NCBI GenBank assembly: GCA_965655095.1
Contig: OZ296649.1
Span: 66,030,001 to 66,094,000 of the forward strand
Direction of reading: 5' to 3'
DNA: 64,000 nt
From: Haplodiscus bocki
Taxonomy: Eukaryota
Part shown: piece after piece, positions 1-64,000 of the stretch
Layout: each line of letters starts with the position of its first letter
Numbering within the stretch: the first letter of the stretch is position 1
Notes under the pieces: generated by a model
The model's database searches: none
What the model was told of the DNA's origin: nothing
Seen by the model: the letters and a program-made list of their open reading frames with translations, nothing else
Program-made: the position numbers and the translations under genes

Positions 1-617
1 CTGGTTGCCCACTATTTTCTGGGGTCGGAGATTCAGGCGTACCTGGGATGGGTGTTATTTGTTGGCATAACTGGAGGGGGATAGGTTGGCGATTCGGAGT
101 ATAGGGTGAAAACTGGGCGGGATTGCCAATTACTGGAGTGAACATTTCATCATTTCCGTCATCGGAGATCAACGAGGTTGGCGGGGTGATTGGATATGTT
201 GGGGCAGAGGTGCCGGACAATGACATTTGTTCGTGTTGCGCCGCTATTAGTTGGGTAATGGCACTGTATGTATCAGAGACGTTGTTTGGCGTTTTCGGAA
301 TAGGTGATGAGCAAAGTGAGTCGATTTCACTCTCATCACTGGATAAGTAAATGGGTTGTATTTCCATTTCCTGATGTTCATCGATGGTGAATTGTGAGTT
401 CAATTCAACCATCGCTTTCGTTTTGAAATATTGTAACGCCGTGGTTTGAGGGGATATTTTTGAACTGAAGCGACTGATTATGTTGAAAGTTGAAATTATG
501 AATGAAAGTTGGGTAAAAATTTGGAAGGTATTCCTGGGAGAAAATTTCGCGGGTTTTTACCTTTCGTTGAATTGAGGGGGTTTCTCGGGTTAAGGCGGTT
601 AGGTTGAAAGAAATCAT
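1..617 (-). pseudogene. Degenerate Pro/Ser/Thr-rich accessory ORF in the retrotransposon 3' region
   Basis: ORF 405-617, followed after frameshifts by ~100 open codons (IQPIYLSSDESEIDSLCSSPIPKTPNN...). Same strand bias as the element. Confidence 0.35.
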
Positions 618-1413
618 GTTTTGATTTTAACCATTTAATATTACGGCAATATTAACAGTCGAGTTTTAAGTGGTCCTCAATATCCGCGAGTGACCATGTT
701 GATGAAGTTGAAGCGGCACTTCACTTTGATGAGTGTAGTCTCACCTTTTGTGCTGTTAAGAGCCAATCAGCATGAAGGATGATAAATTGAATGAAACTTT
801 AAGAAAATGAATGGAGATTTAATGTAAAATGTAAAAATGGAATTACTGAAGGTCAAAAGTTAGGCAACTCTGGCAGAAGTTGACCTAAAAAGTAAATATG
901 TAGATAATGTTAGATAGGTAAATATCGTGTCAATAGTGATTATAATGTGACAAAATCCAAATTGTACAGCCACGACTCTCTCATCATTTGAAGTTGTTAT
1001 TGAATTTGAATTGTTATTGTTTATTGTTTTTTTGTTTGAATTGCTGATTACCTTGTTGTTGACTTATTGGTTGTTTATTGTTTTGTTTACTGGAGTTGTT
1101 TTGGAGTCGGATTTGATAGTAAGGAGGTTGATTGGATTGGACGTTAGTGGAGAGTACTGCGGAGAAGAGGCTGTCTCAACCTTGATTATTGGAGAAACTA
1201 TCCCCAATCAGAATTGCGGAAAAAAGATTACCTGCAATCAGTTAGTATTTCTTCATTTTGATGTGTGATGGAATTGTTTCGAATCAAGAACTACTTGATC
1301 GGTGAAGGCAAATTTTTGTTTGGCCAGAACAATTTCCTCTCTTCACTTTTAGGTGTGAAATCATCGTGATTGATTAATCACGTGTTTCCGGAATTAGGAC
1401 GTCCGTTTCGAAA

Positions 1414-1998
1414 ATGAGCGAATTTGCTGGTAATTTACCACGGAAGTTTTTTAGTTTTCGTCATTTAGGTTTCGAATCCAGTGCGCTCAATTTGCCAAAA
1501 GAGCGAGAGTCAGAGAATCCCCAGAATGTTGAAGAAGTAGTTGGAACGAGTACTGTTGAAGTTGGTGAGACATCAAAATCTCCGGCAAAAGTTATGTCCG
1601 TGTTGCAAAATGTACCAGTATCGAGTGGAGTTGTAGAGTCAGGAAGTCTGCAGGAAGACCATGAATTGACCATTGCTGAGAAGGATTGTGTGCTGACAAG
1701 TAGTGAAGAGGATATGGATGACTTGAACGCGTTTGTGGATGAAAGGTTGCAATTTTTGTCAGAGCGGGGTTTGGAGCAGCTTGTTGGAGACGGGAGTGTG
1801 AATGTGGAGGAGATACTTAGTGGAAATTTAGCAGCTGTTAGTAGTCAAATTGTTGAATCTGGAGGAGCTATTGGACCTGAAGTCGATCAGGGAAGAGTCA
1901 CGTCTGTGTGCCCAGGCTTGACATCCAGTGCTGATGTGGAAGGGAGTCGTTGTGAGGTGTACTTCTGGTTGGGATCATCTTCTATTAAGACTGCATAG
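1414..1998 (+). CDS. Antisense acidic accessory ORF in the retrotransposon 3' region (last ~15 aa are chimeric across the deletion junction)
   Basis: 194-aa stop-free ORF, E/V/S/G/D-rich, with a helix-like segment EDMDDLNAFVDERLQFLSERGLEQLV. No family recognised. Confidence 0.45.
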   Translation: MSEFAGNLPRKFFSFRHLGFESSALNLPKERESENPQNVEEVVGTSTVEVGETSKSPAKVMSVLQNVPVSSGVVESGSLQEDHELTIAEKDCVLTSSEEDMDDLNAFVDERLQFLSERGLEQLVGDGSVNVEEILSGNLAAVSSQIVESGGAIGPEVDQGRVTSVCPGLTSSADVEGSRCEVYFWLGSSSIKTA

Positions 1999-4680
1999 CC
2001 AGCTGCCTGAAAGCTTGCATCAGTCATGAGCACCAGTTGTTTACCAGGTAATGGTTGACGTAATGCCAGCTGGCAACATCGGTCTAGAGCTTCGTTTATT
2101 TCCCTGAACTCTTTCATGATATCAGGGGTAATCGGAATTTTAGTTTTGGCGTCAGTTGTTTTGAGTAGTTGGAAGAACGGTGTGAGTCGTTCTGCCAACC
2201 TGGGTATGTAATTTGGGTAATAATTCAAGAAGCCAAAATATCGTTGAAGTGCTTTTTTGGATCGTGGAAATTTGACTTTTTCGAGGAATTTGGCAATCTT
2301 CAGTTTTTGAGTGGCAACCCTTTGGTTGTTATTGTTCGTCCAAGGAAATCTACTTCTTGTACTCCAAAATGGCATTTGGCCATGCTGAGTTTGAGACCAG
2401 CTTTCCGTAGACACTGGAAAACTGCTTGTTGATTTTTGATCAATTGTTGCGGGGTATTGGCGGTTATGCCAATATCAACGACGTCTTGTGCGCATTGGTC
2501 GGCTTTGATGACTGGATCAAGGTATTCGCGTATGAAGCTCAAAAATGCCGATAGGGAACGGCTAAGTCCTTGTGCCAATCTTCGGTAGGCGAATGTTCTA
2601 CTTGCAAAGTTGAATGCAAGGAGTTCGATTGATTGTTGGTCAGCCATCTGAAGGCAGTGGTATGCCTGGGACCAATCAATTTTGCAGAACAAGTTTTTCA
2701 CAGCCATATGATGTGCTGCATCCGTCAGTGTACTGACCGGATGGTTGCTGTTGATGTAATTATCTGCGATAAGTTTGTTAATTTTCCTGAGGTCAACCAA
2801 AAAGCGTAGTTTCCCATTTGGTTTCCTATGTGCGAATATTGGACTAGCATATTTGCTGAAGGGTAGTGTTGTTATGATTCCGTGTACTTGTGTAAAAGGG
2901 CTAGTTCCACTAGGATGTCGTCCTTGAGGTTGATGGGCGCAGGAAGGCTTTGACTATAAGCAGGCCTGTTGTCTAACGGTGTGAGTTGTACTTTGAACTC
3001 TGTATTGATTGCGATGTCAAAGCGGTGTCGTGCAAAAATGTCATGAAATTCCACAAGTAGGTTTTCGACGGATTGTTTGGCTTCCGGTTGTGAGGTAGAA
3101 TCTGTCCAATCGAAATTGGATAGAAATTGGTTTCGAGAGTTGGTATTTTCTATTGGGTTTAATTTTTCTAATTGTTCCAGTTCCCGTAATTCATTGAGTA
3201 TACGTGTCTGAATGGGCGTCGGTTCCTTTTCATCGCCCGGATTTTGTGGTGTTGGGAACCAGTAGGTCTCGTTGACTTCGTCAGTTTTCGATGTCTTCAG
3301 AAGGCTGTTTATATAATGAATAGCGTCGTCATGACTGTTGTTCAGAAGGTACCTCACTGAGGTAGGATTGACTGGTCGAATGTGTTTTGTTCATTCAGGA
3401 GTTAATATTGAGAAATTCGCAATGTGCGTTCCTTTCTTTAGGGTGCAAGGGTGGTCTAGAAAATTGCTAGTTTGGACCATATGTTTGTTATTTTGGGTTG
3501 ATGAAAGAGCCGGACAGATGAGAAGATCTTCGTCGTTCTCTAGAAGTGGCGAGGTTTGAATTATTCCTGTCGCTTCGTTGTCTGTGTAGATCTGTGACTT
3601 TACCCAAATTGTGGTTCTTCTTTCCGGTTGTAGTGTGGTTTCTACTGGGTTCAGTATAGGTTCAATGACGTTTGGGTACGTCCGGTCTTCATTTTTCAAT
3701 TGCATTGAAAAAAGGGAAAGTTCAGGATTCCTTGACGCATATCGAGTATGGTACTGTTGCGTTGTAGGAATAGGAGATCGATCAAAGGGCTTGTGAGATC
3801 TGTCATGACTATGAATTTTTCTCTGAAGATAATGTCACCGACTTCGAATTGCAATTCTACTGTTGCAATAGGTGCTTCTAACTGTCCATTGGCAACCGTA
3901 ATTTGGATCTCAGGTGGTGGGCCTTCATTTAATATTGTGTGTGGAGCCAGTAATCGGATTTTGCGTAAGTGGGCTTCCGGAATGGCGCTTGACAAAGCAC
4001 CCGTGTTTATGAGCCCGTCAATATTTAACTCCCCAAAATCCATTGGAAAGTAAAGCATTTTTCGCTTTTTCTTCAATGGCAAATTTGTTGAAAGCGAGGG
4101 AAACCTTGTGAGTCCATCTGGTGTTACCTGGAGCAGTAGTAAAATTTGGTCATCAATGACTGCTGTTTGCCTTTGTTGATTTTGTGGTCTTGGCGGAAAG
4201 TTTGGTAATGCTGAAGTATCAGGTAAATGTGGGTTCACTGTCCACAAATCTATCAATGCATATCGTAGTGCGTCTGATACGTGTGCATCCGTAATTAAGT
4301 CATCACTTTCAATTTGGTTGTTAGGTTTGTTGTAAGTATCCTTGTACTCCACTTTGTCTTGATCGTATATTTCTTCATCCCAATAGGGGTCAAATCCATA
4401 TTGAGAGTCAACGAAGTATGCGTCGTATGCAACGACTTCTGGAAGGGGTCTGAATTCAGTGTCAAAGTTGTCTGTGTAGTCGTATTCGTATGTTGGGAAA
4501 ATTTTATGGATTTTGTGCATATTATTATATCTTCGAATGTAGGCTTTTTCCATTTGCTGCTGCCAGACAACTGATGGAATTCCTGTGTTCGACGTTCGAT
4601 GAGAGTGGTATACTATGGTGGGTGGGTCAGATATAAAGTATTGTCTCACTGATGTGTAATCTGCCCATTGGAGTCTTGGC
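1953..4680 (-). pseudogene. pol: pol: N-terminal extension, aspartic protease, spacer domain, reverse transcriptase, truncated RNase H
   Basis: Protease LINTGALSSAI (DTG mutated to NTG). RT motifs LVDLRKIN, FCKIDWSQAYH, RLAQGL, AQDVVDI (YVDD degenerate), KCHFGVQEVDFLG. RNase H MTDASFQAAGYAVL, then abrupt loss after KYTS at ~1953. pol is in the -1 frame relative to gag. Confidence 0.9.
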
Positions 4681-4684
4681 TTTT

Positions 4685-6429
4685 TTAGCCAAAAGAGTTT
4701 TTAAGAATTGATGAAGGTCCTGAATGGGTCAAGTTTCCTTGTTTTTGCCCGTCATTTCGATTTTCTGGGTGATATTCTTGTTTAAACCGCTTGGGTCTAT
4801 TTGCTGCGTTGGGACCGCTCCAAAACTTTTCTGGAGGGTGGTTTGTCCGTTGACAATGACGACAAGGTGGAAATGATTTAGATGTCAAAGGTTTTATATT
4901 TTGATTTGAAGGATCATTTCTTCGCTCCTGTTCTTTCCTCATCCTTTTGCGACAATCTCGGATGACGTGGCCCGGCTTTTTACAATAGTGGCATATTACT
5001 TTTGTTTGTTCAGTGTTTTTTTGGTTGTCTTTTGTGGGTACAGCTGTCATTGTGGGTATTGTCAGCTCCCCATCGTTTTCTAAACCACTGAGTTCTAATT
5101 CTCTTTCCAGATGTGCAACTATTTGGTCGTAAGTGCCATTTTCCAGATAGGCTAAGTTGAGTGATCGTTTCAAATGAAGTGGCAATTTCGCGTGGAGTAG
5201 ACTGTCAATCATGTGTTGGGCGTTGTCACCGAACGCTCTTTCGGCACATTCGTTGAGTTCTTCTAAGAAATCGGGAAGTGATTTCGTGTTAGGATCGAAT
5301 GTGAGTTTAAGCCATTTGTGCTTAGCCGTAGCTTGAGATTCTGCTTTAACATATTTGCGTCGAAACACAAATAGGACGTCATCAAGAGTTTTCTTGTTTG
5401 ATGCACTGATATTTCTAAATGTTTGAAGTGCGTCTTTTCGTAAGTGGGCGTGAAAATGGTTGATTTTCATGGCTTCTGTCATCTCCGGTTGCATTTTGAG
5501 CATTGTGTGAAATAGGTCTTCAAAGAGTTCGAATTTCTCATTTTTGCCATCGAAAATTAGTGTTTTTGTGGATACGGGTTTGAGCATTGTGGCTGCTTGT
5601 GGTCGTTATTGGGTTGCAGTTCCAGCAATTGCATCAGCTAGGCGGTTGATGGATTTAATTGCGTCTGGGTTTTGATTTCTTGGTGTTTGCTCAACCATTG
5701 GTAAACTGTTGTCTTGTGATACTTGTGTTGACAGGTTCTGATATTGATGTGATGGTGGGTTGCGTGGTGTTAAAATACGTCCTGTAAGGAACTCGGAGAA
5801 GTGATTTGGTTGGGCTGTTTGTCCTGTCACCATGTGATGAATGGGGTTACTAGGTGCTGTCACCATGTGATGAGTTTGTGCTTGCTGGTCAGAATGTGTC
5901 TCAGGGACCGACAACTCACTTACCTCGTCTGGAATGTTGTGTCGAGTCTCATCATTTACATTTGATACGTCTAGTGTATCGTTGTTACTGGATGCGTTTT
6001 CAAAAGAGGCATTAATCCCTACACGTTCCCTACGCTCCAAATTTGCAGACACACTAGTCACATCCCGTCCAGAAGATGCATTTATTGACCTGATTGCTAA
6101 TTCAATTTTAGGAGTAACAATGTTATCGATGGCGGTCAAAATTGCATTCTGTATCCTATCTTCAACTGTATCAACAATTTTGTTCATTTCTCTGTCAATC
6201 CTCTCATTAAAACACCTTTTAAAGTTTTCACACTCATCGCGTTTGCATTAACAATTGGATCATTACTGGAAGTACCAACGGTAAAGTCTCGGTCATTAGT
6301 GCCTTCATTGACCACAGTGTTTTCTTTTCTCTCACTAACGGCATTGCCATTGATCATGTCTTGATCAAAGTCATCTAATTGGCTAAGAAGTTTTCTATTT
6401 GACTGCCTCTTCTTGCGAGTGGAAACCAT
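4685..6429 (-). pseudogene. gag: gag/ORF1 (one frameshift near 6240, one in-frame stop at 5606-5608)
   Basis: ORFs 6184-6429, 5606-6187 and 4685-5587 join up, the last two in the same frame. Zinc knuckle CHYCKKPGHVIRDC plus a second degenerate CRHCQRTNHPPEKF. Confidence 0.88.
5824..5865 (-). promoter_or_regulatory. Duplicated primer-binding-site-like motif TGGTGACAG (5865-5857 and 5832-5824)
   Basis: TGG directly after an LTR-terminal CA is the canonical PBS position, complementary to tRNA CCA. The unit CATCACATGGTGACAG occurs twice, 33 nt apart. Confidence 0.65.
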
Positions 6430-6758
6430 GTTTGTTTCAATAAACGAATTGTTCTTGGAATTATAAAATTAACGGCAACATAAGAACTCAATGATAATTT
6501 TACAAAACAGTGCTTGCTGAGGATTTAAATAATCTGCGATTAAACCGTGTCAGTTTAAAAATTTGTCGCTGTGAACTGTTTTTCAGGATGGCAGTCTTTC
6601 TTTTGTTGATGGTTTTTTGTCAGTAGTGGGTGTCGCGTTATTGCTAACGCTTAAACAATTGCACGGGGAAAGAAAAGGAAATTTTCTAAACGCGTTGGAT
6701 TGTGGTTCAACACGATTGGCCCAACGCACAAAATAAAGACACGCGCGCGTTAGCTACA
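5866..6758 (-). repeat. 5' LTR of family A element (TGTAG...CATCACA), containing the first ~188 codons of ORF1/gag
   Basis: Starts TGTAGCTAACG at 6758 and ends TCATCACA at 5866, directly followed by TGGTGACAG. Homologous copies at 28718-29511 and 63652-64000 stop at this same point. Confidence 0.75.
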
Positions 6759-6761
6759 TTT

Positions 6762-8480
6762 TGTAGCTGGTAGAGGAAAGCGGCTTGAATATTACTGACT
6801 TACTCGCTTACCGGACGGCAGCCTTAGTTCTCTCCCTTTCACTTTACATTACTCTCCTCTTCCCTTTTACTTGATTCCCTTTCCTTTTAACGTTATTTTC
6901 TTTCCATTCTTGCTTGGTTAAATTTATTCTAAATTCTCTTCCTGCTTCTCATCGGACAAAAATGTTCCAAATCCCATTTTCATTCTAACTTAGAAAAATT
7001 TCCTCTTTCCGTCTACAAATTCTATACTCTTGCCATCGGAGTATAAACGGTGTCCACTAACGCTAGCTTCGGTATTAGCGTGTGGGGATTCCGCTGACGA
7101 GCTCCGGTTCTGAAGCATGAGTGGATCTTAAACTGCACGACCCCCACGAGGTTCTTAGGCAAAGAGAATTGACGTTACTCATAGATCATTCTCACCTCGT
7201 CTGCGTCCGTGGAATTTAGAAATCATTCTAAATTTCGAGATACATAATAAATATGCAGAACCCGTCCCTTTTCCAAATTTCAAACTATTCCTTCTTCATT
7301 GACATTGTTGTTTGCGGCTCTCTCCTATTGGTCAGTTATTTGATTGCTATATAACAGGGTATAAATACCCCGTACTCTCTAATTCTCTTCATTCGCTTCC
7401 CTACCGTCAACCGGCCTATCTACCCGAGGCGAAACTCTCTTCCACTTTCCTTTCCTTATATTCTTAGAGCTTAATTCTTGCTCTGAAAATATTCTAAGAC
7501 AATTTTAAAACTTGTCTTTGCCTAATTTCCTCATCGTCTCTTCGAAACATTCTAAGACAATTATAAAACTTTTCTTTGCCTAATTTCTTCATCAACTATT
7601 CGAAATATTCTAAGACAATTTTAAAACTTGTCTTTGCCTAATTTCCTCATCACCTCTTCGAAATATTCTAAGACAATTTTAAAACTTGTCTTAGCCAAAT
7701 TTCCTCATCGTCTCGTCGAAATATTCTAAGACAATTTTAGAACTTGTCTCAGCCAAATTTCTTCATCGCCTCTTCTAAATATTAACCTGTCTTAGCCAAA
7801 TTTCCTCATCGCTTCTTCGAAATATTCTAAGACAATTTTAAGACTTGTGTTAGCCAAATTTCTTCATCGCCTGTTCGAAATTATTCAAAGACTTTTTTGC
7901 CTGCAAAATTGTCTTAGCCGCAAATCATCAACATCCCGAAAATATTCAAAGACTTTTCCGCCTACAAGCAGTATCCCAGCCGAAACTAGCAATCATCCAG
8001 CAACCAGTAGCAACCATCAGCAATCAACAGTAATCAACAACAGCCAACACCAACACGACCATTTCCACATTCAAACTTAAAAGACCATATGAGTAATTCC
8101 CCTTTCCCATACGCGCAGTCATATTTCCTCCACGGTTCAATTTATTGAATTTTCACTGTTTATAATTTAAAATTCTTTTGTACTCTTCTTTATAGCTCAC
8201 AAGTCCTTGCTTGATTTCACGCAATCCCTTTGTTCGCACGTTAAGCAAGGCACCCTAATGAGACTTATAAATAATAACCGTCGCTTTAGCATAGTAGTGC
8301 TGACCGAGTCAAACGCCAGCACAACGGAGTAATTAATAAATTTGCAAAACCCCTACCACGTGCGACATGGGTCACCCTTTCCTCCGTTTTACCTGACATT
8401 CGTCAACCAATTGGGTGACTCTACCTACTGACGTCAAGATCGTCATTCTATTTTTAATCAACACATCAAAGGGTTTAACA
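6762..8480 (+). mobile_element. Putative solo LTR (family C; TGTAG...TTAACA) abutting the family A LTR
   Basis: TG...CA ends, TATAAATA at 7361 with TCATTC ~28 nt downstream, AATAAA at ~8335, internal tandem repeat. No TSD seen; orientation uncertain. Confidence 0.45.
7487..7960. repeat. Tandem repeat, ~58-bp unit, ~8-9 copies, each intact unit with an internal hairpin
   Basis: ATTCTAAGAC recurs at 7491, 7549, 7607, 7665, 7723 and 7824, with degenerate copies at 7781, 7883 and 7944. The unit contains AAGACAA-TTTTAAAAC-TTGTCTT. Confidence 0.95.
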
Positions 8481-10827
8481 CGAGTTTTACATATCATCAT
8501 CATGACATCACTTTAATAATAGTAACAAAACAAACTTCAAAGGAGAAATACCGAAAAATCATGACTATGAAAAATATGGTTAAGGAATCTGGATAAATGT
8601 TCAAGATTAATCAAATCATGTTTGCATGTATGGTTCATTATTATGGGCGGTCATTCATGGTTATAATATAGTAGGTATGACAAGGATATTGATATTGAAC
8701 TTCATGCACAGGTTTTAACTTTGAGCTAAAATATAATGGTCAAACGTGGGCACCGTGACCGTTCTTTGACCAGGTAAAAATTTTCACTCACGGCTTATTA
8801 ATAATATGCACTAGGTAGTTTATTATTACATAATTAAATAATTATAGGCTTATATAAGCACATAGCAACGTCTTCTAGTTAAATATGGTCATACTTCGAC
8901 TTTTCTGACTTCGTTTGGCCGTAATTCGCCTTTTGTTTAAAAGCGACCACTCGCTTTGAGCAAAGTGGTGAAAATTAGGTCCTTGTGACCAATTTTGACG
9001 ACGCTCCAGCAGCGCTTTTGCTTGGTCAGAATTTTGACAAGAATACTTGTTTTGACCAATCAAATTTAAGCATAAGACTGCAAGTTAATTGAGCACTATC
9101 AGCATTCGTTTAAATCCATTCTCTCATGATACAAGCTTCTTTGCTATTTGTATGGATTTTGCTCAGTAATAAAATAAGTGTACAAATATATAAATATACG
9201 TAGGATAGAGTATATGTATATTTTAATATTTAAATATGTATCATATTTTATAAAATGAGGGGGGGAGGAAATTTGTCCAGCGAAGTAATTAATAAAAGTT
9301 TTGTCAGTTTTAGTCTTCAAATAGGGGCAGAGCATATCCCTGTGTGCCCATGTTTTGTCCATTAAGGTTAACGGAGTAGACTAGGCCGTCACAAGCGGCA
9401 GCCTGCGACACTGATGCATTTGCGTGACCCGCCTACCATATCAGCACATAAGCAAGGCATAATGAAGCATAGTAAAATCAATTTTGAAAAAGATTTCACG
9501 CGGGAAACGTGGAACACATTATTGCATGTAAAAGGATTTCACTTTTTTCAAAATTTATGGAAAAAATAGCAGGCCACTAACCATCTTAAGTTGGTTTACC
9601 AGATGGTGCCACCTTCAGCTATGTAAATGACAGTGTAATATTAATATAAATGAAAATTAGCTGAATGGCTTTCTAATTGCTGCCCTTCCGAAAATTACTC
9701 GAGGAATATTTTCTCCCCATTTGTATGGAGAAATTGTCAAACAAAAGAAGTTCCCTACTTTGTCGCACTTTAAAAATGAATATGTTTGGATTGTTGCACA
9801 AAACGTATAATTTATGAATGGCGGCTGCGAAGAAAAATAAGTTCTTTACAAAATCAACTTCAAAACCACTTCAATATTGAACGCTCACACAGGGCAGCAG
9901 TTTGCTGTGGGCAACGACTCGGCTGAAATAAGATGCTGCCTAATGCTGCAGGCAACAACTTTGGTAACATAATATTTTCAAACCTCTGATTGTTCCTCTG
10001 CGTATCTGATTGCCTTCTCCCAAGGTGAAAACAAAATCGATATTCTAACTTATGTTTCGCTTTTTTATTAGGTACCTTAGATAAGTTTTCCCATTTAATG
10101 CATCAAGCTTAATGTGAAAAAAGTGCAAATTATGCTTCCCCTAGGAGGTTTTTTATCATTTAAGGGTTGAATTTCATTTCAGCAGTGCTTAGCAACCAGT
10201 TTTTAAAGATGTTCAAAAGTATCTTTTAAACAAATTATCTGTTCATTTCTTTGAATTTTTGTTCACTTCTTGTATCTACTGAGCCTTACCCTGTAAAGCT
10301 ACTATTGGTTGAATACTAAAGTTGTCGCAGCACGTCTGCGAGGCTTGTGGACAATTGCTCCCTGAGCTGAAGGACAAACCAAGCTCGTCGACAACAAACT
10401 AAAAACTCAAGACTGAAAAACTTCATTTAAACATTTAAGGCATCAATTTATATTAAAGATACGTATTAGATACGTATCCATCTTGTATACACACATGTAT
10501 GTAATTCATGTAAACGATACGTAGTGGTCACGTATCGTTCCATAATATATAGTCCATGTAAAAAGCACGTATACGATACGTGTAATTCCGGTGAACTGAT
10601 CCTGATTGGGACGGAACAGGTACGGAGCAAACGGATATTCATTTACTTCTTTACTGTATTTTTGTATAAATATTAGGTGCTAGTTTATATAATTAATCTA
10701 ACTAATTAAAATATAAATCCACCTTTTTATCGACTTGTGCAGTAAGCAATGTATTTAGACTGACAGTTTCATAAAGTTTTCAATAGCCTAACTATTATTA
10801 TAGAGCTTGACTTCAAAAGTGATTATT

Positions 10828-12080
10828 TGTTCCGTATGTGTTCCGTCGTTATTAATCTGGTGACGTCACTAGAATTTCAGCCAATCCGCTCTGCTACTAC
10901 GCTGTTTCACTTTCGACGGACACGGAACGGCTACGTAGCCACATGATTCCTTCTCCTCAGTAGCACTGCGGAGAGCAGTGCTACAAGCGGCTACGTATTC
11001 GCTCCGCAATGCTCCGGCCAAAGTGAGGCGTGAGCTGAAAGAAACGTGGAACGGGCTAGGAAAAAGCCTAGTTTTGTTCCCAATAGTGGATTTAATCGAT
11101 GCAGTATGTAACCACATGTAAACATGAATTTTTCTAGCATTTATACGAACTTTTTTTTATGCATTTTATTTATTTTTCCGATGCATTCTAATAATTTCCT
11201 CTCATGGAATTTTTTTAATCTATTGTTTATGTTATTATTTATTGTGTCGGCGTGGGAATAACCACTTTGATGTCCATTTCCGGCGGATCGGACCCGTACT
11301 TCTTCCGTCAAAAGATGGAAAAGACGCGGTCCGTGAAGGATGAAATGGACAGAGAGGTGTTTTTTTCCCGCCAAAGTCGGCATTTTTCCTTCTATAAATA
11401 ATCTGATTAAAGTACTTTTCCCTATTTCTACCTTGATTTGGCGTGTAAACAATTATGTTTCCCGCCAAGGAAAGGTATAAATAGAAGAAACGAAAGTACC
11501 ATTTTTATTGTAGAAATTGTAGCCTTCTGGTATTGTACCTTTTTTATAAAATCATTGATTGTTTGCTTTTATTGAAACCCTTTTCCCTGATAATAGAGGA
11601 GATCATCACTTTGGATTATAAAATAAAAACTTCAATTCGGTCTTCGCTGTTGACAGAACTTTTCCCTCATTCTCATGGCAACTTTGAGAATTAAGCGGAA
11701 AATAGCAACAGTTTCGAGAGAAACACCTACGAATACCAGGAATAATCAGTCACAGAACAAGCTTGATCCAGAAATGGCTCAAGAATACATCTCCCAGGTT
11801 TCTGAAGAGATCGAAGGGAGGGTAACTAAAAAACTCTCAAAAGACATCAGTATGACAGAGTCTCGTATCTTGGGTGCCCTGTCAAAGCTTGACGAATTCC
11901 TTCTGAACCCGCAAGTTCGGACTTGTTCCGTAGCCGTTCCGGGAACATCCAGGAACAGCAACTCAGAAAACCGGGAACCCAATGAGGATCGTTCCCTGGA
12001 CGATCCCTGCCCCGAAGCGAGATTCTCTTCTCATCACTCTGGCAATCTAAATAGCTCAGAGGCGGAAGACTATCCTCACA
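10828..12080 (+). mobile_element. Solo LTR-like element, family B copy 1 (TGTTCCGT...CCTCACA)
   Basis: Homologous over its length to 31784-33009 (-) and 57929-59140 (+). TG...CA ends; TGACGTCA at 10861 followed by CCAAT. Confidence 0.78.
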
Positions 12081-12127
12081 AAAATTTTCACGTCGGAGAT
12101 TTAAAAACTTTTATCCGCAAAATCTAA
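11675..12127 (+). CDS. LTR-embedded ORF1/gag N-terminus (MATLRIKRK...), open across the LTR end into flanking DNA
   Basis: 150-aa ORF, ~135 codons inside the repeat. Conserved core EYISQVSEEIEGRVTKKLS...ESRILGALSKLDEFL is shared with the two other copies. Confidence 0.6.
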   Translation: MATLRIKRKIATVSRETPTNTRNNQSQNKLDPEMAQEYISQVSEEIEGRVTKKLSKDISMTESRILGALSKLDEFLLNPQVRTCSVAVPGTSRNSNSENREPNEDRSLDDPCPEARFSSHHSGNLNSSEAEDYPHKNFHVGDLKTFIRKI

Positions 12128-15100
12128 ACACGGATATATGGTAGGACACGACAGAAGCATCAAAATAGTCAAGTAACAAATTTCATTTTTAATGCAATAA
12201 TCAACAGTGAATAGCGTTCATCAATTCAAAACAAATGACATTTCTACCTCAAGATTTGAATAGTTGAATCACATTTATCATTTCAAAAATATTGTCACCA
12301 ATCTGTCATGAACAATAGTAGCTTTATTCGCTTAAAACGGTAGTCAACTGGTCTTATGCCCTTTGAGAACGCAGGCAATGGAAATCCTATTCAATCTAGA
12401 GAGATCCCCAGTTTTTAAGAAGAAAGCATGCTATTTTAAAGAAAATCTTCCTCGTTGTTAATTAGCATTACAGAAAGAGTCTAATAATAGGTTTTTGTTC
12501 GGACTTTATTTGATGAAGTTATTCAAGACAAGTATTCCAAACGTTTCGATCTCTTGTTTTTAACTGAAGTAGTCACAGAAGAGATGAGTTCTATCTTCAG
12601 ACAGAATTGGCTTTGGAGTGGCAAACGAAACTCAAGAATTCTAGGACAAGAACGAGTGAATAATCGATATTATATTGAAATGGTCAACTGGAGACAGGCA
12701 AAAAGGCTTGTTGAGGCTTAAAAGCACGTGGTTGAGGTCCTTTAATTTTTGATGTGACGTGTGTGCAGACTCAGAGCAATGCTACCATTCAAAACTAATG
12801 CACATTTGGAACTCAATTCCTAAGTCATCAAATTGCTGGGTGAAATAGGTCAGTGGGTATCGATCACGTGTAGTATGAAGTAGTTTCTAGCGGCATTCTG
12901 GACTCGATCATGTGAGTATTCGTATATCATATCGGCACAGAAATCTCTGCTAAAAATTTCTTTTGAGATGAAGAACTTCCAATGACAAAAGGTAGATCAC
13001 TAAATCGTGTGTGCAATTTTTTTCTGAAATAGGCAGGAAGAATATTTAGGGTTTAGATGTATCGTATTCAATAAGTTGAAAACCGACGCCTGATTCTCTC
13101 CGTTTCACCTTCTACCGATGTTTATAAAAAAAATCAAATTTTTCATGTTGGGTGCAACTGCCACCAAGGTCCCCAGCAGTCTAAGAAAAGCATGTATCAA
13201 GCCGCGAGCGCCCAAGTCTGCGCTGCCAGTAAAACTAAAAACACTCGTAGACAGAGAGCCCCTGTTGTTTGTCTCTTTTGGTATTTCACGAAAACTGAGT
13301 CTACCCATGGTAAAATATTCCCTCAAATTCCAGTCAAACCAGTCCTAAGAAACATTTTGGCGAATAACCGAGGGCGGTAGTCAGGTGAGAGTTAGTCCCA
13401 GTTCGATTTTCTAGTTTTCAAAAAACAAAGCGCCGGACAACTAATTATGTTGTCGAACGCAGATAATCGAGTTAGTTCGTTATTTGATCCAACCAAAAAG
13501 CAGGAGATTGGCTTGAGGGTGGTGGGTGATCGATTAGCGGACAATCAAGAGAACATATATGACACTTTTTTGAGCCAAAATTGTTTGATTCACGGTACCA
13601 ACAAAATTCCCAAGGGTCTTCTGGAACATTTAAAAAAATGATTGTGAACGATGTACGAAAAACAAGAGGCGGCGTCACTGTTTTTGCATAGTATTTTGTC
13701 TTACAACTGAAAGAGATCGTAGATGAACACTTCAGTGTTTTCGATAAGCTCCAGTCCTGAATGATTTCCGGATGAAAGCTGATACGTTGCTCGCATAGCA
13801 GATTGATACCAAGAGACCACAAACATGGCGTGGAAAAAGTCAGGTCATATTTCGGGCAACTTTTTACTCTAAATGCGCTGACTCAAAACTAGCAAGGGTG
13901 TTATCTAGAATACAGATGATGCTTTGCAGGAAAAGATAAATGACAACAATTGCAATTCAACTCAATGTTTTCTGTTTTTACACCTCAAACAGTTACTCAA
14001 AAACAGGAAAAATGATTCGAAAATAGCAAAACTTTTCAAGCAACCTGTTGTAGAAACTGGGCAAAAATTGTGTTTGTGCCGAGGTCGCAAAAATTCGACT
14101 ACGATTTCTCAGAAATGCCATAACCAGCCAAATTCAGTGTTTGACGTACAAAACGTTCCAGAAAAGGGACGAATGCAAGCAACACTGTGAAATAGACATT
14201 TATTGTTTTAGTATCGTATCGAAATGTGGCGTACAGCCCAAAATCCTGCAATGAGAGCTGAAACCCAGAAGAATCACTAAAGCCTTGTAGTCTGGCTGCT
14301 CCTTGAAGCTGTTGTTTTGACAACAAAACTGAATCTCTGTTATTTTGAGGTGTTAAGTTTGTATTTGAGCGATGTCTGGAGGAGAATATAACATGTGCGT
14401 GTGCTTGTTTTTAATTAGTCCTTTTTAATCAAAAAGTGCCCAATTATTACTGCGACTTTTGTTTTTTTTTTGTTTTTCATTCTGAAAGACTCCAATCGAC
14501 GAAATTCTAGAAAAAATTGAACAGTTTAGTATTGGGTCCTAAGCTTTCGGCCCTCCTCAAAAGTGCAACCCAAAGCTTGGAAATGTAATATATTGCGTAC
14601 AAGAATACAAAAATCTCAAAACTCAAAATCCCGAAAAAAAAATATTTTTTCTAAAGATGAAATACCAAAAATTTTCATGAGACCCCCTTTACATATGTTG
14701 AGCAGTACGGGCAGCACCAACTTGGGCCCTTCCCCCGCTTGTTCATATCAGGAATGTAGAAGCTTTAACTCTATATCACCAACAGAGCAAGACTGAAAAT
14801 TTTAAAAGAAGCCGTCTAGGTCTGAGTTTGTAGGCTTACCTTGAGGAGTTAGATCATGCAAATCCACAGTAGAAGAACCCTAGGGGGGAATCGGGGACTC
14901 GAAATGTCATAATGCCATGGACGAAAGGAAATTTTGTCACTCGGTACCTAACACCGTACAGCCCCACTCATCATAATTAGCGTCGCTCAAAGATTTTATT
15001 ACAAAAACAGAGAAATTAATTCGGGAATACCGAAGTCTTTCAAATAAACTAGCGCTCTCCGTGAGAATTTGCTGTTATTTTCCGCCCATACTTATGATAT

Positions 15101-15434
15101 GCAAAAAATCATTCACTCAGAGCGTAGCATTTTTTTGTACGTTTACCTGCCTTTTGTCCGGGCAGAAACTCCAGTCCGGGGGCTCACTTTGAATTTTTTT
15201 AATCGCCAATTTATAACAAATTTGCTGTACAATGTAACTGAAAAAATGAGTTTGTCAAGTAAGTACGAAAAATGTTTTTTTTTGGAAAACAGGTTGGGCT
15301 TTTTTGATCAAAACTCTGATTTTGATCAAAACTTCTGACAAATCGGTAAAATTAGCTCATTTCTATACAATGCCAATGGAACGATATGATTCTTGAAAAT
15401 TTCTCTTCAGCTTCAATTGTGACGTTAAAAATTA

Positions 15435-15785
15435 TATGGGTGCGGATAATACCAGTCAAACCCGATACCGACTTTGACTAAAATAATTCTCACCCACATC
15501 AACGTAACACAAGAATCTTAACAAACTTTTTTCTCACTTTTTTTCTGAACCACACAAAAGCCAAAGTCGAATGCAAGAAAGCCTGTATGAATATTTTCAT
15601 ATTTCCACAAAAAACATTGCACGTACACATATACATTGTGAGCGAGACTGAATTATGTCGACATAATACACGAGACTGAAAAAAAACCAATACCAACTAT
15701 GTCGACATAACATACGCAAACACGAGACTGAAAAAATTCATCACTATCAATTTTGTCGACATAATAGATAATGTATAATTATTCT
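15435..15785 (+). repeat. Left terminal inverted repeat of Polinton
   Basis: Reverse complement of 27571-27921 (TAT[G/A]GGTGC[G/T]GATAATACCAGTCAAACCC...). Contains three TGTCGACATA motifs and three CGAGACTGAA repeats. Confidence 0.95.
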
Positions 15786-16395
15786 GACTGTATAAATATT
15801 GCCTGTATAGTATATACCAAAGTGATCAACATATTATCTAAAATTTTGTCTATGAACATAGCTAATTCATTACTATCTTTACAGAATCTATTAGTATCGA
15901 TCTCTCCATCGCTATCGCCTACAGTAAAATAACCATTCGAGAAAAACCCATCTTTCAAATTTTTCATATGTTCTATTGGAGTATTTACTGGGGTTTGATT
16001 GTTTATAATCTTGTTTTCTTCTGCTAATTCGAAAAATAAACCAAGGTCAAACTCGTTTTCTTCTTTTTGCATTTCAAGATTTTCGGTAAAATCAAACGGG
16101 TTTTCGTTAGAAATAGTTTTCATTTTCTTTTTAAATTCTTTAATCTTAAGTTAACCTACATCTTCTGCTTCTTCGATGTGTGGAATTATTTGTTTTATCG
16201 CGTGTATAGTTTTTCCAATACCGATTTTTATTTCATTAACTCAATAACCCTCGAAGAAAGTTCTCGAAGTTTTCGATCTCTATGTCTCCCCCTACGTATG
16301 GCTTTTCTGAGTTTTTTTGATTTCCCAAGAATTCTCATCTTTTTTTCATCGATTTTATCTATGTCAGTTTCTAACATTCTCATTTTTTTTCATCA
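15779..16395 (-). pseudogene. Polinton ORF remnant truncated at the left TIR; possibly the non-catalytic N-terminus of pPolB
   Basis: ORF 15779-16123 plus upstream pieces run directly into the TIR. No polymerase motifs. The pPolB assignment rests on position and recollection only. Confidence 0.35.
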
Positions 16396-16951
16396 CTGAT
16401 CTAGCTGTTACTTTTTTTCTCAATCGCTTGTTATATGAAAACTCATGTTAATTTTATCAGGGAAAAATGTATTGGAAAAAAATTCCTATTCAATAAAAAA
16501 ACAAAAAACAAACGGAGACTAAAACCTGTAGTATGTGTAATTTTCAGAAACATATCAAAGTTTTTTACAAAAATTATCCATAATGTAAAGATTGTAATAG
16601 TAAAAGAAGTTGAAAACGTTACTATGGTAATGAAGATAAAATGATGAATCAACGAAAAATATATTATGAAAAAAAAAGAAATGAACTATTACAGAAACAA
16701 CATGAAAGAGATATACGACCTAGAGAATTACTTAGATCCTATGTCGAGTTAGAAAACAGGTTAAAAGAATTGGAAGAAGAATTCACAGTAAATGACTCAG
16801 AAAACAGTTCATGTTTCTGTAAACGAAACCACCTAAACAGGAATTACCTCACAAACAAAAACCGATGTTTATCATATTACACCTAAAAAATTATGATTTT
16901 GAAAACAACAGTTGTTATTTTAAAATTTGATGAGAACTATATTAATAGGTA

Positions 16952-17460
16952 AATGGCGTTCTTTAACGACATATAATGTCAACTTTGTGGAAGATTCATT
17001 ACTGAAGACCAATGGAATACGCATCTTCATTCTAGTAGACATTTACATAGAGAAATGAATGGATATTGGCCAGCCTATTTACTACAATAAAACAAACTAC
17101 AGACGAAGGTAGTATACTTGAGATTTTGGAAGTTAAGATGTTTTACCCATGTATGGATTTTTGAAAACATGTATTATGACGGTTACAATTATGAAAGACC
17201 ATGTCGCACCTGATGATATTGACGATGATGTTAATTTTAGATATAGTTATGGAGATAATATGATAGTTCAATTTAAAAAATAATTATATAACAAAACTTT
17301 CAATCATCAGACTCAAGAGAAACGCGAAGATGGTCTCCGAAAAAGATTTCAACTTTGGCTGAATTATGTTGTTAAAATGGGAAGACCAATACCAGATAAT
17401 GTTTACGATTACGATTATAATGTTCCTGGACTAGATTATTTCTTTCGGGGGTCAAAGTAA
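16952..17460 (+). pseudogene. Polinton C2H2 zinc-finger protein remnant
   Basis: MAFFNDI*CQLCGRFITEDQWNTHLHSSRH; several stops. Confidence 0.55.
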
Positions 17461-17492
17461 TATCCGGAGCTCAAAGAATTTAAACAAAAATC

Positions 17493-18354
17493 ATGATAAA
17501 CGACACAGAAAACAATTAAAAATTTTATAGTTGAAAGTTATTCGAAAGGACCCAAAAAGAAAAATAGCACTAACAAAACAGATGTTTGCTATAGTGATAA
17601 CATTTGAAGTTTAGACATATTAGACTGAAAAGGTTACGGTCTTGAAAATATTAGAGGATATAGATATGATTTAGGTTGGATAATCGACAATTTCTAAAAG
17701 AAAAGGTTGGATTGTTCCACTCAAAAATAGACATGCTCCAACAATCAAAAAAAATTTCGAAAAAGTTCTTCTAAACTCCAAAAGAAAACCAAACTTTATC
17801 GTAACTGATCGAGGAAATGATTTTTATAACAATATTTTTTAAAGTTTTTAAAAGAAAATTAACATTAAGCATTATTCTAGAAATTCATTCCTAGGAGCTA
17901 TTTTTGCAGAAAAGTTTGATCGCACTATTAGAGATCTTCTTACAAAACCAGTTTTTGGAAGAGGTGATGCTAATTGGATTGATGTTTTGCTCATAATAAC
18001 AAAACAAAAAACAACAGAATTCATTCTTCCACTAAAATAACAGCAATACAAGGTAGTTTAAGAAAGAACGAAGGATTTGTTTATCGAAATTTAGTAGACA
18101 AAAGGAAGAAAATAATTCCAAAATAAAAAATTCACGATTTTTTTCCAGTTGCAGTTTTGAAGAGAACTTTTTCAAAAAGAGATACAACTAATTGGAGTTG
18201 CAAATTGTAAAACGTTACAGAAATTCATAATGATACAATACGGAGTTACAAAAGAGATGATTTACCAGAAAGATATAATGAAGCCTTGTTGAAAAAGACT
18301 AATATATCAGTGGAAGAAAATATAGATGTTATGAAAATCTTAAACATAGGTTAA
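17493..18354 (+). pseudogene. Polinton retroviral-like (rve/DDE) integrase
   Basis: Translated by hand: I*SLDILD, GYRY...IDNF, VTDRGNDFYN, FAEKFDRTIRD, NWIDVL, FSKRDTTNWS. Many stops and frameshifts. Confidence 0.9.
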
Positions 18355-19575
18355 ATCGAAATGTTTTTGACCATCTGAGCATGCTTACTAATATATTTGT
18401 TGAAACTAAAGCATAACCGTAAATCCCAGCAGGAACATTTTTTGAAAATTTATGTTCTGGTTTAAATGGTTGAGCAGATTCTAAGTTTTTCTGATATCTT
18501 ATATCGAAGATCTATAAGTCATAACCAAAAATTTCACCATTATTGGATGATCTAAAATCATTATCAGATATACATGGTTTAAGGATATCATCTTCTTTAA
18601 TTTGACCATATCCTTGAGAATAATCATCATCATCATAGTTCAATAAAATACCTGAATCAGGATAAATTTCGGTCCCATCATTTCATTGAGCACTTGTTAC
18701 TAAAGGCCTATAAAAAGTGTGCTTGTTTAAATTTTTCGATTCTTGTCTACTTCTTTGTTAAAAAGCTACAATAATCCATTTGGGAACGTTTACTCCTTCT
18801 TGAGTCCCTAATTTAAAGTTCCAAAAACTTTGAGTATTCTTTTCTGTCATGAAAACAGATCTCTCTACATATTGAAGTTCTGTAGGCACCCTAATTAAGA
18901 TCTGTTTTGATAATATAGCTGTTGTGGGATTGATGGAGTACAATGCGGTACATACCATTTTATGGCAATAATGTTATTTTTAGCATTATTGGTTGCATTA
19001 TCTTTGTTCAAAACGGAGCTATCACCATTTTTTCTTACTGTTAATATATATCCCAAACCGAAAATACCTCATTCTTGGTGTTCAGCGAATCCAAATATTT
19101 CTTTCAACATTTTTCAGATAAGATATTTTTCTTTTTTATTTTTGTTATTAGTTAACTCTCGTTGTCTTCTATTTCGATCACGGTCAAATCCAATAGACAG
19201 ATCATCAGTACCTCTAGCGCTACTTATTAAAATTTACCTTAACGAAACAATGCGTGCGTGACTAGTACCTTCAGAGTGTTTTTCTGAACTAGTTGTTAAC
19301 TTATAATTACTAAATTAAGCAATCGGACCTAAATGAAACATTTTTTCTCCAATTTTAACTGCAGGTGTATCATTGCTAGCAGCATGTAGTACATCAAAAC
19401 TTATTTCAAGATACCTATTTAACAAAGAAATAACAGAATCTTCTCGAGGTGTATTGATATATATTTGAGAATTAACAGTCTTTATTGTACTTATTCCTGA
19501 TGGTGACTATCGTATATAAACTCATGTTAAAATGTTTTTAATCATTTCTTATTTTTCAATTAGTTCGAACACTTA
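18350..19575 (-). pseudogene. Major capsid protein (double jelly-roll), Polinton/adintovirus type
   Basis: Fragments YIR*SPS, LGPIA*FSNYKLTTSS, PTELQYVERSVF, PKWIIVAF*QR, YPDSGILLNYDDDDYSQGYGQIK, IFDIRYQK. Size ~400 codons. Confidence 0.75.
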
Positions 19576-20391
19576 AGTAGTAAAATTTTATGCTGTTTCG
19601 TAGATATGCATTGGTATTCTAATAATTTCTCAACTATAGCAACAATTTTTTGTTTATTTATGTCAGAATTATTACCTGCTTGCTTTTCTTGTAGTAATAA
19701 TTTTATTCTATCACAAAGTTCGTTGGGATTTTCTTGTGAAAAATTCGTTGAAAATCCAGAAGCCATGATAGGAGGTGATTTAAGCGACTTTATAAGAGAT
19801 CTATCTCTGGGACTTTTGTTACTTCGAGGTTTTTCACGAAAGTACATTTCTTTTGGAAAATCATACATTAACTTTTTATCCGCTAAATTAGTAAGACAAC
19901 ATTATAGTTTTTATCAGTTATCATTTTCAAAAGATCTCTTGGTAAAATTTTTTACCTTTATCACGAAATGTCAACAAACTGTTAGATAGAGTAATTGATT
20001 TTGTAATGTGTTTTTACAAATCATTGACTCTATTTGAGCTAGGATCTTTTACTAATTTGAATTGAGTTGTATTTTCTGGATTACTGATTTTAGATAGAGG
20101 AGACAACAAATAAGGTGCTATTGTACCTCTAACATTCAATATTTCTAAAAGTTTGTCGTTTAAGTCCTCCAGTGCTTTGTTGTCTTTAATAGAAGTTTCC
20201 ATCATAGTTTTTGTTGCCTCCCAAGAGACATCTTCAATAGATTTAGTGACAGGTTCAAATACTTTTCTCTCGTCTTCATGAAAGTTTTGTTTTCCTAATT
20301 CATCTTGTAATCGTAAATCTTCCAATTGAGTTTTCAATGAAGCTAGTGCTTCTAAATTTTCTAAATCATCTTCATTTTTAATTGAATACAA
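19560..20391 (-). pseudogene. Conserved Polinton protein of unknown function (C-terminal NPNELCDRIKLLLQEKQAGNN motif)
   Basis: ORFs 20014-20391 and 19560-19868. The PNELxxRLxLLxxxKxAGN motif is typical of Polinton/adintovirus ORFs next to the MCP. Confidence 0.7.
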
Positions 20392-20399
20392 AATGTAAA

Positions 20400-21190
20400 G
20401 TAATTAAAAAGGTTTCGTCTGGGAAGTACATTCTATATTAATTGTTTTATTACAAATTCTAATAGTGTATCCACAATCTCCCATTTTAGTAAATCTGTCT
20501 ATTTGTAAAAATTCATGATCACTTTTTCAAGCTTCACGACATAGAGATTTCCATTCTTCTAAATTCACATCTAATCCAGCTATATCATGAAAGAATAGTA
20601 TATCTATTAGAGTCAGTTTAAATGAAAAATTTCTATTAGAAATTTTACGAATAAAATTTTTTGGGAGAAGAAAATGGCTGTGAGATTTATAGTTTTTATC
20701 AATATTATTATGACGCCCTCGGGTATAAAACAAATCAATTTTGCATGCTTGTTTCGATTGCAACATATCATCAGAAACAACAGTGCTGTTTTCATAACTT
20801 TCTAAAAGTTGAATTTCTTCTGATGTTTGGGCTTTGATATTAGGATATTGATTAAGTGATTTTGTAAATGTAAAAATGGGTTCTTGTTTCTGAAGTAGAA
20901 TATAATTCATCAAATAAAATTTGCAACAATTCGAAAAATTTGTTTTGACCGTTCTATTGTTATTGTTAGTGTTAACATTATCATTTTTTGGTTGGGTTTC
21001 GACCGGTTGATGTTCTCGTTCAATATGACTATTCAACCAGTTTTATGTCGAAAACTTTCCACATAATTCCCATTGGAATTTCTCATTTAAACAATTTTTA
21101 CATCTGTTTTCCACGTTTGTATAAAATATTTTCTCATCCAAATTTTTTCCACAATCAATACAAAGAAACGTCGTTTATCAAATATAACTT
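20400..21190 (-). pseudogene. Packaging ATPase (A32/FtsK-like)
   Basis: Degenerate Walker A (NFSNCCKF for GxSxxGKT), Walker B VVSDDML, and FYTRGRHNNI motif. Confidence 0.82.
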
Positions 21191-21414
21191 CTAGGAATTT
21201 TAATTTCTAGGATTTCTAGCTTGAATTTGAACAGTTTACAACAATTATCAAACTTCCAGGACTTCTATGATTTCTATATTGTAGGTTTCAGGTTGAATTT
21301 CAGGTAAATATTACTAAAAAACTTTATTTTTAATTTTATATTCATATTTATAAAAAAGATTCATTTTTCTTTTCAATCAAATACTTAGAAAATTTTATTA
21401 CAATGACATTCATA

Positions 21415-21880
21415 TTAAATTTTATCAAATAAATTCTTTTCTAGACTTTTTCTGTTTATTTTCTTGAAAGATTTGATTGCTTGTTGATCTCTTTCAGGTA
21501 GTTTTTTGTGTTTATTGTATTTATTTATGATTATTTTATGTAATACTTTGTTACATATTGATAAGGTACACACAATTCCAGCTGATATTGGTAAAATAAT
21601 CAAACCAATGCCAGTAACCGATAGAGTTATAGAATTCGACTTTGCTCCAATAATAAAAATTGTGTCTATTGATCCTATTATTGTGTTTAGTATAGTATAA
21701 TTTCCACATTTCTTTCTCGATTTATGATTTTTGTCTTTGCAGTATGTGATCATTTCTTTAATGTTGTTGATATGGTAATTGAAACTATTTACATCACTTA
21801 ATTTTCTTTTCAAAACGTTATTTTAAACCATTGTTTTCTAGTGCTGCAGAAAGATAAAAGTGGTCTGTTTTTAGTTCCAC
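21415..21880 (-). pseudogene. Polinton small membrane protein
   Basis: ORF 21415-21813 with hydrophobic stretch ITLSVTGIGLIILPISAGIVCTLSI. Confidence 0.55.
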
Positions 21881-21914
21881 TTATGTAGCACAAATTATAC
21901 AAATTTTACAAATT

Positions 21915-22290
21915 ATAGTCCTTTACCTGTGTCATAAAAACTTTTTAGTTCAGGTAGTGTTGACATTAGATTTTTCGGATTTCTAGAAGCTCCTGCTGTA
22001 GCAATGTTTGCTGTAATATTCAAGGATCGTGTTGGGTCTTTTAATACGTTTTTTTGCCATCTTTTTTAATGCATTGAGTCCTTTTTTACCCACTATCTTG
22101 AAGGAGTCATCTAATCGTTCAGCTTCTGTAGTAATAACGCTCACAATCATTGATCTTTTTCTATTGCATATTGAACAATGATCAACTAAAAATTTAACCT
22201 CTCTACCAGCTTTTTTATTAAATGTTATTTCACCAAGAATGTTTTTTGTACCAGAGGAGATTTTTTTGACCGACGCAAAAAGAATTAGTT
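21915..22290 (-). pseudogene. Polinton small basic virion core/membrane-lytic-like protein
   Basis: HCSICNRKRSMIVS...EAERLDDSFKIVGKKGLNALKKMAK: CxxC followed by an amphipathic basic helix. Confidence 0.5.
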
Positions 22291-22317
22291 TTAAGTTTTT
22301 GAAAGCTCTTTTAATAT

Positions 22318-23406
22318 TTCAAACTTTGATCAATTGCAAAGTGAAAGACTACGTTCCTTGATCAAAATTAACTTCTCTTTGATTACCATCTTCTAAGTAA
22401 AATGATAAAGTATTCAAAATACTTTTCTTTATTTTTTGATAATGAAGTGCTTCAAAATATCGTGTATCCAGGAGGTTTATCTACAACACAACTGCAAAGT
22501 TTTGTTTGTCTAACACCGTTTAATACAGATCCTTCAATAACATCACATTTCGAGTAAGTTTTATTTTATTGTACTTAAGTTTTCACTAATTTTTTTTCAC
22601 TAAAGTATTCATCATAAGTTGTGTAATCCCAATATGGTGGAAAACCTAGGGAAGTACTAAGGAACGATTTTTCATCAAATCTCAAAGCTCTGCTATCAAA
22701 CTTTACAATCAATTTAGTTGTCATGCTAATGTTATCATTTTCGATGATAATTGAATCGAATCTATCATATTTCTGAATTGGTTGTATTCCTCCTCTGATT
22801 TCAAAACGTTTTTTAAAACCTCTTGAAAGAACTTCAGAAAGGTCTTTAAATGTGTAAACGACAGGAGAAATTTCATATGTGATAAATTTTGAAATATGTT
22901 GTTTTATTATCAACTGAATAACGTCTTCATTTGAACCATTTAAAATTCAAAGATAACTTTCAAAATCTCGAAATGGTGATTCAGCATAACCCAGTAATAC
23001 TATATAAAAACCATCAGTCTGACTCTTTTCTATCGATAGTTTTCTATAAGTTTTAAAAAGATCTGGTCCGTGATTTTTATGTTTTAGATCCTCCGGTGAG
23101 ATAACTGAAAAACCAAATACTTCTGCTACCTTATCTTTCAATTCAACAAATGAAAATTCATCCTCAGAACAAAAAAGATACAGTTCGAAATTGTTATTTT
23201 CTTCTGTTATAACAAAAAAAATTGTAGACTTCTAGACTTGTCAATCCAATCATCCAAGATCCTTCAATCGATAATGATGGTTTGAAATGGAATGTTTCTC
23301 TTGGTTTGGTTAGTCTAAATTCTAGTGTTTTTCGTTTTTCTATGAGTTTGGTTAGTAAGCATTTCACAATTTTTAGTAATGAACAATGATAAATCTTCTG
23401 TTTCAT
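22318..23406 (-). pseudogene. Minor capsid protein (penton) paralogue 1
   Basis: Fragments KTLEFRLTKPRETFHF...WMIGLTSLEVYN, FITYEISPVVYTFKDLS, LRFDEKSFLSTSLGF, KCDVIEGSVLNGVRQ, FYLEDGN. Confidence 0.7.
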
Positions 23407-23441
23407 TTTTAGGTCAAATCATATTTAGGTTCCTTTCTTTA

Positions 23442-24500
23442 TTATAAAATAATTAGTCGACATTTAAAGCTTATTGTTTGATTATTGAAGTCAAGTGGTT
23501 TACGATCGTCATCCTCTAGATAAAATTTATTGTGAGACAGAACAGATTTTTTTATCTTTTCAAAACGTTTGATTCGTGGATCTTTGTATAGTTTATGTCC
23601 TTGTGGTTTATCTAAAGCAAGACTGTACAAAATAGGTTCTCGACTCCCATTTACTATACTTGCATTAATGCAATCACATTTTAGCTGAAAATCATCAATT
23701 GCCGTACTTTTTATCGGTTTATCGCATTTATATGTAAATGGTATTAATCGAGCAAACCCTTCGATTTCACCTAAAACACCTGATTGGGATTGAGTAAAGC
23801 CTAGAACCGTATAGAAAAACGACTTTTTAGTAAACTTTTTTGACTTATTAGTGGTTAAGTTTGACTTAAACCTAACATCATCAATTTTAATATTTTTTTT
23901 TACCTCATTAAGAAGTAAAGACTTTAACATCAAACTAATAAAAACGATTTCATACATACCAGGTGGTAATGTTTACCCCTTTGTTGATCCAGTTATATAC
24001 TATATGTCAAGCATATCTACAAATTCATCATATGTTAGTTGCATTCTATATACCATATCTTCAAGATCATTGTATTTTGCGTTTCTAATTCTTAAAGTAT
24101 TTCACATTTAAAACTATCAAGAGTAGATAAAAAATAATCTTTTATTAAAGTTATACCTTTTTTCCAAACTTGTTCAACATGTAAATCCATATCATTTTGA
24201 GATCTAAGCTCTTTTGATTTATTTAGTTTGTCAATAGTTTGTCGGCAGATTTAGAGTTGCAATGACCTGGTATAGTAAATGAAAAAAGTGTTTTTTTCTT
24301 AAGTTATATTAAAAACAGAGTTGGTTGCTTCAGAAAAAGTCACTGTTATTAACCGTCTACCCTCTTCAACTAGGTTTTTTGATCGTGAAAAGGTAAAACT
24401 TTCCATCTGTTTATTCATTTTAAATTCAAAAGTTTTTTGTGGTTTTGTTATTGTTTAGTCTATTAACGTATCAGTACGATTTTTTATTAAAAGTAACATT
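23442..24500 (-). pseudogene. Minor capsid protein (penton) paralogue 2
   Basis: KKSFFYTVLGF...LKCDCINASIVNGSREPILYSLALDKPQGHK...FYLEDDDRKPLDFNNQTISF. N-terminal KPQKTFEFKMNKQMESF is homologous to paralogue 1. Confidence 0.75.
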
Positions 24501-24719
24501 TCAATATTCTTTCAAAGTTTTGCAACTCCTTCTGCTGTTTCATAATATTTATTGAGTTATATATTTTTTGTGACAGTTTTTGTTTTGTTTTGTTTTTAGG
24601 AAGTGAAACATTGGTTTGAAATCGCTTTGTGAATTGTTATCTTTGCTGATATATTTTACACTGCTATCAATAGTTACTTTTCTTAATGTCAATTATTTTG
24701 AAGAAAACGTCAACGTTAT

Positions 24720-25140
24720 TGTATCATTTGACAGTATAATGCCAAAACAGCAGATTTGAAATCTATTCCCATGACTTTTGTCAAGTAAATTTTATAAAAA
24801 CAATAACCTGCACAAAAGGAATCTCTTTTACTTGTCAGACTTTTTATTTTGTATTCGGAAGTTAAACCCTTGTCAATATCGTTTTATAATAAACTTAGAT
24901 TATAGTTTCTGAAGAGGTAAACCACTATATGAACCAAAAAAACTTCGTGAACATATAATACCCACTGAGTACCTTGAAATGGATGTTAATTAAAACTTCC
25001 CATATCAGATAGATTCAAATGGACTATCTCTTGAAAAGATTCCTACATCATTCAAAGGCAAGGATGAAAGGACATGTTGTTTTTTTATATTTGATGTTGC
25101 TTTTTTTTGTTCGAAAACAAATCATTGAATGACATCATCT
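24720..25140 (-). pseudogene. Adenain-like cysteine maturation protease
   Basis: HPFQGTQWV (GTHWV with His mutated) and DSFCAGYCFY motifs; frameshifted. Confidence 0.7.
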
Positions 25141-26040
25141 ACTTTCTCTAAATCAAGTTTACGTCTTTGAACAGACAAAATTCCTCTAAAACCGCATCAG
25201 TATCGGTAAGACCATCAAATAAACCAACTTTGTCATACAGTAATTGGATAGACGTTTTCACATCTTTTTGAAATAACACCCCTTCTATTGATTGTTTGTT
25301 GATATTTAACTTACATTCAATGTGTTTTTTTTCTATATAGGAGGTCTGACCTTTTCCTTTTGAAAATTTTTTATCTAGATAAGCTTTGATTAATACATCT
25401 GTGTTATCAGTAGGTTCAAAATATGTTGCTTTTTTATCTTTTTTTTGAATATCGATTACTTCAAGTTTTAATTGTTTAAGTTAAGTACCTCGTACTTTAT
25501 CTTTTTTAGAGACAATAATATCGAGTTCACTTTCCCATAGTTTAATATATCTTACATATGCCATTTAACAATCGTTTTTCATCTGTTTTTCCATTCTAGT
25601 CATAATTAAACTTGCTTTTTTTCACCTTCAATCTGTTTTAACAGTTTTGGTTCAGATTCGTCTAACCATTTTTCATCGTAAAAGCCCTTTTTACCTGTCG
25701 TAGATTCGTTTTTTGTAGATAATTCTACTATATCATCACCTTTTACATCAAAAGCTTTTTTAATAGCAGACATCATAGAAGCTAATTGTTCTACTTTTTA
25801 ATTGTGTTGCTAAAGATTGACAGTTGAAAGCTTTTAAATCTTGTACCAATTCTAATTGTTTTATCGTCAGAGATAATTTGCATGGCTAATTCCATTTATA
25901 AGTTATTCTATTGGAGAACTTGATCTAAACAATTATCAATAATTTCAGTTTTTGTTCCACCTTTCAGTTTGTTTTTCTCAGGTTTAACCGTTTCAATATA
26001 TGAAGTGGATTCTTTTGAGGTCAATTGAGGTCTTTTAAGG

Positions 26041-26394
26041 CTAATTGAGGCCTTTTGAGGTCATCTGAGGTCTTTCGATGTCATGTTCACGATTTGAAAT
26101 CTTCTGTTTTCTTTTATGACTATTCTGTGTGATTCTATGGGGTGAAAGCATACTTATATCTTGTCTACATCGTTGTAAAGTACTACTTGAACAACCTAAT
26201 TCTTTTGCAAGATCGGATCGTTTTATTTTTGGTTTGATAGACTTAATTTCGATAAATCTAGCCATCAGATCAAGTTCATACTCTCGCAGTGTTAAATTAC
26301 TATCAAGGTTACATATTTGAGAATTTTGTTGTAAAGAAAACTGTTGTTCGATTAGGTTTTCAAAAAAAAAGAAAAAATGAAAACAAAGATACAA
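26041..26394 (-). CDS. Polinton small helix-turn-helix-like protein
   Basis: KIKRSDLAKELGCSSSTLQRCRQD fits an HTH pattern. Confidence 0.6.
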   Translation of the reverse strand: MYLCFHFFFFFENLIEQQFSLQQNSQICNLDSNLTLREYELDLMARFIEIKSIKPKIKRSDLAKELGCSSSTLQRCRQDISMLSPHRITQNSHKRKQKISNREHDIERPQMTSKGLN

Positions 26395-26710
26395 TTATAG
26401 TGGAAAAAGCTAGAATTTTTTAAAAGCATGTTTTTTGTTTCATTGTGGTATCGACAAAGTTGGCATATTCGCGAAGCGAAAGGTCGACGTAGTCGACATA
26501 ATGTCGAGGTAATTTTTTTAATGTTCATTTTTAGAATATATATTGGAAGAATCAGTTCATGACAACAAAGACATTATTGAATACAGGTAATCGTAAAAAC
26601 AGTCACGATTGAGGTTCAACATAAGTGCATCCGGTTTATTCTCCTGGTTACTTTATTCATCTCAAATTTTTAGTTTTCAATGAATGTTTTCTTGGTAAAT
26701 GAATGCTGTG

Positions 26711-27200
26711 ATGTGGTTTTGTGATATATGTGATAAAACAAGTAAAAATGAAAGTAAATCAAAACATATGTAATCTAAATCTCATACACACAAAGAAACT
26801 AATAGTGTCGTTGTCATAGAATATGAATTTGTTTGACTAGATAATATTAGGATAGATTATAAAATTAATAATTGTGCTAGAGATTGTTGAAATAAGCATT
26901 TTCACACATTTAAATTAGGTGTATAAATGACATTTAAATGACGAACGGTGATTTCGTCACTGGTGCAATTTCCGGTAAAAAGTTGAAAAAAATGCTCAAC
27001 AATGTTGTTTTATACATAAACTAACATTGAAAATTTTTTCAAAACTATAAAACTCAAGTTTACGTTATTTTTTGAAACTCCAAATACCAATAATGCACCA
27101 CCAATCTCCTAGCAGAAAATTACAGAATGGAAAACATGTAGAACGTTTTTGTAGTAAGGGAAATAATTTTTTTCATTTCGCGTCTCGAAGATGAATTTTA
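26711..27200 (+). pseudogene. Polinton C2H2 zinc-finger protein remnant, divergent from the HTH gene
   Basis: MWFCDICDKTSKNESKSKHM*SKSH. Confidence 0.55.
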
Positions 27201-27570
27201 TACGATCAATGAAAATTTTTACTTATACAATATATCCAAAAGATTTGTAATTTTACAAATACAAATCTTTGTAAACGTAATCTTTTAACTTTCTATCAAA
27301 ATTCCACTGGCCAAGTTTCTATTCCACCATTTCTATCAAGTCCGAGTGAACATTCCTGGCAGAGTTCCGCTTTGATCTATTTAACGTTTTCAAGCTTCAA
27401 GTTATAGGCAGTTCATCCTATAGCTTTTGTGCATTATGTTGCAAAGACAGGGGGACTTTGGCTAGCGGTGAACCCCAAACACTATGAAAACCAATCAAGC
27501 ATAGTCCAAACATTAGTCGATGTTACAAAATCTACTAGGCTATAGGAGACAGAATAGGAAGAGAGAAACT

Positions 27571-27921
27571 AGAATAATAATACATATTCTATTATGTCGA
27601 CATAATTGATAGTGATGAATTTTTTCAGTCTCGTGTATGCGTATACTTTGTTGACATAGTTGTTATTGGTATTCTTTCAGTCTCGTGTATTATGTCGACA
27701 TAGCTCAGTCTCGCTCACAATGTATATGTGTACGTGCAATTTTTTTTGTGGAAATATGAAAATAATTATACACCTTTTCATGCATTCGACTATGGCTTTT
27801 GTGTGGTGGAGAAAAAAAGTGAGAAAAAATTTTGTTAAGTTTCTTGGGTTACGTTGATGTGGGTGAGAATTATATTAGTCAAAGTCGGTATGGGGTTTGA
27901 CTGGTATTATCAGCACCTATA
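27571..27921 (-). repeat. Right terminal inverted repeat of Polinton
   Basis: Inverted copy of the left TIR. Mirror ORFs 15499-15696(-) and 27660-27857(+) are near-identical. Confidence 0.95.
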
Positions 27922-28717
27922 CAATTATTGAGGTTTATTTAACAAAAATCGGAAAAACTTTCAAAATTGGAAAAAGTACATAAATTGATGATGAAATTGA
28001 CGCTTTAATACTTTGAAAGGCATCTTTAACATTATTGGTAGGCGGCAAAACTACTGGTGTTAGCCGTTTGTTTTGTTTTGAAACAGTTAAAATTCAACTA
28101 TCAAATACACGTTGGAGAAAAATTATCGGAGGTCGAGTGCAATGTTTGAAGTTCATTTGGAAACGTTTTTGATACAACATGAAACGAAAAAGAGAATTAT
28201 CGCGGAAAAATCTCAATCTATTGGACTTCAACTATCATCTTTCCACTGACAACATAACTTGACATTGAAACCAGAAAACGCAAGACTTGTCTATGACGAG
28301 TCCTTTACATGCCGAGCGCCCGAATCTAGATAAAATAGGAAAATTTTTTAACAAAAACAGCTTTACAGAAACACAATAGCTCTTCATGACATTCGAGATG
28401 CATTTTCGAAATTGTTTTCCTCACTTGCAACTAAAATCTCAGAAGAATGTTTTTGAATTGTCAGTTCTTATCGCGTTGTTTTAAGCTTCAGAGTTACTTT
28501 CGTCAGGCGGTGTGACTCCGATTTTTTAGTTAAAAGTGTTTGTTTTATTTACCTTGACAAAGGCCAAAAGTAGCCTAGAAGCCTCGTCTATAGTTGCGGC
28601 AAGATCTCTAAATTTAAAGGGTTCTCCACTTGTCAAACTTGAAAACCCTGTTGAAATCGGAGGTACAACCAGGAGCACTTTCTTCAAAAAAATTTTAACC
28701 TGTTTTTCTGAAAACTT

Positions 28718-29511
28718 TCTGAGCGTGTGATTTTCGGTCAAACTGTGTTCTCGGGATCAAAAATTGAATTACCTCGTCACGGATACTCCGTTGAGACTCA
28801 TCGTTTGCGTTTAGTCCGTGAAATGCGTCGTTCCTATCGAATATTTTCAAAAGAAGCAGTGATCACTAAATGTTGTCCACGAACCGAAATTGCGGCAACA
28901 CTAGCAGCGTGTGTCCAGATGACGCACTCATTGACCTGATTGCTAATTCAGTTCACGGTGTGATTTTATCAACAATCACGGTCAATATAGCGCTCTGGAT
29001 CTTATCTATAACCGTTTCAGCAACAAAACCCAATTCCCTAGTAATTCTATCAATAAGACTTCTTTCCAACGTTTGAATTGTTACTGCAATCTCATTGGTT
29101 GCTACTGCGCCGTTATTATCATCAACAGTAAGTTCTCGGCCAACTAGACCGTTATCGACTTCAACATTTTGTCTTTCACTATTCAGTGTATCGCTAATCC
29201 GCCAAGAAGCCTCCTGTTATGCTGTCTCTTCTTTCGAGTCGAAATCATCCTTGCTTTATGAAGTGAGTTGCACCTAATAAACAAATCGATCAACGAGTTT
29301 CAAAACAAACAGCAATCAAACAGCTGCATGTTTGAAATCAAGTGTTTTCAGTTTTGTTGATAGTTTTGGGGCAAAAAATTTGGGAGATGTTCTGAGAAGT
29401 TTGAAGTTTACTTCGGGTAAACATCGGTTCGCAATTTTGTGGCTAACCATTGGGTTCGGCAACGAATCAACATACACGCTTGCTGACGTCATCCCTGTAA
29501 GTTCGACTACA
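28718..29511 (-). mobile_element. Solo LTR, family A (old, diverged)
   Basis: Homologous to 5866-6758 (e.g. CATTGACCTGATTGCTAATTCA). Begins TGTAGTCG with TGACGTCA at 29484. Homology ends at the LTR/PBS boundary. Confidence 0.72.
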
Positions 29512-30555
29512 AAAAGGATGAAAACAATTATGCCTCAGTTTACATGACTTCTTTTTGTTAGCCTTCTAAAAGTAGCACCGTTTTCCACATCAAAAAGGAA
29601 AACGCTGAAAAATCATCACGATCGAAATTAGCTTACAGAAAGTTAAATTGAGATGAAGGGTACAGATAAAGATCAAATACAAAGTAATATGCTTGATTTT
29701 TATTGTTAGAAGATGTAGTGCGATGGACCTGTTATTTTCTAAGGGCTTCATTGCAATAGACAATCAGTGTGTAGTCTTATCAGCAGTCAGATTGACCGGT
29801 TTTTGGCATTATGTAATCGGCTGCATTTGAGCCGCAGTTATTTAATCGCACTGTGATTTTTAGCCACCATATGTCTATATATATATGAAGTGGGACAATT
29901 CAATTACTTGGTAACACGTTCATGTGGAAGCACGGTTTTCATTGATTAGCTTCGTTAAGAAAACAAAAATGAAGTTTTCTGTCGTTACGACCTATTTTTT
30001 TCCACAAATGTATGCTATTATTTGTTTTTACTACTCGATTAGTACCGCAAAGTAATATTCATGGCACAGATGGAACTGTTTGACTGTGTCCATGAAATTG
30101 GATAACGTGCATATTTTGTAGTCATATGACGTTCACTAGTATTGCCTTGTGACCAATCCGGATTTTCATTGGAGGTTTGATGGGCTCAAGCACTGGCAAT
30201 TGGAGCAAAAATCAATATTTAGCCATAAATTTATATAATTACGTAGTTTAACAATATTCCTAGCATCATTGCCTGGTTAATGTTAATTTCAGGTAAATAC
30301 TGCCTCTATTTGCCGTCTTTCTTCCTTCATTTCGAAGCGACCGTTCAATTATAGCAAACTGGTCAGAAGTAAGTCTCAATGACCAACTTTGACCACAACA
30401 CTATTTTTGCAGCGCAGCTACTTGAGCAAGAAAGTTTGTCAATTTAAATTACTGGAGCAATCAGAATCGAGCATTGTACTGCGCGTTCAAAATGCATCGT
30501 AGACAGTAGTTTGGAATTTTTTTCAATTTAGTACCATCACATTTTTTGCGTGCAT

Positions 30556-30755
30556 NNNNNNNNNNNNNNNNNNNNNNNNNNNNNNNNNNNNNNNNNNNNN
30601 NNNNNNNNNNNNNNNNNNNNNNNNNNNNNNNNNNNNNNNNNNNNNNNNNNNNNNNNNNNNNNNNNNNNNNNNNNNNNNNNNNNNNNNNNNNNNNNNNNNN
30701 NNNNNNNNNNNNNNNNNNNNNNNNNNNNNNNNNNNNNNNNNNNNNNNNNNNNNNN
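30556..30755. other. Assembly gap (200 N)
   Basis: Run of N; a round length suggests a scaffolding placeholder. Confidence 1.
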
Positions 30756-31783
30756 AGACAAGGACGACAATTCAGGCAGTGAGCGAGAAAATCTTTTCTT
30801 TCACTTGATGATGGGATTATAAAAAAGTCAAGTTCAGACATTTAAAAGGTGAGATCTTCTACCATATGTATGACGCGCCAGTAAAAACTGATTTGGGAGG
30901 TACTCCGGCATCGTATAAAAAAACGATTAAAAATCAAGTAGTTTCGCATCCCGCTTTTTATCAGATTTACACTCAAAAGCATCAGTTTAAGAATTCGGGT
31001 TTTGAATAGTTTGGTCAGTGGAGTATCCTAGATTTTACGTTTTTGGTGAACGATAAAAATAGTTTGCCACCATTGAGGACGCATGTGTTTTGGATAGTAA
31101 CAAAGTCAATCAAACGTATTCTAGTTATTTGACGAAGCGGATCGATCAATTGCGACACTTCAATTTTGAGACAGTTCTGACCGTACATTAAGTAGAGCAG
31201 ACAAGGTATCTAGAAAGTTGTCTACGTCATATGATAAACCATAGAGGTCCCAAACACTTTGGAAAAACTTAGTGTATTAATTGTATTGTTTCGGAAGTAT
31301 CAATCAACATACTAGCAAGGCAAAGTGGCTGCGGCGAAAAATTCCAACCAAAACGAATTCAGACTCAATTAAATCATACGTAAACGAGAAGTTAGGCGGA
31401 GAATTGAACTAAAGCAAATAGCCACAGAAAAAAAACAGCATTATTGTGCCTTTGAAAAGAATGACATCAGCTTTGATTCGGGGAAATTTTTCCTCAAACG
31501 AAAACTACGGGGCCAAGAAGAATTCTGACAAGTTACATGAACAGGCCATCCAACTGCGAAAAAGAACAATAAAATCAACTACATTTTGAATGACATCGAG
31601 TAAAAATGAAACAAAGACAGCACTTCATTCGTTGGGGAAAAATTACTTGCAGCTACATTTGAGTCAGATACGGATTTGAATGCCTAATTTGAAACGATAA
31701 AAAAGTTTGATCACGAAGTTTTTACAAAAATAAACTCAACCTCACCAAAATAATTCCAGAGCTTCAATTTGGACAAACACGAT

Positions 31784-33009
31784 TGTCACGACAATCTTTT
31801 GGGCCTAAGTTTTGTGTAGTCTGGCCGCGGAAGATGCCTGCTTCAGGATGAGGATCACTCTGGAGTCGTCCTCATTCGTTCCCTGGTTTTTCCACGTTTG
31901 TGTTCCGGAATGTTCCCGGAACGGTTTCGGAATGCGTATGTATCTGTTGGTTCGAGAGAAATTCGTCTAATTTAGTCAGAGCACCCAAAATGCGGGACTA
32001 TGTCCTGCTCAACTCCTGGGACAGTTTTTTATCGACTCTGCCTTCAATCTCCTCAGAAACTTTTGTAATATATTCCTCGTTAATTCTAGGAACGGAAGTG
32101 TTTCGTGACTGGCCGTTCTTAGGATGTTGCTCTTGTGTTTCACTTGTAACGGCTGCCAATTTTCGTTTGTTTCTCAACGTTGCCATTTTTTGAAGGGAAA
32201 TGCTACGTGGTTATGAAGACTGAATTATTTTGTATTTGTTAATAAACTTGGGATTATAACAAAAATGTTATTCTTTAAAATAAACAACTAGTCGCAATCA
32301 GTACAGTCAACTGATAATCAAAGTGATATTAAGAATCTCCCTTTAATTCTTTCGTTTCTCCTATTTGTACCTCTTCCTTGGCGGGAAACTTAATTGTTTA
32401 CACGCCAAGTAAATGTACAAGGTAGGGAAAAGTACTTTGATCATAATAATTACAAAGAAAATATGCCGACTCTGGCGGGAAATAAACACATTTCCCTCCA
32501 TTTCTTCCTTTACAGACCGCGTCTTTTCCATCTTTCGACGGAAAATATACGGGTGTGATCAGTCCGAAATGGATAACAAAGTGCTTATTCCCGCGCTGAC
32601 ACAATAAATAATAACATAAACAAATGATTAGAAAGATTTTCCATAAGAGGAAAGTATTGAAAAATGCACCAAAATTAAGTAAAATACACTAAAATAATAA
32701 TAGAAAATCATAATTACATGCTTGGTATTACAATTGCATCAATTTAATTCACTTTCGGAACGAAACTAGGCTTTTTCCTAGCCCGTTCCACGTTTTTACT
32801 AGCTCACGCCTCAATTTGGCCGGAGCGTTCCGTGGCGGCTACGTAGCCGCTTGTAGCACTGCCTTCCGCAGTACTACTGAGGAGAATGATTCTGGTGGCT
32901 ACGTAGACGTCCCGTGTCCGTCCAAAGTGAAACAGCGCAAAAGCACAGCGGATTGGTTGAAAGTTTTGTGACGTCACCAGATCGGTAGCCTCGTAACGCG
33001 TACGTAACA
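31784..33009 (-). mobile_element. Solo LTR-like element, family B copy 2 (ORF MATLRNKRK... from 32186, one in-frame stop)
   Basis: Inverted homologue of 10828-12080; TGTTACGT...CGTGACA ends. Confidence 0.78.
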
Positions 33010-34914
33010 AAATATTCATTCCTAGCTTAGAGTAGCTGCTAGGTAGGTACGTGTTCGTTACCTAAAAGTTGCGTCCCAATCTGGTTCAGTACATGGGAGT
33101 GCTACGTATAAAATACGTAGAATTTGTAAGAAAATATACTGGGGAGTGATACGTATTTGATACGTATCAACTACATGTAAAAGCAATGAAATATTACTGC
33201 AATATTAATACATGAATGGAAATTGTCTAAAGTATTGATACAGTTTCTTTTAATTTTCAAGCAATCTGGGGATGTCCTTTTCTTTCTTTATGCTCGTAGG
33301 CTTCGCGGATATACTGCGACAACGATTTTGTTTACTGGGTTGAGCACTTGATTGTACCACAAGAAATAGGGCGCCGATTTTTAGATTTTACCCGTGGTAG
33401 CAGAAGAAGTTGATCAAATAATAACAGATTCTGCCTCGTCTTTTGAGACTTCTAAAGTGTGGAAGCGATCAACGTTTGAGTCGCTGGATGAAAATGTAAA
33501 ATGGCCAGACCCTATGCTATGTTTAAACGCAGGCCACCAAGGTAAGTAGGCGCACAGGATTCAGCAAACAGAATTTCTTTCGAAATACTTTAAAGGTAAC
33601 GGCAAACTGCATCATCTTATTCGAGTTGTGATGAGGTGGCTGAGGATTGGTAGTAGGATAACAACGGAGCATGATCAATCAGATTCATCCTGCAGGGTAG
33701 TCGCTTTTCGGGCAGGGCGTCCTGCCAATATAAAAACCTTTCTTAGAGTCTTTTTGAGAAACCACCAACTATTGTAAGCACAATTATAACTAAGAAACAT
33801 GCTAAAGTTTTGGATATGAAAACGGAACTTCGAGGGGTTCTTGCTGGTTTTAGAATGAGGAAATTGCAATTTCCGTTATTTATTGATGAGAAAAACAAGT
33901 TAATCAGAAACTCCAAGGTGCCTCTTTTGTTGGAGAAGAAAGTATCGACTGACTCACAGGACCGATGTAATTCACATCTTAACGCAGCGGGAAAAAACAT
34001 ACTCAAAACAAGCAACAGTAACAAAAAACGAGAAAAGTGAAATCTTCCATTTCACTTGGGCGGAAGGAAAAGAAGCATTTGAAATGATGAAAAAACCAGG
34101 AAAAAGTCAGGTGCGTCGTAGTTTTTAGGAAATCGCAGAGGAACTTCAGAAGCAGGCGCCGAAAGCATTTAGGACAGGGGAACGCAGTGACAAAGCGGAA
34201 ACGGATGGTAAGAGGTTCAAAAAAAGTAACGAGCCACTATACAAACTTTTTAATTGAACAAAATGACGCTTAAGAAGAGCTGCGAAACTCCAAGAAGTGA
34301 ATGAAACTGCGATTCTATTGGAATCATCTGACAGTGCGGAACATTTCCCAGAAGTGAAAAAGGCAGAAGAGCAACCAGAGCCGAGCCTGGCGCGATTGAG
34401 TAATATAACTGAACCGAATTTAGCATATGCGAGGCGCAGTACGAGTGTAAAAATTTCTCCAAGTACGTTTGGTAACCCCTTTAGATCCACAATGTGGGGC
34501 AGGAAGATGAACCAACTGTCAGTGCTTGAAGCAAAAGCAAGAAAAGCAAAGAATCCTGTGTGAGCCGCGCGCGGAAGCATCTTCCTTTCAATGAGAAAGC
34601 CTAAATCTTGATTAAAGTCAAAAGTGACAAAGTTTGAACTGAAGCAGAAGTTTGTGAAAAATTTATTATCATGATGCTATTATGTTACCTTGTGGTAATA
34701 AATGTTAGTCTTGTCAATTACTGTAAACGAAAACTTGATTTGAGTGGTTGGTGCTAGGTCAAGTTACAGGTCAGAAGGGGGTGGGGTTGAGTGCTGAATT
34801 AGGGTCAAAATATTTCCAATATAATTCCAAAAACGGCCGAGTGGGAGTGACCAAATTTAGATTTAAACAATAACGGTGAGTGTTTATTCTGATAAAATTA
34901 AATTGGATCAGCTT

Positions 34915-37900
34915 GTTGTGAACGTTACAATTCTATCTAACAGAACAGTAAAAAAGGAAACCTACCTCTTATTTCCAATCTGAAGCAGGAGAACGTTATC
35001 AAAGCAACAGTTAGTTTTTGTGAAAATCGGACAAAGTTTAAAAACCAGAGTTTGTATAAGCAGTTTTTCCTAGTTTCAGAAAAAATTCAGAACTCCAGGG
35101 AATCGATTGTCAACTTTTCAAGTAATTGAACAGTTTTTTCTGCTAACCTAAAAACAAGGAGGGTCCAGTGCTTTTGATTGTCTACCTTTTCGCTACGAAA
35201 GTTTTTTTCCGTGCAGGTGGAGATGTTCTCAAGCGGGAGTTTCAATTTCAGTCTACTCTATCCCAATACCAATTTCTTTTATTCTGTTTGAAAATATCCT
35301 ATTTTGCGTCGAAAACATTTTTGACAGAAAAACAATTTAAACAATGGTTTTAATTTTTTTTTCTTTTACTGATTTTCCCCATGACTTTTTCAAGAAAATG
35401 GAAAAATACAGATACGTTTATCAGGAAAATTTTTATGTAATTGTGTCAAAAGGTCAATTTATCAGTAAAAACAAATGAGAGTTTCTTTCAAAATTCTATT
35501 ACAAAAACTTTTGACTGTTGTATTTTCTCCAGAGCCAAAAAACACATCCTTTTCACGAAAATTTATCCGCTTCAGCATATCGTACTATCATTTCCACGTT
35601 GAGGTAATGCCGAAAAACTTCATTTACTAATGAAGTTCATCGATGTTGGAACTAACTTTTATGCGAAGTTACCTTGTAAACTTTTTTGATCTAGGCCTCA
35701 ATGAAACTCTTCTACTTGTACTGATTTTGTCTTTTGGAAATTTTTCGATTCCGTTCCTGGCATCAGAATCCTGATTGCCTGAAAACTCGAAAAAAATCCG
35801 CTAATATTGATTCATCTCTGTGTTCAAACTCACATTCCTTTGTATTTACAAAAACTTGATGTCTTTTGAGAACGTCGCAATCGAAAACTGCAAACTTGTA
35901 AATCAAGCTCCCATATGAAAGAACCAATCGTTTTGATCGTGGCATGAAAATCTTGACGATATGAAAAATAAAAAAGTGCTGTTAAATTCGGTTCATTTCA
36001 ACTATAGCAGTAACTTTTCTAGTTGAATACGTTTCTTTCTGCGAAGGACCAGGCCGAAAAAGTTGAACTTGTAGAAGAAGATTTGAGTGAAAAAGTTTCT
36101 CACTCTGATCCCTACATTAGTTTTCGATCATCCAGAAAACCCCAAAGTGCTACTAATGTCAATCTATCCTGATATTTAACCTCATATTTTTCCGTAACTA
36201 CAAGTTTCATTTCTTCCGTAAAAAAACTCAAACGCAAGTCTTATAGTTGTAGAGCATGATTTGTTTGAAAAACAACCAGTCTTTTTTGTCCTAACATCAA
36301 CTTACTGATTATCCTAAATATCCTAAAATCCAATTGATTTTGATTTCTTGCGACATGCAAACAGGATCTTCTCCCCAACTACAGGTTTGATTTCTTCCAT
36401 TAAAGTGTCAATCGAAGGCTTCATACTTACAAAAAAAAGCTTCAGTTATTTGAAAATCATTCTTTTTGACTTTTACATCAAAGTGCTGCTAGTTTGAAAA
36501 ACCGGTGAAATTCTTTTGATTTTCATTTGTCTCCACATAGAAAAGCCGATTTCTTTTTAACTATAGTCTTGATTCCTTCTATCAAAGTTTCATCCAATGG
36601 CATCACAATCTTGGGGAAGTATAGTTTCAAAACACATTCTCCTTGATTGTTCCACAAGAATCTTGAATATTCGAAAATTTATAAGTTTGCTAATTTTATC
36701 CGTTTGTCTAGACTATCGAACTAATGTCTCTTTTTGAATACAGCTTTGATTTTGCCCGTGGAGGACTCACCATCAGAAACTTTAATTGTGCCGGAGGTTT
36801 CGAAGGCCTTTGTTATAATTGGTCTTTTTAACACCTTGCTGATAACCCAGAGAATGCGAAAAGTGCTAATAACATCGTTGAATCTCGACTTTTTTTTCCT
36901 ACCTCTGTAACTACAAGAGAGAAGCAACCGCAGGTATTACACTATTCGAGCAGGATTTCTTTAAAAAATAACTCATTTTCATCCTCCCATGACTTTCCTG
37001 ACATTCCAAAAATTCCAAAAACTGCTTTAAATATACTTTAGTCTCGACAATCAAATTCATATATCTCCGTAGCTAAAACTTCATTACTTCCATCACGGTA
37101 AAAACTTGAATTTTCGCACTCGTAAAGAAAGTTTGGATTGAAAAATTACTTTTTTCGTTTCTTGAATCAAATCCAGATATCCCCGAATTTTTGCAAAAGC
37201 TGCTTTCGTTGTTGATTCAAGTCAGTTTTCAAGCCCGACTTCAACGGTAACTAAAACTTTGATTTTTTCCGAGAATCTCTCAATCAAAAATTTTACGGCT
37301 GTAGACGAGTATTCATTTAGAAAAACTTTCTTGATCCATGAATGGATCTCATGAGAGCCCAAAAAATCCAGAAAGTGCTTTCAAATTCGCTTCATCTCCA
37401 TCTTCAAATCCGTTTATCTCCGTATTTACAGAATTAAAAATTTCCACGAATGTCTCAATCACAACGCGCGTACATGTACAAAATTATTCGAAAAAAAATT
37501 CTTTCTGATCTTTGCATAAACTTCCTGATAGACCAAAGAAACGAGAATTGCTTTTTCGTTGCTTTTTGTCAAACTTCAAACTCATAACTCTCATCAACCA
37601 TAGCTTTCAATTGTTTTTTACACTTTTGGAGCCTGATTCAGTTTTATCAGGTATCATCTTCTTATTCAAAGCAAACTCCTGCTGGGCCGGAAAATCAAAA
37701 ACATATTTACCGATTAACCTTGACATTCAGAATTCAAGCCCATTTTTCTACTTGACAACAGTTTTGATTTCTTTGAAACAGGTGTGAAATAAAAAATCAA
37801 ACAATTGTAGAAGAAACTTCGATTTAAACATCAGTCGTTCTCATTATTGCAACATTGAGCCTTTAAATTTTCAAATTATTGCCATTAATGTTGATTTTTC

Positions 37901-40900
37901 TCGATATTCAACATCATTTTTCTCCAAACTTTTGAGGTTCGCTTTCACCCGCGAAGGCTCAACTGCAAGTTTTACACTTTTGAAGAGGTAATCTACTTCC
38001 AAATCTCTCATTCTGATCCTTGCATCGAATTCTTGATAATCGGACGAATCCAAAAACAACTTTCTAAATTGTTCGATATCGATAAATCGAAATAAAAACT
38101 CCCCTTAGTTACAGCTAGAGTTCTTACATGAAGTTATCAATCAAATGTTTTTCAAAAAGTAGGAGATGTTTTGATCTGGAAATGTTTCGTTTAGCACAAT
38201 GAATCAGAAATTAGATAATCCGAAGAGTCCAGAATCTGCCAATGACAATGATTCAAGTTCGTTTTCAAACTCCTTTTCCTCCTTAAGTACAGTTTTGATT
38301 TCCTCCATGAAGGTTACATTAAAACCTCTACAGTTGTAGAGGACGGTTCGTTTGGGAAAGTCCTTGTGGATTCCTGCATCGAACTTTCAGGGTCCGAAAA
38401 TTTCACGGAACGAATGCAAATTTGCTTCTTCTCCGTATTCAAATCTTTATTCCTCCGTACTTACAGGTTTGATTGGTTCCGTGAAAATCTCATACGCAAG
38501 GTTCAATGTATTTGAGGAGGATTCAGTTGCAAAAAAAAATAATTTTGATCCTCGCTTCAAATATTTGACACCCCATAAAAACCCAAAAAGTGTTCCAACA
38601 TTGTTTAATCTCGATATTGAAATACATTTTCGTCGCAACTAGATGTTTATTTTCCTCCATGAACGTATCAAAAGAAAGTCTTCCAACAGTGGAGCAGACT
38701 TTGATTGAAAGTTCATTCATTTATTTCCTTGAATCAAAGTCCTGATTTCTGGAAGTTGCCAAAAAAATGCTATTGATTTCGACTCAAGTCCGTGTTCAAG
38801 CTCAGTTTCCGCCGTAACTATAGGTTTCATTTCCCCCATGAATCTCAACAAGTCTCAATTAAAACTCCACGGTTGTAAAGAATGATTGAAATAAACAAAA
38901 TTTTTACTGTCCCCGATTTGATTTCCTGAGGGTCTAAAAATTTCAAAAATGCCTGCAGGTTTGCTTTACGTCCGTCTTCATATTTCTGCGTTCTCACAGG
39001 TTTGATTGGTTTCATCAAAACTTCAACGGCAAGGTTCATATTTGTAGAGGAGCACTCGATTGGGCAAAAACTTTCGATCTTTCCGTTATTTCTTTGACAG
39101 CCCAAAATGCCCGAAAAAAATTTTTGAAATCTTTTCCAAATTTTCAAACTCACATTTGACAATAAACACACGTTTCATTTGTTCAATGAAAAGCTGGAAC
39201 GAAGATTTCACCTTCTCAGAGCCGGCTATGGGACGGAAAATCAATATTGTTCTTTTTGACATCAACCGCCTGATGTTCCTACGTATCAACCGCTAGGAAA
39301 ACTTCTCAACATTCAAACACAAAATTCTCCGTAACCAAAGCGTTGATCTCCTTTAAATGGGTCTAAATCGAAACTCCGATGTTTTTAACAGAGGTTTCGA
39401 TGAAAACATCAGTCGTTTCCATCGTTGCATCACAATTTTGATTATTCAAACTTTCCTAAAAAAGCTTGTGAACATGGTGTCTCTCGATATTCAATTTCTT
39501 GTTTATTCCTAACTAGACGTTTGACAGCCTCTACCGCAAGACTCAATAACAACTTGTGAAGTTTTCAAGGAAGTCTCTATCGAAAAACGTTTCTTCTGGA
39601 TCATTGCATCAAATTTGCGATATTCCATAAATCCAGAAAATGCAATCAATGTCGTTTTATCTTTATTTTCAAAGTCTTATTCCTCCGTGACCACAGGTTT
39701 ATTTTTTCGATAAAACTCTCTATTGTTAGCTGCTTAAATAACTGGATTGATTGTTTCTCCAAGTTCCACCTAGCGTGAATCTCCGAATGGTCCAAACAAT
39801 CCGAAAAATGCTATTGACATTGATTTTTCTGGACCTTCAAACCCATATTTCCCCGTAACAACAGCTCTGAGTTCCGCAAAGAGGTCTAAATAAAAAACGT
39901 AATACTTTTAAATGAGGCTTCGGACAAAACATCGATTCTTTTGCTCGTTCTAAAAATCCTGAGTTTTTGAAAAAGGCTAACAGTGCTATTATTGTAGTTT
40001 AAACTCAAGACTTAACATTTTGTTTTGCTATATCTAGAAACTTCATATCTTCCGCGAAAATTTCAATCGCAAGGTTTACAGCTCTGAAAGAAGAATCCAA
40101 CAGGGAAACTTTGATTATGATAGTTGCAACAAACTCCTCATAGACCAAATGATCAAAGATTTGCTTTTAATAAAGTGTGGTCTTGATCGTCACATACATG
40201 TTTGTCCGTAATTACAAGTTCCGTTTCCTCAAGAAAGGATTTAACCTAAAATTTTTCATCTTTTCATTAGTATGGCTCTGAAACAAACAAATCATATTAT
40301 TTGTGCTTTTATTTTGTATTATCTCGATATTCAGATCCTTTCTTCTACGTGACTAGAGTTTTTTCACTTCTCCCATGAAGATTTGAATGGCAATTTTTGT
40401 GAAAAAAGGGCAAATGTTGCAAGAAGAACTTCTCTTTTGATTCCTTGCACCAAATTTCCGGTATTCGGAAGTTTCCAAAAACTGCTACTGTTAATGAATC
40501 ACTTTCGTGAGCCGGTTCAATTTTCCCCATAACTACATTTTTGATTTCCTCCGGGAAGACTTCACCTAAAAACTCCACAGTTGTGAAGAAGGAAAAAATC
40601 TAAAAATATTTTATATAATTTTTTCGATCTTCGCATCAACGTCTTGATAGATCAAAACCCCAGAACTTGCGAATATAACTTTTTCGCGAAATTCAAAATC
40701 ATGTTACTCAATAACCTCAATAAACACAGGCTTCGCTTCTTCCATGAAAGACTCGACCAAAAAAATTTCACCAGTAAAAGTCAAATATTCTAATGAAAAC
40801 TTTCAGTTCGATCCTTGCATGAACTTCACTTAGTCCAATGAACCTGAAAAAGGCTCTAAATTTTGTTTCAAATCAAATTTCAACAACATTAATCTCCAAA

Positions 40901-43900
40901 AATGCAGATGAAAGTTCTTGGGAGAAGGTTTCGATCGAAATTTTTCATTTTTAAAGGGTGGTTTGGGTGGAAAAAACACCCCGTTTGAGTTTTGCTTCAG
41001 ATTGGTGTTCGTCCGGAAAACTCAATAATTACCATTTTCTTTTATTTGTCTCGAGCTTAAAGTCAATTTCCTTATTTCTTTATTTAGAGTCTCCAGTTCT
41101 TGCATCAAGGTGTCAACCAAAAGCTGCGCCCTTTTAGACAAACTATTGAATGAACATCTTTCAGTTTGGTCCTCGCGTCAAACTCCCCATAATTTGAGGT
41201 TACCAAAAGTGCTTTTAATTTTGATTCACCTCGACCAACAAATTATCGTTCTCCGTGAATGCAGTTCTAATTTATTTCAGGCGGAACTTCATACCCAAAA
41301 CAATTTGGTTGCATAGGAAGATTCGAGTGAGAGATTTTCTTCAATTTAATCACTTGCATTAAATTCCCAAAAATATCCCGGAAATTCCACAGAGTGCGGT
41401 TAAAAAAGTTGATCACGATATTCAACCCCATACTTCTCTGTAATCAAAAGTTTGATTTTTTTCCATGAGATATTAAACCGCAAGCTCAACAACTTTCGAG
41501 GGGGGTTGATTCTCTATTGAACCATTTTGAGCGCTGAGTCGAACCCCTGAGAAAGTTCAAGAATTGCTCTTAAGTTTGCTTCATCTCCACTTTCAACTCC
41601 TTATTCCTTTGAAAAAACAGGCTTGATCAAATCCATGAAAATTCGAATTGCGAGATCCGTTCTCTTAAAAAATGTTTCCATTAGGATTTTTTTTCGATCG
41701 TTGCATCAACTTACTTATACCTTGAAACTGCAAAAAGTGCTGTCATTTTTTTTGGCATTGTTGAAACTGGTTTTTCTCGAAAACCGCAAATTGTTTTTCT
41801 GACAGGAAGGTATTTATTAGCGTTTTTACTTTTTTAGAAATAGCTCCGAACAAAAAACTCCTCCTGGCATCAACCTGGTGATGTTCTAATGTGTTTGAAA
41901 GCTGCCTACAATACTGACCTGTCTCGATAATCGAACCCAATATTCTCCGTATTTGCAGTTTTTATAATTTCTATGGAAGTCCCAATCAAACGCCTCATAC
42001 TTGTGAGATGGGCGCCGAAAAAAAAATGTATTCGTTTTCTGTGCTGCATCAAAGTCCAGATGATTTGAAAATTCCAAACATTGCTCTATATGTTGTTTTG
42101 TCTCGATATTCAAAGACTCAACCGCAAGTTTTTCAAATTCAATGGAGGAAACTTTTTAAAAAACCCAACCTCATCCTTGCAAGAACTTACCGATGATCCG
42201 AACAATATGAAAAGTGCGTTAAAAATGTTTTGTCTAGCTATTCAAAATCACATTACTCCACAACTTCAGTTTTGGCCCTAAAAGTCTCACTCGAAACGTT
42301 TTCAATAGTATCAGAATCTTCAATTGAAACGTCAATCAGTTTGAACGTTGCATGAAATCATAAAAAATAATTAAAACTGAAAAGAAAATGGTTGTTCATC
42401 TCATAGTATCTCTATAGTCAAAATCAAAAACATCCAAACTAGAAACTTGATTTTTTCCGTGAAATGCTCACATGCAAGTTCACGAACTTGAAAGAGGCTT
42501 CATGAAAAAACTTTTCATTTCGATCCTTGCATCAGATCCCTGATATTCCAAAGTATCCAAAATCTGGTATTGGTATTGATTCAAATAGACACTCAAGCTC
42601 ATTCTCTTCCGTAACTACAGGTTTGACTTTTTCTATGAAGAGCTCAAAAAAAATCAAGAGTTGAAGAAGAGGATTCAATTGACGGAATATTTTGATAATT
42701 TCATCGAACTTCTGTGTCTCCGAAACATTCAAAAAATGTTTTCAACTCTGATACTCCTTAATTTTCAACGACACATTTTTCTTTGCTTTCTAGTTCGACT
42801 AGTTTTATGATCGTGTCAACGCACAACTCATACCTTTGGAAGCGAATTGGAGTAAAACTAAATGTATTTTGACCCATGCATCAACATCTTGATAGTCCGT
42901 AAGGTGGAGAAACGCTAAAAATGTTGCTCTACCTCACCTTTCTAACTCAGTTTTTTCCGTAACCACAGAAATCAGTTCTTCCATGAAATCTTCAGTCAAA
43001 ACGTTCACCACTCTATTGCTCGACTTGATAGGAAAACTTTTCAAATCCCTCCTAGCATTAACCTACTGACGGTAGGAAATTACTGAAAATTGCTAGAGTT
43101 ATTGACTTACATTGACATACACTTTCAATTTCCTCCGTCAATCCCTTTCTGTTTTTGTCGAGTGAACTCCCAATGGAAAAGTTCAACCTTGTAGAAGAAA
43201 CGATCGAACTACAAATCACTCTTTTCGATCGTTGCATCAAAGTTTTCATTTTTCAAAATTTCCGAAGCTTCGTATTGATGCTGGTTGATCTCGTTAACCA
43301 ACATCAAAAATCCTCTTACCAACAGGTTTGATTTCCTCCATGAAGGACTCAACAGCAAGACTCAAAACCATCGAGAGCTATTGCATCAAAAATGTATTCA
43401 GTTCCATCCTTGAATGAAAGTCCTGACTGTCGAAAAAAACCAAAACCGTTTTTAAAGTTTTCCAACATCCATAACCAAGTTCATATTTTTCCGTAACTGC
43501 CCGTTTGATTTTATTCAAGAGGGACTCCACCGCAGACTTTACACGGTTTGAGTTGCATTGCATTGACAAAAAATATGCACTTTCATCCTTGCATCAATTT
43601 GCTGGCAGTCTGAAAAATCCTAGAATTGCTTTCAATATTGTTTTGTTTCGATAGTCAACCTATTATTTCTCGGCAACTACAGATTGATTTCCTTCAGCAA
43701 GGTAACAATGGAAAGTTTTTCGTTAGTAGAAAAACTTTTAGTTCAAAAACTAATCAGTTGGATCCTCGCATCAAAAACATGATATTCCGAAGGTTCCAAA
43801 GCTTGCACTCGACATTGTTATTTGTCTGTCTTTAATCTGAATTTCCTCCGTAACAACAGGTATGAAAGCTTCCAAGATGATTTCAACCATAAATACTACA

Positions 43901-45110
43901 GAGGAAAAATAGCATTTTTCAGAGAAACGTTTCTCTGATTACCGAATCAATTTCGGGAGAGCCCTGAAGTTTCAAAAAATGCGTTTAAAACTCAATCATC
44001 TTGACGTTCCAAAAAATGTCCATAATTTTAGGTTTGATAGTAGTTCCCTGAATGTCTCAACGGACAGGTTCCCACTTGTAGCGGAGGCTTCGAAAAGATT
44101 CGGTCTTTTTGCAACCTCGGAATGTTGAGATTCGAAAGTTCCAAAGATTTTTTTAATTGTTGGGTGATCTCGTTCATTGAACTCAGGTTTCTCCGTGATA
44201 CAGGTTTTGTATTTTCGGTGAAGGTTTGAACTGAAAGTTATCTAGTTATAGATGAAGATTGAAGTGGAAAAGAAAATTTTTATTCTTTCATCAGCTTCCT
44301 GATAGTCCAGGAAATATGAAAAAAGATAGGGTTTTTATTCCAACGTGATGTTCAACTTGTTTATTGTCCGTAACTGTAAGTTAGATTTTTCGTATCAAAC
44401 TCCTAATTGAAAAATTGTTTTCTAGCGGGATGGTTTGGGTAGAGGAAACTTCGAGTTCGGCTACTGCTTCAGAATCCCCTTCCTCCGAAAATTTCAATGA
44501 ATAACATAAATTTAGAATTGTTTTGAGAAAAAAATTCAATTTCTTCCGTAGGTGCAGTCTCCGTTTCCTCCATCGAGGTGTCAATCAAAAACAGCGCCTT
44601 TGTAGAAGAATTTTTCATTGAAAAGTCTTTCGGTTTCATCCTTGCTTCGAAATTCTTACAATTCGATTGTTTGGAAGTGTTCCATTTTGGTTGATTCATC
44701 TCAACTATCGAGCTAATGTTCTCCTTGAAAGCAGTCTTGATTTCATCCGCTAAAACTCCAAATGAAAACTTTTGACCTGTTGAAGTGGAATTGAAAGAAA
44801 GATTGTTTCCTTTTGATACTTGCAATATTTTCCCAGTAAACCAGAAAATACAAAAAGATCTATTGATGTGGTTCTATCCCAGGGTTTTGCACCACATTTC
44901 TCCGTATCCACTGCTTTGATATCATCCACGAAGGAGTCCAACGCAAGTTCAACAATTTTCGAGAAGGTTTGCGTTGAAAAGTTTTTTGTTTTGATCCCTG
45001 CATCCTAATTTTGTTGTTCCGATATTCCAAACGAAGCTACACCTAATTTTGGTTCAACTCCATCTTCAAAGTCCTTTTCCTCCGTAAACTAATTTTCTTC
45101 TTTTAAATGA
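34915..45110. repeat. Composite repeat block A: ~0.8-kb unique header plus ~50 diverged ~178-bp units
   Basis: Anchor CTCCGTAACTACAGGTTTGATTTCTTCCATGAA recurs every ~172-180 bp (e.g. 43489, 43669, 43846, 44366, 44544, 44721, 44900, 45080). Confidence 0.88.
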
Positions 45111-45289
45111 AGTCCTAAATCCAAAAATTGATAAATCAAACCACAATTTGAGCAAAGCAGTGTGGTTGAGTATTACATTCGATTACTACCTAATCCTTGC
45201 ACAAAGTTAGCTGAATTGAAAAGATCACAGATAATTGCAAACATCGCCCGTTAATGCTTTTCCTCAAGAGATTGAAAGAAATTTATGCC

Positions 45290-48200
45290 TATGATTGTAA
45301 CCATTTCACCTATATGACCATTGAAAATAACTGCTTCCTCTTTTCCATCCGAAACAGAAGTACGTCGACGCAGTAGAATTGGGAAATCTGATAAAAATCG
45401 GACACAGTTAATGAGAAACACAATTTGCCTAAGCAGTTATACCAAGTTTTCGAAAAGAAAGGTCAAAGGTGAATAAAAGTGATTGTCTTGATTTGAAACG
45501 ATGTAGCAGTTTCTTTCGCTGGACACCAAGTGGGAATCTTCTATTGCTTTGGGTTGCTTACATTTCGCTTCAAAATCATCTCTTCTTGCTGGTCGGGAAA
45601 ATTTCGAGCAGAAAAATCATTTTCACTGTACTCCATCTGGTTTCCAAAGTTCCTCTCATGATTGATTTTTGTGTCCAAACCAATTTCCAACAAAAATCAA
45701 TTTAGTGATCGGAGTTCCTTTCCTGTTCCTGATTTTGCTAGAGATAAAACCTAGTCTGAAGATTCGTCGGCTTCTCAAATAAAACAAATGTACGATGGCA
45801 GTGCATTTAGGTTGCCCACACGTAACGGGTTGGAATCCTCCAAACGTCCATAGTTTTGATAAAGTCTTGGATAATAATTAGCCCATTCTCGCTCTTGAAA
45901 ATCAACAAAAACAGTTTTTTGACAAAACACGGTAGTTTTCGATAAATGGGTTCTTTCGTCCGAAAGATTCTCCTCCGACGTATCAGAACCAAATCGTTAT
46001 TTCTCAAAAAGATTCTGAACGAACGGAATTTCTTTTCATTTTTCTGTACAATCGAAAAAATAGTTATAATCCTAAGTAGAAATTATTATATAAATGTGCC
46101 AAGAAGTCATTATGATTGAAATCAAATGAAAGTTTCTTTCAAATTTCTTTAACAAAACCTTTTGACTGTTATAATTTCTCCAGGGCCAAAAAATACATAC
46201 TTTTCTCGAAAATTTATCTGTTTCAGCATATGGTACTATCATTTCCTCGTTGAGGTAATGCCAAAAAGTCTCAATTAGTAATGAAGTTCGTCGACGTTGG
46301 AACTAATTTTTATGCGAGGTTACTTTTTAAACTTTTTTGATCTAGGCCTCAATGAAAAATTTCTACTCGTCTTTTGTCTTTTGGAAAAAATTCCATTCCG
46401 CTCCTCGCACAGAATCGCGATTGTTTGGAAGATCCAAAATATTCCGCTAATGTTGATTCATCTCGTTGTTCAAATACACATTGCTTTGCATTCACCAAAC
46501 ATTGATGTCTTCCGAGAAGGACACTTGTGGTTGAAGCTCCGATACAAAAAACACAATCAATTTGATCATTGCGGGGAAATACAGACAAATCGATAAATTT
46601 AAAGGGTACTTTCAATGATCCATTCCAATTTCTGAACCAAAGTTCCGCCCTGAAAACTGTCAAGATTGCTCCCGCGAAGTACTTATCCGAAAGTTTCATT
46701 CTTGTGGAAGAGGATTTGAGTGAAGTTTTTCCTCAATTGGATTTTCGCTTTAATTCCTAATCCGAGGAGCAAATATCCTTAACGTGGATTTTAAATTGTT
46801 TTATCCCGTTATTCAATATCATATTTTTCCCAAATTACAAGTTTCATTTCTTCAAGGAAAGACTCAACCGCAAGCTTCGCAATTCTAGAGTATAAGTTGA
46901 CTGGATACTGAACCAATTTTTTCAAAATAGCGTACCGATAATCCAAATTATCCGAAAAATGCTAAAAGAAGCTGATACATGGCAACATTCACACCTTTTT
47001 TATCCGTAACTATAAGTTTGGTATCTTCCATCAAGATGTCAGTCGGACGTTTAACTTTTTAGAGGACGTTTTGATTATGAAATCACTAATTTTGATCCCT
47101 GCATTGAAGCGTTGATTTTCCAAATCTTTTTAGATGGGGTAATGAAGTTGAGCCATCTCCGTTATCAACGTCTTTTCTGCGTAAAGTCGGATTCGATGTC
47201 CTCCATGGAGGTTTCAACTAAAAAAACCAAATACCTGCAACGGATGATGACATTGAGTCAAGTTCCCTTTTGATCCCTGCTTCGAAATTCTGAGAGTCCA
47301 AAAACTTCCGAAAGTATTTTTATTATTGCTTAACCTCGATAATCAAACCCTCAACTCTGCGTAACCGATGGTTTGATTTAATCTGTGCAATATTCAACGT
47401 GACGCTCCTCACTTAAGGAGAAGCATTCGGGTCCTTGTGTTTTTTTGTGATGATTGGAGAAATATCCAGATAACACAATGAACTCACTAATGTTTTTCTA
47501 CTCGATTTTCAAATTCCTCCTTCGCAATAACTACAATTTTCCATATTTTCAATCAATATTTCAATGAAAGTTTTTACATTTGCATTCAAAGATGCACTTG
47601 AAACAATTCTCTATCTGATCCCCGCATCAAACTTCTGAGATTCCGAACGTTTCAACAAATCCTTTTAAGATTGATTCTTCTCAGTACTCAAGCCCAATAT
47701 TCTTCGTAAGAACTTGTTTGATTTCCTGCATGATGGTGTTTTCCAAAAATAATACACTGGTAGAGGTGAGTACTAGTTTTTTTCATCTCTGTGGATAAAA
47801 TCCATCTTTTTAGTTTTTGCGTCAAATTCCTCATGGTTTGAACAGTCCTTCAAGCGCTTTTTAAACGAAATATTTTCGATCTTGTAAAAGAATTTTCAAA
47901 CGAACAAATTGTCATTATTAAATCTTGCATCAACTTTCCGATATTTTCGTTAAAAAAAAACAAACAGAGCTTTCCTTTAATGTTTTGTACTGAAAATCGA
48001 CGATAATTTCCTCCGCAAATGCAGGTTGATTTTATCCATGAAGGACTCAATTGCGACTTTTCGACGTCTTGATGAAAAATCTTCAAATCAATGTTCAGTT
48101 TCAACTTCGCATGAAATTCTTGATGTCCGAAAAGTCCAAAAAACTGATTTTGAAAAAGTTCAACATCCATTTTTTCATGTCCAAATTTATGTTTCTCCGT

Positions 48201-49000
48201 AACAACGTGTTTGATTTCTTTCAAGAAGATTTCCAGCGAAACGTTCGCGGTAATAGGGAAAGCTTTGATTGACAAATCAGTCAGTTCGATATTTTTGTGA
48301 AAATCTTGATTCTATGAAAAATCCATTAAGAACATTTCATTAAGAAGGCTAAGAGTTTTGATTCGTCTCGATACTCAAATCCTTAAACCTTCTTAGCAAC
48401 AAGTTTGATGCATGCCATGAAAATCTCAATCGGAAGTTCCCAAATTGTATATGGTGTTTCGATTGACAAATTGCTTTGTTTGACTTTTGTATCACAATCG
48501 TGTTAGTCCAAAGAGTTTAGGGTTTACCGTTAGATTTGAGTTACCTCGACTTCGAAAATTGACTTTGTCGGTAATTAGTCGTAACCTTGTCCATGAAGGT
48601 GACCACCGGAATCTTTACAACTGCAAGGGAGGAGTCTATTCAGAGTTTTTTAATTTTTTGGTTATAAATTCCGGCAATCGGAACATTCAATATCTGCTAC
48701 GTTTTTTGCTTCTTCTCCCTATTCAAACTCTCATTTTTGCAGTTTTACATGGCTAATTGCCCAAATGGAGGTTTCAATTGACAATCCTTCAGTCGATGAG
48801 GTTTCTCTAATACAGAAATATCTTGATCCTGTTCCGCGTGCTAAAATTGTTTTTAACACTGGTTCATTCAGATTTTCAAACTCGTGTCTCTGCAAAAGTA
48901 GTGATTAATTTTATCTTCGAATTCTCCGTCTAAAACATTCTACTTGTACTGGAAACTTCTCAAAGAAACCCAATAGATTTATTCCGTGTAAAGGAAAACT
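45290..49000. repeat. Composite repeat block B: second copy of header plus ~14 units
   Basis: 46096-46340 closely matches 35443-35705. The first units are colinear with block A. About two more units occur at 51870-52280. Confidence 0.85.
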
Positions 49001-49959
49001 GATGGCGTAAAAATGCCGGAAATTGCTAAAAGTTTTGACATGCCTGAAGACTCTATGAATATACAAAATTAGTTTCATTCAGCTCTACCTTCTGATTTTT
49101 CCAATCAAGGTGCCCATCAGGAGTTTTTTTTTTAAATCCAGACAGTTTTGTCTGCGAGGTTTACCGAAGTTGTTATATTATATATCAATCTCTTCTGCAT
49201 TTAGGGCTCTGGAAAGCCTCAATTTTGCAAAAAATGACTAAACAGACTATCGCACACTAAATTTTGGTTATGGTACTAAATGTATCTGTTGTCTTTGCGA
49301 AAGTAAGTCGAAATGAAAGCCAACTTTGTCAACTTGGTCAATATTTGTATAGGAATAGACGTTAGTTCCTCTCTCAAATTGGGATTCAAACTGATTTAAT
49401 TTTACATATTTGAATGGAGAGACCAGAGACCCTGTTCTAAATCACAATAATTTATGACTGGGGTCCGACAGTTTACCGATAGTTTTGTTTGCGGAAGAAC
49501 CTTCAAAACGGAGCAAAAATTGGCCAATTAGACCAAAGTTCTCATATTATAGGTTGATCATTTTCACGTCCAGGGCTCCGAAATCCTCGAATATTGCACA
49601 AAATCACCAAAAATACTATGCCATACAGTGCCACAAACTTTTAGGTGTGGTCCAATCTTTTATCGATAGCCTTCTTCACGGCAGAATTCTGAAAAGCAAG
49701 ATAATTTTGGTCGAGTTGAACAATCTTGTCATATCACAGGTCGTTTCTTTCCGCATGTAGGCTCCAAAAGCCTGAATGGTACACAGACTGAACGAAGCGA
49801 CTCTGTTATAATGCACATTAACTTTCATTTGTAGTCCGACGTTTCTTCGGTGTTTCTCTGAGAAAAAAAATAAAAAATTGAGCTATATTTTGCCAGTTTG
49901 ACCATTTTTATCCTATTATAAATTGTTTAATACAACTTGAAGGGAACAAAGTTGCCTGA

Positions 49960-51700
49960 TAATTGAATGAACTAAATGGGAAAACTTTATGTGAAAAAAA
50001 AATGTTTTTTAACGATTCGACGTTTTTGTGGTGTTATTTGCCAAAGAAACCTGAAAACCAAGCCAACTTTGGCCAATCTGACCAATATTGTCAAACTATG
50101 AGTTGTTTTTATTCTTATGAAGAGCTCGAAAAAACCTGACTTTTACACAGTGAGAACAAAAATACTCTGCTTTGTAACAAATTGTTTTGCCAATTGGGGA
50201 TCAATGTTTTTCGATTCTTCTTTGCAACAGAAACCTGGAAATCGAGTTATATTTCTTCTTTTTGACACGAGATTTGTTTTATTAATGGCCATTTGTTTCC
50301 TCATACAGAGCTTCAGAGCAACTTACTACTGCACTATTAGACTTTTTTCCACACAGTGCTTTTTGGCTCCCGTCCAGCAGTTTTTGACTGTTTTATGCAA
50401 AAAAATGGAAAATGGAGCTAATTTCAACCACTCCGATAAAAGATGTCAGATTATGAGTTCCTTCTTTTCGTATGCAGGGCTTCAAATTGCTTCAACTTTA
50501 GTGAGTGCTTTAAGTACGACCCTTTTTTATCACATACTAAATTTCAGTGGCAGTGCCACAGTTTTAGATTGTTTTTTTCCGAGAGGGAATCTTGAAAATT
50601 GATCGTTTTTGGTTCTTCAAAAAAAACTTGTGCGATTCGTATTTTTTCTGGTACCTAGCCATTCGATTTTCTTTAATATTGAATAGTCAAAACAAGAAGA
50701 CTCAAATAAATCAGATTGTCGAAGTTTGTGTTGGTGGCGATGTTTTTCGATTGATTTTCCTTCGTACAGATCTTGAAAACCGAGCTTTTTGAACATTCTC
50801 TGTAAGTCTTAAGTCCATTGTACTTGATACATGTTCAAGAAAAACCCTTAGTTTGTCATGGAAGTAAAAAATGTTACAACTTTTTTCACGTACCTTTTTG
50901 TGGCCGAGATGAAAAGTTTCGTTGACTTTTCCTACGAAAGAAACCTGGAAATCGAATTTACTTTGGCCGTATGAATTTGTATTTCAATTTGCTTCCTTTC
51001 AACTTCGCACCTAGGTCATCAAGGTAAATGTGTTTTTTATAGTTTCACTTAAATGCTCCTATTTGTGAGATGAAACGTTTTTGGATCGTCGTCAATGTTT
51101 CTTGATAGGTTTTCCTACCAAAAAAAATTGAAAACTTAGTCTTTTTGTAGTTTTTTTTGGTCGATTTGAAGCCTTTATACTCGATGTAAGTCCGAAATAG
51201 ATCCATTTTGTTAACACAGCTAATGGAAAACGTTAAATGAATATCTCTCAAGCTTTAGCAGTGGTCAGAGACCAGAGAATTTTCGATAGGTTTTTCGGGA
51301 ATAGAAACTTGAAAAACTTGCTTGAAGTTTTTGTTGAACTTTTTCCATTGTTTTCTTACAATGTTTCAAGATAGACGCCTGAAAATTGCTAAGATTCTCC
51401 ATTGGCATTAAAAAAGGCCAGTTGTTTGAGCGTGTAACTTCTGCTTGAAATCGGGCAATTTATATTCGTTTTTTCTCGCAACAAACGATACATATTTCCA
51501 GGAAGTGTTTTAATGGCTATTTGAACTTTTTGTAAGTCTTTACTCCTATATCGTAGACGTGGAGACCCTAAAGTGAATTAGGTTTTGCAATAAAGTAACT
51601 CAAACACTCCATCGTATAACACATTAACCTTTAGTGGCAGTTATGTGTTTTTTTAAGTTTTCGTGAAAAACATTGAAAGCGAATAATTTTAAGATTTTTC
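49960..51700. repeat. Second degenerate ~180-bp tandem family
   Basis: AAACCTGGAAATCGA-like anchor at ~50047, 50231, 50402, 50588, 50769, 50941, 51124 and 51305. Confidence 0.55.
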
Positions 51701-53213
51701 AAAAGTGTAGATTCATGTCAAATCCGTGAAGTACCAAGGCTTCAATTGAAAAGTAGTGGCACGATTTCTTAGTCTATTCGGAAGCTCCTGCCGCGAGTTT
51801 GGCACTGGGTTTGTTTTGCTTATGTTTTTTGTTTTGCTTATGTTTTTTGTTTGCTTCCGAATCGTGACCAGCCGAAGTTGCGGAAAATGTTGATTTTATT
51901 CACATCTCGACTTCAAAATCATAATTTTATATAACTACGAGCTTCAATTCTTCCATCGAGGTCTTAAGCAACACCTCTTCAATAAAAAAAGCTATCCAAT
52001 AGAAAAATGATAGATCTTGATCTCTGCATCGGAATCGTGTTAGTAATGGTATTATTTTTAACGTATCCCGAATTTGAATTTCTCATTTCTTCATAACAAT
52101 TGATTTCGCTTCTTCCATGAAAGTTTTAATTGATAGCTTTCTAACTGTAGAAGGGTTCGGCAGTTAAAATTCCATCAATTTTCCAGAATGAACAGAATTG
52201 TCATGATTGGCTGAAAATACCGAAAGTATCAACTGTTAATGCATTTTTGTCAGTACTCAAACTCATAATTTTCTAAAGCTCTTCTGCGATTTAGCACTAC
52301 TTGCGCAAGTGTAATACAGTTGTATCATGAACTAGATGTAATAATGGAGAATCAAAGATGAAAATAGAGGCTACAAATCTTCCGACAAGGTCTCAATTGG
52401 AATTCACTTGTTGTATGTTCGATCATTCATTTCTTTATCCCTTTGACAGAAAATATCGCAGAGCGACTGCGCTTCTCGTTCAAAATTATCCTTAAGTTAC
52501 TGTAAATACTGCTAATTAAAACCAATGCCCAAAGCGATGACGAGCAAAGTGATTTTACTCTGGCGAAAACTGTAGAAATGAACATGAGGCCAATTTGGCA
52601 TTACAGTAACAAAAGAGACTCCAGTGTATCACACCCTATATTTTAGTTGCAGTCAGGTGCTTTTTTGATAGGTTTAAAAAATAAAAAATGTATCCGCTGC
52701 TTACCTTCATTAGTCCACTAATATGACAATACAAAACTCGGTATAACAACTTTTTACCAAAAAATTGCCCCACGGTCCCGAAAGTTCAGTAGAGGGCACT
52801 TTGGATACCGAACCGGGCCTACACCCAGAGCAGTTCTATGTTTTCACTGGATTCGGTATCATCTTTAGACATCTTAGAAATGGAAATGAACCCGAGATTG
52901 TCCAATGTTTGTTTCCCTTAAAACTTTGATTGATCACTCTTTCTTCTGTTGTTCATTTGCGTCGAATACCTGGTGCAAAAAAAGAGACACTCTAATAGTC
53001 TAATTGTATAGTTGATCCTTATTCGTGGAAAAAGCGCTCTTTCAAAAAGGTCTAATGCAAACACTTGTTACAAAAATTGCCCGGGGGATTTATTGAAGCT
53101 ATTATTTTTGGAAGCAAACTTGGAGTCAGTTTTCAAAACGGAATGCATATCAAAAAAAGTATTGTTAAGTTTGCAGGAATTAATCTTCATGATTTTTAGT
53201 TGTCCAAAACTTT

Positions 53214-53423
53214 CTATTGTTCCTGTAAGCTGGGGTCAGTGTATGTTTCCTGGGACACAGTGAGTAACGCATTGTAGTTTTTAGCAGCTGGAGGGTCTAT
53301 TTCTGGCTGGTGGACTGGATACGCATAGGGATCCCTTTCCAGAGCATATCTTATCGATTTGTCCAGAGGCACAAATGGTTTCTGGTATCCAGCTTTGTAA
53401 GTTGTGTCAAAATAGTGGTCATA
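53214..53423 (-). CDS. CFAP68: CFAP68 (C11orf1/UPF0686) last coding exon
   Basis: TTTTAG acceptor, then YDHYFDTTYKAGY...ERDPYAYPVHQPEIDPP...QEQ*. Resembles the HYFETTY and REPHWFPGHQPELDPP motifs I recall for vertebrate C11orf1. Phase-0 join with the upstream exon. Confidence 0.9.
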   Translation of the reverse strand, partial: YDHYFDTTYKAGYQKPFVPLDKSIRYALERDPYAYPVHQPEIDPPAAKNYNALLTVSQETYTDPSLQEQ

Positions 53424-53785
53424 CTAAAAGTAAAGTGACAACTCAAAAATACAATATTTGATGAAACAGCAACAACGAAATGGCAGTATGTGCACAAAAA
53501 AAAGAAAACTTTACTTTTAATTTCTGGTTTTAAAAAACTGTTAATTTTTATCACTGCTCGAAAAATTACTTGATTGTTATTCTGGTTTCACTCTCATGCA
53601 TTTAATACCGAAATAAACACGTCTAACTGGAACTGATTCTCCAGTCTTTTAATTGGTTCAATTCTCGTATTCCCTGTCAAGATCCTGAAAATCCTTTAAA
53701 AACGAAAAAAATTGGCTTTTCAACATTGTGTAAATTAATAACTGACAGAAAATTTTCTGACTTCTCTACCAACAGTTAGAAGTAA

Positions 53786-55020
53786 GAACAAACAATTGAC
53801 TAACCTCTGGCGAAAGTTTAATTATGGCGTATACTTACAATTAGGTAATACTAGTTTTCAGCCCTGACATTTTACTTTAGTTTTTTTTTCTGAAATTTTT
53901 GTTTATCGATTAAAAATTTGCTCAACGATTGCCAAAATGTCCAAGTTTTACTTAATTAGAAACATCTGTTGCATAAGAAACCTTTCAGGGGCACAATAGA
54001 AATTCCGTGAAATTAATAAATTATCACGATGACAAAGTTTTGATTGCACGCAATATTTATATTGCATGCAAACATTTTGTAGAAGTTCCCTACAGTAGTA
54101 AAATTTTCCTGTATATAAATTTTTACATTCATCATGCAAAAATTGTAAAAAGTGTCAAAATCATGTGAAATTTCTATGGAAGCTCCTGCAGGGAACTTTT
54201 ACAAAATGTTTTCATGCAACATACAAAAGGTGGATTACCAAATGACATAAGACCAGTAAACATAAAATTGAAAACAGTCTCACTAAACATGAAAATTAAA
54301 TCTCGTACAGACAAAATTTTCTGATTGGCTCAAATCTACATGCGTACTTTCCCTTAACTCTGTTATAATATAGTCAGCGGGTGTTGTTACGAGCAAAAGA
54401 TTGTTACTAATGGGGGAAAGTAAAAATCTCAAAGCATAGCAAGGGCACACATAACGGCTGCCGAGCGGTCGGATTGGGCAATGTCGAGATGCCGAAGGTG
54501 TTGGTTTCAATGCTAATAGTATTTCAAATCCCTTTCCGGCTGTTATTAGCACAATCGTACTCATTATGTATAATAGTTATTGATAAATTTGTGTTTTCGT
54601 GAGACAACCTCTAAATTTATGTTTAGTGGTCTTATGTCATTTGGTACGTCATCATACAAAATCCGATTGCAGCAGATACATTTCAATATTAACGAAATTT
54701 TTTATGCAGCTTGTAAAAATTCTGATGCACATTTCCAAATACTGCGTGCATTCAAAATTTTGAAATCATAATAAATTATTAATTTCACGGATTTTCTATT
54801 GTGCGCCCTGAAAGGTGTCATATGAACAGATGTTTCTCATTAGGTAAAGATAGGACATTTTAGCAATCTCTGAGCAAATTTTTGATCGAAAAACAAAAAT
54901 TTTAGAACAAAAATACTGAACTAAAATGTTAGGGCTCAAAATTGGTATTACTTAAGTAAGACCGTACGTACACGCCATGATTAGAAACGTTCCTAAGAGT
55001 TAGATCGATAGCTTGTTCTG
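53786..55020. mobile_element. Fold-back/MITE-like element in the CFAP68 intron with ~300-bp inverted arms
   Basis: 53786-54090 is a diverged reverse complement of 54705-55020. Nested inverted pair at 54062-54095 / 54186-54219. Outer limits may extend to ~53670 and ~55283. Confidence 0.8.
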
Positions 55021-55653
55021 GCTGTATGTGGAGAGGTCACAAGATAGCTAGTACAACTTTGCAGAGGTGAAAGATTGTACAAAAAGGTTGTTAAAGTAAA
55101 TTGTGATGGGGAAAATGTTGTCAATATTTTGCAAGGAAGTTTTATAAAAATTTTGCATGTTGCATGGAAATCTTGTACGATTTTTCCAAGCAAGATCCTT
55201 GAATTGTCTATGTTCTATAAAAATTATCTATCCATGCATGCAATAATGCAACACAAAATTTTCATGCAAGTTCCACTCGGTTAGTCTCCGAACTTTCACA
55301 TCAGGCTGGAATGGCTCAATGGCATTACTTTAGAATTCACCAAACACGCAAAATTGGTGCTGAGTTGAAAATTTTTGAGAATTTGTAATCATTTTGTTTG
55401 CTAAACAGACATCCGTTACAAGATTCTGTAAGGAGCCATTGCAACATTAAATGAGCAAAATATGCCTTATCCAAGAATAAAGAAACAGTTAGCGTTCATT
55501 TCGCCCCACATTCATTTCATCCACGTCCATTTCCCACCTTGATGGGGTAACATGATTTTGGGGTGAAATAAATCTCGAATCAAATGATACCAAACCAAAG
55601 AAACATACGGTCTCCAATATCAAGATGTGTAAGCCTAATTTATAGCTAAATAC

Positions 55654-56072
55654 TAGGGATGTGCAATTTATTTAATTGAGAATTGAATTTCAATTATTTC
55701 CCCTGGATTGAATTGAATTGACTTAATTGCCGCGAATTGAAAAATTCAATTCTATTCGTTAACATTGTTGTTGGCAACAAAAAAATGTCGTTAAGTATCA
55801 CAAGTTTTTGTGTTTCCAGATTTGACTAAATTTAGACGACATTAAATAGGTATTTTCTATCCAAAACTAAAAATTTTGAATCAAAAGTATCTCAGAAAAC
55901 TACGCCCGGAATCGTGAAAGCAAATATATCCTTAGAATGGTGATTTTCCACGTGACTATTTTGGAAATTTCAAGACGGCGTGCATTCAATTGATTATGCA
56001 TTGAATTGCAATTCATGCCCTCGAAGTGAATTGGAACTGAATTGAAAAAATATCATAAATTGCACATGCTTA
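55654..56072. mobile_element. hAT-type MITE
   Basis: TIRs TAGGGATGTGCAATTTAT / ATAAATTGCACATGCTTA; 8-bp TSD CTAAATAC/CTAAATAT; subterminal AATTG repeats. Confidence 0.88.
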
Positions 56073-57249
56073 CTAAATATATTGACCGAAAACTTTAAAA
56101 AAGTAATTCATGGTGGTCACACTATGTTTACACCATCAGTCATGGCGAAAATATTCATGCCATGAAACTTGTGACCATGGTCGGACAACCGTGATCACGG
56201 CCGGAATACCGTGATTATTGTAACATCACGCCAAGGGCATGTAGGTTATGTTTCTCAAAGTCGGTGAGCATACAAAATTCATTGCCTTGTATGCTTGGTT
56301 ACGATAGCAAAGCCTAGTCTCCCACCGCAGGATTAACTTGATGAGAGTGCATGTATGTACAAATGACCTCATAGATCCCTGCCCCGCAGATACAAGTTAA
56401 TAATAACGCCTTGGACCCATCGGAGCAATAAAGTGAAAAACGTTTTCAGCCATGTGGTTTCATTTCACGAAGTTCAACGTTTTCCACAATGAATGGAGCA
56501 ACTTTTTTGTTTCAGTTCAATGCAGAGAGAATGCTAAGAGTGACCTTATGTTCCAAGTGTATGAAATGAAGTTTTTTGAAAAGAAAAATGATTTTTTGGA
56601 AAACATTTGCAATCAGCAATATTTCTGGTAGGAATACTCTTTCGAGACACAACAACAAAAACTGAGTAAAGAGTAACAGTCAAACAACAGCTCCATTGAT
56701 ATTACCGTCTTCATGTATTGCGATAAGGTAAAGCTAAATATTTCAGTTTTGTTTCGATTACTACACAAAAGGTTCATTACCGAAAACGTACTAAAGTTTT
56801 AGAGGAGATGCATATCTAGCAAAATGTTTGTGCTATTCCACGTACATAGCCAGATTGTAAATTTAAATTTCCCAAAGCTGTAGGAAACGCCTAGTAACTA
56901 GGGCATCATTTCATAACTCTTCAGACATCGGCCTGATTCCTGAATTTTAGAAAATCAGTATAAATTACTTCAATTCTTTGAAATATTTACTTTCAAGAAA
57001 ATTCTTCTAGTATAAATATTCGTCAATAAAATTTGGACTTTAAATGGGCCTCTTTCAAAATCGCATGCAGTGCATGGCTACTTTTGTTGCCTTCCATAAT
57101 TCCGAGTAAATATTGAGAACAAAATTTTTTCAAAAACGTCTTCCGTGGAAAAGAATCTTCGAAAACATTGCATATGAATGACTCTATGAACAGGTTTCAA
57201 TATCTGGTGAAAACAAAGTAGTAATTGAGGTAACCAATTGCAAACTTAC

Positions 57250-57480
57250 TTCAGATGGTAGAGTTGGCATTCGTTTTCGGTACTCTAGGTCAGCCCTTTC
57301 TTCACTCCAGTTGCCTATCAGAGCACCTGGTTGAATATGTTTGTATGTGTCTTCTTGAGTCGTCGATCTCCATCCATATAAGGCCAGTTCCGTGGTTCTA
57401 TTGTCTGCGTACACCTCTCCATAAGTGGTTGCCCTCGTCTCATAATGGAATGGAGGCACATCCATTCGGGATAAACTCAT
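57250..57480 (-). CDS. CFAP68: CFAP68 (C11orf1/UPF0686) first coding exon
   Basis: MSLSRMD...GEVYAD...YGWRSTTQEDTY...LIGNWSEERADL...TLPSE, then GTAAGT donor at 57249. Matches recalled GEVW/YGWRCTT/LMGNWNQER motifs. An AG acceptor sits 19 nt upstream of the ATG. Confidence 0.92.
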
Positions 57481-57928
57481 TTCACACTGATTTGACACTC
57501 TAAAACACACAAAAACAAGAATTCTGAAAAAATACCTGTCGCAGCACATATGTGAAGCCTGCGGGAAAGAGTTGCCCGAAGAAAGGAGCATCCCCAGGTT
57601 TTAAAGGAATTGAGCGAACTGAATAAAAAACGATTAACTTCACAATTTTTACATCGATTATATTTTCATGTAATTGATCCGTATTATATACGGATCACCA
57701 TACCAGACTGCTCCAGACTAGGACAGAACCGTTATTATTCACAGTGCTTCCTTACTCGAAAGCTGCTATTTTTATATTGGTGTAATTATTTTATTTAAAA
57801 AAATTCCACCTTCTGAATGTAATTAATTTGATTGAATGTAACAAGTGCTTGAACATGGCGGTTTATGATAATAGAGCTAAATGGCAGCGTGATTTTATAC
57901 AACGTGAAAAACTCTAGGAAAGATTCTT

Positions 57929-59140
57929 TGTTCCGTACGTGTTCCGTTGCCACTAGTCTGATGACGTCACAATCATCCCAATCACTAAGCTGTGCCGTAA
58001 TATTATACTGAATACGGAGTGAAACCATATTCACTCCTGATTTGCGCTCAGTTTGATTGACCTGACTGTCACTACTAATGAATAGGGAGATTCTCTGGAG
58101 CATACTAGCAGCTACTCATCTGAATGAGGAGCAAACCTGTAGTCCTACTAGTTTCTTATCTTTTCTGGAGACAAACATTAATTAGCTAATCAATGACGAA
58201 ACTTGCATGAAAGACCATGATCATTTTTATTTTTAATTGTCATTGATCTTTTTCCATACTTGCCACTATAATTTCTTGAATCTTTTCCTACTCTCAATTA
58301 AGGAAACTGTTTTTTCTCCAATTGCGGAATATCTATAAATTTGCTTCTAAATAACATGCCTGCGGGGGTATAAACACTTAAATGTCCGTTTTCGATGGAA
58401 TAGGTCCGTCCTACTTCTGTCGAAAGATGGAAAACACTCGTCTCATGAGGAAACAAATGGACTATTTCCCGCCAAAGTCGGCATCTTCAATTCAATGCTC
58501 TAGTGATAAAAGTACTGTTACCTAATTGTACATTGACTTGGCGTGTAAGCGATTATGTTTCCTGCCAAGGAAAAGGTATAAAAAGGCAAAACGGAAGTAT
58601 AGCATTCGCAATAAATGTACTGATGCTATTAACCAGTAACTGTGTTTTCGAAAACTTGGTTTTTCTTTCCTTCTCAACTGTTGTTAGAAAAAATAATTCA
58701 GTCTTCAACGCTGTTGATTATTTTTTCCCTCTTTGCAAAAGGCAACTCTTAGAAAAAAAGAAAGTTTGAAGGCATCAACAGGGATAAATAAGAGGAACAT
58801 CTCAGGAACAACCAAGCAAGGGACACAAATGTTCCAAGAATTCAGGAGGATTACATTACTCGGTTGTCAGAGGAAATTGAGGGTAGAGTGACAAAGAAAC
58901 TGTCCCAGGAGTTCAGTAGGACAGAGAACCGCATTTTGGGCGCCCTGTCTAAACTAGATGAGTTGCCTCTGAAACTGCAAGCCCGGGTTCACTCAGGATT
59001 TATTCCGGAGACATCGCGGAATTCAAATAAAGAGAACTAGGAAACAAATGAGGATCGTTCCCAGAGTGATCCTTATCCTGAAGTGAGTGTATCCTTGAGT
59101 CAGTCATTCCAAAAAATCAACCCAGACGAGACTTCTTACG
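57929..59140 (+). mobile_element. Solo LTR-like element, family B copy 3 (frameshifted ORF from ~58740)
   Basis: TGTTCCGTACG start, TGACGTCA at 57962, SEEIEGRVTKKLSQEFSRTENRILGALSKLDE coding remnant. Confidence 0.75.
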
Positions 59141-59374
59141 TTACCTAAAAACTAGACTACAGATGGTGAATATGGTAACCACAAATGAAACCGGTAGAAG
59201 TGGCAAACTCATTAGAGAGGACGATAAAAGTCTTAAAAATTAGTCTTGATTAAAATAAGAAAACACATGGCCTTGAAAGTGATCTTTGCTTATTTACTTG
59301 AACACCAAAGTGTCACCCCAAGAAGTTTTTCGATACTCTACGACGAAAAATTTGACAAAAACAGTGATACCCCC

Positions 59375-59720
59375 CATCAAATTTGTCGTAGAATGCGTAT
59401 GAAATAGTTATATTCCTTTAAAATGTACGGAAAAAAGGTCTTTTTGAAAAATTTTTGTGATTTTTTTGAGAAAATTTGATTTTTTTTATAATTGAGAAAA
59501 GGTTGAAGGTTGCAAATTTCCAGTAGAATGCAATGCGTATTAAACGGTAAAATTTCCTTGAAATGTTTTTTTGCCAAAAATTTAGATTTTTTTGAATTAA
59601 ACAAAATTTTTTTGAAAAAAAATTTAGGAGTTTTTTGGGAGAAAATGTAAAAATTGCTCTGAAAAGCATGCAGAATTGTAAGTTTTTTGAAAAACATTTT
59701 TTTCTAATAGTTTGAAGGCG
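59375..59720. repeat. Degenerate ~135-bp tandem repeat (~2.5 copies)
   Basis: CAAATTT...GTAGAATGCGTAT-like motif at ~59378, 59513 and 59648. Confidence 0.55.
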
Positions 59721-61728
59721 GAAAATATCTCGGTTAAAACCGGGCGTCTTGTAAAACTTGGGCTCGTGCAGTTTTTTAATCTCGGGTCTTTAACTTCAGT
59801 AAGTAGCCGTCTATTAGGAGACTCCTTTGTTTTCAGAGCAAAAAAGTTCAAAAATTGTAGCAAAATCTCAAGTTGACAGCTGGACTCGAATGGTTGTCCA
59901 GAAGATACTGTTGGCCGAAAGGGTAGAACAGAGGCCTTTACCCATAGGTTCGGGTTGGAAATTAACCAACTCTAACTCTAATTTTTTTTTTTTGGGGGGG
60001 GGGGGGTAAAACGTCAATTTTATAAAATGTTGTATTGCACTTCCCATTTCAGCGCTCCAAAAATTGAATTTCCCCCAACTATATATCTTGAGCTGGCAAG
60101 ACCAGCTTCAGCTATCCGGCCTCTATCTTTTCCCATCAACCTCCGAATATTTTTAGCGCTTCGAGCCAAAGCGCTCATGTTTACTTGTGGTTTTTTAATC
60201 ATATCATTTCGCAATTTTGCGATATCTTCGGGAAATTCTTTCTGAAACCGCATGCATCTCGGAGCCTATAACAATTACCGGTCTAATTTTTTCAGATTCT
60301 TGAGTAGAAAGTTTAGGCGTTCTTTGGAGAACAAGTCTTCGCTCACAGGGTTTTTGACAGATTTTTTAGAGGGTTAAAGTTTTATGAATAGCTTTCATTT
60401 TTGCAGAAAATGGAGAAAAATCTGCGTTTTTTTTCTGGAGTTCACCCTGTATATTGCACTTCACCCAGTGAATTCGATAGTAGGATAAACAGCTACATCT
60501 GTTGTACTAACTCATTCTAGAAGAACATATAGCGAAAAATTTTCAGTTAGCCGAAACTTCTATAGAAAATAAAGTTTTCCGGAAATTCTTCACATTTTGC
60601 TTGAAAGCTATTTTTCAGCTACGTTCTCTAGATCATTTGTTTTACCTGTTGGTTGATGGCACCTTCTTCCAATCATCTCCAGTTGCGTTTACTGGCAATC
60701 CCAATGTCTTTTGTGTTCTCAAGAAGTGAGTCTTAAATTTTTTTCAGTTCCAAGTGGAAACATTTTATCACCATAGATATCACAGTTTTGCTTTTTGGTT
60801 AGTTCGGTGTACAGCTGGTGCAACAAGCTTTTTTTGCCAGGAGTCAAGTTCCTTCTGAGTTCATGGGTGCTTGTAGTCAAAGTCAAAGCGCATAGTTTTT
60901 GAACTTATGTTTATTTATCAAGCAGCCTGTGTGAACAAAAAGAACCCACTGTAATAGTAGATTGGTTGGGGGGATTGGCGAAAAAAGAGCTGAAACTATT
61001 CATAAGATAATTAGTTTTGCATCATGACTTTTTCATTCCCATGAATAGGTTGTCAATTGACTAAGAATGCTAAGTAAATTTCATCTCTCGGTGGTCCACC
61101 TGGGAACGTTAGGTCAGATCCTTTTTTTACTGAATGCTGACTTGTAATTGACAAGACTTATTCAATGATTCAATGACTTATTCATTATGAATTGTGAGTT
61201 GCAGAGGGGGATTAATTTGTTGGGAAACTAACGAAAAGATACAGGCTCTTTATATATCCCCATCAGTGAAATTTTGTGCTTCTCCAAAAAGCTGCAAAAT
61301 TACATTTCATAATTTATTTGCATAATTTTTGATCGAAATTTTCGGTTATTCCGTGCGATAGGGTGATAATAAAATTAACTTATTTTGAAACTATTAATTA
61401 TAGATGGCATATCAGAAAACTAACCTCAGTTGAATTGGTTTTTGAAGCTGTAGACTTCGTAGCAGAACAACTGAAGCGATGCTTTGATATTGAATGTATA
61501 TACTGAAATGATGAACAAAACTCATCTTTTCGCACGTGCTAAATTCGAAATACTTTCAAACGGCTATTTTGAGGCGTTTTAGTTTCTTGTTTTTTCTATT
61601 ATTTTTGATGATGTGCATTCAAACCAGCTCAATTCAGTTTAAAAAAATTGGCTGGTAGTCAACGTGATTTTTAAACACATAGAAGGCGCTACAAGATGAA
61701 AAAAAACAAATCGGTAGATTTCGTCGGT

Positions 61729-62233
61729 TCTCTGGTTGGAAAAACATGGCCACCATAACAATATCACGGCGAAAACATGTCCATGGTCATGCTGTGACGA
61801 CGGCATGGCGGCCACGTTTCTTGGTATGGTCGCCATGACCCATCGCATGATCATGGTTTGATCAACATGTTTTCCATCTTCTTTCTAAAAAAAATAGAAC
61901 TTTTGTCAAATTTTTCTCACCTAGTTGACGTAATACACCATTATATGGATCACTTGACTGACTTTGGAAGGATTTACACTCTAAAGTGCCGAGTCACCAA
62001 AATTGCTTGAAAATTACTCCAGAAAGGCTTAGAGGTTTATTGCTCTATTTATCGGACAGCAAGTCCATATATAAGAATAATTTCAATATAACATATATTA
62101 CAGCTTTTTGTTATTTTTGGTTATTTCAAAGTTTTGAGAAATAGATCAATGATAGTAAGCGGCTGTAAGAAAACTTCTGATGAGTTCTTTCAACACATTC
62201 CTCCATAAAAAATGGCAGATCCACACCTGGGTA
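61729..62233. mobile_element. CATG-rich MITE-like element; a related partial inverted copy lies at ~56100-56265
   Basis: Ends CTCTGGTTGGA... / ...TCCACACCTGGGTA; clustered CATGG/CCATG subterminal motifs. Confidence 0.5.
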
Positions 62234-62529
62234 CTAATGAACAAAATTGGCTAGATAATTGACGGGTAATTGACGACGTCATACGTTGACTTCTTAATCA
62301 TACGTTCGATTAGATGGATTTTTCTAGACTTAGTGCTTGGAGCCTCGCTTTGCAATTTTTTGATTATTCTCGATTTCTTGCCCAGATCTGGCCAGTACCT
62401 TTGCCGAAAAATTAGGAACTTTTAAGTTTTGAGTGAAAAATCCAAAACAATAGATTTTAGGAAATAACCGTCCTAGTTAAGCACATGTATTTTATTTTTG
62501 ATTTTCTGGTGTTTTTGATTCCACTCTAT

Positions 62530-63270
62530 TGTGATCGCTTCCGCCCCAAAATACCCAAACCCATAACACCCCAAGCCAATGTACGCAAAATTCAAAATAA
62601 CCGTAGCCAAAACACCCAATATCCCAAATTACCCAAGGCCAAAATACCCAAGAGTAAAACAACCATACCATTTAAACAAATAAAAGCGTTTTAACATTAG
62701 AAGTACCCAAAACACTTGAATGTTGCATATTTTTTTGATTGATATCGTAATTATGAAACCAATATAAATCCATTGCACAAAAATGCCACCAGATCTGGCA
62801 TGTATTTTGCAAAATCTCACCATTTTGGAATTTGAAGCTTTTGAAAACTCGAAATTATGAGCTAAAACTTTCGGCAATGACGAAAAATGCAGATAAACGT
62901 GATTAAAACAGTCCAGACTGAGTTCCACGCTTTTACCTGTCGGATGAAAAATGGTGTCTCACGGTGCGGAAAATTATCCGGGGGAAGCACAATTTTGTCT
63001 CACAGTGCCGAAAATTCTGGGGGGTACCCTTGAGTGTTTTTTTAAGAAGGTATTTGTCTGTGAATAATTTGATTTGTGGTGTTTCAATCTGATACTCATA
63101 ACATTTTGAAACTTCATTAAAATTAGGTATTAAGTATCGTCTTGAAACTGAATATTAAGACGCAATTAATAATTTATTTAGTATTATTTCAGCCTCGGAC
63201 ATGATGGGACTTTGTGTATTTTGGGTTAAGGTATTTTGGGCTCGGGTGCTCTCGGTTTGGCTGATCTGTC
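62530..63270. mobile_element. MITE-like element with inverted CCCAAAATAC subterminal repeats
   Basis: Multiple CCAAAATACCCAA at 62545-62710 and GTATTTTGGG at 63215-63245. Confidence 0.6.
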
Positions 63271-63307
63271 CTGCCACCCTTGTGATGACCTTAAAATTTA
63301 CTACTTC

Positions 63308-63309
<2 letters not shown>

Positions 63310-63365
<56 letters not shown>
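63310..63365. repeat. (CT)n microsatellite, ~28 units
   Basis: Direct reading. Confidence 0.99.
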
Positions 63366-63368
<3 letters not shown>

Positions 63369-63651
63369 CCAACAAAGTGTAAATGAAAACAAGACCGGCA
63401 AACTCTGTGCTTGGTTTGCCAAATCATGCCATAAACACTTAAAAATTGTATTTCGAACAAAAAATGTCATTCATACCTTATTTGTTTCCAGAAGAACGAT
63501 TTTTCGAAGCATTAGTAAATTAAATGGTTTCTACTGCAAAACGAACTAACTTGAAGAAGGCGTAACTCGAGCCACAAGATGTTAAAAATTGTTCAAAATT
63601 AGGATGGATGTGAAAAAATGATGTTTTTCTCGGTTTTACTTTTTAGGAACA

Positions 63652-64000
63652 TGTGATGAGTGTGTGTTAGCCGGTCAACGTTTCTTTCATTGACCAGCAA
63701 ATCACTTCCCTCTACAGTATAATTACCAGGAGTCTCATCGATTTTCTCAAGTCCGAATGTGAGTTCATTCTACTTGAGGTGGTCAATTGTAGGCCATCAG
63801 CCCTTCCTGAAAAGTCCCTTTGGTCAACTTCCAATACATTACCGTCTAGACTCCGCCTTGATAACGCCTTGGCTGATTTCATAATAAATTCTACTCTTGG
63901 AATCATTAGGTTTTCTTTTGCAGTCAATACTGTGTCTTGGACTCTCGTTTCGACTGTTGTGATTACACTATGCACTTCACTCTGCACGTTACAAACAAAG
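63652..64000 (-). mobile_element. Family A LTR 3' part (solo or 3' LTR), cut by the window end
   Basis: ORF 63712-63987 (TVETRVQDTVLTAKENLMIPRVE) is homologous to TVEDRIQNAILTAIDNIVTPKIE. Ends ACTCATCACA and is not followed by TGGTGACAG. Confidence 0.78.

Follow-up and report, generated by a model that had tools for sequence, protein, structure and literature searches.

The window analyzed here is a stretch of 64,000 nucleotides from the genome of Haplodiscus bocki (contig OZ296649.1, positions 66,030,001 to 66,094,000 of the forward strand). It contains, on the minus strand, a broken copy of a Gypsy-type LTR retrotransposon belonging to a family that we call A, together with older family A LTRs and LTRs of a related family, B. 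The features are as follows.

9411..9415, minus strand: 5' target-site duplication ATCAG (GTCAG after the 3' LTR; one mismatch).
8368..9410, minus strand: 5' LTR, first part, beginning TGTCGCAGG, which shares 96.8% identity with the 3' LTR and opens with 32 codons that form the end of the ORF lying ahead of the 3' LTR.
6631..8367, minus strand: nested, unrelated TG...CA solo LTR of 1,737 bp with a 4-bp target duplication, interrupting the 5' LTR.
5866..6630, minus strand: 5' LTR, second part, with the leader and the first ~188 gag codons; ends TCATCACA; 96.6% identical to the 3' LTR.
6427..6429, minus strand: gag start codon, located within the LTR, with A at -3 and G at +4.
6208..6223 (approximate), minus strand: gag frameshift of this copy; the 3' LTR reads the same way there.
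6074..6231 (approximate), minus strand: predicted long-helix codons (residues 67-119).
5855..5865, minus strand: first primer-binding site, read M-V-T; 9-nt match to tRNA-Leu(CAG) (11 nt in locus L002).
5822..5865, minus strand: 33-nt in-frame unit remaking the LTR end, then a second primer site with an 11-nt match.
4685..5865, minus strand: internal gag (linker, capsid core, CCHC knuckle), with one stop at 5606-5608.
1947..4700, minus strand: broken pol (protease, RT, start of RNase H).
2..517, minus strand: remnant of ORF4, the sense ORF that enters the 3' LTR left of the window.
10322..12079, plus strand: solo LTR of family B, whose 5' end is approximate; it has a gag start of its own inside the LTR, and the ORF ends at CCTCACA.
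28715..29511, minus strand: remnant of an old family A LTR, 33% identical in amino acids to the N-terminal region.
63652..64000, minus strand: 3' end of an old family A LTR, terminating at CATCACA.

The nested solo LTR has the ends TGTCGC...GCGACA, and a 58-nt unit is tandemly repeated in it at 7487-7884. Family B has also left two older LTR remnants, at 31841-33018 and 58362-59087. Positions 35400-52150 hold a long degenerate array with a period of ~175 nt and a larger duplication whose copies are 10.65 kb apart; read on the minus strand, this array resembles a decayed repeat protein.

The first-pass annotation proposed that gag starts inside the LTR, at the minus-strand ATG at 6429 (context ACAAACATGG), and is translated through the LTR end and the primer-binding site. 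The ATG does lie 564 nt ahead of the junction between TCATCACA and TGGTGACAG, and the LTR does end at 5866 (junction 5866/5865). The other limit of the LTR had been placed at 6758, which is wrong: the real LTR comprises 5866-6630 plus 8368-9410, about 1,804 bp with TG...CA ends, and the boundary was misplaced because of the solo LTR nested at 6631-8367. The junction was also described as in-frame coding sequence (H-M-V-T). It is so in the gag frame, and is present twice in the window copy, 33 nt apart, but the ATG of the window copy is out of frame with it, as there is a frameshift near 6208-6223 and the ATG frame closes after 81 codons; the distance from ATG to junction is 564 nt here versus 565 nt in intact copies. 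Since the 3' LTR shares the frameshift, the gag defect is likely older than the insertion, and this defective copy was probably mobilized by the proteins of another copy. Its internal gag matches the Pfam families Retrotrans_gag (E 1e-4) and zf-CCHC (E 2e-4), with a weak fold match to capsids (best E 0.046), and no integrase was found in its pol. Three further parts of pol stand out (window 3100-3700, minus strand; P0124 and P0126): a stretch of ~220 aa ahead of the protease, the protease-RT interval, which in two relatives bears a Pfam mark for dUTPase, and ~200 aa that separate RNase H from integrase.

A second copy of the LTR at the 3' end of the element was the test on which the first-pass annotation had staked its claim, and it is present about 2 kb left of the window (1,803 bp, G000:C2:66027888-66029690, 96.6-96.8% identity). 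In each full element the N-terminal region is present twice, as had been expected; solo LTRs may in addition act as expressed promoter-plus-ORF cassettes, as the first-pass annotation suggested. A genome search for further LTR copies gave 5,214 candidates, 40 of which were scored. The LTR starts with the same TGT in 24 of 30 loci and ends with the CATCACA motif or a one-base variant of it in all 30, and what follows is the primer site in 20 and unrelated DNA in 10. The two sister copies in the window had been said to break off at this junction as well; the one at 63652 ends exactly at CATCACA, while the one near 28720 stops ~5 nt short. Target duplications of 5 bp flank full elements, exactly in two (L007/L030 and L009/L023) and with one mismatch in L018/L026 and the window element, and are also found around three solo LTRs. 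Among nine young LTR pairs of the subfamily that we call AL, the duplication is exact in five and has one mismatch in one, the other three (one of them a truncated pair) having been left out of the scoring. Identity between young LTR pairs reaches 99.8%. Genome-wide, the start motif has 1,638 matches, often paired ~14 kb apart, and the junction motif 853, against 0 for the reversed-pattern control in each case.

The first-pass annotation also called for a host tRNA matching the primer site, and a tRNA-Leu(CAG) gene, called in two of the ten loci scanned, is complementary to it. The complement covers 9 and 11 nt at the two sites in the window and 11-16 nt in other A and B copies. At G000:C1:161.07-161.14 Mb there are tandem tRNA-Leu-like 3' ends at a spacing of ~424 bp, and the pattern has 903 matches genome-wide. 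A polypurine tract was also expected next to the 3' LTR, and in Ty3/gypsy it is about ten bases long; family A shows just GGGAG at that position, and the purine run of family B is longer. ORF4, which lies just ahead of the 3' LTR, enters it for ~33 codons in A and AL and ~25 in B, and this may account for the weak polypurine tract. The ORF4 tail within the LTR has a dN/dS of 0.12, compared with 0.98 and 1.62 in the shifted frames, and the LTR is thus coding at both ends. Full A and B elements (L040:7635-9426, L041:3-1883, L085:644-2873) also have a long antisense ORF between pol and ORF4, and these antisense ORFs share a C-x2-C...H-x4-H motif. A Pfam search gave no family for the antisense ORFs, for ORF4 or for the LTR-encoded region.

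Eleven of 17 5' LTRs with a detected start can be read from the in-LTR ATG through the junction, and three of these 17 give a full-length Gag of 581-592 aa. We compared the 188 LTR codons between subfamilies A and AL, as had been recommended at the outset, and obtained a dN/dS of 0.20 (pairwise NG86, 476 non-independent pairs), against 1.39 and 0.92 in the shifted sense frames. Four single A-AL pairs gave 0.18-0.22, with bootstrap intervals within 0.10-0.35. The LTR upstream of the gag start has a dN/dS of 0.72-0.96, or 0.81-0.96 over the A-AL pairs, and gag downstream of the primer site 0.13; the lowest block between the subfamilies is that of the predicted helix codons, at 0.10-0.21. Within subfamilies the LTR codons give 0.39-0.40, and the neutral baseline of the method is itself below 1 (0.52 between the LTRs of one element, on 77 differences, which are small counts). 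One antisense frame is also low, at 0.30-0.49, as expected because third positions are shared. The LTR-embedded gag codons are under purifying selection. When junctions were sampled by pattern, 29 of 30 were preceded by an A- or B-type LTR, and upstream stops numbered 64 in the junction frame versus 198 and 335 in the other two. The central claim of the first-pass annotation therefore holds at the level of the family, on the paired and solo LTRs, target duplications, tRNA match, open frames and a dN/dS of ~0.2.

Ahead of the start there is a stretch almost free of ATGs (at 100-200 nt for A, 0-300 nt for AL and 0-100 nt for B), suggestive of a leader; in subfamily A, one short out-of-frame ATG lies ~52 nt upstream of the start in most copies. 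The start context looks like the junction (ACATGGT), but we gave this no weight, as such a sequence is equally a good start context. Contigs from four runs of unspecified kind, when compared with one locus (L178), yielded nothing on transcript start, end or splicing.

What had been called an N-terminal Gag domain within the LTR is an N-terminal extension and not capsid. Two AlphaFold models have mean pLDDT values of 41 and 42, which is low confidence overall, and place the capsid at about residues 300-450. The deeper of the two has a single helix of 53 residues (67-119; pLDDT 67-76) flanked by disordered stretches. The embedded part comprises a basic start, one predicted long helix and predicted disordered linkers. 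The helix probably serves oligomerization; its hydrophobic period of 3.75-3.9 is the sole ground for reading it as a coiled coil. An ESM Atlas search was uninformative (best 0.81). A profile search of 1.84 billion representatives returned 2,110 matches, and the best 150 of these apparently come from the same type of element, with no named protein among them or among the members examined from eight clusters. Short proteins make up most of these best 150. Annotation would be liable to take solo LTRs of this clade for orphan genes.

The layout is shared by family B, whose RT is 62-66% identical to that of family A. Family B LTRs are 1.75-1.8 kb long with exact 5-bp duplications, the gag ATG lies 388 or 406 nt inside the LTR, and the H-M-V-T junction is in the same frame as in A. 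The LTR codons of B have a dN/dS of 0.15 (56 of 80 pairs, the other 24 being left out for indels). In a quick RT tree, midpoint-rooted, with 27 rows and 15 of 80 pol proteins, A, AL and B form one clade (SH-aLRT 97), and families with an env-like ORF form another (100); the in-LTR gag start may be the derived state. Pol relatives from outside reach only 21-29% identity. One Gag protein (P0375) has a best match of at most 58% in the H. bocki genome and is thus likely from another genome; it shares the A-type helix. Among its 120 listed relatives, 116 have MVTG within the first 300 residues, mostly at residue 196-198 in the same linker, and none has it after; P0375 and these relatives are known here as protein sequences alone. 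One separate metagenome contig has a decayed LTR end of the same kind.

The LTR end is not at the same place in all copies. In 17 A loci the LTR end and primer site form units arranged in in-frame arrays of 1-7 units with 33-nt steps, and arrays elsewhere have steps of 72, 84 and 42 nt. The 3' and solo LTRs of subfamily AL end 598 nt after the ATG versus 565 in A, and the AL LTR contains a decayed first primer site and a spacer resembling the internal unit of A; in one copy (L130) the first primer site is half-decayed. The 33-nt unit is missing from all 61 of the older LTR ends examined, and the longer AL LTR is thus most likely the derived state. As the LTR end is determined by where the tRNA primes, the shift in AL is likely explained by a history in which the unit was duplicated, its first primer site decayed and priming passed to the next one. 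No convincing old primer site was found further upstream within the LTR; a candidate remnant around LTR base 420, picked out by eye alone, is no more than chance would give. One family B element (L086/L087) has a deletion spanning the LTR end and the first primer site.

We read the LTR limits, the tRNA match, the open frame, the selection and the 33-nt boundary difference between subfamilies, all of them observed, as belonging to one arrangement, and we are fairly confident of it: the window holds a broken Gypsy copy from a clade with LTRs of 1.8-2.0 kb that take in the start of gag and 129-199 selected codons, in frame with a tRNA-Leu primer site, and in which the boundary would move with priming. 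The RNA likely starts 170-320 nt ahead of the in-LTR ATG, and its translation likely continues across the primer site. With reverse transcription beginning there, both LTRs would receive the N-terminal codons, and Gag would be made by the 5' copy only. The embedded part would put a basic start and one long helix before the capsid, probably for oligomerization. A primer site in a flexible gag linker could duplicate in frame, and decay of the first site would lead to priming at the next copy and a longer LTR; the whole layout probably arose likewise, by the primer site moving into gag. It would follow that the first DNA product is ~0.75 kb or more and that a Gypsy element is translated across its primer site. 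We think it unlikely, although worth stating, that a wider version of this account is correct, in which the clade probably occurs in at least two host genomes, its LTR has engulfed the oligomerization helix and is still growing by primer-site duplication, and solo and 3' LTRs express the helix as a dominant-negative brake on particle assembly. An LTR boundary that follows the priming position can move into a gene without breaking it, and here the intermediates are kept in one genome, so that the evolution of LTR length becomes directly testable. Annotation that divides LTR from internal sequence would truncate gag in these elements.

We considered the possibility that the layout is as described but arose differently, an ORF captured in an enlarged LTR having been fused to gag separately in A and in B, with the 33-nt shift a local and late event. 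The conventional relatives have no N-terminal extension, and the A and B N-terminal regions have no significant homology (hhalign probability 0.2; shuffles score equally), so that a single origin of the two layouts is not established on the sequences. The two families are, however, in one RT clade with the same junction frame, they have in common a faint E-x-R-I-x-x-A...P pattern in the helix, and the external relatives retain both the A-type helix and MVTG. AL directly implies a boundary move by primer switching. We regard separate capture as rather unlikely, and favor movement of the primer site into gag.

It might also be that Gag starts at the junction itself, which makes an ATG with G at +4 (M-V-T-G), and that selection on the LTR codons reflects a short protein produced on its own from 3' or solo LTRs, six of eight of which are open to their end. 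AATAAA occurs at codons 115-117 in most A (25 of 30) and AL (32 of 34) copies and in 13 of 30 older ones, but it is absent from the oldest subfamily and from the ORF of family B, and we rejected it as a general polyadenylation signal. There is no stop or conserved end between the LTR codons and gag, the frames of solo LTRs continue into whatever random sequence flanks them, the better start context is that of the upstream ATG, and every boundary offset in intact copies (565, 598, 388 and 406 nt) is in frame with gag. A junction start is thus very improbable, and the in-LTR start remains our reading. Finally, that the repeats are ordinary duplications or conversion tracts reaching into gag deserves practically no credence, for although an LTR as long as 1.8 kb whose 3' third is coding is unusual and family A has no more than GGGAG at the polypurine position (the purine run of family B is longer), the TG...CA ends, the adjoining tRNA match, the near-identity of young pairs and the target duplications on full copies speak against it, and those around the three solo copies refute it.

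In its proteins and ends the element is a member of Ty3/gypsy. Natural copies (L035, L041) have the PR-RT-RH-IN order and an RVT_1-type RT by Pfam, gag and pol are separate, gag has capsid and nucleocapsid, a primer site for a host tRNA is present, and two direct TG...CA LTRs lie within a target duplication; the closest PDB sequence is Ty3 Gag-Pol (E 4e-23). An integrase ahead of an RVT_2-type RT, as in Ty1/copia, was not found, and with respect to Bel/Pao there is no peptidase A17 match, gag and pol are separate, and the only matches of that kind are to DUF1759, in gag. The canonical description of the group, non-coding LTRs with gag after the primer site, is a different matter from the taxonomic criterion and does not apply here.

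The nearest conventional elements are the families with an env-like ORF (L226-L233, L236-L239), which belong to the same RT lineage (43-45% identity) and have the same tRNA-Leu primer site in five of six. They differ in having LTRs of 320-490 bp and no N-terminal extension, and gag begins directly at the capsid, ~490-1,080 nt after the primer site (five elements). Their extra ORF of ~800 aa (L227:4786-7131, L231:5892-8231), with a hydrophobic start in some, has no Pfam match and is env-like by that start only. HIV nef, foamy virus bel and MMTV sag overlap U3, and in these an internal ORF enters the start of the 3' LTR, as ORF4 does for 25-33 codons; the overlap in those viruses is at the U3 end only, and the likeness is one of layout. 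Some repeat-library entries have a coding sequence that begins in the LTR. In the ICTV profile the LTRs of Metaviridae are non-coding, with a U5 of 75-250 nt (PMC7879559), whereas in the present elements gag takes up at least 565 nt of R/U5 and U3 is also coding at its start. A full-text literature search, covering few subscription journals, gave no account of in-LTR gag at such a scale or of a boundary shift, and the portions of PMC3601003, PMC7175516 and PMC13524379 available contain nothing on this layout.

The closest parallel is Ty1. Its GAG begins only a few dozen bases short of the LTR end, with about a dozen codons inside the LTR versus 129-199 in the H. bocki elements, and it belongs to another superfamily and is primed by tRNA-iMet. 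We know of no second coding end or primer-site arrays in Ty1. The available part of PMC4974528 places the Ty1 primer site inside GAG and that of Ty3 outside it, so that the primer site lies within the gag ORF in Ty1 as it does here. The element thus works like Ty1 at its 5' end, yet is no member of Ty1/copia. The principle is already known from Ty1; what is new is its scale here, together with an LTR that codes at both ends and a boundary that has shifted.
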